Assembly (NCBI GenBank): GCA_032718475.1
Contig: JAUCBJ010004540.1
Span: forward strand, 1-45,686
Direction of reading: 5' to 3'
Length of the DNA stretch: 45,686 nucleotides
DNA from: Nemertoderma westbladi
Taxonomy: Eukaryota; Animalia; Xenacoelomorpha
In this document: in pieces, positions 1 through 45,686 of the stretch
Layout of the letters: each line of letters starts with the position of its first letter
Position numbering within the stretch: the stretch's first letter is position 1
Notes under the pieces: generated by a model
What the model was told of the DNA's origin: nothing
The model's input: the letters and a program-made list of their open reading frames with translations, nothing else
The model's database searches: none
Translations under genes and position numbers: made by a program

Positions 1-1
1 T

Positions 2-2602
2 CAAAGGCCTACTGAATGCTTTCCTACAGGGTATACAATTCCTAAGAACTTGGTTCAGAGCCCTACGAGGTTTATAAAAATAGTAGCGAGTTCGAATTTC
101 GCTCAGAACTCGTTCTCTACCAGCATGATACAGTTTGCTATGAACATCTACAATTATCTTGATCTGTATGTCAAGATTTCTGATGAGTATGGGGAACTTA
201 GTGTCAAAGGATAACGGGGCGTTGGTTAGCCGACCTCCAACACGTATTAACCCATCTATCATGGTACTAGAGAAGCGATCCCTTAAGCGCATCTGTGGAT
301 TTCTTAACAACAGGAAATACTTATCGGAATCCTCATAACATTGTAGAAGTCTCAGCATCTGTTTGTTGGTTTCATCATGCTCCTGGTAACTGATCTTCTC
401 CTTTAGAAACCTGTTGGATACCTTGTATTGGGGAAGATCTTTAACAACATGGACTCGTGCAGATGTTGATGGAGCATCATCACTATGGGTCTTTGTCCCG
501 GAGTAACGATGATGAAAACATCGTTTTAAATAGGTGACAGCTTTACAGAGCCGATTCCAGGAACTGTAGTGACGTATCGCTCTCTGCAAGAGAGGTGAGA
601 GTCCTTGCGAAATATCTGGTATTCCAGATTTCCAATCCTTGTCACGGATTTCCAAGACTTCTTTAGTCGTGGCGGTGGGTTTCTGATCCAAAGCATCCTC
701 TCCGGAAGTAAATAATACAGATAGATCAACCGCAGGTTTAAACAACTTCGATTTACTCGCTCGAGTTTTGGGTTTAACTTTCTCCGCTCCCTTGGCCTGT
801 CTGATCTCTGCTGTTGTGAGATGGGGAGGCCATTCTTCTTCTTCTCTGTAGAGAAAGTCGGGTCCTCCTAACCATTCGGGAGTATTTACCAATTCCTTTG
901 GAGTCGCTCCTCGGGACGCGATGTCTGCTGGGTTAATCGTTCCGGGGCAATGTCTCCATTGGTCCATCGTCGTGCGACTAAGTATGATGGCTACCCTGTT
1001 GGTAACGAAGACGCTGAACTGACAGACTTCATTGGTTATATACTCTAACACGAGTAAAGCGTCGGTCCAATAGACAGTTTTCTCTAATGTATAGTCAATC
1101 TGTTCGGTTACATTCCGGCCGATGGCTGTAGCGTATAGAGCCGCTTTTAACTCCGCTCGAGGAACTTTCAACTTGTTGTTGATTAATGCCTTAGAAGTAA
1201 CCAAGGCGACTTTGATTCCATCCGGAGTTTCCACTCTTAGGTAGGCTACTATACCGATTCCCATATCGCTGGCGTCTCCAAACACATGGAGTTGATAGGA
1301 ATACGTAGGGAGAACATGACCAAAATATGAACGGGAAATTATAAAATCCTCGATGGCTGGTAGAGAATCTTCCCATTTCATCCACTTCTTCAATAATTCT
1401 CCCTTAAGTGGATCGTCCCATGAGTGGTTTTCAAGCCACATTTGTTGTACCAAACTTCGAGCAATCAATATAACTGGGCTAATAAATCCCAATGGATCGA
1501 AATAAGTGCTCAGTATACTTAAGCAAATCCGTTTGGTTCGAACTGGATTATCTCGCTGTTTTAGTTGGAAAAACAGGATATCTCGCTCTGTGTCCCATTT
1601 CAAGCCGAGTGTCTTGGTTTCTGGCAGATCATCTTTGATCAAATCGAGATCTTTCGCTCCTCGATCTTCCGCAGGGATCGACTCCAGAAACTCACGGGAG
1701 TTGCTGGTGAATTTTGTTAATCGAAAACCACCTCTTTTTAAGCACTCTACCGTTCCTTTAGCGACCTCAATGGCTTCCTCAACTGATGGAAGGGACTTCA
1801 GATTGTCGTCCATGTATATGTCTCTCTTGATGTTGTCGATCACTTCCTTAGAGAAGGCCTCTCTGTTGTCCTCTGCAGTAGTACGCACTACCGAACAGGC
1901 GTTGGAAGGGCTTGAGATTATCCCAAAGGCCTGGATGGTCATCCAGTACTCCACCGGTTTCTGGTTGAGGTCTCCTTCGGGCCACCACAGAAATCGTAGA
2001 CTATCTCGATCCCTATCTAACACCTTGACTTGTAAGAACATGCCTTCTATATCGGAGGCGAAAGCAATAGAATATTGTCTCAATCTTAAAAGAATTCCCA
2101 ACAAAGATTGAAGCAAGTTGGGTCCGGGTAACAATTCAGAGTTAAGGGATTGACCCATGTAAAGAGCGGAGCCATCAAACACTACTCTCACTTCGTGTGG
2201 TTTACCGGGTTTAGGAACGTAATGGTGAGTTAAGTAATACGTTCTTTCAGTCACAGGTGTTTCTTCCGGTACCCTCTCCGCGTATCCCTTATTAATAAAT
2301 TTTTCCAGCTGTGTTTGATACATTGCTTTAGCTGAAGAATTAGCCGTAAGGCGTCGATGGAGTTGCGCGATTCTTTTTTCCGCCAAAGGTCTGTTATTGA
2401 TGAACTTCGGTTCTCTCTTGCGAAAAGGTAAACCGACTTCGTACCTTCCTTGATCTTCGAGGAAACGTGTAGTTGTCTCTTGGATCTGCTTGGCCCTTTC
2501 CTCTTCCACCGACAAGGCTTTATCGTAGGAATTGGGCTCTACCGCCTCTTGCGTAAAGAATCGTACGGCATGTTCATCCCGAGTCTTGGCATTGCATGAC
2601 GC
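2..2602 (-). CDS. pol: BEL/Pao pol (RT, RNase H, start of integrase); open frame running off the window start, absent from the ORF track
   Basis: Manual minus-strand translation is stop-free for 867 codons: GRYEVGLPF, RVVFDGS, SDIEGMFLQV, RFLWW, YMDD, KTLGLKW, FDPLG, LHVFGDAS, VPRAEL, YWTD, WRHCPGTINPADIASRG, GLIRVGGRL, and integrase H-x4-H...CIPC zinc finger. Confidence 0.93.
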
Positions 2603-5600
2603 TCAATGACGTCATTTAACTCGTCGTTATAAGCTTCTCGTTCAGATGGATAGAGAAGTTGACATAAGTTCACTTGGTTTTGCCAAGCCTCGTTTTCCTT
2701 AAGGAGATCGATGGTATTCTCCTCATCAAAAAGCTGGTGAACGTCGTCATTATCTGAGGAGTATGGAATTCCCTCAGTTGAGTTGTCTCCCTCACTGGTA
2801 TCATCTTCCCATTCACTCACCTGGCATACGCTCTCTTGCGGTAGTCTTTCTCTGAGTGTTCTACGGGAAGGGCCAGTAAAGTACCAACCTACTCTAGTTC
2901 TTACCGCATAGGTCTGTAGTGGCTGCGGTTGAGCAGGCCGTTTCTCTAATGTCTCCAGCGCCTCATGCGCGTTTTGGCCGATGAGTATTTGCACTCCAGG
3001 ATAATCAGTCTGGAATCGAGGTATGTTAAGATGTTGGATGCTCTCATCCTCGTCCCAATTATAAAGGTCTGCTTGAGTAGTAGCGAAGTTCTTTATAGCC
3101 ACCATTTTCACTGACCTTATGCTGTGTTCTCCTAGTTCGTCCTGGGGGGTGGACAACGCTCCTACATAATAATCAGCTGTTATTGTAGATTTCCAAACTT
3201 GCATAATGCCTGACATGTTGAGCTTAGTTTGGAACTTGGGTTGTCCAGCAAATATATCTTCGGCTAGCTCTTTGTCGATGAATGTTCCTGTACTACCGGA
3301 GTCAAGGAGGGCGTTCACTACATAACTCCTCTCAGGTCCGTGAACCCTTACTTGCACCACAGGAAACTCTCGGATCCCTACATTGGAAGATGGCTCTTTC
3401 CAAGATGGTTGTCGCTCAGAAGTAGTTAGAGTAAAGTCGTTGTCTGTATCTTTTTCATATGTGAGTGCTCGATACACTGCGGTATTTATCATGTAACAGG
3501 ATTCGTTTTCGTCGGAGAACTCGTCTGTATAGAATCCTTCCATCTCAGATTGATCAGTGTCGTTCACATCACTGAATTGGACATGTAACTCGGAATCACT
3601 CACCTGATTCGGACTATTTCGATCGAATTCAGCGTGCAACAAGATATGATGTTTCGCACCACACTTTGCACACCTTATGTCAGAGAAACAGGTTCGCCGT
3701 TGGTGTCCTTGTCTGAGGCAATTATAACATAACCGCTTATCCCACATGACTTCGCGTCTCTCTGTTAATGATTTCTTTAGAAATTCATCACACCTATTCA
3801 AATGGTGGGTCCCGTCGCACAGCGCACATTTCGGTTTGATGTTACTTACCTTATTTTGAGTCACATTGTGTACACTTGCCTTTTCTTCGGGTTTTCTCAC
3901 CTGAATTCTCTTGGGAGACGTGGGAGGAGTTTTTCTTACCTGTTCCCTCCTGTCATTTGTTCGAGACTTGAATTTACTTACCTGATCTTTAGGCATTTTA
4001 TTCACGTAATAAGATCTATCCGTGTCCTTCCCGCTATCTTCTCCTTGAGAAGTCTGGCTTTCGCCGTCGTCTGTATAACATACTGGTGTTACCTTTCTCC
4101 TAGAGACGGGTTTTTCACTTACCTTGTTTTCCGGTGTCTTCTCCCTAGACAGTTTCAGGAGCTGTAATTTCACTTCTCCATCTAGGAATGACATGAGATC
4201 AGCCATGGTAGGGTCTCGTCGTTGTTGTTCCATCATATATAACACTTTCTTATCCCAGCGTGTACCTACTCCACCTTTCGGTAAAGTAGAAGCCACTGCT
4301 CTAATAACCATAGTGTTCTGATACTCATGAGACTTACCTAGCCAATCTAATTGTCTGCAGATCTCCTGGATCTCATCGGAAAACTCGATAATTCCACTAC
4401 TAATAAACTTTCGGGGCGCTACTAACTTTGCATATAAGTACCCAGCGATATTATTCCTATTACCATACCTGATGTTTAGTGTATCCCAAACTTGTCTTAA
4501 TCCGTCTGGATGTCCAATAAACTTTAACGCCATTAACTTGGGAGATCCTTCCAAGCACTCGATGAGGTATCTAAGTTTTTCTCCATTAGATAGTACAGAG
4601 TTCTGTATGTTATCTTTGTAATATTCATTAAAAGGTAACCATTTCATCTCATCTCCATTGAACTTGACGATCTCTCCCACCTTTACCGCTTGCCGGGCTT
4701 CGGTTCTAGCCATTTGACGCGTAAAACTTTCTTGGGCCATCGTGTTATTTAATATCGAATTATCGGTATATAAATTTCTCGGATTATGATCAGTTCTATA
4801 GGGAATGTCATTATCAACAGGTCTATAATTACCCTTAATAGGGTTCACTATAGGAGTTTCTACTTCGCTAGCAGTATATATGCGTGTAGGCTCCACACCT
4901 TGCGCATGAGATACTTCAGACCTAACAGGTTGACACATTGTTACAGAGGGTGGTGGTATACCTCTTTGAGTATTTACTAATTTATCGCGCTCTAGCGCGA
5001 TACTTTGCTGCACTTCTTGCAACTCTAGCCTACTTTCCCTTACTGTGCCCTTGAACTGCTGGACAGTCTCCTGCATCTGTCCGAGCAGGATATCCATCCC
5101 CCGCCGTCCCTCGTCCACCCATTCGACCGCCGAAGCGGGAGTCGCCAACGTTGTAGCGGGCGGACGATGGACAACGGGCGACAAATTATGAATATTTCGC
5201 TCGGGGTCCAGGACCTGAACTGTCTCTGGGGGAGTTCTACGGGGCACAGGTAGCTTAGTGCTATGCAGAGGGAATTTAGAGATAACTTCAGGGAGCACAG
5301 GTGTGTCTATCACCGAAGGGGTGATTTCAAGAACAGGCCTAATTATTTCAGGCTCATCTACTATAGTAGGGAGTCTTTCTATTTTAATTATTTGGTCTGT
5401 GGGCTCTGTACTACCTAAGTTGGTGTTATTTAGTTGCCTTCTAACAGCTGGAGGCAAATCAGGCAATTTCTGACGGTGGAATGTTCTTTTATGTCTACTT
5501 AGACGAGATCTATTTCCTTTGCCTTCAGTATCGGTGGTATCGCCTTCCTCAGATGATGTATATCCCTGTCTTTTGGGAGTAGATCGATTCATCATCTGCA

Positions 5601-7053
5601 TATTACTAGCTGTTAACTGTTTATTTATGCAGTCTTGATTCTCCTGAATGTTTTCCAATTCTAATTGAGTGGTTTCTTCAGTCGCTCTCCATTCGGCTTC
5701 TGCCACTGCCTCCGCCGCTTTTGCCTCTGCCGCTGCCTCTGCTGCTGCCACTTTTCTTTCTGCTTCTGCAGCTGCCACTGCCGCTGCTACTGTCGCTTTT
5801 GCCTCTGCCGCTGCCTCTGCTGCTGCCGCTTTTCTTTCTGCTTCTGCAGCTGCCACTGCTGCTGCTACTGCCGCTGCCTTTCGGTCTTCTATACGTTTTT
5901 TCTTTACTTGTTCTTCTTGGACTCGTGTCAGGCGGAGTTGTTCATCAAATTTAGCCTGATTCGCAGCCCTCATTTCCACATCGATGGCATCCAACACAAG
6001 CTTGGTTCCTTCGCTATTAGGGCTAAGTCCATCTAACCTTCTTCTCAATTCGTCATCACCTAAAAAACGTTGATAGTCCGACAGATAGATGTCAATGGCA
6101 TCTCTCTTATGCGGCTTCTCTGCCGTCGCTTCACTTTCCACTTGGGAAAAAGTAGCGTCTGTTGATTCTCCATGGGTTGATCGCTCCTCCAGCTGAGCTT
6201 TCCACTGAGCTGTTCCTTGAACCTGGAGACTCACCCGTTGAAACCAAGTCTTTACGGCAACTTGCAACGACGTGTCTTGTTTTCGTTTAGAAGCCTCCTC
6301 AAAGGCTGATAAGATTAGCCTGATTCGTAGAATTCTTTCTCTAACTTGATAAAGCAGCAATCCCTGCTCTTGAGGTCCTTGAGGTTGTTGAAACAGTTGT
6401 TCTTTTAATCGCTCTATAGAGCTGAAGAATCCCTGTGCGTATCCAGCTGCGGACCTCTTCCACACAGCTGGATCGATGGTTTCCTTGGCTACTCCCATCC
6501 GGTGTATGTCTTCCCAGGCAGCTTCTGATAAATCAAACGGGAGTCCGGGTCCGGGGAAGTTCCATTGCGACTCGACCATGGACTTCAGTTCTTCTCTTGT
6601 GTATCCAGCATAACTATCTCTAGTTGAACGCTGGCTTCTCGCCCAATCGATCTGGTGTTCTTCCACAGCGATCAATAACCTAGTGAGTACGGCTGCAGGA
6701 AGGATGAGAAGGGGATCCGAATAAACCACATCCGTCATCCTTGCTCCGCGCTCGGGTGTCAGCTCTACAGTATCCTCACTACTGGAGCTGTTGGGCCGTT
6801 GAGAAGTAAGTTCTTGTATCGCGGGTTGTTGCTGTTCCGCTGCTTCTTGGTCCCGTTTGACCTGAGCTCGAGTGCCTATGATAGACCTACGATGTTGGAC
6901 CAGCCTAGGTTCTTTTATTACTACTGGAGGGATGACTTTCCTCACAGTGGGAGGTGAACTGAACCTACGACCAGACGGTTCTACGTCTCTATCTGAGTCG
7001 CAGATAGTTACATCTAATAAACTGTCTGACAGGTTCTGCTTAGAATCAGACAT
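2539..7053 (-). CDS. gag: BEL/Pao gag + aspartic protease, 1504 aa, with a very long N-terminal extension
   Basis: Capsid-like block from IVKFNGDEMKWLPF through LIECLEG and LNIRYG; BEL triple knuckle CALCDGTHHLNRC / CYNCLRQGHQRRTC / CAKCGAKHHILLH; protease ALLDSGS, ILIG, AVRTRVGW. Confidence 0.93.
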   Translation of the reverse strand: MSDSKQNLSDSLLDVTICDSDRDVEPSGRRFSSPPTVRKVIPPVVIKEPRLVQHRRSIIGTRAQVKRDQEAAEQQQPAIQELTSQRPNSSSSEDTVELTPERGARMTDVVYSDPLLILPAAVLTRLLIAVEEHQIDWARSQRSTRDSYAGYTREELKSMVESQWNFPGPGLPFDLSEAAWEDIHRMGVAKETIDPAVWKRSAAGYAQGFFSSIERLKEQLFQQPQGPQEQGLLLYQVRERILRIRLILSAFEEASKRKQDTSLQVAVKTWFQRVSLQVQGTAQWKAQLEERSTHGESTDATFSQVESEATAEKPHKRDAIDIYLSDYQRFLGDDELRRRLDGLSPNSEGTKLVLDAIDVEMRAANQAKFDEQLRLTRVQEEQVKKKRIEDRKAAAVAAAVAAAEAERKAAAAEAAAEAKATVAAAVAAAEAERKVAAAEAAAEAKAAEAVAEAEWRATEETTQLELENIQENQDCINKQLTASNMQMMNRSTPKRQGYTSSEEGDTTDTEGKGNRSRLSRHKRTFHRQKLPDLPPAVRRQLNNTNLGSTEPTDQIIKIERLPTIVDEPEIIRPVLEITPSVIDTPVLPEVISKFPLHSTKLPVPRRTPPETVQVLDPERNIHNLSPVVHRPPATTLATPASAVEWVDEGRRGMDILLGQMQETVQQFKGTVRESRLELQEVQQSIALERDKLVNTQRGIPPPSVTMCQPVRSEVSHAQGVEPTRIYTASEVETPIVNPIKGNYRPVDNDIPYRTDHNPRNLYTDNSILNNTMAQESFTRQMARTEARQAVKVGEIVKFNGDEMKWLPFNEYYKDNIQNSVLSNGEKLRYLIECLEGSPKLMALKFIGHPDGLRQVWDTLNIRYGNRNNIAGYLYAKLVAPRKFISSGIIEFSDEIQEICRQLDWLGKSHEYQNTMVIRAVASTLPKGGVGTRWDKKVLYMMEQQRRDPTMADLMSFLDGEVKLQLLKLSREKTPENKVSEKPVSRRKVTPVCYTDDGESQTSQGEDSGKDTDRSYYVNKMPKDQVSKFKSRTNDRREQVRKTPPTSPKRIQVRKPEEKASVHNVTQNKVSNIKPKCALCDGTHHLNRCDEFLKKSLTERREVMWDKRLCYNCLRQGHQRRTCFSDIRCAKCGAKHHILLHAEFDRNSPNQVSDSELHVQFSDVNDTDQSEMEGFYTDEFSDENESCYMINTAVYRALTYEKDTDNDFTLTTSERQPSWKEPSSNVGIREFPVVQVRVHGPERSYVVNALLDSGSTGTFIDKELAEDIFAGQPKFQTKLNMSGIMQVWKSTITADYYVGALSTPQDELGEHSIRSVKMVAIKNFATTQADLYNWDEDESIQHLNIPRFQTDYPGVQILIGQNAHEALETLEKRPAQPQPLQTYAVRTRVGWYFTGPSRRTLRERLPQESVCQVSEWEDDTSEGDNSTEGIPYSSDNDDVHQLFDEENTIDLLKENEAWQNQVNLCQLLYPSEREAYNDELNDVIERHAMPRLGMNMPYDSLRKRR

Positions 7054-7874
7054 GTCTATGTATACCGTTGAATGTCTACTGCTGTATTACAGTCTGAGCA
7101 AGTCTAGTAACTCAGTATGAACTGCTAGCCTAGTAATTAATTACCGATACTGCTACTCAGTGTAGCGTGATATATATATAATATATTAGAATACCGGTAT
7201 ACTTATGGTATATATAACTATATAAGTATTATTACAGACTAGGTTTATCACAGAATACCGGTATAATTTTAGCACCAATATATATAAATATATAATAGGC
7301 CTATCGGAATAGCGGTATACAGCTTACAGTTTGTAGTATATATAATTCTGGACTAGAATTAATTACAAGCACCGGTATAATTTCAGCCTAAATTTATAGA
7401 AATAAGATAATAGGCCTATCGTAAATACCGGTATATCAATTATTTTAATAATTGAATTTCTGAATTTTAGGGTTACTTGGTTACTTTAACTTACTTTATT
7501 GCCGTTAGTTAAGCAGTAGTCCAACTGATATTGAGACCTAATTGTTATATGGTAGGCCTACTACTTATAAATCGTTAGATTTGATTTATAATATATATAT
7601 ACCCGTTTTAATGGGTTTAGTCAATGTTTGAAATAAATGTTATTATTTCTGGGGAGTAATCACTACACAAAGCGGTGCGCTTTCAGTGAAGTGTTACTTA
7701 TAGGACACTAAAACAAATAATGCTAATTTACCTAAGTTACTTAATACTACAAATTACGTACAATTCGGGTTGAGATTACAATCTCTAAATAAACACAAAA
7801 ATTTACAAAAACACAAAATACGAATTTTTAGGGTAATTTTACAAGAATGAATTGAATAATAAATATTACGCTAC

Positions 7875-8430
7875 GCGTACAAACTACTCAAACAAAATGC
7901 AGACCGAACACTGACAGACTACTATCAAGCCTAAACAAACTACGGTATATGCAGACTCCGAAATAATTAGGTAGTATGCGTTCTAACCCAGTAGTACGAC
8001 TTATTCTTTAGTTGGGGGTTTACCTTACAGCATTCGCTGCCCCTACTTCCTAACCGTTCTTTATCGGACAAGTGATCTACACACGCTGCAATCCGTTCAG
8101 ACCTAGTAACAGCCAGACAACTATCCAGCCTACAAATTATCTAAATAAAATTATACGCTACCCGTACAGACTTACACAAACAAAGTACAGTCTAAACGAT
8201 GGCAGACTACTCTCAAGCCTAAATAAACTACAGGACATGCAGACTCCGAAATGATTAGGGAGTATGCGTTCTAACCCAGTAGTACGACTTATTCTTTAGT
8301 TGGGGGTTTACCTTACAGCATTCGCTGCCCCTACTTCCTAACCGTACTTAATCGGACAGGTGATCTACACACACTGCAATCCGTTCGGACCTAACAGCAA
8401 TCAGACAACAGCTCAGCCTACAAATTGTCT
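7875..8430. repeat. Two ~288 bp tandem repeats in the 5' leader of BEL copy A
   Basis: gcagactccg at 7951 and 8239 (period 288) with long identical cores; homologous pair in copy D. Confidence 0.9.
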
Positions 8431-8607
8431 GCACAATCTGATCAGGCTTACACGTCTTCTGTTCAATACTGGCCTACAAACAAATTAAACTTGACAGAAA
8501 TAAGTAAAATCTCAATAAAAAACCAGGGCGGCCGTTCCCTGATTAAGTATTAAGACCTACCGGTATACAACAATCAAATCGAATAATACTAATGTACTTA
8601 TACGGGA

Positions 8608-8732
8608 AGTACCGGTTGGGACAGTTAGGCCTACGGACCTACAGAAGTACCGGTTCTGGCAGTTGGACCTACGGGCCTACAGCAGTACCGGTTCTTGCAG
8701 TTGGGCCTACTGACCTACAGAAGTACCGGTTC
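8608..8732. repeat. 38 bp tandem repeat (~3.3 units) in the BEL leader
   Basis: agtaccggtt recurs at 8608, 8646, 8684 and 8722. Confidence 0.9.
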
Positions 8733-8786
8733 AAGTTTACCGGTTGACCGGTATTTTCAACTTTATTGCTTACTGCAATAAAGAAG

Positions 8787-8800
8787 CATATATCCTTTAA
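8787..8800 (-). promoter_or_regulatory. Non-tRNA primer-binding site of BEL copy A (self-priming candidate)
   Basis: Sense ttaaaggatatatg directly follows the LTR end ...cgcgaaca and is exactly complementary to LTR positions 9563-9576. Confidence 0.75.
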
Positions 8801-10016
8801 TGTTCGCGCTTTCAGACCTTTGGCAGTTTAACCCGCCAAATTAAGATGTCTTCTAGATATTAAATCGCTTTTTAGTCTATGACAAGTATTTGATTCACTA
8901 CACTAGTCGAAACCAATCTGTGCGCGATCATTCACCCGCTGGATATTCCCGGGAGATTGGGTTCGACGGCTTAATTTTTATTGCTATGTAAGCCTAATGT
9001 ATTATTCGACTGACAGTATTATATAATCTCTGACAATATTATTCACCTTCGGGAATATTAACAGTTCCTTTAGGACGTGGCGCTTTATCTATATAAACAG
9101 AGTTATGACTTAAACTACTCACAACGATATGGCTCAATTATAATTCACATATATGGCGCATTCTTTAGGAATTGCTTCTTTAACAGACTCACTCATACAC
9201 AATGCTGCACAATACTGCACACTAATCTGCCAATCTTCACTGATTTTAGTCACATATAAAAGGAACACAGACTGACTCATGTAGGGTCTATCAAATAACA
9301 TTAGATTCACTTCAAACCACTTTAACATAAGTCACAATCGTTATTGGTAACCTTTCTCTCTTACCTTCGGTATATCAAGAATATTGGGTTTTCGGGGTTA
9401 TTTCTCGTTATTCCAATATAATAATTCATCAACCAATATAATGAATAACCGACAACAAATAGCAGTATACAGTATTGATTGAGCAGGTAATTTTTAGCAG
9501 TTTCAGCAGTTATTAAAAGCCGTGTGTCAGCAGTGATTACGAAATTGCAGTGATTCCATGAATTAAAGGATATATGTCCTTATAATTAAGCCTACTAGTG
9601 TAAGACTAAAAACTGAAAACACGGAGGTGCCAAAAGCCGGTTCTTAGGCTCTGGGCAAAAACATAACACTGAACTACTGAGTTTCTGTATACACCTCCAA
9701 CACAGAGACAACAAACGCTCTGATTGGTCAACCTGAACAACGAGAGAACAAAGAAACAAAGAAACGTCGACGTGGCAATATCAGCTGCTAGCCGTCGTCA
9801 TGGTAGCGACACTGTTTTCAAGAGTATCGAGCTTTTACGTCACGGAATTACGGATTATGTCCTCTAAAGTACAAATACAGAAGAAATAGCTTTTATGTCC
9901 GCTAAAACACCAGTACAGCAAGGACACGGCCTTTTTATGCCTGGTAAACCAACTACAGAGTATTTTACGGGAAAAATAAGGAAAAATAACCGGACAATTC
10001 AGCAAAAGCTTTTACA
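8801..10016 (-). repeat. 5' LTR of BEL copy A (1216 bp, TGT...ACA)
   Basis: Sense starts TGTAAAAGCTT and ends GAAAGCGCGAACA; the same termini delimit 1213 bp in the sibling copy (40782-41994). Confidence 0.8.
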
Positions 10017-10183
10017 CATTGGCCAGCCCACCTGTTCTCCCTATATTTATATTAATTGCACCATTATTAATTTCGCCCTGATTCATTACATTATTACTAA
10101 TGATATTATTTTAATTAAATTCTCCAGGGTTATTTAACATATTATTGTTACCTAAATTATTATTTAAATTATTTTGCTCAGAA

Positions 10184-10270
10184 TTAGGGTTATTATTTAG
10201 ATTATTTTGCACATTTAAATTAGGGTTATTATTTATATTATTTTGCACATTTAAATTAGGGTTATTGTTA
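10184..10270. repeat. 36 bp AT-rich tandem repeat (~2.5 units)
   Basis: ttagggttatt at 10184, 10220 and 10256. Confidence 0.8.
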
Positions 10271-10437
10271 CCGGGTAAAATATTATTTCCTGCAAGAAAG
10301 GTTTGATTAGGGTTGTCTATTACGGTACTATTAATATTACTCCCTCTAGCATATTACTATTATTACCCCCCCCCCCCCCCCCGCCCGTACGGTCACACCT
10401 GTCCTGGGTCTGTCGTCCAGTACCTGTAAGTGGGGTA

Positions 10438-11562
10438 TTAACAAAGGTTCACCTCTCTTGCCTCCCGCTCCTTGCACTCGTTCACCTCTCTTGTCTCCCG
10501 CTCCTTTCGTTCATTCTCTACTCTCGCCTCCCGCTCATTGCGCTCGTTTTCTACTCTCGCCTCCCGCTCCTCGCGCTCTTTGCACTCACTCATCTCTCTC
10601 TCCTCCCGCTCCATATAGTTTCTCGCCACCCTCTCGGCTCTCTCTTTACACTCTCTCGCTAATTCTCTCTCCCTCTCTAATAGTGCAGTTCCCTCATCTA
10701 ACTGCCTCTCCAGTTCCTTTTGATCCAGCGCCACAATGTCTAGTTGACACGCCAGATCTATCTCTAACACCGTTCTTGCTTTCGTGGAGGATGTAGTGGA
10801 CTTATCGGTTGCGACGGACTCCCGTCGCCTCTCTGTCCTACTAATTTTCCCCTGTTTACTGGGGTTCTTACTAACCGACGACACCGAATCCTCAGGGTTA
10901 ACCTCGGATTTGCCATCGTGCGGGTCCGCCCATCCCACTAACTTAATTCCCCTGGCATCCACTAGGTAAGGCCCTATGTACACTACATCTGGCTCCATTA
11001 CCTCGGACCGCCACAATTCAAACAGTTCTGTGGCGACCCCCCTCGCTCTCTCACTCGCCAGTTCTCCCTGTCCAAAACGGACTAAGTAACGGAAATGTTT
11101 ATTCGACTCACCTAGCCTCTGGTATAGTTTAGGCTGGTCTACCTTTCTCCCCTCCTTAGCCTCTTTCAGTAGTTTCTTCGTGGCATTGTATGCCCGTCAT
11201 AGGCGATCACTCGTCCCGATGTCCTCCTCGTTGACTCTACCTTCCCTCCTCGTCCGGCGTCGTACCGACGGCCCCACCGCCACCGTTCTGGTGGGCCATC
11301 CGTCGCCCTCCGCCTGTGGTTGGCTGGCGACTTCGGTACTCCAACCGCCGTCGTTGTCGCGCGTCGACTCGGTGTTGTCTTTCCCTCCTCGTTGTTGTCG
11401 GCCGCCCTCCGCTCGGGCATTCGGATCATCCCTCGTTGGCGAATCCGTGGTGGCAGGCCAGTACCGTCTCGTCGCGGCCTCTCGGATTGTTTGGTTGGTG
11501 TCATCCGGGGTCCGCGGTGGCGTTCTTTCTCCCTCTGATTCTCGGGGCGTTTGTTCACTCAT
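10438..11562 (-). pseudogene. Disrupted gag N-terminal region of copy B
   Basis: ORF pieces 11197..11562 and 10438..11016, separated by stops or frameshifts; no capsid or knuckle domain retained. Confidence 0.5.
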
Positions 11563-11610
11563 CTTTGTTTGTTGCGGTCACAGTCCATTGTAAGCTGGAT
11601 AGTTTTTAAC

Positions 11611-12137
11611 TGTGACTGGATCTGAGATCCCGACCGGGTAAGATTTGTACGCATCACGTAACTGCTGGTCTGCTGGGCTAGTGTCCTTTTGGCTGAAGGT
11701 CGTTGGGGAAAAATAACAGAGTTTGTGTTTCTCGATGTTAATGTTCCAATGATAATAGCACAGAATGTATGACAGTATATGATTGAAATTGCAATACAGA
11801 ATTACAACAGCAGTGTGTAGAATGACTGTTAAAAACTATAACCGGTCTGCAACTCTGTGATTAATGAACTGACCGGTAAATCAGTAATCAGGATAACTAT
11901 ATGATTGATACACATAGATATTGGTTTCACCTCTACTCTACTTGGCCTTCTGTACCCAATGGATGCTTTCCTATCTTTCCCCACGTGCTCCCCTGCCTGC
12001 TATTGGCTTATATACTAATTGTCACTTTGGCACTCCCTGTGAGTGTTACCCCCTGCCGCTAGCCTTGACTAGCTGCGTTCCCCCTGTGAGGTGGTTTGAC
12101 CTCTAACCTCTCTCTGTGGCTTTAGGGCCTGTGTCAA
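11611..12137 (-). repeat. Putative 5' LTR of copy B (~527 bp)
   Basis: Plus-strand ends tgtgac...gtgtcaa (imperfect terminal inverted repeat); minus-strand TATATAA at ~12008-12014; the adjacent 12-mer (11599-11610) is complementary to 11828-11839. Confidence 0.6.
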
Positions 12138-12194
12138 CCCCCCCCCCCCCCCCCCCCCCGAGTTGGTTATGGGGCGAGATTCTTATTGGTAATC

Positions 12195-12300
12195 TCATAT
12201 CGCCAACTATATTGGTAAAATGCCACTGGTCCCATTTTCAGGTGGATAAAGCAAGGGAATCGAATCCGCTTACACACCGACACGGTTTTCTTAACCCGTT
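12195..12300 (-). mobile_element. Degenerate tRNA-derived SINE remnant
   Basis: Minus strand has B-box-like ggattcgattcc followed by tccacctgaaaatgggacc, resembling a SINE central domain. Confidence 0.3.
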
Positions 12301-12314
12301 GTAGTGATTCTGGT

Positions 12315-14648
12315 GTGGTACCTCAGTTTCTAGCCTTCAAGGTACCTCCATCTCACCCTTTTGCAGAACCTGATGCTATTCGGGCCTTTCAGCTGCGGTT
12401 GCTAAACAAAACCATAGCTAGGAGGGTGAATGAGCTGATTGCTGCAGAGGGTCGTGTGGAGAGTACCAAGCATCACCTTGCCACTCGACTGGGAGATGCT
12501 CAGCTGATTGAGGAGGCCGTCTGCCAGGCTAACACCTGGTGCGACGGTAAACTCGACCAGTGGAGAGCTGACCAGGACGAGAAGTTTAGGTGGTGGGCCG
12601 GATGCCAAGGGACGCCATTACTTAATGTCCAAGGCACGGTGCGGTGTGAGGATGGGATTGTTCTACCTGAGACGGTTGAGACTGTGCTCAGACTTGGGGC
12701 CAAGAATCCGGTCAAAACCAAGTTTGACACCACTCTCTTCTACTCCCAGGTAGATTATTTCACCCGCGCGACCGATGCTGACAAAGTAAGTATGTCACAC
12801 CATTACCAGAATTATGCCAGGTTATTGCGCTTACAGTGGCAGTCTGATGCTGTCGCTACCACAGCCCATTACCTGAAGCAGCAGGGCCTGATTGCTGTGC
12901 CGTTTGACAAGGGTAATGGCTATTGTATTATGAGGAAGGAGTCGTATCTGGCCAAGGCTGATACACTCATCGCAGACCCGGCTAAGTTTGGTCCACCTCC
13001 CGGTCATCCTATTGCTGTTAAGGGCTGTACCGTCGCAGGGCCGAGGTTATACGGAACGAGGTCACCAGTATTGTAGGTAAGGAGAGTAAGGAACTCCTAG
13101 CGAAGTTACTTCCGCGCTAAGATACTACTCCCCCGAGGCTGTATGACCTCGCCAAGGTCCACAAGGCTGGTGTCCCTCTCCGCCCAATAACTTCAATGCC
13201 CGGCAGCATCTTCCACGCTGTCGCTGAGTACCTCAGGGACATGTTGCAGGTGCTGCCAGAGGGTAGGATTGGTACTAACAGCGCCGGGGCTGCCGATCGT
13301 CTCGCTGAGCTGGATGTAGAACCCACGGACCGCCTCTACTCCCTGGACGTAGTTAGTTTATTCACTAACGTTCCACTCAAGGAGGCGGTGCAGCTTGCTG
13401 CTGATCTACTGTACGAGCAACATCCTGACCAGCCTATCAACAAGGACCAATTTATTCGTCTTATGTTGGTTGCTACACAGGATGTTGTATTCCTGGATCA
13501 CCGTGGTAACTACCGTTGTCAGAGGGATGGTGTCGCCATGGGCTCCCCTTTGGGTCCCATACTCGCCAACATCTTTCTGTCACAGTTCGATGAGCAGATT
13601 GCGGCGGGTACCAAGCTTAGCGATAGGTACGTTGATGACGTGTTTAGCGTTGGTAGTAACGACCCCACTGAGAAGCTGAGAGAGGTCAATGCCCTCCACC
13701 CCAATCTTAAGTTTACACTTGAGTTGGAGGAACAGGGCCGCTTGCTTTTCCTTGATTTGGTTGTGTCCCGTACTGACCACGCGCTTGCGACGGCATGGTA
13801 CCGCAAGCCTACAGATACTGGGCTTGTTCTTAATGCTACTGCGTGTGCCCCTGAGGCATACAAACGGGGGGTAGTTCGTGGAATGTTTCATCGCATTTTC
13901 AATAAGGATGTAAGGGCGGGGATGGCTCCCAGCTCCATTCTGCAATTGGCGAAGCTAACACCATTCTTAGCAATAACCAATATACAAATGCGATGATTCA
14001 ACGCGAGCTTACCGCCGTCCGTGCCGCTAGGGGGCGTCCTGGCAATTGTAGTGAGAGCGAGGTGACTGCGGTTGCACCCACTGAGGTCATTGACCTGGTG
14101 GATCCAGCACCCGTAGATAATCCCAGGCCTATCATCTGAAGTTTGAGTACCGCGGTCGGGCTACCAAACTTTTCGTTCGTAGGCTACGTGGTCTAGTACC
14201 GAGATCTTGCGCACGGCCAGTGCGGTTTGTTTACACAACTGCCAAACTGCGCCAATCACTGCCATCATTGAAACATCGGGTTCCCGATATTCTGGCTTCT
14301 AACGTCGTGTATTCATTTGCTTGTCCCTCTTGTAAGGGGGAATATGTTGGACATACCATCCAACACTTATTTGAACGCGTTAGACAGCATCAGGACGGGT
14401 CGGCCAATGATGGTAGTGAACAAGGCAAGACAGTTCACAACCATATCATGACGCACTGCGGGGAGCCCAACACACGTTGGTTGACTGACTGGCGAGAGTT
14501 GTTCAAACACTTCAAGGTTATTGCACGGCACCCTTTGCGTCCTGTCCTGCAAAAACTAGAAATGTTTTATATACACACTCGCCAGCCAGCTATTAACAAG
14601 CAGAAACGTGATTGGCGCAAGTTTGAGGTGCTGCTTCCCAGTGGTTAG
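12315..14648 (+). pseudogene. Penelope RT-GIY-YIG polyprotein split into three ORF pieces
   Basis: ORFs 12315..13076, 13196..13996 and 14220..14648 are consecutive parts of one protein; the frameshifts are visible against copy 2. Confidence 0.9.
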
Positions 14649-14721
14649 ACAGATATACCTTGTTTCACTTTACCGTGCCGTCTCCCTTGGAACTTCTATA
14701 TATTGTCTCCTTTCTAGCACT

Positions 14722-14819
14722 AGCTACTTGAGAAAGCCCCCATTGGGGCGAAACCTACTGATCAGCTGACAGCCGTCAGCTGATCACTGATTGCATGCAA
14801 CGTCTAATGGTCAGTTGCT
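14722..14819 (+). ncRNA. Variant type I hammerhead ribozyme motif of Penelope copy 1
   Basis: agctac-UUGAGAAA-gcccc(catt)ggggc-GAAA-cc...gg-UC-agttgct: U3:A8 core variant, 5-bp stem II, GUC triplet at 14810-14812, stem I agctact/agttgct. Confidence 0.7.
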
Positions 14820-14917
14820 TTTTTATTTTAGTATTTGTATCGTACTGTACTGGCATACCTACCGGTAAGGTTTTTTACTTCAGCTTGACAATTAAAGAAT
14901 AAAATAACAACAGCTTA

Positions 14918-15323
14918 GTTACTACTACAAGGTCGAGTGAACTTGGACAGTGGAAATGAGATCCTTCCAGGCTTCCCGATTCTCCATAGTTGTCGCAATT
15001 TCGTTTCTCCCAGTTCAGTATCCCTTTCAAGTTGATCTATATATGTTATGGCTGGTCGTCCATGACTACGCTTTCCATGAGTTGGTTGCCAGAGAAGTAG
15101 ATATGGTATGACCTCGTCTTTACTTCGCCAGCAGTGCCCACTGAATCTTAATCTTCGTTCACGGAGGGTGGTTGATACAGGTGGTATTGTACCATAAAGC
15201 TCGGTGTTTGTCATCTGTTGTCTCCAGCTGATGTTTAGGGCTGCCCTTAGTAGTCTTGTGTAGCAACCATCTATTCGTTGTTCAAGTGATTTAGTCAGTG
15301 TCCAGGTCTCACCCCCGTATAAG
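14918..15323 (-). mobile_element. RTE-clade LINE 3' fragment with short (TAG)n tail
   Basis: LYGGETWTL...TRLLRAALNISW...TNTELY...RRLRFSGHCWR...LLLWQP.HGKR.HGRP is the RTE RT C-terminus; tail gtagtagtaa at ~14919-14928. Confidence 0.88.
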
Positions 15324-17937
15324 GCCGAGGAGATAGGGTTGCAAACGAGGCTGAGTAGGATGGCAGTAACTACTATCGCGAGCAAGGATGAGGTCCTGGA
15401 GATGAGAACGGGACGGTGCGAGATATCAGCAATAGCACCTGGATGTGATTATGGGGCGACCATCGACCCCATTCAAATAATAGAATCAATTAATATAAAC
15501 GCCAGGCGGCCCACCAGGATCGAGGTCGAGCAATACTGGTTCCTGGACGATATCGATTCCTCAATACCCGAAGTGGACGTCCCGAAGGTATCCATCATAG
15601 TCGGTATGGACTGTCCGACGGCCCACGAGAGAGTACGGACTATATTCGGAGAAAATAAACAGAGGGATCTGATGGCGATTCTTACGCCGTTCGGATGGAT
15701 GCTTAGCGGCCCAATTAAAACCAAGATTCCATTCGGGGTGTCGGAGACATCAGGGTGCATGTTTGCAGGCACAATGAGGGAGATGGAGGATGAAGGAGCA
15801 GAGGAGCAACTTAAGAGGCTGCTGCGGCAGGACTTCGAAGGATTAGAGGAGGCCTGGGTCGGAACCTCGGTAGAAGACAAACAAGCGATAGAGAGCGTAA
15901 AGAATTCTATGAATTGCAGAGGGGGACGGTACACCATAGGGATTGTGTGGAAACAACCAAAGCTACCGTTACCAGATAACAAAGGGATGGTACTCACGAG
16001 GCTCCGCAAACTGAAGCAGACGCTCAGACGGAGCCCCGAGAAGGACGAGTATATCCACAAAACAATTAGGAAATATGTTGAAAAGGGATGGGCCGTGGAG
16101 TTACCGGTCGACGAGCCAAACACGGACAGGACCTACTATTTGCCACGGCACGTGGCCTTGGATCCGAGGAAGGGTAAACTGTGGATGGTGGTCAACGCGT
16201 CGGCCAAAACGAATGGCAAAAGCCTAAATGACTATCTGCTGGAGGGCCCCAACATCTACAACTCGGGGATAGAGGTCCTGTTGCAATTCAGAAATGGAAG
16301 GCATGCCTTCACGTGCGACATTGAAGGCATGTTCAACCAAGTCCGTATGACAGAAGAAGACAGCGATAGTCAGCGCTTCCTATGGTACAACGGCGACGAA
16401 AAACCGTCTGAGATACCGATGTATAAAATGGCGGTGCAAAACATGGGGGCCAAGTCATCCTCATTCACAACAACTACGGCTGTAAGAGATACGGTAGAGG
16501 GCAAGGAAGGAGAGTATAGTGCAAAGGCGAGCGACATGATTCGACTTTCTATGTAGATGACGGGATGGGATCTGGAAACATGGTTGAAGAAATACTGGAG
16601 ATAAGGCGCGAGGTTCGCGACATCCTAAAAGGATCTGGGTTCAACCTTACTAAGTTCCAGTCCAGCTCTGAGGAATTTATGAAGGCCATAGAAGACAAAC
16701 GACCAGAGTCAACCAATGGACAATCCCACAACGGCAAAGGGACAGGTTTTGGTGAACAAGAGAGTGGAGTCTCAGCAAAAGGCACTAGGGATCGTGTGGA
16801 ACCGGGAGACGGACGAGTTGGAGTATCAACTAACCCAAGAGGGCGCAGAGATCCACACTAAGCGGGTTATGTGTCGTACATAGCAAGGATATACGATCCC
16901 CTAGGCCTAGCATCCCCATTGTTAGTCACGGGGAAGCAAATATTAAAGAAAGTATATAAGTTAAAGGATGAGTGGGATGCGGAGGTCCCGGAAGAAATAA
17001 GTAGACAGTGGAGTAAGTGGACGGGGGGTCTAGAGGAAATGGGGATGTACAGCATGCCATGCGTGTATTTCCCGTACGGAAACATGACGGACCTGGATCT
17101 GCATATGTTTTCCGATGCATCATTGAAAGCGTATGGAGCGGCACTTCATTTGGTACAGCGACGGGGGGCTCATATGCCCATACTTGCATTTAGTAAAGCG
17201 AAGTCGACGCCACCAGATTCAACATCAGTGCCGAAACTCGAGCTGACAGCTGCGAGGTTAGGAGTAAGGGCGACAGCTTACTTGATGGACACTATACCCA
17301 ACATAGTGGAGACACACTACTGGACGGACTCCATGGTAGTGTTAGGGTGGCTACATAATGAGAAGACAAGGTACCCTATATTCGTCGCAAACAGGATAGA
17401 TGAGATAAGGGTGACGACTGATCTAGAAAGGTGGCATTACTGCCCTACCGATGACAATTCAGCAGATCTGTTATTGAGGGGCGTTGGACGCCGCACTTTC
17501 TCGAAGAAGGAAGAGGAAGTAGTAACAGAAGAGGAGGGAGAGGATTCAGAAGGGGAAGAGATATACAGCCAGTTAGCAGGGAGATCAAGGAGGTGCCACC
17601 GAAATCGAAGGAACTATGCGATAATCCGTCGGATAGGTTGCTCAGTTACAGCTCCAGCTGGTTCAAGACTAAGAAGTTGGTAGCATATTTGTGGGCCTAT
17701 GGGGATTTCCTCAGGGGAGTTGGCAAGGATACCAAAAGGACACCAACCATCGATCTGGAAGGAGCGGCTAAAGCCGTAATACGATATGAACAAAGAAAGG
17801 GGTATGCCGACGAAGTGGACAGAGTCAGCAAGCAACAACACCTTCATCGAGACAGCGAGCTCAACACGCTGTCCTCGCAGTTGAACGACGGCGGGATACT
17901 GGTGATGAATTCCAGAGTGGTGAACAACAACAGCTTA
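15324..17937 (+). pseudogene. pol: BEL/Pao pol fragment (copy C: partial protease, RT, RNase H), frameshifted; a different family from copy A
   Basis: AILTPFGW, GRYTIGIVWK, YYLPRH, SLNDYLLEGP, CDIEGMFNQV, RFLW, FYVDD across a frameshift at ~16548, IYDPLG, LHMFSDAS, VPKLEL, YWTDS, WHYCPTDDNSAD. Confidence 0.92.
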
Positions 17938-17943
17938 ATTAAT

Positions 17944-18060
17944 AATTAAATGCTTGAGTTAATACAATTATTTTATTCTTTAATTGTCAAGCTGAAGTAA
18001 AAAACCTTACCGGTAGGTATGCCAGTACAGTACGATACAAATACTAAAATAAAATAAAAA
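17944..18060 (-). repeat. Inverted Penelope 3' end (inverted pLTR) at the 5' junction of copy 2
   Basis: Reverse complement reproduces ~14820-14907 essentially exactly and continues with ttgtattaactcaagc, similar to the copy-2 tail at ~20873-20888. Confidence 0.9.
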
Positions 18061-18850
18061 GATGCTGTCACTACGACCGCGCATTACCTGAAGCAACAGG
18101 GCCTGATTGCTGTGCCGTTTGACAAGGGGAACGGCTATTGTGTTATGAGGAAGGAGTCGTATCTGACCAAGGCTGATACTCTCATCGCCGACCCCGCCAA
18201 GTTTGGTCCCCCTCCAGGCTGCCAGGGTGCTGTGAAGATCGATATTTACCGTCGTAGGGCCGAGGTTATACGGGACGAGGTCACCAGTATTGTGGGTAAG
18301 GAGAGTAAGGAACTCCTAGCCAAGTTACTTCCGCGCAAGGATACTACTCCCCCGAGGCTGTACGGCCTCGCTAAGGTCCACAAGGCTGGTGTCCCCCTCC
18401 GCCCAATAACTTCAATGCCCGGCAGCATCTTCCACGCTGTCGCTGAGTACCTCAGGGACATGTTGCAGGTGCTGCCAGAGGGTAGGATTGGTACTAACAG
18501 CGCCGGGGCTGCCGATCGTCTCGCCGAGCTGGATGTAGAACCCACGGACCGCCTCTACTCCCTGGACGTAGTTAGTTTATTCACTAACGTTCCATCCACT
18601 CAAGGAGGCGGTGCAGCTTGCTGCTGATCTACTGTACGAGCAACATCCTGACCAGCCTATCAACAAAGACCAATTTATTCGTCTAATGTTGGTGGCTACA
18701 CAGGATGTTGTAATCCTAGATCACCATGGTAACTACTGCTTTCAGAAGGATGGTGTCGCCATGGGTTCCCCATTGGGTCCCATACTCGCCAACATCTTTC
18801 TGTCACAGTTTGACGAGCAGATCACAGTGGGTACCGAGATTAGTGAAAGG

Positions 18851-19647
18851 CAGGGACGGATTAAGGGGGGGGCAACAGGGGCAGCTGCAGGGGGCCCGTA
18901 AGTTGGAAGGGGCCCGCAAGTTGGGAGAAATTTACCGAACATTATCTCACTGATAAAACAACCTCATTTATTTATTAATTTCTGGCTGTTCAATAAATAT
19001 TTAGAGTATATCTCACATATAGCCTCACCATTCAGAGCACTGTGTCCCATAGAATGTTTAAAGTGTTTTAAAAAAATATTTTAAGTGTAATGTAATGCTT
19101 AAAGGAAAACGTTAGCAAAAAAACAAAATTAACCAAAAAAAAAAAATGTTAATAATAGTAAACTATTACTGTATTACAATTAACATTTAATTTACCTTTC
19201 AATTAATATTATCTGAAATCATTCACGAGTTCAGTAGGTTAGGAAATTGCTATTTTTAAGTAATTTTGTGTCTAATTTATTGATATACCAGTATATTATT
19301 CGTTCCTAAATATAGAATTGATGTCTTTTGGATGGTGTAATTTTAGGAAAAAATTAGTATTATTTAAATAATCAAGGACTATTATTCGATAAAAAAAAGT
19401 AAGTGGAAATCACCGCTTTTTTAACAGATATTCAATTTAGCGAAATTCAACTATGTTTTTTTTTTTTTTTATTCAACTGTTACGTTTTTATATCGAATAT
19501 ATTGTTTTATTTGAAAAAAATATTACCAGCGTTACTTATTTGTACCAACGGGGACCAAAATTTTTTGCAATTGGTTTTCGTCGGGGAGGGGGGGGGGTAG
19601 GGGCCCGTAAGTTGCGACTGCCGGGGGCCCGAAAATCCATAATCCGT
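18851..19647. mobile_element. hAT-type non-autonomous element (MITE) with a damaged right end
   Basis: Left TIR cagggacggatta; right end keeps only taatccgt; repeated ggggcccg subterminal motifs; 8-bp target gtgaaagg at 18843-18850, reappearing as (c)tgaaagg at 19684-19691. Confidence 0.8.
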
Positions 19648-19650
19648 AAG

Positions 19651-19717
19651 CCGACACTGAACATGTCGTCAACATACCTTTCACTGAAAGGTATGTTGAC
19701 GACGTGTTCAGTGTTGG
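19651..19717. repeat. 33 bp-arm inverted repeat with a 1-nt centre
   Basis: ccgacactgaacatgtcgtcaacatacctttca-c-tgaaaggtatgttgacgacgtgttcagtgttgg (2 mismatches). Confidence 0.95.
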
Positions 19718-20691
19718 TAACAACGACCCCACTGAGAAGTTGAGAGAGGTCAATGCCCTCCACCCCAATCTTAGGTTTACACTTGAGTTGGAGGAACAGG
19801 GCCACTTGCCTTTCCTTGATTTGGTTGTGTCCCGTACTGACCACGCGCTTGCAACGGCATGGTACCGCATGCCTACAGATACCGGGCTCGTTCTTAATGC
19901 TACTGCATGTGCCCCGGAGTCATATAAACGGGGGGTAGTTCGTGGAATGTTTCATCGCATATTTAACGTCAGTAAGGGCGGGCGGGGATGGCTCTCAGCT
20001 CAATACTGCAATTGGGGAAGCTAATATTATTCTTAGCAATAACCAATATACAAATGCGATGATTCAGCGTGAGCTTACTGCCGTCCGTGCCGCTAGGGGG
20101 CGTCCTGGCAATAGTAGTGAGAGTGAGGTAACTGCGGTTACACCCTCCGAGGTCATTGACCAGGTGGAGCCGAAACCGTCGGAAAATCCCTGGCCCATTA
20201 TCTGTAAGTTTGAGTACCGCGGTCGGGCCACCGAACTTTTTGTTCGTAGGTTGCGTGGTATAGTACGTTGTTTATTCTTTATCTTGTCCAGCTTGTAAGG
20301 GGGAATATGTTGGACATACCATCCAGCACTTGTTTGAACGTGTTAGACAGCATCAAGACGGGTCGGCCAATGATGGTAGTGAACAAGGCAAGACAGTTCA
20401 CAACCATATCATGACACACTGCGGCGAGCCCAATACACAGTGGTTGACGGACTGGCGTGAGTTCTTCAAGCATTTCAAAGTAATTGCACGGCACCCATTG
20501 CGGCCTGTCCTGCAAAAACTTGAAATGTTTTATATACGCACGCGTCAGCTCGCCATTAACAAACAGAAATGTGATTGGCGCAAGTTTGATGTGCTGCTTC
20601 CCAGTGGTTAGACAGATACACTTCTACCTTGTTTCACTTTACCTTTCTTTCTCCCTTGGGAACTTCTATCTATTGTATCCTTTCTAGCACT

Positions 20692-20789
20692 AGCTACTTG
20701 AGAAAGCCCCCATTGGGGCGAAACCTACTGATCAGCTGACAGTTGTCAGCTGAGCACTGACTGCATGCAACGTCTAAAGGTCAGTTGCT
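20692..20789 (+). ncRNA. Variant hammerhead ribozyme motif of Penelope copy 2
   Basis: Core and stem II identical to 14722-14819; differences are confined to the stem III insert. Confidence 0.7.
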
Positions 20790-21491
20790 TTTTTACTGTT
20801 TTATTTGTACTGCATACCTACTGGGAAGGTTTTTACTTCACTGCTTGACAATTAAATAAAAGTACCACTATATTGCATTAACTCAAGCTTTTTAATTCAA
20901 AATTAGAATCTACAGAGACGAACTGAAATCTATTTGATAGGAAGATGGAGATTAGTTGTAGCGGAGTTACGCGTACGCCATAGCTCTCAAGCTTCGATAA
21001 TAGTATTTTATGGTTGATGGTTTCAAAGGCCTTTTTTAGTTCAATATATATTGCGTAAGTAGAGTTTTTACTATCTAATGCCTGGTGAATTTTTTCTGTT
21101 ACTGTTAGGAGCGCGTGTGAAGTGGATGTTTTTGACCGGAAACCAAATTGCGAATCAGATAAAATGCAGTATTGTGAGAAATAAGATAATAATTGTGAGT
21201 TAATAATTTGTTCATATAATTTTGAGAGTATGGGAAGTAAAGAAATTCGTCGGTAATTATTAGGAACTGCAGGATTATTGGTTTTATATGAGGGAATAAC
21301 TTTAGCTATGAATATATATCTTTAATTCCAACATAGGACAATAAAACAGTAAATTAAATAATATATGTATTTTAGTAGCACATTAATATAGTAAAATTAT
21401 TAATAAAGGTTAAAAGGGGTAACAACAAGGCGACTATTTATATGAATATCTTTCTAATAAAATTAGACGTAGAGGCGTATCTATTTCGTAG

Positions 21492-21725
21492 GTAATGGGC
21501 GGTCAAGACGCATCAGGAATAGCGCTATTTGTATGTCTGAAAGGCTGGGTGGTACTTTCTGACACTGGGAATAGTGGGTCCTTTCTGCGGCTGTATTGCC
21601 AAAGAGCCAGCAATGACAGCTATCTGAAGCTTTCCAGCAGTTCCCATGCGCGCAGTATTGTTGATGGCACCCATTGGAGATCAACATTGCACCAGCCCGT
21701 CGACGGAAGCCTGTTATGTTATCCA
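21492..21725 (+). other. Possible host exon (sushi/CCP-like Cys/Trp spacing); duplicated at 28161-28394
   Basis: GC-richer 234-nt open frame between tttcgtag| and |gtaagt; translation contains FVCLKGW...LYC...W...CYP. Weak. Confidence 0.25.
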
Positions 21726-22509
21726 GTAAGTAACCGAGGGTGGACTCTCTATAGCCGAGGGGCACTAGTATAATAACTAATAATCACGAACCCCGTCCTC
21801 TTATAATATACACCTAACTCTGCAGTAGTAGGTAGTAGTAGTAATAGTAGTTAGTAGTGGTAGTAAGTAGTTATAAAGGAGATGAGTTTAAACCAAAGTG
21901 ATAAAGTAACATTATTATATAACATAACCATATAGACAAAGTAGAATAAGATACGGATTCATAATTATTTTATCAAACTCATGTACTACTTACTTCAATG
22001 TGCCAATTGTAATAATAATTAATTAAACATATTATTCCGATTAATCTGCGTTTGGCCCTATAAGATATTATACTGATGTGTTTTATATCAATATATCCAT
22101 GCGAGTAAACAAGAAGTGAAGTAAATGTTTATTATTATAGTTTTAGAAATTGAATGATATACCCAAGATAGTGAAATAAATAATTTACCAGAAATTGCCA
22201 TTTGATCAGATATATTAAAGCGGAATCTTTACTATAATACCGTAATAGTATCAATTCACTCTGTTATACAATGTAAATATACTAAATCTATTTATAAATA
22301 TATTATGAGCCCTACATTGTATATTTCTCCTACAGGTAGACAATGTAATATGTTAAACTTGATATAATTTGGTATAATGTATAACATATTACAAATAAGA
22401 CTGAGGCAGCTAAACTATATTGCAAAGAAATCAAATATCCTAAAGTAATATACTAGACCCTCCCTCCACCCTATAAATAGTATTCACCACCTACCCCACC
22501 CACCACCCT

Positions 22510-24455
22510 TATTACTATATAATAATGAAAGATAGTACTGGCGCTCCGGTCACTCCGTTCCCTCCACTGGGGGGGTTAAGTTGTAGGTTTTGACACTATG
22601 CAAAATCCGAGCACAGCGTTAGAAGCACATTGGATAGGCGAACATTTCTTGCAGTGAAAGTATTTTCATATCTATTATAGTTTTCAAGATAGTCAGACAT
22701 GAGTAGCTAAAATTTGAAATTTTTTTGGTAAAGTCTGATTTCACCGGTACCTGTCATCCGAAATATGGATTGTGATATATCGTTAGATGCGGGTCCACTA
22801 ACTGTACATTCACATTTTTTCAAGAAAAAAATTCGATCTAGGGTTTTCGAAATATTTTCGAATTACCGGAAGCAGACTTTGGACGACCATATCTCCGGTA
22901 CCGGTAGGCCTATTGAGTCGAAATTTTTTTTAATCTACTTAGAACACTCCAGTGAATGTTTTTTAGTTTGAAAGTTTTGCCCCAAAATGCTCAGAAGTAA
23001 TTTCGAAAAAACTGATCATTTCGCGATCATGATCTTTTGACCCCCTAGAATTGAACTTTTTTATGGTCAAATTTTGGCTACCCCCCCTAATTCGAGGGTG
23101 AGGAATCTTTTTGTAATGTTAAGTTTTTTCATACGGTGAACTCACAGGACTTGGTCTTCGAAATAAAACCGAAAACATGATCTTTCCTGATCATGGCCTG
23201 ATCAAATCGCTTTTTGAAAATTTCGAAATGCTTAAAAGTTTCCCCTTCTTAATAGAAGTCGATTAGTAAAAAAAAAATCGGGGGTCTCAAACAAAGTTTT
23301 CGAGAAAATTGGAAAAAACCGAAAAATATGATCTTTAATGATCAGGTATCAGATCTCGAGAACCGGTTGACCGATCGAGCCAATTTTTTTTTAAATCAAC
23401 TCAGAATAGACCATTGAAAATTTCTTACAATGAATGTTTATTTAAAAAATGCTTAGATTCGATTTTAAATACACTGATCTTTTCGCGATCATGATCTTGA
23501 GTTTTGACCCACTAGACTTGAACTTTTTTATGCCAAAATTTTGGCTACCCCCCCTAATTCGAGGGTGAGGAATCTTTTTGTGATGTTAAGTTTTTCCATA
23601 CGGTGAACTCCCAGGACTTGGTCTTCGAAATAAAACCAAAAACACGATCTTTTCTGATCGCGGCCTGATCAAATCGCTTTTTGAAAATTTCGAAATGCTC
23701 AAAAGTTGCCCCTTCACCATAGAAGTCGATTCGTAAAAAAAAAATCGGGGGTCTCAAACAAAGTTTTCGAGAAAATTGGAAATAACCAAAAAATATGATC
23801 TTTAATGATCAGGTATCAGATCTCGAGAACCGGCTGTCCGATCGAGCCAATTTTTTTTTTATCGACTCAGGGCGGTGTTCTGAATGTTTCCTACAGTAAT
23901 TGTTTATATCCAAAATGCTTAGTTACGATTTTACGACATCCGATCTTTGCGCGATCATGATCTTGCGTTTTCACCAGGAAGAATTCACTTTTTTGAAAAT
24001 CTTTTAACGGGAATTATGACTAATGTGGGGTCGCTGAATCTTTTTGTAATGTTAAGTTTTTCGATTGGAGCAAGCCTTGAGTGTCCGATTGCTGATCAAA
24101 ACTGATCTTTGCTGATCATGGTCAAGATCATGATCTGATCGCTCCAAAAAAAAGGTTGTGAAGGTAAACCCATATGCTGCCTACAGTTTGGCGCCGGTCC
24201 CAAGTCCGTAGCATTAGCGGTTCTGGACTTATCTCCATAGCAACGAGGTTGCTAGGGAAGCTGACTTTTTGACTCAAATTGGCCCTAGCCGGAGAACCGT
24301 AGACTTTTGAAACGTAATGTATATGGGAAAAAGTCTTCTAGATAAATTTTGTGGGGGGGTCTAGGAACATCCTATTGTTAGTTTTCGCTTAGTTGCTGAG
24401 ATCCTCTCGTCCCCCAAATCCCAGGATTCTATAAAGGCATTCTGCTGGACTAGTT
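22510..24455. mobile_element. Non-autonomous element with ~467 bp internal tandem repeats (possibly Helitron/DINE-like); duplicated at ~29180-30657
   Basis: Repeats with period 467 (aaataaaacc at 23161 and 23628), recurring atctcgagaaccgg...ccgatcgagcc motifs, CTAG at ~24450. Boundaries and class are uncertain. Confidence 0.4.
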
Positions 24456-24539
24456 CCGTGGCCGGAATAGTGTTCGGTGTTCTGCGAACAGAGAACCTAA
24501 TCGGTTTAGGGCCCTGACCGTCTAGAACAACGGTGGTTT

Positions 24540-24705
24540 CCTGATAACTTTAGCTATTTTAAGGGAATTACGAAAAAAACCTCTTCTGATGGAGAGGTTT
24601 ATTAAATTGCTTTTTAAAAGTTTATTAAATGTGTATGGATAAAGATTAGCTGCCATTAGAAGAAGTTTGGAGGGGAATGGATCATTGGATGATGATTTGC
24701 AGTTA
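24540..24705 (-). pseudogene. CR1/L2-type LINE ORF2 fragment; duplicated at ~30742-30907
   Basis: KSSSNDPFPSKLL...LINLSIRRGFF..SLKIAKVI matches the start of a non-LTR RT domain. Confidence 0.55.
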
Positions 24706-24794
24706 ATATTTAGAAGTAAAAGTAAAGTAAAAGTAAATTTTCTTCGGCCGTTAGGACAGAGATTACGCACAAAGTCTGACGACTTATTTCCAAT

Positions 24795-24988
24795 GCGGTC
24801 CCCCCAGAACTTTATTCCCCAGAGGAAACTCTAGTACGCATTTAGCTACCACTTAAGGATGCAAGGCAGAGTGCCCTGGCTGGTCCCTTTAAAGCATTCG
24901 TGCCGAAACGAAAACTGCCCTGGCCCAGTTAAGGATCGAACCCACGACCTCAGGAGATGTGAATTCAATGCAACCACTACACCAAGGT
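24795..24988 (-). mobile_element. tRNA-derived SINE
   Basis: Minus strand: A box tggtgtagtggt (24973-24984), B box ggttcgatcc (24933-24942), then actctgccttgcatcctt...taaatgcgtac, resembling the Meta-type SINE central domain. Confidence 0.65.
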
Positions 24989-25400
24989 GGAATCTACGGT
25001 GTAAGTAAGTATTCTACCTCCACGGGTGTTGTTCCTATTAGCGAAAATGAATTCGGACGAATATAAGATTGAGAGATATGGCGCAGCGGAGAGCGTGTAG
25101 ACTTAGGTATTGTACTATCTAGTTTAGCGTGTAGGGTATAGTATAGCATTAGTTTAGTATAGTAGCGAAGTGTTCATTTAGTATGTTAGCTATTTCAGTA
25201 GGGTCCTTCGTAGCTCCCTCGTTTGGCCGCTTGCGGCATGAATGCTTTTCCCTCTACCCGGTTGTACAGCCTCGTAGATATTCGCTGACCTTATACTCTC
25301 CCCCTGTCATCAGGTGCCACGGTTCACTTAACTCACTGCGCGCATTTCCCACTGACACCTGCGGGGATTTATTCCCCCCCCCCCCCCCCCCCCTCTCGTG

Positions 25401-27564
25401 ACTGCTTTCAGAAGGATGGTGTCGCCATGGGTTCCCCATTGGGTCCCATACTCGCCAACATCTTTCTGTCACAGTTTGACGAGCAGATCACAGTGGGTAC
25501 CGAGATTAGTGAAAGGCAGGGACGGATTAAGGGGGGGGCAACAGGGGCAGCTGCAGGGGGCCCGTAAGTTGGAAGGGGCCCGCAAGTTGGGAGAAATTTA
25601 CCGAACATTATCTCACTGATAAAACAACCTCATTTATTTATTAATTTCTGGCTGTTCAATAAATATTTAGAGTATATCTCACATATAGCCTCACCATTCA
25701 GAGCACTGTGTCCCATAGAATGTTTAAAGTGTTTTAAAAAAATATTTTAAGTGTAATGTAATGCTTAAAGGAAAACGTTAGCAAAAAAACAAAATTAACC
25801 AAAAAAAAAAAATGTTAATAATAGTAAACTATTACTGTATTACAATTAACATTTAATTTACCTTTCAATTAATATTATCTGAAATCATTCACGAGTTCAG
25901 TAGGTTAGGAAATTGCTATTTTTAAGTAATTTTGTGTCTAATTTATTGATATACCAGTATATTATTCGTTCCTAAATATAGAATTGATGTCTTTTGGATG
26001 GTGTAATTTTAGGAAAAAATTAGTATTATTTAAATAATCAAGGACTATTATTCGATAAAAAAAAGTAAGCGGAAATCACCGCTTTTTTAACAGATATTCA
26101 ATTTAGCGAAATTCAACTATGTTTTTTTTTTTTTTTATTCAACTGTTACGTTTTTATATCGAATATATTGTTTTATTTGAAAAAAATATTACCAGCGTTA
26201 CTTATTTGTACCAACGGGGACCAAAATTTTTTGCAATTGGTTTTCGTCGGGGAGGGGGGGGGGGGGTAGGGGCCCGTAAGTTGCGACTGCCGGGGGCCCG
26301 AAAATCCATAATCCGTAAGCCGACACTGAACACGTCGTCAACATACCTTTCACTGAAAGGTATGTTGACGACGTGTTCAGTGTTGGTAACAACGACCCCA
26401 CTGAGAAGTTGAGAGAGGTCAATGCCCTCCACCCCAATCTTAGGTTTACACTTGAGTTGGAGGAACAGGGCCACTTGCCTTTCCTTGATTTGGTTGTGTC
26501 CCGTACTGACCACGCGCTTGCAACGGCATGGTACCGCATGCCTACAGATACCGGGCTCGTTCTTAATGCCACTGCATGTGCCCCGGAGTCATATAAACGG
26601 GGGGTAGTTCGTGGAATGTTTCATCGCATATTTAACGTCAGTAAGGGCGGGCGGGGATGGCTCTCAGCTCAATACTGCAATTGGGGAAGCTAATATTATT
26701 CTTAGCAATAACCAATATACAAATGCGATGATTCAGCGTGAGCTTACTGCCGTCCGTGCCGCTAGGGGGCGTCCTGGCAATAGTAGTGAGAGTGAGGTAA
26801 CTGCGGTTACACCCTCCGAGGTCATTGACCAGGTGGAGCCGAAACCGTCGGAAAATCCCTGGCCCATTATCTGTAAGTTTGAGTACCGCGGTCGGGCCAC
26901 CGAACTTTTTGTTCGTAGGTTGCGTGGTATAGTACGTTGTTTATTCTTTATCTTGTCCAGCTTGTAAGGGGGAATATGTTGGACATACCATCCAGCACTT
27001 GTTTGAACGTGTTAGACAGCATCAAGACGGGTCGGCCAATGATGGTAGTGAACAAGGCAAGACAGTTCACAACCATATCATGACACACTGCGGCGAGCCC
27101 AATACACAGTGGTTGACGGACTGGCGTGAGTTCTTCAAGCATTTCAAAGTAATTGCACGGCACCCATTGCGGCCTGTCCTGCAAAAACTTGAAATGTTTT
27201 ATATACGCACGCGTCAGCTCGCCATTAACAAACAGAAATGTGATTGGCGCAAGTTTGATGTGCTGCTTCCCAGTGGTTAGACAGATACACTTCTACCTTG
27301 TTTCACTTTACCTTTCTTTCTCCCTTGGGAACTTCTATCTATTGTATCCTTTCTAGCACTAGCTACTTGAGAAAGCCCCCATTGGGGCGAAACCTACTGA
27401 TCAGCTGACAGTTGTCAGCTGAGCACTGACTGCATGCAACGTCTAAAGGTCAGTTGCTTTTTTACTGTTTTATTTGTACTGCATACCTACTGGGAAGGTT
27501 TTTACTTCACTGCTTGACAATTAAATAAAAGTACCACTATATTGCATTAACTCAAGCTTTTTAA
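25401..27564 (+). mobile_element. Penelope-like copy 3 (duplicated 3' half of copy 2, including MITE 25517-26316 and palindrome 26320-26386)
   Basis: Identical ORF pieces at 26373..26693, 26611..26967 and 26999..27280. Confidence 0.93.
27361..27458 (+). ncRNA. Variant hammerhead ribozyme motif, duplicated copy
   Basis: Identical to 20692-20789. Confidence 0.7.
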
Positions 27565-30500
27565 TTCAAAATTAGAATCTACAGAGACGAACTGAAATCT
27601 ATTTGATAGGAAGATGGAGATTAGTTGTAGCGGAGTTACGCGTACGCCATAGCTCTCAAGCTTCGATAATAGTATTTTATGGTTGATGGTTTCAAAGGCC
27701 TTTTTTAGTTCAATATATATTGCGTAAGTAGAGTTTTTACTATCTAATGCCTGGTGAATTTTTTCTGTTACTGTTAGGAGCGCGTGTGAAGTGGATGTTT
27801 TTGACCGGAAACCAAATTGCGAATCAGATAAAATGCAGTATTGTGAGAAATAAGATAATAATTGTGAGTTAATAATTTGTTCATATAATTTTGAGAGTAT
27901 GGGAAGTAAAGAAATTCGTCGGTAATTATTAGGAACTGCAGGATTATTGGTTTTATATGAGGGAATAACTTTAGCTATGAATATATATCTTTAATTCCAA
28001 CATTGGACAATAAAACAGTAAATTAAATAATATATGTATTTTAGTAGCACATTAATATAGTAAAATTATTAATAAAGGTTAAAAGGGGTAACAACAAGGC
28101 GACTATTTATATGAATATCTTTCTAATAAAATTAGACGTAGAGGCGTATCTATTTCGTAGGTAATGGGCGGTCAAGACGCATCAGGAATAGCGCTATTTG
28201 TATGTCTGAAAGGCTGGGTGGTACTTTCTGACACTGGGAATAGTGGGTCCTTTCTGCGGCTGTATTGCCAAAGAGCCAGCAATGACAGCTATCTGAAGCT
28301 TTCCAGCAGTTCCCATGCGCGCAGTATTGTTGATGGCACCCATTGGAGATCAACATTGCACCAGCCCGTCGACGGAAGCCTGTTATGTTATCCAGTAAGT
28401 AACCGAGGGTGGACTCTCTATAGCCGAGGGGCACTAGTATAATAACTAATAATCACGAACCCCGTCCTCTTATAATATACACCTAACTCTGCAGTAGTAG
28501 GTAGTAGTAGTAATAGTAGTTAGTAGTGGTAGTAAGTAGTTATAAAGGAGATGAGTTTAAACCAAAGTGATAAAGTAACATTATTATATAACATAACCAT
28601 ATAGACAAAGTAGAATAAGATACGGATTCATAATTATTTTATCAAACTCATGTACTACTTACTTCAATGTGCCAATTGTAATAATAATTAATTAAACATA
28701 TTATTCCGATTAATCTGCGTTTGGCCCTATAAGATATTATACTGATGTGTTTTATATCAATATATCCATGCGAGTAAACAAGAAGTGAAGTAAATGTTTA
28801 TTATTATAGTTTTAGAAATTGAATGATATACCCAAGATAGTGAAATAAATAATTTACCAGAAATTGCCATTTGATCAGATATATTAAAGCGGAATCTTTA
28901 CTATAATACCGTAATAGTATCAATTCACTCTGTTATACAATGTAAATATACTAAATCTATTTATAAATATATTATGAGCCCTACATTGTATATTTCTCCT
29001 ACAGGTAGACAATGTAATATGTTAAACTTGATATAATTTGGTATAATGTATAACATATTACAAATAAGACTGAGGCAGCTAAACTATATTGCAAAGAAAT
29101 CAAATATCCTAAAGTAATATACTAGACCCTCCCTCCACCCTATAAATAGTATTCACCACCTACCCCACCCACCACCCTTATTACTATATAATAATGAAAG
29201 ATAGTACTGGCGCTCCGGTCACTCCGTTCCCTCCACTGGGGGGGTTAAGTTGTAGGTTTTGACACTATGCAAAATCCGAGCACAGCGTTAGAAGCACATT
29301 GGATAGGCGAACATTTCTTGCAGTGAAAGTATTTTCATATCTATTATAGTTTTCAAGATAGTCAGACATGAGTAGCTAAAATTTGAAATTTTTTTGGTAA
29401 AGTCTGATTTCACCGGTACCTGTCATCCGAAATATGGATTGTGATATATCGTTAGATGCGGGTCCACTAACTGTACATTCACATTTTTTCAAGAAAAAAA
29501 TTCGATCTAGGGTTTTCGAAATATTTTCGAATTACCGGAAGCAGACTTTGGACGACCATATCTCCGGTACCGGTAGGCCTATTGAGTCGAAATTTTTTTT
29601 AATCTACTTAGAACACTCCAGTGAATGTTTTTTAGTTTGAAAGTTTTGCCCCAAAATGCTCAGAAGTAATTTCGAAAAAACTGATCATTTCGCGATCATG
29701 ATCTTTTGACCCCCTAGAATTGAACTTTTTTATGGTCAAATTTTGGCTACCCCCCCTAATTCGAGGGTGAGGAATCTTTTTGTAATGTTAAGTTTTTTCA
29801 TACGGTGAACTCACAGGACTTGGTCTTCGAAATAAAACCGAAAACATGATCTTTCCTGATCATGGCCTGATCAAATCGCTTTTTGAAAATTTCGAAATGC
29901 TTAAAAGTTTCCCCTTCTTAATAGAAGTCGATTCGTAAAAAAAAAATCGGGGGTCTCAAACAAAGTTTTCGAGAAAATTGGAAAAAACCGAAAAATATGA
30001 TCTTTAATGATCAGGTATCAGATCTCGAGAACCGGCTGTCCGATCGAGCCAATTTTTTTTTTATCGACTCAGGGCGGTGTTCTGAATGTTTCCTACAGTA
30101 ATTGTTTATATCCAAAATGCTTAGTTACGATTTTACGACATCCGATCTTTGCGCGATCATGATCTTGCGTTTTCACCAGGAAGAATTCACTTTTTTGAAA
30201 ATCTTTTAACGGGAATTATGACTAATGTGGGGTCGCTGAATCTTTTTGTAATGTTAAGTTTTTCGATTGGAGCAAGCCTTGAGTGTCCGATTGCTGATCA
30301 AAACTGATCTTTGCTGATCATGGTCAAGATCATGATCTGATCGCTCCAAAAAAAAGGTTGTGAAGGTAAACCCATATGCTGCCTACAGTTTGGCGCCGGT
30401 CCCAAGTCCGTAGCATTAGCGGTTCTGGACTTATCTCCATAGCAACGAGGTTGCTAGGGAAGCTGACTTTTTGACTCAAATTGGCCCTAGCCGGAGAACC

Positions 30501-30996
30501 GTAGACTTTTGAAACGTAATGTATATGGGAAAAAGTCTTCTAGATAAATTTTGTGGGGGGGTCTAGGAACATCCTATTGTTCGTTTTCGCTTAGTTGCTG
30601 AGATCCTCTCGTCCCCCAAATCCCAGGATTCTATAAAGGCATTCTGCTGGACTAGTTCCGTGGCCGGAATAGTGTTCGGTGTTCTGCGAACAGAGAACCT
30701 AATCGGTTTAGGGCCCTGACCGTCTAGAACAACGGTGGTTTCCTGATAACTTTAGCTATTTTAAGGGAATTACGAAAAAAACCTCTTCTGATGGAGAGGT
30801 TTATTAAATTGCTTTTTAAAAGTTTATTAAATGTGTTTGGATAAAGATTAGCTGCCATTAGAAGAAGTTTGGAGGGGAATGGATCATTGGATGATGATTT
30901 GCAGTTAATATTTAGAAGTAAAAGTAAAGTAAAAGTAAATTTTCTTCGGCCGTTAGGACAGAGATTACGCACAAAGTCTGACGACTTATTTCCAAT

Positions 30997-31190
30997 GCGG
31001 TCCCCCCAGAACTTTATTCCCCAGAGGAAACTCTAGTACGCATTTAGCTACCACTTAAGGATGCAAGGCAGAGTGCCCTGGCTGGTCCCTTTAAAGCATT
31101 CGTGCCGAAACGAAAACTGCCCTGGCCCAGTTAAGGATCGAACCCACGACCTCAGGAGATGTGAATTCAATGCAACCACTACACCAAGGT
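30997..31190 (-). mobile_element. tRNA-derived SINE, duplicated copy
   Basis: Same A and B boxes at 31175-31186 and 31135-31144. Confidence 0.65.
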
Positions 31191-31689
31191 GGAATCTACG
31201 GTGTAAGTAAGTATTCTACCTCCACGGGTGTTGTTCCTATTAGCGAAAATGAATTCGGACGAATATAAGATTGAGAGATATGGCGCAGCGGAGAGCGTGT
31301 AGACTTAGGTATTGTACTATCTAGTTTAGCGTGTAGGGTATAGTATAGCATTAGTTTAGTATAGTAGCGAAGTGTTCATTTAGTATGTTAGCTATTTCAG
31401 TAGGGTCCTTCGTAGCTCCCTCGTTTGGCCGCTTGCGGCATGAATGCTTTTCCCTCTACCCGGTTGTACAGCCTCGTAGATATTCGCTGACCTTATACTC
31501 TCCCCCTGTCATCAGGTGCCACGGTTCACTTAACTCACTGCGCGCATTTCCCACTGACACCTGCGGGGATTTATTCCCCCCCCCCCCCCCCCTCTCGTGA
31601 CTTACTAGGTCTTTAGGTCTTTAAAATACCTGAGTGTTTAAAGCTCATCTATCCCATCATAGTAGACATGTACTGTACAACAAGTGTCA

Positions 31690-33008
31690 CACAAGAAATG
31701 AAAACAAATAAGTTGGTGCCAGTTCCCAAGAAGGGCAACCTAACACTCTATGGTTCTTTTCGGGGAATCTCATTGATCTCGATTGCTGCAAAGCTATACA
31801 ATAGAATTCTATTAAATCGCATCAGGGATCCCATTGAGAGACTGTTATCTTTGTTGACTTCTTCAAGGCCTTTGATTCAGTCTTCCGCTCACGTATGTTC
31901 AGCATACTTTCATTATATGGGATTCCTGATGAAATTATTGCAGCAATCAGATCAGTATACGAAGGTTCGACAACATTTGTGCCTACTGTTGACGGTGACA
32001 CAGAACCATTTGAAGTGTTATGGGGCGTCCTCCAGGGAGACACACTTGCACCATTCTTGTTCATAATTGTGGTTGACTATGTTCTACGCATGTCCTTAGA
32101 TCATCATAATGATGATGGGGTGATGATAACTCCACCTACTGGCTCCAGAAGTCGAGGAAATCCTGCCAAGTACCTAACTGATCTAGACTTTGCTGATGAC
32201 TTAGGAGTACTCTCAGAATCACGAGAGGGAGCCCAACGGCTCCTCAGCTCATTAGAACATGCTGCTTCTAGTGTTTGTCTTTTTATTAACTCCAGAAAGA
32301 CCAAAATTTTGACAGTTAACTTTGAAAGTTCTCAGCAAGTCTCTGATCGGATGAGCATAAGCTCAAAAGATGGTATGCTTGAGCATGTGGATGACTTCTG
32401 TTACCTGGGATCATGGATCCCGAAGTCAGGTGAGGACCTTCGAATATGTAAGGGAAAGGCATGGGCAGCCTTGAATAGGCTTTCCAGGATTTGGAAGTCA
32501 CCGAGAATTAATCGGAAACTTAAGGTCCGGTTATTTAGAGCAGCAGTATTTCCAGTACTCCTCTATGGGAGACCATGCTGGGCTCTAACTGCTGAGGACA
32601 CCAAATCTCTGAATGGCACATTCACAAGAATGCTACGCCGGGTTCATTGTGTCAAGTACAATGCACACATCTCCAACGAGACACGATATAACATTGGAGG
32701 TGTCTCATTGGTTCCGCCAAGCTTGACACTAGAACAAAATCGCCTCCGCTTTGCAGGAAATTGCAGAACATTGCAGGACCAGCCAGTGCATAATCTTGTA
32801 CTTTGGCAGCCTCATGGAGTGAATAAGCATGGTGGACAGCCCATGACTTTCTTGAGACGCATCTTAAAGGACACTGGCCTTGAAGATGCGGATGATCTAG
32901 CAAATGTCATGGGTGATACGGAGTTGTGGCGGTGCAATTTTGTCGATAAGCAGGCACAGCTTTCTTAAAAATGCAGCTGCAATGCAGCATGCCGATCCTA
33001 GTAGTAGT
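31690..33008 (+). mobile_element. RTE-clade LINE, 5'-truncated RT with an internal deletion and (TAG)n tail
   Basis: VPVPKKG, FRGISLISIAAKLYNRILLNRI, FVDFFKAFDSV, GVLQGDTLAPFLF, TDLDFADD, DFCYLGS, LLYG, RLRFAG; tagtagtagt at 32999-33008. Confidence 0.92.
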
Positions 33009-33377
33009 TGCCGGCATCAATACTCTCTCAATCTCAGAGTCGCTCTCCGCTCTCTATTTCATAGGAATCGCTAATTCCATCTGTAGATGATATCGACGGA
33101 GCGCTGGATTCACTCGAATGAATAAACATATTTAGTGCTTCAGTCCAGTTGATGCTTCTGTAACTTATTTATCTGGGCCACCCATAGAAAGCGTATTTCA
33201 TCAAGGTTACTAAGATCACCCACACCAACCGATCCCGATCGTATTCTCCCAGTCCCACCATTTAATCCTCATCTGCCTTTGACTCTCCTGCCAATACTCC
33301 TGTACTCGGCGAAACCATAATACAGTCACAGTGTACTGGTGTAATAATACAGACAGGCAGTTCAGCAGTATATGCCA

Positions 33378-36300
33378 TGTGGGGCGAGCCACGAAGTGAG
33401 TGAGCCTTAGCGTAGTGGTACCATTAATCAACCTGTGGGGCGAGCCACGAAGTGAGTGAGCCTTAGCGTAGTGGTACCATTAATCAACCTGTCGTTCTGT
33501 CGTTCTGTCGTTCTGTCGTTCTGTCGTTCTGTCGTTCTGTCGTTCTGTCGTTCTGTCGTTCTGTCGTTCTGTCGCGTCCAATTTTAAACGTTAATAACTC
33601 AGCCAATCTTTGATGAAATCTATCCAAACTTGGTACACATGTTGTTTGGCAAAAGTTTAGAAATTTTCCAAGTAGAATTTCCGTGTGGCCTTCGAGAAGC
33701 TAAGATAATAGCAGTTAATTAGTTAATTAAGTTGATTACGGTAAAAACACCATTTTCAACCTGCCTTTTAAAGGAAATTAATTGTTTTACAGTATAAGAT
33801 TTAAATAATTATACTTAAAAATTATACAGATGTAATCCACATACGCCATTCTATTATAGTTTTTAATTAGTTCAAGTGATTTGCTTTATTAATTGTGTCT
33901 TTAATTGATCTAAAGTAATTAAAACGTCATAAAAAATTTATTCTCATTAAATACTGCTCATTTATTGGCTAACATGCTGGTACGATGGAAGGATGTGTGT
34001 GTAAGGCAGCTATTTGCTGGGAATGATTATTGGTCAAGTCTCTGCTGGTGTGGAGCTAGCTGGCTTAGAGTTGTGGCTGTAGACTAACCAGAGAGGAATT
34101 GTACTGTAATAGGCAACCAGTATTGCTATTCCAGCCCAGACATCATTCTTGAAATCCAACATCCTAACATCCTTCCTGTATTGACTCTACTATAAGTGTT
34201 GTATTGCTATCTCAGGTAAATGACAGATATAATAACATAAATACAATCCATGGCATGGCTGTTGTGTAGGCTTCTGAAATAGTTTATTCCACAATGTTTA
34301 TGTCTGGTTATTTTTTAATTGAATTTTTGCAAAGTAGTAAAATTAATTTTCTTAAAAATAATATTATTATTTTATATGTAACCTCGGAAATTAGCTACAT
34401 TTTTTCGCTGCAGCTTTAAGAGTGTACATTGATTTAATATTATTTCAATACCCATATTACTACATCGGCATAAGATGCGTTGGCGTTGTATCACACATCT
34501 CCACATATCACACATCTCCACATAGATGTATCAACAGTTACTCGCACAGTTTCGAAACTTCGCATAGTTATAACTGTAAAAAGATCGTCAGTCTGCGTTT
34601 ATGAAAAATATTTTATGACAAAACAGGACAAGCGACGAGCGCAACGAGGCATATAATGAAGACGAGTACTGCGTTGACTAAATTGTTATATAAACCACCT
34701 GGCTTCACATATTGATCGCATCCCTAGTTATTATTATTATAAAGATCGTCCTAGCCTGCGTTTAAGAAATATATTTAAATACAAAACAGGACGAACGCAA
34801 AGAGGCTTATAATGAAAACGAGTACTGCGTTTATTATATTCCTATAAACCACCTGGCTTTGCATATTTAACGTGCGATTGGAAATAAGTTCGTGCTACCC
34901 TTCCGTGGGTGGTAGATGTCGCGGTTATGTATTGGTGGGTGGGGGGAGGAGGGGGGGGGGGGGGTGTGCAGATTAAAAGGGGTGACACGTACTGTCCCCC
35001 TTTCTTTGATTAATTGGTGGTGTGGGTTAATATCTCATAACCTGATTTTGTGATACAGTCGCACAATTTTAATTTGTATCTCATAACTGGGCCTCGTGCT
35101 GCGCGAAGGCCCCACGAACGTGTCGTTCTGTCGTTCTGTCGTTCTGTCGTTCTGTCGTTCTGTCGCGTCCAATTTTAAACGTTAATAACTCAGCCAATCT
35201 TTGATGAAATCTATCCAAACTTGGTACACATGTTGTTTGGCAAAAGTTTAGAAATTTTCCAAGTAGAATTTCCGTGTGGCCTTCGAGAAGCTAAGATAAT
35301 AGCAGTTAATTAGTTAATTAAGTTGATTACGGTAAAAACACCATTTTCAACCTGCCTGTTAAAGGAAATTAATTGTTTTACAGTATAAGATTTAAATAAT
35401 TATACTTAAAAATTATACAGATGTAATCCACATACGCCATTCTATTATAGTTTTTAATTAGTTCAAGTGATTTGCTTTATTAATTGTGTCTTTAATTGAT
35501 CTAAAGTAATTAAAACGTCATAAAAAATTGATTCTCATTAAATACTGCTCATTTATTGGCTAACATGCTGGTACGATGGAAGGATGTGTGTGTAAGGCAG
35601 CTAGTTGCTGGGAATGATTATTGGTCAAGTCTCTGCTGGTGTGGAGCTAGCTGGGAGTTGTGGCTGTAGACTAACCAGAGAGAAATTGTAATAGGCAACC
35701 AGTATTGCTATTCCAGCCCAGGCAGCATTCCAACATCCCAACATCCTTCCTGTATTGACTCTACTATAAGTGTTGTATTGCTATCTCAGGTAAATGACAG
35801 ATATAATAACATAAATACCATCCATGGCATGGCTGTTGTGTAGGCTTATCTGAAATAGTTTATTCCACAATGTATATGTCTGGTTATTTTTTAATTGAAT
35901 TTTTGCAAAGTAGTAAAATTAATGTTCTTAAAAATAATATTATTATTTTATATGTAACCTAGGAAATTAGCTACATTTTTTCGCTGCAGCTTTAAGAGTG
36001 TACATTGATTTAATATTATTTCAATACCCATATTACTACATCGGCATAAGATGCGTTGGCGTTGTATCACACATCTCCACATATCACACATCTCCACATA
36101 GATGTATCGCACAGTTTCGAAACTTCGCATAGTTATAACTGTATAAAGATCGTCAGTCTGCGTTTAGGAAAAATATTTTATGACAAAACAGGACAAGCGA
36201 CGAGCGCAACGAGGCATATAATGAAGACGAGTACCTCGTTGACTAAATTATTATATAAACCACCTGGCTTCACATATTGATCGCATCCCTAATTATTATT

Positions 36301-36683
36301 ATTATAAATATCGTCAGCCTGCGTTTAAGAAATATATTTAAATACAAAACAGGACGAACGCAAAGAGGCTTATAATGAAAACGAGTACTGCGTTTATTAT
36401 ATTCCTATAAACCACCTGGCTTTGCATATTTAACGTGCGATTGGAAATAAGTTCGTGCTACCCTTCCGTGGGTGGTAGATGTCCCGGTTATGTATTGGTG
36501 GTTGGGAAGGTTGGGGGGGGGGGGGGGGGGATTAAAAGGGGTGAACACGTACTGTCCCCCTTTCTTTGATTGATTGGTGGTGTGGGTAAATTTCTCAAAA
36601 CCTGATTTTGTGATACAGTCGCTCAATTTTAATTTGTATCTAATAACTGGGCCTCGTGCTGCGCGAAGGCCCCACGAACGTGT
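33378..36683 (+). mobile_element. Head-to-tail dimer of a Helentron/DINE-like non-autonomous element (units 33490-35120 and 35121-36680), preceded by a duplicated 56 bp head
   Basis: 56 bp x2 at 33378 and 33434; (tgtcgttc)10 and (tgtcgttc)5; core ...ataactc...ccaaacttggtacacatg; terminal hairpin gggcctcgtgctgcgcgaaggccc; gtggggc/gccccac inverted pair. The repeat is certain, the class is inferred. Confidence 0.65.
33490..33574. repeat. (TGTCGTTC)n microsatellite, 10.6 units; second tract at 35121-35165
   Basis: Read directly from the sequence. Confidence 0.97.
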
Positions 36684-37379
36684 AGTCTACTCACTACAGT
36701 ACAGCAGTAGTTACATTTTAGTGAGCAAGGTTTGTGCCCTTGTTACAAATAACTTCCCTGAACTCCGGGATGGTCTCCAATCATACTGTACAATTGTGAC
36801 ATCATTGATTGTTTAATTAAAACATAGCATTGCGATGGGCTAAGGACGTTGTTTACGCAATGTAATTTCTGCCCAGTGCTCTGAATGTCACATTGAAGAA
36901 ATTCACGTTAAACAAAAAGACTTTTCATTCTTATCAGTCTGGGGACAAATTAAAAGGTACGCATTCTACAATTAAATTCCACACAAACCAATTTACCTAA
37001 AACACACAGTACATTTTTTTAAAACCAAATGTGGACAATTCGAGATATTGGTACCAGAGGCATATACAATCATCGTACTTATACCAAATTCGATTTTTTA
37101 GATAAATCGAATCAGGGACGTCCCCTTTTAGTTTGTCCCGAAATGTCCCCAATTCGCGGTTATAAAGTGTCCATGATTTACAAGGAAGGTCCACGCAACT
37201 ACACATACGTTATATGAACCTTCACATAGAGCTAGCTGTCAATAATACTTGCGATATAAAATTTAAGTTTTATAGATAATGTTTCGGAATATATTATCGA
37301 AAATATTTCAGATTAAACAAATCAATTTCTTTACAACCAGTTTGAATGTGTAAAAGAACAATATGTTTTCTTGAAATGA

Positions 37380-39107
37380 TCAATTTTGATTGCTTTGCTT
37401 CAATATTGTTGCATCTCTAACGGCTTTTACCCAATCGGCTTTGAGTTCAGGTGTATCGCATCTGAATATCAGTACACCAACTCCACTGTGGGATATCTTG
37501 AATACTAAGGGCGCCAGACTTGAGTCAACTTCAGGCACACTTTCTTCCACTGTATATCCTAGCAACGGTCTGTCATCCTGCGCCCTGGGGTCTCCACGGT
37601 TCTTAAGCTTGTACAATACCCAGCCATGCAGCTCAAACCAGTACTCTTTCCATACTCCTCTTCTTTTCAGTAGCTTCAGTGATCCACTCATTTCTACCTT
37701 ATCCCGTTCTGAAACCACCAACGTTTTCGCATCCGAGGCCTCTTTCACTTCCTTGAATTTCTTGCTGAAAAGTCCCTGGAGACATTCAATATCATCACCA
37801 ATATTATCAGTAATAATTGGCTGATACTTTTCAGGGAATTCTCCCCTTCCGATGACATCATACAGTTTCTTGTGGCAGTAACTACAAACGCGGCAAACTT
37901 TCCAGGATTTATAGAGAATAGGCGCTTCAAAATCTGAACAAGTACCACAGACAACCTTGCCGCATATACGGCAGTGATGGCGTCGGTTGAATCTCGTGAA
38001 ATTTTGCAGTTTACACAGCTGACACATGCTCGTTTGGTTGTCTTCTATCCAATGAGGTGCTACTGCTCCCGGGAATTCGTTTGTATCGCTCTTTTTCATG
38101 GCATTCCCATCTACGCTGAATGAATCTAGCTTCTCCCAAAGGGTAGATTTTGCACATTCGATGGTGGATATCCACTCATCTCTTTCTTTCCGAGTTTCAA
38201 CAAAAAAATCATATGCTTCAGGCAATCCCGGCCCTGTAATAGAAAACCAATTACCAGTGTCCAGGTGCATCGGTGGGGCAGTAACTATGACTTGTTCAAT
38301 TGGAATGTCTATACTAATACTTGTGTCATTTTTTATGCAAAGAAGTTTATCAGAAAAAAGATATAAATCTCTTGGTTGATTTTCCTTTAAATTTGTTGGG
38401 TATCTTTTCAGTACACGTCCATATTTAATAATGAATCTTCCTGGTGTAAATATATTTACCTTTCTGTTAGATTTCTCTAGTTTTTTTTGCAGTTCCAAGA
38501 GTTTATTTGAATTTACATCTTCTGCCTCTATCTTGACGTGGAGATCATTAATTCCACTTATAATGAGTAAAGTAGCTTTTACATTCTCTTTTTCATCCTT
38601 TTCACTTTCAGACAAGACTTTTTGGTAATCTTTAAGCAGTTGCTCGTGCTTGTGTACCCTCCATATTGGTTCCTCCAGCCTTCGTCTCAGGTCCATTTTC
38701 CGATCCCTCAAATCGTCCTTATTACCACCTCCTCTAATATATTTTTTTTCAAACTCCACCACAAATGCCTTAAACTGTTTATTTTGTTTCATTGCATTGT
38801 CAAATACTTTTATTGCATATTGAGATCTGTTATTGATAAAATTCGCAGTCATTTTAAGCATAAAGATGGCATATTTTCTATATACATCCGCTATCTTAGG
38901 AACTATATGCCAGTTATCAGCTCTCTCCTGGAGTTCTTTTGATAATCCCTCACTTAGTTTTAAAAGATTCTCGAACAGATTCATGATTATGTTCAACTGA
39001 CTTTTTTCAATAATCGGATTTCCATTTATTCTCCTGGCATCAATTTTCTCCTTAAATGTGTTTATTAGGCGCAAATTATTTAGATATTCTAATTCAGTGA
39101 TTGCCAT
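37380..39107 (-). CDS. FGD: FGD/frabin-family protein: RhoGEF (DH)-PH-FYVE-PH in one uninterrupted ORF; the true start may lie further upstream
   Basis: DH: TELEY...L, LFENL, LEEP.WR...LLKDY; PH ending ERDEWISTI; FYVE WIED/CQLC/RRHHCRICG.VVC..CS/RVC..C; second PH with WKEYWF, LY, PLLGY.V, W..A. Frame stays open 32 codons upstream of the ATG. Confidence 0.92.
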   Translation of the reverse strand: MAITELEYLNNLRLINTFKEKIDARRINGNPIIEKSQLNIIMNLFENLLKLSEGLSKELQERADNWHIVPKIADVYRKYAIFMLKMTANFINNRSQYAIKVFDNAMKQNKQFKAFVVEFEKKYIRGGGNKDDLRDRKMDLRRRLEEPIWRVHKHEQLLKDYQKVLSESEKDEKENVKATLLIISGINDLHVKIEAEDVNSNKLLELQKKLEKSNRKVNIFTPGRFIIKYGRVLKRYPTNLKENQPRDLYLFSDKLLCIKNDTSISIDIPIEQVIVTAPPMHLDTGNWFSITGPGLPEAYDFFVETRKERDEWISTIECAKSTLWEKLDSFSVDGNAMKKSDTNEFPGAVAPHWIEDNQTSMCQLCKLQNFTRFNRRHHCRICGKVVCGTCSDFEAPILYKSWKVCRVCSYCHKKLYDVIGRGEFPEKYQPIITDNIGDDIECLQGLFSKKFKEVKEASDAKTLVVSERDKVEMSGSLKLLKRRGVWKEYWFELHGWVLYKLKNRGDPRAQDDRPLLGYTVEESVPEVDSSLAPLVFKISHSGVGVLIFRCDTPELKADWVKAVRDATILKQSNQN

Positions 39108-39295
39108 TGTTTTTGGAAAAGCAAATAATTTTTTTAACCTTTTAGCTTCTTTTGTCTTTGGTTGATCACTTAATAGGAGGTTCGATGCGCAATTGGGCCC
39201 AATTTAATTTCCCAATTCCAATTTGATGAATTAGATAAACTTGCTGTGAATCTTACTTTTGATGCTAATAAAATTGTTGAAACTTGTTTTGATGA

Positions 39296-39850
39296 TTAAC
39301 CCTATCTGGCCTGGGAGATTTTAATACGTAATTGGCATGGGGTGGTGGGGGGGGGGGGGGGGGGGGGGGCATTTTATAAATATTTTAGATTGGTTCAAAA
39401 ATTTCAATTTTGATGGTATAAATAAGGTTTTTCGATGTCGCTGATTGCGATAAAACTTGTTAACAATATTTTCTGGCAATGCAACCATTATTTTTGGTGC
39501 CTATATTGGTTCACCGGGATGAAAAGTGTAAGTAAAAAATGTCAAACTTAAAAAAAGTTATGCTTGGTTTGATAATTCTGAAGATACTGTAAATGGGTTT
39601 TCGTGGTCACTGATCACTATGAAACTAGTTATAAATATTTCTGGTAATGCAAACCCAATTTTGGAGCCATTCTGGTGTCCCAGAACGAAAAGTACAAGTA
39701 GCAAATAATTACAAACTGTTAAATTTTGCCTTTGGTTTGGTAATTGTGAAGCTATACTGGTTTTCAAGGTCGCTGATAAAGATATAACTCATTAAAAATA
39801 ATTTGTGGTAACGAAACTATCATTTTTGGCCCTAGGACTGAGTACTATTT
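39296..39850. mobile_element. Possible piggyBac-type MITE remnant with diverged internal repeats
   Basis: Starts ttaa-ccctatctggcctggg followed by a G run; the ggtttt...gtc.ctgat motif occurs three times. No right TIR found. Confidence 0.3.
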
Positions 39851-40269
39851 TCGGTTTAATGTCCTGATTTTATTCTCTAAGTTGAAAGATGTTCACCCAC
39901 CTTGTTGTTAGTAGATTTCGTCAGGTGGTGATAAGTCGAAATGGTACTAATCGGATTCCCCTGTGTATCTCTAGTTGAATATCTACCTCCCGTCTCTCAC
40001 TTGCACTCTGAGTTCGGCCAGGGAACCTGCTGTTGGATAATCTGGTCAAGCGATGTGGATGGACCCCAAAGGAAGTGTCATGAACAAGAATGGTTGTGAC
40101 TAGCAATGTATATTGTTTCTGATAACAATAGTCTTCCTTTGTATCTCACCAATACACTAATAATGTCATTGCAACTACGTTGAGGACAACGTACTAACCA
40201 ATAACTCCTAAACTAAGTCAAATACACCAATAAAGGGTTAGGTGATATTTGATGTAGATGTCTAGGTAT

Positions 40270-40780
40270 TGCGTCTAGGTACTAGTCATACCTGAGGACG
40301 ATGACCTTCAACAGGTGAAAAATGATGACGAAAAATTCGAAGTAGTAACTAATGCAATTGGCCACTCACGTCTACAATCATCATTTAGGCGACTAGGGAA
40401 GAAAAGGGAGGGAGGCTGTCAGCCTCTTTTAGTCTCCCTAGGAGAGCTGGCACCCGACCTATTGAAGGATATGCCGGGGCTAGATGGTTTCTACATAAAA
40501 CCTGATACACACCCTGCAGTCCGTTTGGAGATTGAGAGATTTGGCGGGGCTAGATGGTTTCTACATAAAACCTGATACACACCCTGCAGTCCGTTTGGAG
40601 ATTGAGAGATTTGGCGGGGCTAGATGGTTTCTACATAAAACCTGATACACACCCTGCAGTCCGTTTGGAATTTAAGAGATTGAGAGATTTGGCGGCTTTA
40701 GAACAGAAAAGACCAGAGAATATTTAATGCATCGTAGAATATGACCATAAATCGAGATCTGTTAGGATTGATGGTAAAAC
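40270..40780 (+). pseudogene. Degenerate LINE ORF1-like fragment, abutting the BEL copy D LTR
   Basis: RRLGK...QPLLV...GFYIKPD.HPAVR resembles the RRM-type ORF1 of CR1/L2 LINEs. Confidence 0.45.
40476..40695. repeat. 70 bp tandem repeat x~3
   Basis: tagatggtttctacataaaa at 40481, 40551 and 40621. Confidence 0.95.
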
Positions 40781-40781
40781 C

Positions 40782-41994
40782 TGTAAAAGCTTCTGTGGGA
40801 TGTAACTGGCCCTTCGCCCCGCAACCCAGTTTTTCCCCCATACGCTAAAATACTCTGAAACCTACTGTAAAGGTTTTTCTGGGATATGACTGATTTGTTT
40901 TCTTTGCTAACCAGTTCCCCCCTCCAAAGCGTTGGAATCCTTTAGGAGGGATCTGAGCTGTTCGATTGGCCAGCCGGCTTGGGAAGGTTGCCCCAGTTAC
41001 CCATAGCCCTGCGTTGAGTTAGTTCTGATTTCGACCAATCCCGAGCTACTGAACTGAAATTATCCTGTCTCACTGCTGATTACATGTGTTGAACGGGATT
41101 CTTGGAAAATAAGAGAGAGAGTTGTTACTTGAGAGAGAGTTGTTACTTTTGTTGTTATTGCGGTCTAAGCCAGAAACACCGGCATTTTGTAACCAATACT
41201 GCTGTACCGTAAACTGCTTGAATTATCGAAAGTATAAACTGTTACCTAACTTAACGCATCTAACTAATCTCACGAATCGAATATCACCTAACTCATTAAT
41301 CATATTGTTTGTACTGTTATTTTACCGTCAGTTATTAATTGTAAATATTTGTTGATGGAAATATTGCTATTTGGATAATACGGATAAATCACCCAATTCC
41401 CAATTTTCTTGATAACACTACAGGTTAGAGAGACCGGCTATATATAACAATTGCGATTTATATTAATGTGGTGTGTATTGAATCCAATGTTATTTAGCAG
41501 ACCCTACGCGAGTCAATTACTGCTCTCTTTATGTGTGATCAAATATACTGACTGTCGGCAGAATAGTGTGTATGATTGTGATTGGTAACAAAGTATTTCC
41601 TAAAGAATACGTTTTATACTTTAATCAGCAGCAGTATCGTTGCGTTTAGTATAAGTCTTAGTTCTGTTTAAATAGGTAAAGCGCCACGTCCTAAAGGAAC
41701 TGTTAATATTTCCCGAAAGCCAATAATATCTGTCAGAGATTAATTATTAACGATCTATCGAATAATACATTAGGTATACACTACAACCTTACACTGTAAT
41801 AATACAATTCAAGCATCCGAATTCAGTCTCCCGGGTGTAGATCCATCGGGTGAATGATCGCGCATGGGCTGACTTCGGCTAATGTTTTGCGTATTAGCAT
41901 AAATTATTGTCGTATGCTAAAGTGGTTTTAATTAACGAAAAGACATATAAATTTTGGCAGGTTAAACTGCTAAAGGTCTTCGAAAGCGCGAACA
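40782..41994 (+). repeat. 5' LTR of BEL copy D (1213 bp)
   Basis: TGTAAAAGCTT...GAAAGCGCGAACA; same termini and near-equal length to the copy A LTR. Confidence 0.8.
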
Positions 41995-42007
41995 GTAACA
42001 GTTTATA
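41995..42007 (+). promoter_or_regulatory. Non-tRNA primer-binding site of BEL copy D (self-priming candidate)
   Basis: gtaacagtttata is the reverse complement of tataaactgttac at 41233-41245 in its own LTR. Confidence 0.75.
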
Positions 42008-42383
42008 ATCTTATTGCAGTAAGCAATAAGGTTGCAAGTGTAGGCATTAAATACAGTTTAATACTGTTCTGGCGAACAGTAACGGTTTACAATCTTATTG
42101 CAGTAGGCAATAAGGTTGCAAAATACCGTAGTGACTGGTAAAACTGAACCGGTACTTTGTAGGTCAGTAGGCCTAACTGTCATCACCGGTACCGGTACTG
42201 CTGTACAAGTACATTAGTATTATTCGATTTTGATTATTGTATACCGGTAGGTCTCGATATTAAATCGGGCGACGCCCTGGTTTTTATTGGGATTTTACTT
42301 AGGTCTATTTCTGTCAGTTTTATTTACTAGTAGGCTAATATTGAGCAGAAGGCGTGTGACCCTGCTCAGATTGTTCAGATAAT

Positions 42384-42930
42384 TGTAGGCTGAGCTGCTG
42401 TCTGACTGTGGTTGGGTTTGGAGAGATTACGGCGTGTGTAGAGTTTGTCTGATAAAGTGCCGTTAGTAAGTTGGGGCAGTCAACACTGTAAGGTCAATCC
42501 CCTCTTAAAGAGTAAGTCGTACTACCGTGTTAGCACGCATACTAACTAACAGTTTCAGAGTCTGCATATACTGTAGTTTATTTAGGCTTGATCGTAGTCT
42601 GCCAGTGTTTTAGCCTGTGTTTGTTTGTGTGGTCTGTTCAGGTACCGTAATAGTTATTACTCAAATATTTTGTAGGCTGGATTGTTGTCTAGCTATTTTT
42701 GGGTCTGAAGGGATTGCTGCGTGTGTAGAGTTGGTCTGATCAAGCGCCGTTAGTAAGTTGGGGCAGTCAACACTGTAAGGTCAATCCCCTCTTAAAGAGT
42801 AAGTCGTACTACCGTGTTAGCACGCATACTAACTAACAGTTTCAGAATCTGCACATACAGTAGTTTGTTTAGGCTTGATAGTAGTCCGCCAGCGTTTGGT
42901 TTGTATTTGTTTGAGTATTCTGTACGGGTA
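42384..42930. repeat. Two ~287 bp tandem repeats in the leader of copy D
   Basis: tgtaggctg at 42384 and 42671 with long identical cores. Confidence 0.9.
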
Positions 42931-44253
42931 GCGTAATATTTATTATTCAGAGTTTATGCGATTATTCGCAACATTCATGTCCCCAAGTTTATTCCTACAG
43001 TAATTGTGCTTGTTATACATACCGTTATAGTTAAACTAACCCCGGTACTACATCAGGGCTGCTTGGCGTAGGTAAAGACTGACGACTTTGTGCTTCGGTC
43101 ACTCCAGCAGATGCCGTGGTTCTTTTAACTGTTCAAGTATATTTAACTACTGATTATTTGTTATATCGGTACTTGTACCTAATTTAGGGTTTAGTGTACA
43201 GTGCCTTCCGAAGTAATTAGTGTAGGCAGTATATTTGTGTTGTAAAGTGGTTGATAGGCACATTCGTTAGCTCTATTAGCTTCTGGGTAGGAACAATCCG
43301 TGATACATAACGTAGTACCTATAGCGATACGGTTATAGGTCGTCAGGCGGTGGTATTTTCCTATCTGGACAGTACAATATATTTACTACTACTTATTATT
43401 CAAATACCGTAGTACCCTGTCTGTTTGTAATAGCCAGAAATCTAACCCTTTGTTAGGCTGGTTTGTAGACTTCCTGTAAAATTACCCTAAAAATTCGTAC
43501 GTAATATTTTGTTGTGTTTAATTAGAGAATTAATCTCACCCGTATCGTAAGTAATTTGTAGTATTAAGTAACTTAGGTAAATTAGAATTATCAGTTTTAG
43601 TGTCAAATAAATAGCACTTCACTGAGAGGCGTTCAGCTTCTGTGTAGTGACCCCCAGAAATAATAACATTTATTTCAAATATTGTAAAAACCCTTTTTAA
43701 ACGGGTATATAAATATTATAAATCAAATCAAACGATTTATAAATAGTAGGCCTGTCATACAAAACTAGGTCTCACTATCAGTTGGACTACTGCTTAAATA
43801 ACGGTAACAAAGTAAGTTAAAGTAACCAAGTAGCCCTAAAATATTCAGAAATTCAATTATTCTCAAAATAATTGACATACCGGTACTTACAATAGGCTTA
43901 TTATATTTATTTCTATAAATTTGAGCTGAAATCATACCGGTACTCTGTAATTAATTCTAATCCAGAATTATACTTATATACTATAAGTGTAAGCTGTATA
44001 CCGGTATTCATTATAGGCCTACTATATATATATATATTTGTGCTAAAATTATATACCGGTACTCTGTGACAAATCTAGTCTGTAATAATACTTATATATT
44101 ATAAGCATACCGGTATTCTAATATATTGTATATATATCACGTTCCACTGAGTAACGGTACCGGTAATAAATCGCTAGGCTTGTGGTTATACTGAATTACT
44201 AGATTTGCTTTAACTGAAATTATAGTAGTAGACATTCAACTGTATAACTAAAT

Positions 44254-45686
44254 ATGTCTGACACTCAGCAAAACCTGTCGGACAGTCTGATCGAGACCAC
44301 TATCTGTGATTCAGATAGGAGAGTGGAGCGAATAATAGAGAAGTTCGGCTCACCTCCTACTGTAAAAAAGGTCATCCCTCCAGTAGTATCAGACCCTAGG
44401 CTAGTCCACCATAGGTCCATCATAGGCACTCGGGCACAGGTAAAACGGGACCAAGAGGCAGCTGTCCTATCGCAGCAACATCTTGGTCAAGAACCTACTT
44501 CCCAGAGACCTGATAGCTCCAGCAGTTCAGATACTGTAGAGTTGACTCCCGAACATGGAGTGCAATGGCTGATACAGTCTACTCGGACCCCCTTCTTACT
44601 CTTCCTGCTGCAGTACTAACTACTATACTCATTGCGGTGGAGGAACATCAAGCCGACTGGGCGAAGAATAAGCAAGCGACCCAAGATGATTACGCGGGAT
44701 ACGCCAGGGAAGAATTGAGATCTATTGTTGAATCACAATGGAACTTTCCCGGACTCGGACTTCCGTTTGATATGTCCGAGGCTACTTGGGAAGATATACA
44801 CAGGATGGGAGTGGCTCAAGATACAATGGATCCAGCTGTTTGGAAGAGGTCGGCAGCAGGATATGTGCAGGGATTCTTCGAATCCTTGGAGCGATTGGAA
44901 GGGCAGCTGTTTCGACAACCTCACGGACCTCAAGAGCAGGAAGAACTGCTATATCAAATACGCGAAAGAACCCTACGCATTCGACTAATCCTCTCAGCCT
45001 TTGAGGAAACTTCCAAAAGAAGACAGGACACGTCGCTGCAGGTTGCTGTCAAAACTTGGCTACATCGAGTAGATCGCAAAGTACAGGAAACAGCCCAGTG
45101 GAAATCCCAGCTGGCTGAGAGATCAATCTATGAGGAACCAACTGATGTCACCGAACAAACTGATGTCACCCTTGCTCAAGAGGAAAGCGAAGAGGCCGCC
45201 GAGAAACCGCGAACTAGAGACGCTATCGACATTTATTTGTCCGACTATCAGCGATTCCTAGGAGACGAAGAGTTGAGGAGACGGCTACATGGACTTTCCC
45301 CTAATAGTGAAGGAACCAAGCTTATATTGGACGCGATCGATACCGAAATGTTAGCTGCAAACCAAGCTGAATGTGATGAAAAACTCCGCCTCACTAGAGT
45401 CCGAGAAGAACAAATAAAGAAAAGAAGGATAGAGGAACAAAAGGCGGCGGATATGGCGGCGGTTATGGCAGATGCAGAAGCCGAAAGAAAAGCAAAAGCA
45501 GCAGAAGCAGAAGCCGAAAGAAAGAAAAAGGCGGCGGAAGTAGAAGCCGAAAGAAAGAAAAAGGCGGCGGAAGCAGAAGCCGAAAGAAAGGCAAAAGCGG
45601 CAGATGCAGAAGCCGAAAGAAAGGCAGCGAAGGCAGTGGCAGAAGTAGAAAGGAGAGCATCTGAGCAGACTACCCAACTGGAGTTG
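44254..45686 (+). pseudogene. gag: gag N-terminus of copy D with a frameshift at ~44560; the second frame is open from 44565 to the window end
   Basis: First ~102 aa match copy A gag; homology resumes in another frame (MADTVYSDPLL..., ESQWNFPG, DPAVWKRSAAGY, RDAIDIYLSDYQRFLGD). Confidence 0.9.

What the first reader, a model, noticed from the sequence alone, without database searches (positions are those of the whole stretch)
8787..9576. tRNA-independent self-priming signature in BEL/Pao retrotransposons: PBS complementary to the element's own LTR
Seen: copy A has no TGG-type tRNA PBS. The 14 nt after the LTR (8787-8800, sense ttaaaggatatatg) are exactly complementary to LTR 9563-9576. Sibling copy D has a different 13-mer pair (41995-42007 with 41233-41245) at the homologous LTR position, just after a shared gctt(g)aattat and ending 454 vs 464 nt into the LTR. 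Copy B has a third pair. The pairing places the 3' end of the LTR-derived strand at the PBS/U5 junction (or 1 nt into U5 in copy A), which is the geometry of a minus-strand primer. Established: self-priming is the mechanism of the Tf1/sushi group of Ty3/gypsy elements, where the first 11 nt of Tf1 mRNA anneal to the PBS and are released by RNase H-dependent cleavage. BEL/Pao elements are normally annotated with tRNA PBSs. Inference: these BEL lineages prime from their own transcript, an independent origin of self-priming. I know of no description of this for BEL/Pao but cannot check the literature.
Basis: partly seen in the sequence, partly recalled or inferred. Interest (0 to 1): 0.92.

Follow-up and report, generated by a model that had tools for sequence, protein, structure and literature searches.

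The report
Self-primer signature in BEL/Pao retrotransposons
Two sister jumping genes of the BEL/Pao group carry, where a host tRNA normally lands to start DNA copying, a 13-14 letter site that pairs exactly with their own terminal repeat, so they likely start copying with their own RNA; most relatives that could be tested show the same pairing, there completed only across a predicted splice joint.

Summary
In BEL/Pao copies A and D the bases directly after the 5' LTR contain no TGG. They are exactly complementary to a segment of the same LTR (14 and 13 nt; 0 of 5000 shuffles each). The two sites differ at 8 of 13 positions, yet each pairs perfectly only with its own LTR. Copy B has a 12-nt pair, but it could not be shown to be BEL/Pao.

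In 18 related metagenome loci with a fixed LTR end, 12 (9 families) pair with their own LTR across a predicted intron. Its donor is GTAAG in 8 of 9 families, against 15 of 151 background sites. One locus pairs contiguously, and three TGG-type families form a single nested clade. In those families the complement exists only in RNA, which favours Tf1-like self-priming. A and D are the intron-free form.

Transcript start, cleavage and priming are untested, and host tRNAs could not be checked. Ten literature searches listed no BEL/Pao self-priming paper. This scan noted the same signature before in other genomes (7 notes), and the splice idea came from those notes. Verdict: new variant of a known mechanism.

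The parts
8801..10016 (-). Copy A 5' LTR, 1216 nt, TG...CA
   Evidence: ends shared with copy D; depth drop near 10020 and a contig start at 8801
8787..8800 (-). Copy A primer-binding site, no TGG
9563..9576 (-). Copy A candidate self-primer, LTR positions 441-454
   Evidence: 14 of 14 pairs; 0 of 5000 shuffles
8922..8927 (-). LTR hexamer predicted to pair with 8809-8804 next to the PBS (pretzel-like side duplex); identical in D
   Evidence: fold P 0.64; invariant, so no covariation
8819..8840 (-). Predicted 8-bp U5 hairpin, kept in D through two one-sided changes
8761..8783 (-). Predicted leader hairpin just after the PBS (9 bp in A, 8 bp in D)
8977..8982 (-). Only AATAAA in A's LTR, 580 nt downstream of the primer segment; not kept in D
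9089..9364 (-). Candidate GT-AG intron downstream of the primer segment, matched in D at 41424-41675; untested
2539..7086 (-). Copy A gag-protease frame (DUF1759)
2..2602 (-). Copy A RT-RNase H-integrase frame (Peptidase_A17), runs off the window and overlaps the first frame
40782..41994 (+). Copy D 5' LTR, 1213 nt
41233..41245 (+). Copy D candidate self-primer, LTR positions 452-464
41995..42007 (+). Copy D primer-binding site
42072..42121 (+). Second, diverged copy of D's LTR end, PBS and leader hairpin; still pairs 11 nt with D's primer
44517..45686 (+). Copy D gag, 75% identical to A's, runs off the window
11611..12137 (-). Copy B putative LTR (ends inferred only); class unknown
11828..11839 (-). 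Copy B segment complementary to its PBS
11599..11610 (-). Copy B PBS-like site

Best explanation
Copies A and D are BEL/Pao LTR retrotransposons whose primer-binding site pairs exactly with a segment of their own LTR, and they likely use that segment of their own transcript, predicted to be cut at its 3' edge, as the minus-strand primer instead of a tRNA. Shown: class, LTR ends, no TGG, perfect and co-varying complement ending at the LTR edge, the same geometry in related families. Inferred steps: (1) transcription starts at or shortly before the segment; (2) the segment folds across about 750 nt onto the PBS, framed by a U5-side duplex, a U5 hairpin and a leader hairpin; (3) a nuclease, most likely the element's RNase H as in Tf1, cuts just 3' of the duplex (sense 9563/9562 or one base on in A, 41245/41246 in D); (4) RT extends the new 3'-OH into U5. 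A and D are the contiguous form of a system that in most tested relatives is predicted to be completed by splicing an intron out of the LTR.
For: Pfam Peptidase_A17 and DUF1759; 59 protein hits at E<=1e-50, mostly with the Pao Pfam domain; RT and RNase H acidic positions invariant across 25 aligned proteins that include A (D184, D443, E484, D514). Pairs of 14 and 13 nt, 0 of 5000 shuffles, 5-6 nt when swapped; PBSs differ at 8 of 13 ungapped positions. Of 18 loci whose LTR end is fixed by both repeats, 12 (9 families) match 10-15 nt across a GT..AG junction in their own LTR (leader shuffles 0 or 1 of 400) and L052 matches 10 nt contiguously (0 of 400). Junctions picked by complementarity alone have GTAAG donors in 8 of 9 families against 15 of 151 GT[AG] sites (binomial P about 8e-8), and primer 3' ends are AC or AT at 0-3 nt from the LTR end. 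Spliced RNAs fold the duplex (mean P 0.4-0.99 in 8 of 9 families with a short first exon), unspliced ones mostly do not. A and D fold it at P 0.9 or more when the RNA starts within 10 nt of the segment. Tf1 precedent: PMC7175516 and bioRxiv 2022.12.06.519325, passages.
Against: No transcript start, cut or cDNA was observed. Folding is sensitive to the ends chosen: the duplex falls to 0.00-0.03 in A and D with 100 extra 5' nt, and D gave only 0.05-0.23 with a 70-nt leader; B and L040 are weak or not predicted. D's segment begins with TATAAA, so it could lie upstream of the transcript start. Only one of Tf1's two side duplexes has a counterpart. Cross-family matches reach 10-11 nt in the matrix, so single 10-nt matches (L017, L021, L052) are borderline. 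L019's 3' LTR gives no match. Copy A is a long, unresolved branch within the related group, so the transfer from relatives to A and D is by analogy. Host tRNAs were not available.
Confidence: 0.75

Rival explanations
1. The primer is element-encoded but supplied in trans: a separate short LTR-initiated RNA (from a solo or 3' LTR, or early termination) ending at the segment, with no fold-back and no RNase H cut.
For: The loop in A and D is about 750 nt and the cis fold is fragile; the family is abundant in DNA runs, so LTR-derived RNAs are plausible; conserved AC/AT 3' ends fit any processing rule.
Against: The poly(A)-like hexamer lies downstream of the segment in A and in most spliced families, so the segment is not the normal RNA 3' end; conserved stems around the PBS resemble the Tf1 cis structure.
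Confidence: 0.1
2. The pairing is a structural switch (packaging, dimerisation, translation or PBS protection), and priming uses something else, such as a tRNA fragment.
For: Half-tRNA PBSs without TGG are described for Copia lineages (PMC6317226, passages); host tRNAs were not tested; in B a 7-bp U5-leader stem competes with the pair.
Against: A, D and 10 other families have different PBSs, each matching its own LTR with the 3' end 0-3 nt from the LTR edge; each would need its own host RNA as well. The three TGG families lack the self-match.
Confidence: 0.1
3. The segment is a promoter (TATA-like) element in U3, and the match is a DNA-level inverted repeat or chance.
For: D's segment starts TATAAA; A and B have TATA within or beside theirs; 13 of 5407 CA sites reach 12 nt.
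Against: 0 of 5000 shuffles; changes matched on both sides between A and D; in 9 related families the complement is split in DNA by 67-186 nt with splice-like ends, so it cannot pair as DNA.
Confidence: 0.05

Closest known systems
Tf1/Tf2/Tj1 and the Tf1/sushi group (Ty3/gypsy chromoviruses), including plant Tcn1
   Same: No tRNA site; PBS directly after the 5' LTR complementary to an LTR segment of similar length; extra stems beside the PBS (papers: passages).
   Different: BEL/Pao RT lineage; 750-nt loop in a 1.2-kb LTR; primer not shown to be the first bases of the RNA; in most tested relatives the complement spans a predicted intron; only one side duplex has a counterpart.
Copia TAR lineage (Houba, Osr-1), predicted self-priming
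   Same: Self-complementary PBS predicted from sequence outside Tf1/sushi (PMC6317226, passages).
   Different: Plant Ty1/copia; no splice junction mentioned in the passages seen.
tRNA-type BEL/Pao elements (here L020, L060, L078)
   Same: Same superfamily, TG...CA LTRs, PBS starting a few bases after the LTR.
   Different: TGG-starting PBS with no self-match; they form one clade nested among self-complementary families.
C. elegans Cer7-type BEL/Pao elements said to encode their own primer RNA (recalled from memory, not verified)
   Same: Would be an element-encoded primer within BEL/Pao.
   Different: As recalled, a tRNA-like sequence in the internal region rather than an LTR segment; one search listed no paper on it and the look-up was not held.

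Membership tests
BEL/Pao (Belpaoviridae), copies A and D | Pao-type gag (DUF1759) and RNase H region (Peptidase_A17), order PR-RT-RH-IN | tested here: met
   for A; D by 75% gag identity to A, its pol is outside the window
BEL/Pao (Belpaoviridae), copies A and D | TG...CA LTRs | tested here: met
   5' LTRs only
BEL/Pao (Belpaoviridae), copies A and D | Paired LTRs and target-site duplication | not testable with these tools
   3' ends lie outside the window; no genome held
BEL/Pao, copy B | Recognisable BEL/Pao protein domain | tested here: inconclusive
   no hit in Pfam, the Atlas (54), 78 loci and stored proteins (65), or two large searches; no pol is present
Tf1/sushi group | Ty3/gypsy chromovirus RT lineage | tested here: not met
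   proteins are BEL/Pao; it works like Tf1 at most and is not a member
Tf1-type self-priming mechanism | No tRNA PBS; PBS after the 5' LTR complementary to own LTR | tested here: met
Tf1-type self-priming mechanism | [quoted passage not shown] | not testable with these tools
   only contigs were laid; folding favours a start within about 40 nt but does not show it
Tf1-type self-priming mechanism | Three-duplex 'pretzel' structure | tested here: inconclusive
   central and U5-side duplex predicted; the leader side forms its own hairpin instead
Tf1-type self-priming mechanism | RNase H-dependent cleavage releases the primer | not testable with these tools
   RNase H acidic residues present; activity untested
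tRNA-primed LTR elements | PBS starting TGG within a few nt of the LTR | tested here: not met
tRNA-fragment-primed LTR elements | PBS matches an internal part of a host tRNA | not testable with these tools
   no host genome; no tRNA gene in the window

The most novel reading that the evidence does not exclude
A large branch of BEL/Pao elements is ancestrally self-primed by a primer that the host spliceosome assembles from an intron-split LTR. Only the spliced 5' copy can pair with the PBS; the cut falls in the second exon, so the intron is inherited from the unspliced 3' copy. A, D and L052 are intron-free derivatives, and tRNA priming was regained once inside the group.
Probability: 0.45. Interest if true: 0.92.

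Novelty: new variant of a known kind. Interest (0 to 1): 0.8.

Why it matters
How BEL/Pao elements prime reverse transcription is barely addressed: two papers on the group have no main-text hit for PBS or tRNA. If true, self-priming occurs in a third LTR superfamily and is the majority state in the sample here (10 or 11 of 14 families). It would tie retroelement replication to host splicing, free these elements from tRNA supply and tRNA-fragment control, and explain why tRNA-based PBS finders could miss them. It also bears on the proposal that self-priming preceded tRNA priming (PMC3601003, passage), and it gives exact RNA ends and junctions to look for.

Tried and rejected
Own genome: none held, so no 3' LTRs, target-site duplications or host tRNAs.

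Viral contigs: two scans gave no relative. An exact 31-nt LTR pattern gave 0 metagenome matches, so no close LTR relatives were available.

Sequencing runs: no RNA holder listed; contigs cannot show starts or ends. Copy-level covariation of PBS and primer within the host species stays open. only shows that most laid contigs differ from A at 9562 and that 9460-9562 is highly variable.

Splice-junction reading for A and D themselves: rejected. Best spliced matches are 8 and 7 nt (103 and 102 of 400 controls) and no GTAAG-type donor lies upstream of the segment. For B a 10-nt spliced match exists but the contiguous 12-nt one is longer.

RNA 3' end as the primer: not favoured, since the AATAAA lies downstream. 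A second 10-nt leader-LTR match in A (offset 12) is absent in D and treated as chance.

Open-ended scan of 10 further loci: 8 of 10 gave spliced matches of 10-14 nt, but only L006, L043, L058 and L067 beat all 40 shuffles; L003, L016, L031 and L074 were reached by 2-9 of 40; L035 and L042 gave nothing.

Rows left out: 43 of 78 loci had no flanking direct repeat, L077 has a 2.6-kb tandem repeat, and 6 had a repeat not at an LTR end. The tree omits untyped loci, 7 near-duplicates and the two longest branches.

Classification of B failed. Rfam and ARAGORN found nothing. Four papers looked up by id were not held.

Full report
OBSERVATION. Copy A lies on the minus strand. Its LTR runs 10016-8801 and D's runs 40782-41994 on the plus strand; both begin with the same 11 nt and end with the same 12 nt in CA. 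Laid contigs support A's ends: depth drops several hundred-fold past about 10020 in three runs, and one contig begins exactly at 8801. The 14 nt after A's LTR are the exact complement of LTR positions 441-454, and the 13 nt after D's LTR of positions 452-464. None of 5000 shuffles of either LTR reaches that length, and swapping PBS and LTR between elements gives 4-6 nt. The two PBSs differ at 8 of 13 ungapped positions, yet both duplexes are perfect. Neither has TGG in its first 30 nt. B has a 12-nt pair, but its LTR end is inferred, 13 of 5407 CA sites in the window do as well, and its protein has no detectable relative. B is therefore suggestive only.

CLASS. A encodes DUF1759 and Peptidase_A17 domains. 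Its best hits are 26-45% identical and mostly carry the Pao domain, and catalytic positions are invariant in a 25-protein alignment. D's gag is 75% identical to A's. The window is an animal-type repeat landscape; no genome is held.

RNA ANATOMY. Folding predicts the primer:PBS duplex at P 0.97 (A) and 0.92 (D) when the RNA starts within 10 nt of the segment, 0.48 and 0.68 with 40 extra nt, and about 0 with 100 (45-nt leader). With a 70-nt leader D fell to 0.05-0.23. A 6-bp duplex beside the PBS, an 8-bp U5 hairpin and a leader hairpin are kept in both copies. This resembles, in part, the three-duplex structure of Tf1 (bioRxiv 2022.12.06.519325, passages). D's segment begins with TATAAA, so a promoter role cannot be excluded from the window alone.

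RELATIVES. A metagenome scan returned 78 BEL/Pao loci, the best 80 of 465 confirmed matches; the sample is biased towards A's relatives. Thirty-five have a direct repeat flanking pol, and 18 have the LTR 3' end fixed by both copies. Earlier scan notes suggested looking for a complement across a splice junction, and I tested that here on other DNA. Twelve of the 18 (9 families) match their PBS over 10-15 nt across a GT..AG gap of 67-186 nt in their own LTR, with leader shuffles at 0 or 1 of 400. L052 matches 10 nt contiguously; L019 shares the L017 PBS but its 3' LTR has lost the match; L020, L060 and L078 have TGG sites and no self-match; L069 is ambiguous. The junctions were chosen by complementarity, yet 8 of 9 donors read GTAAG against 15 of 151 candidate sites, acceptor pyrimidine content averages 0.75 against 0.59, and primers end in AC or AT 0-3 nt from the LTR edge. 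Spliced forms fold the duplex in 8 of 9 families with a short first exon; unspliced forms mostly do not; L040 does not fold it and L037 only with a short exon. Cross-family matches reach 10-11 nt at times, so single 10-nt cases are borderline. Of 10 further loci with an open LTR end, 4 beat all 40 shuffles, 4 did not, and 2 gave nothing. A and D have no spliced match above chance: they are the contiguous form.

TREE. In a 37-row RT tree with six insect proteins on the other side of the root, the three TGG families form one clade (100/96). It is nested with two spliced families (98/99) inside a 31-row group (100/100) that holds the other spliced families and A. L052 sits among spliced families (99/91). 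A is a long unresolved branch, and the tool warns that long branches meet at the root. The pattern fits ancestral self-priming with a local return to tRNA priming, but root and sampling are weak. No named clade references were available, so the clade (Sinbad, Suzu, Sailor or other; names from the literature listings and memory) is not assigned.

MECHANISM. Most likely the element's own RNA is the minus-strand primer. The segment anneals to the PBS, a cut at its 3' edge gives a 3'-OH facing U5, and RT extends it. In Tf1 the first 11 bases pair with the PBS and RNase H cuts between bases 11 and 12 (PMC7175516, passage). The strongest argument is that in nine families the complement cannot exist in DNA and appears only after a splice-like join, always at primer distance from the LTR end. 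By inference, a cut in the second exon would keep the junction out of the strong-stop DNA, so the intron could be inherited from an unspliced 3' copy; splicing of that copy would yield contiguous forms like A, D and L052. Transcript start, splicing, cleavage, the enzyme and priming are all untested. Rivals: a trans-acting short LTR RNA (0.10), a structural switch with another primer (0.10), a DNA-level or chance feature (0.05).

LITERATURE. Ten full-text searches listed no paper that, by title or abstract start, describes self-priming or a splice-built primer in BEL/Pao. Seen as passages only: PMC6317226 (self-priming in Tf1/sushi and Tcn1, predicted in Copia TAR), PMC3601003, PMC5445492, bioRxiv 2022.12.06.519325 (44), PMC4600332, PMC6934838, PMC7175516, PMC8220671, PMC554778 (no hit for PBS or tRNA), PMC7472051 (reference line only). 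PMC3118150 and PMC2996953 gave no hit for PBS or tRNA (35, 82). No supplements were read; those of PMC3118150 could bear on the claim. Subscription papers, Repbase and GyDB pages are outside the library. From memory and unverified, a C. elegans BEL/Pao element (Cer7) was said to encode its own primer RNA. This scan's notes report the same signature on other genomes (7 notes); they are leads, not support.

VERDICT. A real, statistically solid and co-varying self-primer signature in BEL/Pao, part of a wider pattern that is predicted to depend on splicing. It works like Tf1 by inference but is not a member of the Tf1/sushi group. New variant of a known kind; interest 0.8.

Noticed in passing
window 26323-26383 and 19651-19717: A 30-bp perfect inverted repeat with a 1-nt spacer inside two Penelope-like RT copies, at the point where their match to the copy at 12846-14899 breaks; it may record a fold-back or template switch.
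   Followed up: no
window 41988-42121: Copy D carries a second copy of its LTR end, PBS and leader hairpin 84 nt downstream; the second PBS has two changes and still pairs 11 nt with D's primer.
   Followed up: partly
window 9089-9364 (-) and 41424-41675 (+): A GT...AG candidate intron at matching places in the LTRs of A and D, downstream of the primer segment; if spliced it would shorten the loop by about 250-275 nt.
   Followed up: partly
window 9460-9562: Highly variable among laid contigs (replaced or skipped stretches), directly 3' of the primer segment; most contigs laid at 9562 read G.
   Followed up: partly
window 10366-12160: Element B is bounded by two long G runs on the minus strand and encodes an orphan gag-like frame with a charged repeat, split by a stop; the 350 nt after the second G run do not resemble its LTR.
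   Followed up: partly
window 15264-17950 (+): A third, broken BEL/Pao pol fragment without LTR, on a long branch apart from A.
   Followed up: partly
window 2539-2602: Copy A's gag-protease and RT frames overlap by 64 nt, whereas many fetched relatives have one frame: a break or a programmed frameshift.
   Followed up: no
window 37380-39203 (-): An uninterrupted 607-aa RhoGEF-FYVE-PH frame (FGD-like by its Pfam domains) amid repeats; possibly a retrocopy.
   Followed up: no
L002 and L005, LTR upstream of the predicted donor: A pyrimidine-rich TAG lies 13 nt before the donor in both, as if a 13-nt micro-exon carried the 5' part of the primer.
   Followed up: no
L069 leader and LTR: TGG at +2, but also a 10-nt match across a 78-nt GT..AG gap with a weak donor; it sits with spliced families in the tree at low support.
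   Followed up: partly
window 7861-8430 and 42383-42949: A 287-nt tandem duplication in the 1.7-kb leader shared by A and D.
   Followed up: no

Follow-up and report, generated by a model that had tools for sequence, protein, structure and literature searches.

A retrotransposon nest and the fragment within it

The window analysed here, the whole 45,686-nt (45.7-kb) stretch of Nemertoderma westbladi DNA, is filled by a nest of retrotransposons. Copy A, on the minus strand, extends from beyond the left edge of the window to about 9469 (window 2-9469), and copy D, on the plus strand, runs from 41310 to the window's end at 45686. Pfam comparison identified BEL/Pao domains in copy A, namely a DUF1759 gag, Peptidase_A17, and an integrase zinc finger; along about 4 kb, copies A and D share 73-77% identity, the domains themselves being seen in copy A only. 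Between these two, on the minus strand, sits the copy with the candidate self-primer. Read from 12274 to 10438, it comprises a repeat with TGT...ACA ends (12274..11611), a 12-nt site (11610..11599), a 36-nt leader, and an ORF. The repeat is present as a single copy in the whole window, where neither a second LTR nor a target-site duplication was found. Internal sequence amounts to about 1.1 kb before the element breaks off near 10438-10366, and pol is absent from 10438-12274. A search for tRNA genes returned none within the window.

The downstream ORF (10438..11562, minus strand) opens with an ATG at 11562, closes with a TAA at 10440-10438, and spans 374 codons; a single TGA interrupts its frame at 11199-11197, and its tail is a Glu/Arg-rich repeat. 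The ORF matched no Pfam family at E-values up to 5, no homologue in word-index protein searches in either the longer or the near mode, and none of 1.84 billion representatives in a full HMMER scan, and it returned no usable ESM Atlas match; a blastp comparison with the gag ORF of copy A gave nothing below E = 3. Neither Gag DUF1759 nor Pao-type pol domains were detected in 10438-11577, a region that holds only about 1.1 kb of internal sequence. A pattern scan of metagenomes retrieved five loci, which share a 22-nt pattern only. Among viral contigs, the pattern combining the LTR end and the putative primer-binding site (PBS) had no matches, while the ORF and the pol of copy A had three and six pattern matches, respectively, none of which was confirmed. 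Since no second LTR, pol, or ORF homologue was found, this copy cannot be assigned to a family. Just past the ORF stop and a G-run, about three tandem units of about 36 nt (10140-10300, minus strand) would encode an Asn-rich peptide, and a GT at about 10452 with an AG at about 10300 would allow an intron.

Other parts of the window are also repeat-rich. Positions 9900-9993 belong to an extremely abundant short repeat, with a summed contig depth of about 450,000 in sequencing run X1, 10-100 times that of neighbouring repeats. A further Peptidase_A17 match lies at 16862-17683 (Pfam). Between 18735 and 31602, a 6.67-kb unit occurs twice in tandem (96-98% identical) and includes internal tandem repeats of 462-467 bp. 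A 14-nt inverted pair with 548-nt spacing recurs in both of these units (20792-20805/21340-21353 and 27461-27474/28009-28022), and a perfect inverted pair at 26323-26383 forms a 30-nt hairpin with a 1-nt loop, reduced to 19 nt in the sister copy at 19665-19703. Amid the repeats, an open 607-codon ORF (37380-39203, minus strand) with RhoGEF, PH, FYVE, and PH domains (FGD-like; Pfam) is apparently an intronless host gene. Finally, nine homopolymers of C or G, each 10-23 nt long and most of them within repeated elements, are scattered along the window (C runs at 10366-10382, 12138-12159, 25374-25393, and 31576-31592; G runs at 19588-19597, 26254-26266, 34951-34964, 36513-36530, and 39347-39369). 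Their lengths vary between copies of one repeat, and a read contig from another sample also has such a run; they may be real tracts or artefacts of the sequencing chemistry.

Ends of the putative LTR and variation among its copies

The limits of the repeat were assessed by aligning to the region contigs from four public DNA runs of the same organism (X1, X2, X3, and X5, of which X1 and X3 represent one sample). On the 331-nt stretch 11545-11875 alone, 343, 225, 235, and 7 contig pieces were placed from X1, X2, X3, and X5, respectively, covering all identity classes from at least 99% to below 90%; the LTR family is very abundant. Six contigs in X1 and seven in X3 have loose ends before 11611, matching rightwards only, and the letters to the left of 11611 in these contigs agree at a level of only 0.47-0.49, so that the left flanks are unrelated. 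An LTR end in 3' LTRs and solo LTRs has just this appearance. The sequence-only reading had set this boundary partly from the complementary match discussed below, and the loose-ended contigs now support it independently. Three of the listed contigs bridge 11611 with at least 31 letters on each side and represent at least two distinct diverged copies (X1 and X3 being the same sample), and one X2 contig covers the putative PBS plus 11 nt. Because these bridging contigs derive from other, diverged copies, the junction of LTR, site, and leader is a property of the family and not specific to this locus.

The upstream end is a best guess. Summed contig depth stays high through the poly-C tract to bin 12156-12249 and then drops about 30-fold, with bin 12250-12343 below the depth predicted for a sharp end at 12274; the poly-C tract was masked in this alignment, and no contig was followed across it. 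Past 12274, two X5 contigs continue with differing sequence, and four contigs of a neighbouring plus-strand repeat start exactly at 12275. An upstream LTR end at 12274 is thus more likely than one at 12137, and the putative 5' LTR, with its well-supported 3' end, is probably 11611-12274 on the minus strand, i.e. 664 bp. The length of about 527 bp first proposed for it is accordingly in doubt, high-copy DNA continuing to about 12250-12274. The run of 22 G on the minus strand (12138..12159) would then lie inside U3. As an alternative, the LTR could start at 12136 with the G-run as a polypurine tract directly before it, which would imply a tandem or recombinant arrangement. With TG...CA ends and unrelated flanks at both limits (11611 and 12274), this dispersed repeat has a generic feature of LTR retrotransposons; the other generic feature, paired LTRs with a target-site duplication, was not found in the window, which holds one copy of the repeat. 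The LTR had been described as unlike those of copies A and D, and blastn of 10300-12300 against the LTR regions of A and D likewise returned no similarity.

Exactly at the LTR end, from 12275 onwards on the plus strand, begins another element, one of moderate copy number that carries an RVT_1 ORF (13121-13996). Other copies of this element extend upstream with sequence that is absent from 9900-12274, and it was probably interrupted by the LTR element.

Variation among copies was read from the best 40 of 63 differences in 11545-11875, tallied by position, with arm and site not linked within individual copies. Among these 40, majority differences fall at 11586, 11587, 11617, and 11827, just outside both arms of the complementary pair, and none falls in 11588-11616, which spans the whole putative PBS. 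The LTR arm has single-contig differences only within the same set (A>G at 11831, plus indels of one letter at that position and at 11828). The first 7 nt of this arm lie in a conserved, high-depth block (11833 onwards) and the last 5 nt in a variable block (11773-11832) with about 8-fold lower depth (1272 vs. 9678 in X1). The letters of a few contigs differ there, seen as loose ends at 11816, 11832, and 11833 (X2, X3, and X5). Given this low-depth, variable block at its last 5 nt, the exact arm may be absent from most LTRs of the wider family.

A complementary pair at the LTR-leader junction

The putative PBS, ATAGTTTTTAAC (11599-11610), directly abuts the LTR end, where TGTGAC begins at 11611, and is the exact reverse complement of GTTAAAAACTAT (11828-11839), a candidate self-primer arm at LTR positions 436-447, 229 nt before the LTR end. 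The pairs on either side (11598/11840 and 11611/11827) are mismatched, which confirms the pairing and its limits as initially described. In a repeat search, the match lengthens to 15 nt with one mismatch (11599-11613/11825-11839), and the loop between the 12-nt arms measures 217 nt. Of 20,000 dinucleotide-preserving shuffles of the LTR (taken as 12274..11611), 2 gave a perfect complement to the site, 12 nt or longer and anchored at offset 0, and 10 did so when offsets 0-5 were allowed. Without anchoring, perfect inverted pairs that are 12 nt or longer and no more than 700 nt apart number 27 in the window; leaving aside repeats and homopolymers, about a dozen remain. Since unanchored pairs of this length are not rare, it is the position of the match that makes it significant; in that position, it is far beyond chance. 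No tRNA-type PBS, that is, a TGG within 0-5 bp of the LTR end, is present: the first 23 nt after the LTR are free of TGG, the first occurrence being at offset 23 (11587), and an 18-nt PBS of the tRNA-Arg or tRNA-Gly type was likewise not found near the LTR end. The site agrees with a published in-silico definition of putative self-primers, which, in the portion of the source available, asks for complementarity to the 5' LTR over 10 bp or more, beginning 0-5 bp past that LTR (PMC6317226); here, 12 bp start at offset 0.

The same layout is found in copies A and D. In copy D, the LTR (41310-42213, a span inferred from the A-D alignment and the TGT...ACA ends) is followed by TTA and then by a 12-nt site (42217-42228) that pairs perfectly with LTR segment 41757-41768, while copy A has the same site with an 11-nt perfect match plus a G-U pair (8999-9009/8579-8589). 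In both, the 11-12-nt site starts 3 nt after ...AAGTACA and its partner segment lies about 450 nt upstream in the LTR; among 5,000 shuffles of each, a match as long as the observed one came up 5 times for D and 18 times for A. All three elements place the primer arm 435-460 nt into the LTR, with a primer that ends in AC and is followed by A, and have LTRs of the form TGTA...GT(C)ACA. The candidate differs from A and D in having no sequence similarity to them, in the offset of its site (0 instead of 3), and in the start of its ORF 37 nt after the site instead of 1.5-2.3 kb. There is a hint, not proof, that the candidate's family uses BEL/Pao-type enzymes. According to the excerpted ICTV profile, Belpaoviridae are primed by host tRNA-Arg or tRNA-Gly (PMC8742986), and the literature searched yielded no paper reporting self-priming in BEL/Pao elements.

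The TATATAA noted earlier about 170 nt upstream of the arm is indeed present on the minus strand (12014..12008); its first T and the base that opens the arm are 175 nt apart, and the motif is followed by CCAAT (12006..12002). Closer to the arm, and as motif matches only, lie a further CCAAT (11924..11920), TCAGTT (11872..11867, 33 nt upstream), and ATTAAT (11865..11860, 26 nt upstream). With CCAAT at -85, TCAGTT at -33, and ATTAAT at -26, the spacing is that of an ordinary core promoter and would agree with a start at the arm, as in Tf1; TATATAA at -175 would, by motif alone, favour an internal primer. A primer deep inside R, which the sequence-only reading had proposed as a mechanistic variant, is unsupported, the single TATATAA being its only basis; such an internal primer is possible, without positive support. 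In the standard retroviral scheme, the long 5' tail of such a primer would be copied into plus-strand strong-stop DNA, hindering the second strand transfer. The most economical reading places the transcript start at the arm or a few tens of nucleotides before it, not 146 nt upstream. We also considered an LTR intron bringing the arm near the cap, or an arm located at the poly(A) site; motif inspection of the LTR found neither AATAAA nor ATTAAA.

RNA folding predictions depend strongly on the ends chosen for the RNA. The primer-PBS duplex is AT-rich and weak (-10.1 kcal/mol), yet is present in both the minimum free energy (MFE) and centroid structures of a 256-nt R-U5 RNA, and its predicted mean pair probability reaches 0.96-0.97 in RNAs that start at the arm, or 6 or 39 nt before it, and end at the PBS. 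This probability drops to at most 0.54 once 29 nt downstream of the PBS are included, due to a competing local 8-bp hairpin (11577..11616, minus strand, with 11616..11609 pairing with 11584..11577 and the PBS in its loop), which replaces the duplex in the MFE structure with at least 29 nt of downstream sequence. Forcing the duplex then costs 0.8 kcal/mol above the MFE in a 280-nt RNA, and its probability is 0.00 when the RNA starts about 30 nt after TATATAA. A U5 hairpin (11618..11630, minus strand; 5-bp stem, 3-nt loop) is predicted 7 nt before the LTR end in MFE and centroid folds. Among the best 40 of 63 differences, other copies vary in its loop (11623 and 11624) and just outside its stem (11617), with no difference in the stem itself, and the majority letter at 11617 gives the hairpin a sixth pair, with 11631. 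When the RNA was checked for a three-duplex "pretzel", the central duplex and the U5 hairpin were predicted in short RNAs only, the competing hairpin winning otherwise, and the overall fold is ordinary (z = -1.0).

Candidate self-priming, its alternatives, and known systems

We interpret the fragment, with about even confidence, as a truncated and decayed copy of an unclassified, very abundant LTR retrotransposon family, on the minus strand, that carries a Tf1-like self-primer and its PBS. The 12-nt site after the LTR is likely a PBS for the element's own RNA and not for a tRNA, although an unusual RNA may serve as primer instead. Under the Tf1 model, the RNA would fold back so that LTR segment 11839..11828 pairs with 11610..11599, RNase H cleavage would follow the last C of this segment, and reverse transcriptase would extend the cut end through U5 and the downstream part of R. 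A more particular version, in which an element within BEL/Pao, or one borrowing its enzymes, self-primes with a 12-nt piece of the leader located tens to about 146 nt from the cap, seems improbable to us; it would require either a second cut or tolerance of the 5' tail, and would represent a real variant of the Tf1 mechanism.

The match could instead be a product of chance or a historical leftover, with another primer in use, for example an RNA binding downstream at the TGG of 11587, which is followed by ACTGTGACC. This is unlikely. In its favour, perfect 12-nt inverted pairs are fairly common in the window, the match itself is AT-rich and weak, and TGTAAGC at 12274 recurs in inverted form as GCTTACA, which ends at 11589, a 7-nt terminal inverted repeat that, with the A and TGG after it, gives the appearance of a conventional LTR end and PBS. 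An LTR end at 11589 with a TGG site, a candidate prompted by this inverted repeat, was nevertheless rejected, since the loose ends put the boundary at 11611, and the TGG site would need a tRNA whose acceptor stem begins with CUGUGAC, an atypical tRNA. The chance of an anchored match is moreover only 1e-4 to 5e-4, and A and D have the same layout. The pairing could also form a genuine structure in RNA or DNA that serves a purpose different from priming, either as a junction hairpin marking the start in the manner of the GalEa Conserved Hairpin Site, or by closing R-U5 into a domain that might act in packaging, dimerisation, or strand transfer. The 8-bp hairpin whose stem starts within the final 6 nt of the LTR, with the PBS in its loop, would suit such a role, as would the precedent of GalEa elements, described in the accessible part of PMC5445492 as having a hairpin directly after the LTR and no PBS. 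We nonetheless judge a purely structural role rather improbable, as the 12-nt site follows the LTR with no intervening base, and minus-strand synthesis has to initiate exactly there.

More radical readings question the LTR itself. If 11611-12274 were another abundant repeat, or a composite joined at the poly-C and often located beside an ORF-bearing repeat, the concept of a PBS would not apply. Consistent with this are the lack of a second copy in 45.7 kb, an ORF without retroelement signature, the masked poly-C tract across which no contig was followed, and a summed depth of the ORF region that exceeds that of the LTR. Against it stand the TGT...ACA ends, the shared orientation of TATA box and ORF, the heterogeneous flanks at both ends, a junction common to diverged copies, and the resemblance of the ends to the BEL/Pao LTRs of A and D, which together leave this reading a slim chance. 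As for a 241-bp miniature DNA transposon spanning 11599-11839, its 15-nt arms with one mismatch would serve as terminal inverted repeats, and a TA dinucleotide is possible at both outer ends. The contig data contradict any such DNA transposon with terminal inverted repeats, and we find it scarcely credible: the repeat ends at 11611, a position within the supposed left arm, and not at that arm's outer end at 11599, depth stays high over 11839/11840, and contigs run across this position (one listed contig with at least 31 letters on each side, two more with 22).

On the preferred reading of a self-primed element, the fragment represents a third, unrelated LTR family with a self-primer signature, beside two BEL/Pao copies that also bear it. 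This suggests that tRNA-independent priming in this animal genome is not a quirk of one family. The fragment adds weight to that picture while by itself settling neither the family nor the proposed variant, and the candidate is a probable further member of the self-primed kind. To our knowledge, experimental proof of self-priming is limited to the Tf1-type elements of fission yeast, and predictions extend it to the Tf1/sushi group and to two plant lineages.

Compared with these systems, the candidate shares with Tf1 and Tf2 of Schizosaccharomyces pombe, with Tj1, and with Tf1/sushi chromoviruses a short AT-rich site next to the 5' LTR that pairs with the same LTR instead of with a tRNA, and a U5 hairpin, predicted in the present case, adjoining the PBS. 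In Tf1, as described in the sections available of the sources, the mRNA pairs with the PBS through its first 11 nt, the RNase H cut falls between nucleotides 11 and 12, and a three-duplex structure is required (PMC7175516, PMC10085805); Tj1 of S. japonicus is read in the same way in the available part of PMC4600332. The pairing here differs in involving 12 nt, with a 217-nt loop between the arms, and the host here is an animal and the copy lacks pol, hence has no chromovirus pol. Among plants, the Tcn1 (Ty3/gypsy) and TAR (Ty1/copia, including Houba and Osr-1) lineages are given as predicted self-primers in the excerpt of PMC6317226, on the same purely in-silico criterion as applied here. These lineages, according to that excerpt, were classified by reverse transcriptase, RNase H, and integrase in many full-length elements, whereas the present case is a single truncated copy. 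The fungal GalEa elements (Ty1/copia), which in the accessible text of PMC5445492 have a hairpin directly after the LTR and no PBS, resemble the candidate in lacking a tRNA-type PBS and in an inverted repeat that starts at the LTR-leader junction. According to the same text, both arms of the GalEa hairpin lie after the LTR, with no complement in it, whereas the main pairing of the candidate is with the LTR itself.

Follow-up and report, generated by a model that had tools for sequence, protein, structure and literature searches.

Two copies of a BEL/Pao retrotransposon, referred to here as copy A and copy D, probably prime minus-strand DNA synthesis with a 13-14-nt piece of their own RNA, in a manner like that of Tf1, and not with a tRNA, as predicted from their sequences. 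Both reside in the window (the whole 45,686-nt stretch of DNA that was analysed), which contains two 5′ halves of a single LTR retrotransposon family, copy A on the minus strand and copy D on the plus strand. The 5′ LTRs run from TGT to ACA in both copies, whereas the window contains neither the 3′ LTRs nor the target-site duplication. The parts of the two copies are as follows.

8801..10016, minus strand: 5′ LTR of copy A, 1216 nt, TGT...ACA, followed by a leader of ~1.7 kb
2539..7086, minus strand: ORF1 of copy A, gag (DUF1759) with zinc knuckles and a DSGS protease motif
2..2602, minus strand: ORF2 of copy A, RT region, Peptidase_A17 (Pao) and the start of the integrase, leaving the window
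40782..41994, plus strand: 5′ LTR of copy D, 1213 nt, TGT...ACA, followed by the leader
44565..45686, plus strand: ORF1 (gag) of copy D, open to the window end, in an open frame of 44517-45686

Assignment of the family to BEL/Pao is based on the coding regions of copy A. ORF1 matched DUF1759 (E = 1.8e-11), as is typical of BEL/Pao gag, and its translation contains three visible zinc-knuckle-like motifs and the DSGS motif at its end; ORF2 matched Peptidase_A17 (E = 2.8e-36) and Integrase_H2C2 (E = 3.7e-7), with the integrase core outside the window, and the order of aspartic protease, RT, Peptidase_A17, and integrase is that of a Pao-type pol. Among the 120 matches listed of 193, the long homologs of the copy A pol carry BEL/Pao domain sets (PF05380/PF03564/PF17921) at 27-41% identity, and the named hosts among the matches listed are echinoderms, a hemichordate, amphioxus, nemerteans, corals, insects, and a nematode, which marks the host as an animal. 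A Ty3/gypsy-type pol, as in the Tf1/sushi group, was not found, the domains and the listed homologs being all BEL/Pao; judged by these domains, the element is outside the Tf1/sushi family and would at most work like Tf1.

Copies A and D share 72-80% DNA identity where alignable and 75% protein identity in ORF1, counted from copy A residue 117, and on these values they are taken to be siblings, neither a copy of the other. Their LTRs align at ~73% over the 3′ 700 nt, but the first ~590 alignment columns align poorly, except for TGTAAAAGCTT at the LTR start, which is common to both; the sequence upstream of the LTR is unrelated. In the copy A ORF1, ~116 residues precede the methionine that matches the first of the copy D ORF1 (7052-6739, minus strand, versus 44517-44565, plus strand). 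The long leader contains a ~287-nt twofold tandem repeat in both copies (7855-8430, minus strand, and 42383-42949, plus strand), short CCGGTAC-rich repeats are found at 8606-8732 in copy A, just past the hairpin described below, and three to four 70-nt tandem repeats lie upstream of the copy D LTR (40461-40702).

The LTR borders were examined in the sequencing runs and by comparison. At the 5′ border of copy D (40782), contigs break or carry loose ends in runs X1, X3, X5, and X6, and TGTAAAAGCTT, shared with copy A, marks this border as well. The 3′ border of the 5′ LTR was inferred from the TGT/ACA termini, from a 9-nt sequence identical in A and D (GCGCGAACA, treated below), from the ...ACA ends of relatives, and from a drop in depth past 41995. 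The A LTR has a single AATAAA (position 1035) and the D LTR has none, which is too weak a guide to place R and U5.

Other features were noted in the remainder of the window. A unit present in three copies (12846-14896, 18061-20856, and 25408-27525) has a reverse transcriptase (RVT_1, 13121-13996) together with a weak match to GIY-YIG (20264-20611), a combination typical of Penelope-like elements. A tandem duplication of ~6.67 kb with 96.5-99% identity (18735-25403 and 25401-31602) contains ~462-nt tandem repeats (22888-23975 and 29557-30177), and another of ~1.59 kb is 95.7% identical (33530-35123 and 35121-36683). A further BEL/Pao pol fragment (16862-17683, plus strand; Peptidase_A17, E = 1.1e-35), which resembles neither A nor D at the DNA level, apparently lies between Penelope-like units. 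At 31838-32968 (plus strand), an open frame that matches RVT_1 and, below threshold, DUF6451 is probably part of a non-LTR retroelement. An uninterrupted 607-aa frame (37380-39203, minus strand) encodes RhoGEF, FYVE, and PH domains in an FGD-like arrangement; its sole match in the length range searched was amoebozoan, at 26% identity. Neither tRNA genes nor Rfam families were detected within the window.

In both copies, the first bases past the 5′ LTR are complementary to a segment within that same LTR, and these segments are the predicted site of primer binding (the PBS) and the predicted self-primer.

41233..41245, plus strand: primer block of copy D (predicted self-primer), LTR positions 452-464, TATAAACTGTTAC
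41995..42007, plus strand: predicted PBS of copy D, GTAACAGTTTATA, beginning at the first base past the LTR-terminal CA
9563..9576, minus strand: primer block of copy A (predicted self-primer), LTR positions 441-454, CATATATCCTTTAA
8787..8800, minus strand: predicted PBS of copy A, TTAAAGGATATATG

The original prediction had paired 41233-41245 with 41995-42007, and these two segments were indeed found to form a perfect 13-nt inverted repeat, TATAAACTGTTAC with GTAACAGTTTATA, with arms 749 nt apart. It had also placed the end of the pairing exactly at the LTR-terminal CA. For copy D this is so, the outer neighbors being unpaired at both ends (g41232/a42008 and c41246/a41994); for copy A, where a perfect 14-nt pair unrelated to that of D was found, it does not hold strictly, as one extra A-U could extend the helix into the LTR-terminal A. 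The PBS blocks of A and D, set side by side, are equal at 5/13 positions, and the complementarity of PBS to own LTR that characterizes a Tf1-type mechanism is perfect over 14 nt in A and 13 nt in D. No TGG-type site, as expected for a tRNA 3′ end, was present at or near the LTR border of A or D, and the copy D PBS, lacking TGG, is therefore not a tRNA 3′-end site, though it might match an unusual part of a host tRNA.

The surroundings of the PBS are far more conserved than the PBS itself. The 9 nt directly before it, GCGCGAACA, are identical in A (8801-8809, minus strand) and D (41986-41994, plus strand), and a hairpin with an invariant core follows it, separated from the PBS block by a 3-4-nt spacer that differs between A and D.

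42008..42032, plus strand: conserved hairpin 3′ of the copy D PBS, core 42011-42029, folding as a 10-bp stem
8763-8781, minus strand: copy A hairpin core, an exact 19-nt match to the copy D core
42072..42121, plus strand: second, tandem set in D made up of the final 7 bases of the LTR, a block resembling the PBS, and the hairpin, 94% identical, at 84-nt spacing

For the 19-nt hairpin core, 0/100 shuffles gave 3 matches, and the copy A hairpin carries an extra T in its 5′ arm and an extra A in its 3′ arm, a paired insertion by which the stem is kept. The original statement that the flanks are kept while the pair differs from that of A was borne out, with GCGCGAACA and the hairpin core identical and the blocks unrelated; this conservation is confined to the PBS side, the primer block and the LTR around it falling within the 5′ portion that aligns poorly. 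The PBS-like block in the copy D duplicate (42079-42091) differs from the first block by 2 mismatches, both transitions, which hints, as a single case, that a PBS-like block elsewhere than at the LTR border is not kept matched. At this duplication, which may be a relic of aberrant strand transfer, further copies in the runs jump over 93-96 nt.

A pol profile search was used to recruit distant BEL/Pao relatives from metagenomes, and 80 loci were fetched of 556 confirmed matches. Distant direct repeats were present in 27 of these 80 loci, and a 5′ LTR end could be defined in 14. The bases following each LTR (offsets 0-6) were compared with the locus's own LTR, the null consisting of 2000 mock sites internal to each locus. 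The PBS was found to pair with its own LTR in nine of the 14, contiguously in five and split by a GT..AG interval in four, and the loci were distributed as follows.

L009, L017, L047, L050, L061: contiguous complement of 10-12 nt, null at most 7/2000
L002, L025, L030, L078: complement of 11-13 nt split by a 77-149-nt GT..AG interval, null at most 5/2000
L023, L049: weak matches of the split kind, 11 and 10 nt, null 72/2000 and 107/2000
L012, L044, L066: without complement

The claim that it is the pairing and not the sequence that is maintained is upheld by both data sets: the A and D blocks differ yet are complementary, and the nine relatives pair with other letters. In the relatives, the duplex lies within 2-4 nt of the LTR end, and the primer-PBS distance is about 60-370 nt, compared with 749-762 nt in A and D. 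Of the 12 complementary segments, those of these two copies included, 10 open with GT on the PBS side (D conforms, A does not), so that the primer would end in AC. The donor is GTAAG in the four split loci, although the search had not required GTAAG. In these loci (L002, L025, L030, and L078) the predicted primer would exist solely in spliced RNA, because the PBS pairs only with the junction lacking the GT..AG interval; in the intron-split relatives the RNA cannot begin with the block, and the strict Tf1 geometry therefore fails for the clade as a whole. A splice-built primer was also sought in A and D and ruled out, D giving trivial 2-3-nt arms and A none. Among the three relatives without a complement, the LTRs of L044 and L066 are doubtful, and L012, with TGG at offset 5, may be tRNA-primed. 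Several observations are counted against self-priming, namely the three of 14 relatives without a complement and the two of 14 with a weak one, the long primer-PBS distance of 749-762 nt, and the copy A block not ending in AC. Directly before the TG of the relatives' 3′ LTRs, a polypurine-type motif, (A)GGGGCCGG(AA), is conserved in most. An exact 28-nt block taken from the best-conserved part of the LTR had no match in viral or metagenome contigs, and the pol protein alone recovered no relative in viral contigs.

The family is highly abundant in the sequencing runs, with 8136 contigs in run X1 at 80% likeness. Near-identical D-type copies (96% likeness, variants at a share of at least 1%) were screened over 881 nt (41180-42060) in three DNA runs, and six variable places were found, with zero within either block; one A insertion at the PBS 3′ edge was seen in a single contig of a single run. 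Young copies with unpaired segments, which the original prediction had named as the case that would speak against it, were not seen in this screen, whose short contigs (mostly 60-100 nt) do not allow the two sites to be linked; among the pieces listed, none spans both the primer block and the PBS. The segment 41210-41250, which contains the primer block, is deeper than both flanks, and this excess fits constraint on the primer block, contig depth being a rough measure. A loose-end consensus hints at a possible third PBS variant, unlinked to any primer. In run X6, guessed to be RNA, contigs leave the D-type primer block uncovered, and the run is thus silent on expression and on the start site.

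Chance complementarity was evaluated with two null models. When the LTR was shuffled with a first-order Markov model (n = 5000 per copy) and a complement was sought from the first post-LTR base, one as long or longer was obtained in 0/5000 shuffles for A and 1/5000 for D; when 5000 random internal positions per element served as mock PBSs at offsets 0-6, the result was 0/5000 for A and for D, and the longest null match was 12. Because two independent matches occur at corresponding positions, chance is excluded for practical purposes. A reading of the complementarity as chance, or as an inert by-product of aberrant reverse transcription or rearrangement, can nevertheless point to the number of inverted repeats in the sequence, since one of 13 nt in 7.7 kb is not rare and 16 inverted pairs, 12-24 nt long, were listed, and to the local rearrangement in copy D, its 84-nt duplication. 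It does not accommodate two independent pairs at the same two positions, the recurrence of the signature in nine of 14 distant relatives, or blocks that are invariant among many near-identical copies, and we regard it as close to refuted and very improbable.

Folding of the RNA is compatible with a primer-PBS helix. This helix is present in both the MFE and the centroid folds of D (41233-42032) and A (9576..8760), with duplex energies of -13.9 kcal/mol in D and -15.3 kcal/mol in A, and in both copies it encloses a ~750-nt domain with the hairpin directly after it. These folds indicate compatibility and are not proof, because starting the fold at the primer block favors the helix by construction. 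Compared with shuffles, the whole-domain fold gave z = -4.2 for copy A and z = -1.2 for copy D. Alternatively, the pairing might close the 5′ leader as a long-range RNA structure that serves packaging, dimerization, translation control, or help with strand transfer, with another RNA acting as primer. Signals for 5′-3′ or leader cyclization are known in Ty1 and Ty3, the helix does close a large folded domain in both copies, and the copy A domain folds better than its shuffles; the copy D domain, however, folds no better than its own, no alternative primer site is visible, as there is no TGG-type sequence past either LTR, and the duplex is flush with the LTR end in D and comes to within 2-4 nt of it in the relatives, as a primer must be placed but a stem need not be. 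We consider a purely structural role unlikely. The strongest support for self-priming is this geometry: the D duplex ends where minus-strand synthesis must start for a correct LTR end, and a generic long-range stem would have no reason to end exactly at the LTR border as it does in D.

Self-priming, the preferred reading, would proceed by the following steps. Folding of the genomic RNA would bring the block onto the PBS and so close the ~750-nt R-U5 domain, beside the conserved hairpin; cleavage behind the block by the RNase H of the element would then free a 3′ OH (C41245 in D, paired to G41995), and extension of this 3′ OH would add a first DNA base that copies the LTR-terminal A. The RNA block, still attached, would serve as template for plus-strand strong-stop DNA, and the daughter PBS would thereby take on the sequence of the LTR block. 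Such re-templating would keep primer and PBS in step, with the pair drifting at the fast rate of the LTR segment. In retroviruses, the primer templates the plus-strand copy of the PBS, and Tf1 reportedly has a PBS re-templating step, to which the title of a paper on that element points. The original prediction's proposal that the PBS would be re-templated in each cycle matches retroviral replication and the diverged PBS block between identical flanks.

The data also agree with a direction from LTR to PBS, which would account for the PBS being a diverged island between the identical 9 nt and the 19-nt core while its partner lies in the poorly aligning part of the LTR; compensatory selection alone, it can be argued, would not predict a PBS block evolving far faster than its neighbors. 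The sharp limit of complementarity at 13-14 nt, with conserved sequence beyond, may be the mark left once plus-strand strong-stop DNA has copied a primer that stops at the RNA's 5′ end.

Promoter motifs are ambiguous in this respect. The blocks are TATA-like (TATAAAC and ATATATC), with no clear TATA box ~30 nt upstream of either, and for this reason we retain a further possibility, that the block lies in U3 over the core promoter, so that only its 3′ copy would be present in the RNA, pairing with the 5′ PBS and circularizing the genome, and any priming would come from the 3′ end region or in trans. The position of the blocks in an LTR part where A and D are hard to align, as is usual for U3, would also be in keeping with it. 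An internal primer, on the other hand, would leave plus-strand strong-stop DNA without a defined stopping point, the abrupt end of complementarity fits a primer bounded by an RNA end, and cutting in U3 would presumably split off the 3′ R needed for the first strand transfer. We therefore hold a U3 location of the block to be distinctly unlikely.

Self-priming itself is already known. It is described for Tf1 and Tf2 of Schizosaccharomyces pombe, Tj1 of S. japonicus, and the Tf1/sushi group of Ty3/gypsy, and the PBS of Tf1 is complementary to its own LTR transcript, with an 11-nt duplex and an adjacent stem-loop (PMC7175516, PMC4600332). A and D resemble Tf1 in that their PBS pairs with a segment of their own LTR and not with a tRNA, in a short duplex (13-14 versus 11 nt) that abuts the LTR end and has an adjacent stem-loop. 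They differ from Tf1 in being BEL/Pao by their domains and not Ty3/gypsy chromoviruses, and in the ~750 nt between primer and PBS; a block forming the first bases of the RNA and an RNase H cut at that place are predicted for A and D. In addition, relatives in the A/D lineage split the block by an intron, and nothing of this kind was found described for Tf1.

Self-priming has also been predicted from sequence in plants and fungi, for the Tcn1 clade of Ty3/gypsy and the TAR lineage of Ty1/copia (Houba and Osr-1), in a report whose passages on priming mention no BEL/Pao case (PMC6317226). The case for A and D is like these in being built from sequence complementarity alone, with an equal inferred mechanism, and unlike them in superfamily and host. 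Within BEL/Pao, a tRNA-Tyr PBS is reported for Achilles of the olive fruit fly; A and D share with Achilles the BEL/Pao assignment, a 5′ LTR of the TG..CA type, and a PBS directly past the 5′ LTR, but they are without a TGG-type site and pair with their own LTR. The text of a BEL/Pao survey (PMC3118150) contains none of the terms PBS, primer binding, tRNA, or self-priming, and the Sinbad paper contains nothing on PBS or tRNA. No report of BEL/Pao self-priming was found in a full-text literature search that covered few subscription journals, and an older mention is possible. What appears new is a Tf1-like self-priming signature in BEL/Pao, in which the 13-14-nt block is unbroken and the PBS lies ~750 nt downstream of it.

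The start of reverse transcription has hardly been studied in BEL/Pao, and A and D offer a clean natural example in which the flanks are identical and the block is wholly exchanged. As a tentative extension, possible though short of probable, a large BEL/Pao clade may replicate without host tRNA, with a 13-14-nt piece of the element's own LTR transcript priming minus-strand synthesis and being copied into the PBS in each cycle; the pair would then change as a unit at the fast rate of the LTR, barcode subfamilies against cross-priming, and offer no fixed tRNA-derived target for PBS-aimed silencing. If a broad BEL/Pao clade does self-prime, each of the three LTR-retrotransposon superfamilies would have gained or retained self-priming. 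Annotation pipelines built to search for a tRNA-type PBS would, if this is true, miss or misjudge such elements, and the primer/PBS pair would be a natural marker of subfamily identity and of information flow from LTR to PBS.

What the first reader, a model, noticed from the sequence alone, without database searches (positions are those of the whole stretch)
41817..41994. Covarying, pseudoknotted RNA domain at the U5 end of the LTR (also 8801-8967, minus)
Seen in both siblings with compensatory or wobble changes. Outer stem: gtcgaa/ttcgac + ccaatct/agattgg (A) vs ccgaa/ttcgg + tcagtct/gggctga (D). Inner stem: cccg/cggg. An invariant 14-nt linker tgaatgatcgcgca carries tcgcgc (41858-41863), complementary to gcgcga (41986-41991), which ends 3 nt before the LTR terminus and gives a long-range pseudoknot. 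A further hairpin tttggcgg/ctgccaaa (A) vs tttggcag/ctgctaaa (D) is enclosed by agac/gtct. It lies right beside the PBS, so it could scaffold primer annealing and cleavage (compare Tf1 and retroviral U5-IR and U5-leader stems) or be a new catalytic or IRES-like motif. I could not match it to a known ribozyme consensus.
Basis: partly seen in the sequence, partly recalled or inferred. Interest (0 to 1): 0.72.

Follow-up and report, generated by a model that had tools for sequence, protein, structure and literature searches.

The report
Conserved RNA hairpins at LTR end
The last 180 bases of the long terminal repeat of an animal BEL/Pao retrotransposon carry hairpins that two diverged copies keep through matching base changes; they likely help organise the RNA for reverse transcription, while the proposed pseudoknot is untested and a catalytic role is unsupported, so this is an ordinary kind of retroelement signal.

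Summary
The window holds two outward-facing, truncated copies of one BEL/Pao LTR retrotransposon: A on the minus strand and D on the plus strand. The flagged stretch is the 3' (U5-side) end of their 5' LTRs.

- **Supported:** a 12-bp bulged outer stem keeps all pairs in both copies, with 3 double (compensatory) and 2 wobble changes. No helix like it appeared in 0 of 150 alignment-wide shuffles.
- **Supported more weakly:** a second hairpin near the LTR end keeps pairing through 2 wobble changes. G·U pairs and sense-versus-antisense energies point to the sense RNA.
- **Not shown:** the "pseudoknot" is a real 6-bp complementarity, but both strands are invariant CG-alternating runs, so there is no covariation. 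A competing nested long-range helix uses the same bases and excludes half of the outer stem.
- **Corrected:** the "invariant" linker is polymorphic in the family (A>G at one position in 45% of depth in run X1).
- **Not found:** no Rfam family or ribozyme match, no canonical tRNA-type PBS next to the LTR, and no Tf1-like self-primer.

Best reading: a U5 structural element of the genomic RNA, likely acting like a retroviral U5-IR stem. The main rival is a polyadenylation module. Interest is low to moderate.

The parts
41306..41994 (+). 5' LTR of copy D (TGT...ACA), about 689 bp
   Evidence: Homology with copy A begins near 41298-41306. Contig depth in X1 rises from 10,086 to 332,806 to 770,678 across 41250-41351, and falls from 960,954 to 276,669 after 41997.
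8801..9471 (-). 5' LTR of copy A, about 671 bp
   Evidence: Alignment with D. X1 depth falls from 1,017,983 (8802-8809) to 36,547 (8778-8785). Loose ends with low agreement (0.56-0.67) at 8797-8801 indicate many different flanks, as expected for 3' or solo LTR ends.
41817..41878 (+). SL1 of copy D. Outer stem 41817-41829 / 41866-41878 with a 1x1 mismatch at 41822/41873. Inner hairpin 41830-41850. Single-stranded 3' bulge (linker) 41851-41865.
   Evidence: Outer-stem pair probability 0.5-0.9 in D.
8906..8967 (-). SL1 of copy A. Outer stem 8967-8954 / 8919-8906. Inner hairpin 8953-8935. Linker 8934-8920.
   Evidence: Three pairs differ from D on both sides: columns 13/74 C-G>U-A, 19/68 U-A>C-G, 22/65 G-C>A-U.
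41858..41863 (+). 5' strand (tcgcgc) of the proposed pseudoknot or long-range helix. In copy A: 8927-8922.
   Evidence: Invariant in both copies. No variant at >=5% in A-like contigs.
41986..41991 (+). 3' strand (gcgcga) of the proposed pseudoknot, inside the 15-nt LTR tail 41980-41994. In copy A: 8809-8804.
   Evidence: This is also the expected integrase-recognition end of the LTR (inference).
41941..41979 (+). SL2 of copy D. agac 41941-41944 / gtct 41976-41979 enclose hairpin 41953-41960 / 41967-41974. In copy A: 8851-8814.
   Evidence: Pair probability 0.95-0.99 in both copies. 2 of 8 hairpin pairs change by wobble. 70-nt window z-scores are -2.2 to -3.2 in D.
41767..41885 (+). Possible basal helix P0: 41767-41773 with 41879-41885. 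It encloses the AATAAT/AATAAA-like hexamer and SL1.
Evidence: A 7-bp helix kept in both copies with one wobble change.
41995..42030 (+). Post-LTR region: a variable 15-18 nt where a PBS is expected, then conserved hairpin SL3 at 42010-42030. In copy A: 8800-8783 and 8782-8762.
   Evidence: The SL3 closing pair is C-G in D and U-A in A. 70-nt window z-scores are -3.6 to -4.3.

Best explanation
The flagged stretch is the U5-side end of the 5' LTR of a BEL/Pao retrotransposon. Its sense strand carries a long bulged hairpin (SL1) kept by three compensatory double changes between two diverged copies, plus a second hairpin (SL2) 15-20 nt before the LTR end. These would fold in the genomic RNA and likely act as a U5-IR-like cis element that holds the end of U5 and the adjoining primer region in a fixed shape for the start of minus-strand DNA synthesis.

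**Shown**
- The element type, the position in the LTR and the helices.
- The compensatory changes in the outer stem.
- The preference for the sense strand.

**Inferred**
- That the RNA actually folds this way.
- That the function lies in reverse transcription.

The 6-bp tcgcgc/gcgcga contact is possible. It is sterically an H-type pseudoknot with a duplex energy of -9.4 kcal/mol. But it is untested by covariation.
For: - **Element type:** the ORFs carry DUF1759 (Pao gag; E 1.8e-11), Peptidase_A17 (E 2.7e-36) and Integrase_H2C2.
- **LTR end:** placed at 41994/8801 by the depth drop and by heterogeneous loose ends.
- **Outer stem pairing:** 12 of 12 pairs are kept in both copies, 3 by double change and 2 by wobble. 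Slid-partner controls pair only 20-49% of cells, against 98.6% for the model.
- **Outer stem versus chance:** the chance that 8 random transitions keep all 12 pairs is 0.05, and 0.009 with >=3 doubles. 0 of 150 alignment-wide shuffles gave a helix of >=12 bp with >=3 doubles.
- **Sense strand:** D has U·G where A has U-A. The U5 sense strand folds better than the antisense (D -51.9 vs -38.5; A -48.6 vs -42.7 kcal/mol).
- **Family variation** (A-like contigs; 3006, 692, 19 and 13 contigs laid from X1, X3, X4 and X6): by my count from the table, 4 of the 20 variable places at >=5% fall in the 74 paired columns (40% of 183). The two commonest of these are wobble-compatible: column 62 A>G (35% in X1) and column 155 G>A (6-25% in X1, X3 and X4, none in X6).
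- **Precedent:** structured U5/PBS-adjacent RNA is required in Tf1 (U5-IR-like; cited in the reference lists read) and in Ty1 (pseudoknot adjacent to the PBS; PMC3592414, passages read).
Against: - Only two full sequences exist, so formal covariation tests have no power (58 of 500 shuffles reach the observed score).
- SL1 is not thermodynamically exceptional. 70-nt window z-scores are -1.35 (D) and -1.66 (A). The whole-domain z is -2.6 for D but only -1.5 for A.
- With the LTR tail included, nested folding of copy A gives the outer stem a probability of about 0.01 and prefers a long-range helix. RNAalifold also drops the outer stem.
- Two lower-frequency family variants would break outer-stem pairs if unaccompanied: column 65 U>C at 9-10% in X1 and X3 (20-26% in X4 and X6), and column 73 G>A at about 5%. 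Linkage to their partner columns could not be read.
- No recognisable PBS lies next to the LTR, so the link to priming is by position only.
- The transcription start and poly(A) site are unmapped, so 'U5' is positional.
Confidence: 0.45

Rival explanations
1. Polyadenylation module. The hexamer just upstream, a conserved CA in the 5' strand of SL1 and the G/U-rich invariant linker would be the poly(A) signal, cleavage site and downstream element. The hairpin would modulate use of that site, so the R/U5 border lies inside SL1.
For: - A has AATAAA at 8982-8977, 9 nt before the stem. D has AATAAT at the homologous 41798-41803.
- C-A at columns 20-21 is invariant, about 18 nt downstream.
- The most strongly shared part of SL1 in the family is the inner 3' strand plus linker, which has the highest depth at 8930-8945.
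- P0 encloses the hexamer.
Against: - D's hexamer is non-canonical.
- No RNA ends are available: no RNA holder was listed and no poly(A)-tailed loose ends were seen.
- A downstream-element role would not require the compensatory changes in the outer stem.
- It does not explain SL2.
Confidence: 0.2
2. Nested long-range closure instead of a pseudoknot. Linker plus SL1 3' strand (columns 54-66; D 41858-41870) pairs with gg-tct...gcgcga (columns 171-187; D 41975-41991). This alternates with the outer stem as a two-state switch of U5.
For: - RNAalifold's consensus picks it.
- In copy A its pairs have probability 0.9-0.99.
- Core-helix energies are nearly equal in A: -29.6 against -30.8 kcal/mol.
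- 4 of its pairs change on one side and stay paired.
- D-like contigs mostly read A at 41982 (87% in X1, 82% in X3, 96% in X4, 100% in X6) opposite U at column 61. A-type has C61/G178 with no variant at >=5%. That is a possible C-G/U-A covariation, but linkage was not shown.
Against: - In D the extension would contain 4 G·U in 6 pairs. Its probability is 0.00 and its core energy -22.9 against -29.9 kcal/mol.
- It has no double change between the two window copies.
- It cannot explain the three double changes of the outer stem.
Confidence: 0.12
3. No RNA function. The invariant blocks reflect DNA-level constraints: the integrase-recognition end of the LTR and promoter or terminator sites in a CpG-rich U5. 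The stems are leftovers or chance.
For: - The pseudoknot strands are CG-alternating runs, which are complementary to each other by nature. There are 35 CGCGC/GCGCG 5-mers in the 45.7-kb window, and U5 has CpG observed/expected of 1.4-1.56 against 0.84 for the window.
- gcgcga lies within 9 nt of the LTR terminus.
- SL1's thermodynamic z-scores are weak.
- There are only two sequences.
Against: - 0 of 150 shuffles reproduce the 12-bp helix with 3 doubles.
- The G·U pairs make the stems strand-specific.
- The arms are not perfect DNA inverted repeats, so homogenisation at the DNA level is unlikely.
Confidence: 0.15
4. The invariant CGG|GTGAAT at the start of the linker is a 5' splice donor (or U1-binding site) that removes the 1.7-2.6 kb leader.
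For: By my reading of the sequence against the recalled consensus MAG|GTRAGT, 7 of 9 positions match. The leader before gag is unusually long.
Against: None of the six joints listed among the laid contigs starts near 41847-41850, including in the run guessed to be RNA (table 5). Donors inside U5 are unusual.
Confidence: 0.05
5. A self-cleaving ribozyme or an IRES-like element.
For: A pseudoknot-like topology is possible. Ribozymes are known in other retroelements (recalled: hammerheads in retrozymes and Penelope-like elements, HDV-like in non-LTR elements).
Against: - 0 Rfam matches at gathering score in the window.
- At E<=10 there were only 3 chance rows (RT-16, mir-743, CRISPR-DR22; E 3.8-9.5) over the two 501-nt stretches.
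- The CUGA present in D (41869-41872) is UUGG in A.
- The strand order is stem 5', hairpin, PK 5', stem 3', hairpins, PK 3'. This differs from the HDV-like order (recalled).
- The gag ORF start is 1.7-2.6 kb away.
Confidence: 0.03

Closest known systems
Retroviral U5-IR stem-loop and U5-leader stem; the U5-IR-like structure of Tf1 (Lin & Levin 1998, seen only as a reference-list entry)
   Same: - An inverted repeat inside U5, close to the LTR/primer-site junction.
- Kept as an RNA helix rather than as sequence.
- Expected to act in cis on initiation of reverse transcription.
   Different: - SL1 is far larger: 12 bp plus a 6-bp inner hairpin plus a 15-nt bulge.
- It lies about 115 nt from the LTR end. 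Only SL2 is PBS-proximal.
- No PBS of either the tRNA or the self-priming type could be recognised.
- Function is untested.
Ty1 5' pseudoknot adjacent to the PBS (PMC3592414; abstract and passages read)
   Same: A long-range pairing near the primer site in the 5' end of an LTR-retrotransposon RNA. In Ty1 it is supported by compensatory mutants that restore retrotransposition.
   Different: The Ty1 pseudoknot lies in R-U5/GAG and has experimental support. Here the crossing helix is 6 invariant base pairs with no covariation and a nested competitor.
HIV-1-type poly(A) hairpin (recalled)
   Same: A hairpin at the R/U5 border that includes or abuts the poly(A) hexamer.
   Different: The hexamer here lies outside the stem (in the loop of the weak P0 helix), and the poly(A) site is unmapped.
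Canonical BEL/Pao 5' end, e.g. Achilles, with a PBS complementary to 18 nt of the tRNA-Tyr 3' end directly after a TG...CA LTR (PMC4580426; passages read)
   Same: The same superfamily and LTR termini (TGT...ACA), with the LTR followed by a leader.
   Different: Here the 16-18 nt after the LTR differ between copies. A has no TGG within 100 nt. D has one TGG, at 42070, inside its own duplication.

Membership tests
BEL/Pao (Belpaoviridae) LTR retrotransposon (the host element) | Pao-type aspartic peptidase, Pao gag domain and integrase, flanked by a TG...CA LTR | tested here: met
   Peptidase_A17 E 2.7e-36, DUF1759 E 1.8e-11, Integrase_H2C2 E 3.5e-07. LTR TGT...ACA. The 3' LTR lies outside the window.
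Any Rfam family (including hammerhead, HDV-like, twister, pistol, hatchet, hairpin ribozymes) | Covariance-model score at or above the family's gathering score | tested here: not met
   0 matches at gathering score in the window. At E<=10 there were 3 rows, all E 3.8-9.5 and 32-53 bits below gathering.
U5-IR-type stem-loop | Inverted repeat within U5 near the PBS, maintained by covariation | tested here: inconclusive
   Position in the U5-side end of the LTR is met. Covariation is met for the SL1 outer stem (3 doubles) but is wobble-only for the PBS-proximal SL2. The R/U5 border and the PBS are not identified.
U5-IR-type stem-loop | Required for initiation of minus-strand synthesis | not testable with these tools
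   Needs experiments.
H-type RNA pseudoknot | Two crossing helices, each supported independently | tested here: inconclusive
   - Helix 1 (outer stem) is supported.
- Helix 2 (columns 54-59/182-187) is 6 of 6 invariant, with no variant at >=5% in family contigs.
- It is unusual against column shuffles (69 of 1000; 2 of 1000 when >=5 G-C pairs are required). That null ignores the self-complementary nature of CG runs.
- A nested alternative exists.
Tf1/sushi-type self-priming | The sequence directly after the LTR is complementary to the first ~11 nt of the transcript (start of R) | tested here: not met
   The best exact complement in D is 8 nt (41698). A has nothing longer than 6 nt and nothing at a homologous place. 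The best duplexes lie at different LTR positions in A and D. The transcription start is unmapped.
tRNA-primed PBS (3' CCA end) | TGG... complementary to a tRNA 3' end within a few nt of the LTR | tested here: not met
   No TGG in the 100 nt after the LTR in A. One in D, at 42070, inside a duplication of the LTR end. Host tRNAs were not available, so internal or half-tRNA priming was not tested.

The most novel reading that the evidence does not exclude
This very abundant BEL/Pao family has given up the canonical tRNA 3'-end primer site. The structured U5 domain (SL1 with its invariant bulge contacting the LTR tail) together with the conserved hairpin SL3 about 16-18 nt past the LTR would form a priming platform for a non-tRNA or internal-tRNA primer. 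That mechanism has not been described for BEL/Pao elements; two full-text searches listed no paper whose title or abstract start addresses it.
Probability: 0.1. Interest if true: 0.65.

Novelty: new member of a known kind. Interest (0 to 1): 0.3.

Why it matters
Cis-acting RNA structures at the U5/PBS junction are well studied in retroviruses, Tf1 and Ty1. The searches made here listed no paper on them for BEL/Pao elements (mostly listings and abstract starts seen). A covarying U5 hairpin in a very high-copy BEL/Pao family gives a concrete target for structure probing. Together with the missing canonical primer site, it raises a testable question about how this family primes reverse transcription. 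It does not change any general picture: structured U5 regions are expected in LTR retroelements.

Tried and rejected
- **Whole genome:** not held for this window.
- **More copies of the family:**
  - The 17-mer scan of metagenome contigs gave 54 loci. All are chance matches, with no similarity beyond about 20-45 nt around the motif.
  - A pattern with 26 specified bases gave 0 hits in genome contigs and viral contigs.
  - gag-based locus searches gave 0 relatives in viral contigs and genome contigs.
  - The window holds only the two copies.
- **Earlier findings of the scan:** nothing by place, sequence or words.
- **RNA evidence:** no RNA holder is listed. Run X6 is only guessed to be RNA, so nothing on expression, ends or splicing can be concluded.
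- **Contig laying:** the contigs are mostly 60-110 nt, so changes at the two sides of a stem could not be linked. Variant types seen only in loose-end cells were read but not used as sequences.
- **Self-priming:** no complementarity shared by both copies.
- **Thermodynamic scan:** SL1 windows are not significant on their own.
- **tRNA complementarity of the post-LTR region:** not testable, because the window has no tRNA gene and no host tRNA set is on hand.
- **Covariance model from two sequences:** not built, because there was nothing related to search.

Full report
**What the window is**

The window is eukaryotic, and no whole genome is held for it. Its two ends carry two copies of one LTR retrotransposon facing outwards.

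- **Copy A** lies on the minus strand. Its LTR spans about 9471-8801. It is followed by a 1504-aa ORF with DUF1759, then an 838-aa ORF with Peptidase_A17 and an integrase zinc-binding domain.
- **Copy D** lies on the plus strand. Its LTR spans about 41306-41994, and an ORF begins at 44565.
- These domains define a BEL/Pao element, a group reported only from metazoans (PMC3601003, passage read).
- Both copies run off the window, so no 3' LTR is available.

The LTR limits rest on three observations.

- A/D homology starts near 41298-41306.
- Contig depth in public runs of the same organism label rises across 41284-41317 and drops after 41997.
- For copy A, depth falls from 1,017,983 to 36,547 between 8809 and 8778. 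Loose ends of low agreement (0.56-0.67) sit at 8797-8801, as expected where many different flanks meet LTR ends.

The flagged stretch is therefore the last about 180 nt of a 5' LTR. It is 'U5' by position; the transcription start and poly(A) site are not mapped.

**Check of the observation**

Column numbers below refer to the 195-column alignment of the two copies, which has 137 invariant columns.

| Helix | Columns | Result |
|---|---|---|
| Outer stem | 13-25 with 62-74 | 12 of 12 pairs standard in both copies around a 1x1 mismatch |
| Extra outer pair | 12/75 | forms only in A |
| Inner hairpin | 26-31 with 39-46 | 6 of 6 pairs invariant; loop and bulge differ in sequence and length |
| Long-range helix | 54-59 with 182-187 | 6 of 6 invariant |
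| agac/gtct | 137-140 with 172-175 | 4 of 4 invariant |
| Second hairpin | 149-156 with 163-170 | 6 of 8 invariant, 2 changed by wobble |

Three outer-stem pairs differ on both sides between D and A:
- columns 13/74: C-G in D, U-A in A;
- columns 19/68: U-A in D, C-G in A;
- columns 22/65: G-C in D, A-U in A.

Two more outer-stem pairs change by wobble (U·G in D, U-A in A).

So covariation in the strict sense exists only in the outer stem.

**Is it more than chance?**

- With two sequences, the pair-shuffle control cannot be significant (58 of 500 shuffles reach the observed score). The slid-partner control is clear: 98.6% of cells pair, against 20-49% for slides of 1-3 columns.
- In a simulation, 8 random transitions in the 24 stem positions keep all pairs in 5% of trials, and do so with at least 3 double changes in 0.9%.
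- Alignment-wide (1058 columns), a helix of >=12 bp with one 1x1 interruption and >=3 double changes appeared in 0 of 150 column shuffles. Any such helix of >=12 bp appeared in 3 of 150. These shuffles do not keep local composition, so the p-values are rough.
- Thermodynamics are less impressive. Domain z-scores are -2.6 for D (1 of 200 shuffles as good) and -1.5 for A (13 of 200; that fold omitted the last 7 nt of the LTR). 70-nt windows over SL1 give only -1.35 and -1.66, while SL2 reaches -2.2 to -3.2 in D.
- The G·U pairs make the helices sense-strand specific, and the sense strand folds better than the antisense.

**The pseudoknot**

- The tcgcgc/gcgcga pairing is real as complementarity. 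It is the only all-Watson-Crick helix of >=6 bp kept in both copies.
- It is rare under column shuffles: 69 of 1000, or 2 of 1000 if >=5 G-C pairs are required.
- It is strong (duplex -9.4 kcal/mol) and sterically an acceptable H-type arrangement.
- Against it, both strands are invariant and both are alternating C/G runs, which are complementary to each other by nature. There are 35 such 5-mers in the window, and U5 is CpG-rich.
- The 3' strand also lies within 9 nt of the LTR terminus, where integrase recognition alone would conserve it (inference).
- The same six pairs can extend into a nested helix, columns 61-66 with 171-178. This helix uses the 3' strand of the outer stem and so excludes its distal half.
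  - RNAalifold chooses this fold.
  - The partition function of copy A gives it 0.9-0.99, but that of copy D gives 0.00.
  - D-like contigs mostly carry A at 41982 (87% of depth in X1, 82% in X3, 96% in X4, 100% in X6) opposite U at column 61. A-type has C/G there. This hints at one covarying pair in the nested helix, but linkage was not shown.
- I rate the long-range contact, in either form, as possible and not demonstrated.

**Variation in the family**

Laying contigs of four runs on copy A placed 3006, 692, 19 and 13 contigs (identity >=80%, differences listed from 5% of depth). This gave 21 rows at 20 places. By my count, 4 of the 20 places fall in the 74 paired columns of the model, and none falls in the 12 pseudoknot columns.

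- The two commonest stem variants keep pairing. Column 62 A>G is at 35% in X1, 15% in X3, 73% in X4 and 0 in X6. Column 155 G>A is at 6%, 12%, 25% and 0.
- Two rarer ones would break a pair if alone. Column 65 U>C is at 9%, 11%, 20% and 26%. Column 73 G>A is at 5.5%, 4.8%, 0 and 0.
- The contigs are too short to link these to their partner columns.
- The 'invariant' linker varies. Column 53 A>G is at 45%, 32%, 97% and 4%. One X4 contig end shows a further change at the first pseudoknot position (table 7).
- Laying on copy D (7176, 1506, 118 and 59 contigs) listed no variant at >=10% in 41816-41880 among the rows shown; 41 rows were not shown.

**What it is not**

- No Rfam family matches at gathering score.
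- At E<=10, two 501-nt scans gave three chance rows with E 3.8-9.5. No known ribozyme class is supported, and the hammerhead-like CUGA of D is not kept in A.
- An IRES role is unlikely, because the gag start is far away.

**The primer site**

A BEL/Pao element such as Achilles has a tRNA-Tyr PBS directly after its LTR (PMC4580426, passages read). Here the picture is different.

- The 16-18 nt after the LTR differ between A and D.
- There is no TGG within 100 nt in A and one TGG in D, inside a duplication.
- No complement to the LTR is shared by both copies, which argues against Tf1-like self-priming.
- A conserved hairpin (SL3) follows, with a compensatory closing pair.

**Mechanism**

- **Best reading (0.45):** SL1 and SL2 are cis-acting structures of the genomic RNA in U5, working like U5-IR-type stems to shape the U5 end and primer region for initiation of minus-strand synthesis. 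The fold is inferred from two sequences. The function is inferred from position and from precedents in Tf1 and Ty1 (PMC3592414 passages; Lin & Levin 1998 seen only as a reference entry).
- **Rival, polyadenylation module (0.2):** an AATAAA/AATAAT hexamer lies 9-13 nt before SL1, followed by a conserved CA in its 5' strand and a G/U-rich invariant linker.
- **Rival, two-state nested switch (0.12).**
- **Rival, no RNA function (0.15).**
- **Rival, splice donor in the linker (0.05).**
- **Rival, ribozyme or IRES (0.03).**

**Novelty and verdict**

Structured U5 regions are a known kind, so this would be a new member in a superfamily where they have not been studied. The literature searches listed no such report for BEL/Pao; I saw mostly listings and abstract starts, plus passages of four papers. 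Interest is 0.3.

The boldest reading the data allow is a non-canonical priming platform in a BEL/Pao family that lacks a tRNA 3'-end PBS (probability about 0.1).

Noticed in passing
41995-42009 (+) and 8800-8783 (-): The 16-18 nt directly after the LTR, where a PBS is expected, differ strongly between the two copies and do not start with TGG. A has no TGG in the next 100 nt. D has one, at 42070, inside its own duplication. No shared self-priming complement was found.
   Followed up: partly
42010-42030 (+), 42094-42114 (+), 8782-8762 (-): A conserved 8-bp hairpin (SL3) just past the variable post-LTR stretch. Its closing pair is C-G in D and U-A in A. It has the strongest local folding z-scores of the region (-3.6 to -4.3).
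   Followed up: partly
41988-42037 and 42072-42121 (+): Copy D carries a tandem duplication (94% identical, 84-nt period) of the last 7 nt of the LTR plus the post-LTR stretch and SL3. Contigs in X1, X3 and X4 join across it (skips of 89-96 nt), so other copies lack it, as copy A does.
   Followed up: partly
41767-41773 with 41879-41885 (+); 9000-8994 with 8906-8900 (-): A further 7-bp helix kept in both copies (one wobble change). It would close a larger domain holding the AATAAA-like hexamer and SL1.
   Followed up: no
41306 (+) and 9471 (-): Homology between the copies and contig depth put the LTR start near 41306/9471 (LTRs of about 689 and 671 bp). This is about 180 nt upstream of the TG at 41488 that could be taken for the start.
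   Followed up: yes
41250-42250 and 8770-9000: The family is extremely abundant in the DNA runs of the same organism label (thousands of short contigs laid). Depth drops more than tenfold just past the LTR end, suggesting many solo LTRs or very variable internal starts. Near-identical contigs also occur under a second organism label (X6).
   Followed up: partly
7885-8430 (-) and 42383-42897 (+); 8580-8760 and 42130-42200: The leader between the LTR and gag is 1.7-2.6 kb. It holds a roughly 288-nt tandem repeat and many copies of an ACCGGTAC-type palindrome.
   Followed up: no
5656-5882 (-) and 45434-45686 (+): The long gag ORF begins with Ala/Glu/Lys-rich 27-33-nt tandem repeats, a low-complexity and probably coiled-coil N-terminal region.
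   Followed up: no
37380-39107 (-): An uninterrupted 575-aa ORF with RhoGEF, FYVE and PH domains (FGD-like host gene or exon) lies between the two retrotransposon copies.
   Followed up: no
12300-30200 and 31895-32968: Other repeats fill the middle of the window: units about 6.67 kb apart with 100%-identical 300-nt segments (18735-19034 = 25401-25700), and an ORF with an RVT_1 reverse-transcriptase domain.
   Followed up: no
40461-40681 (+): Three 70-nt tandem repeats (91-100% identical) lie about 600 nt upstream of the LTR of copy D.
   Followed up: no
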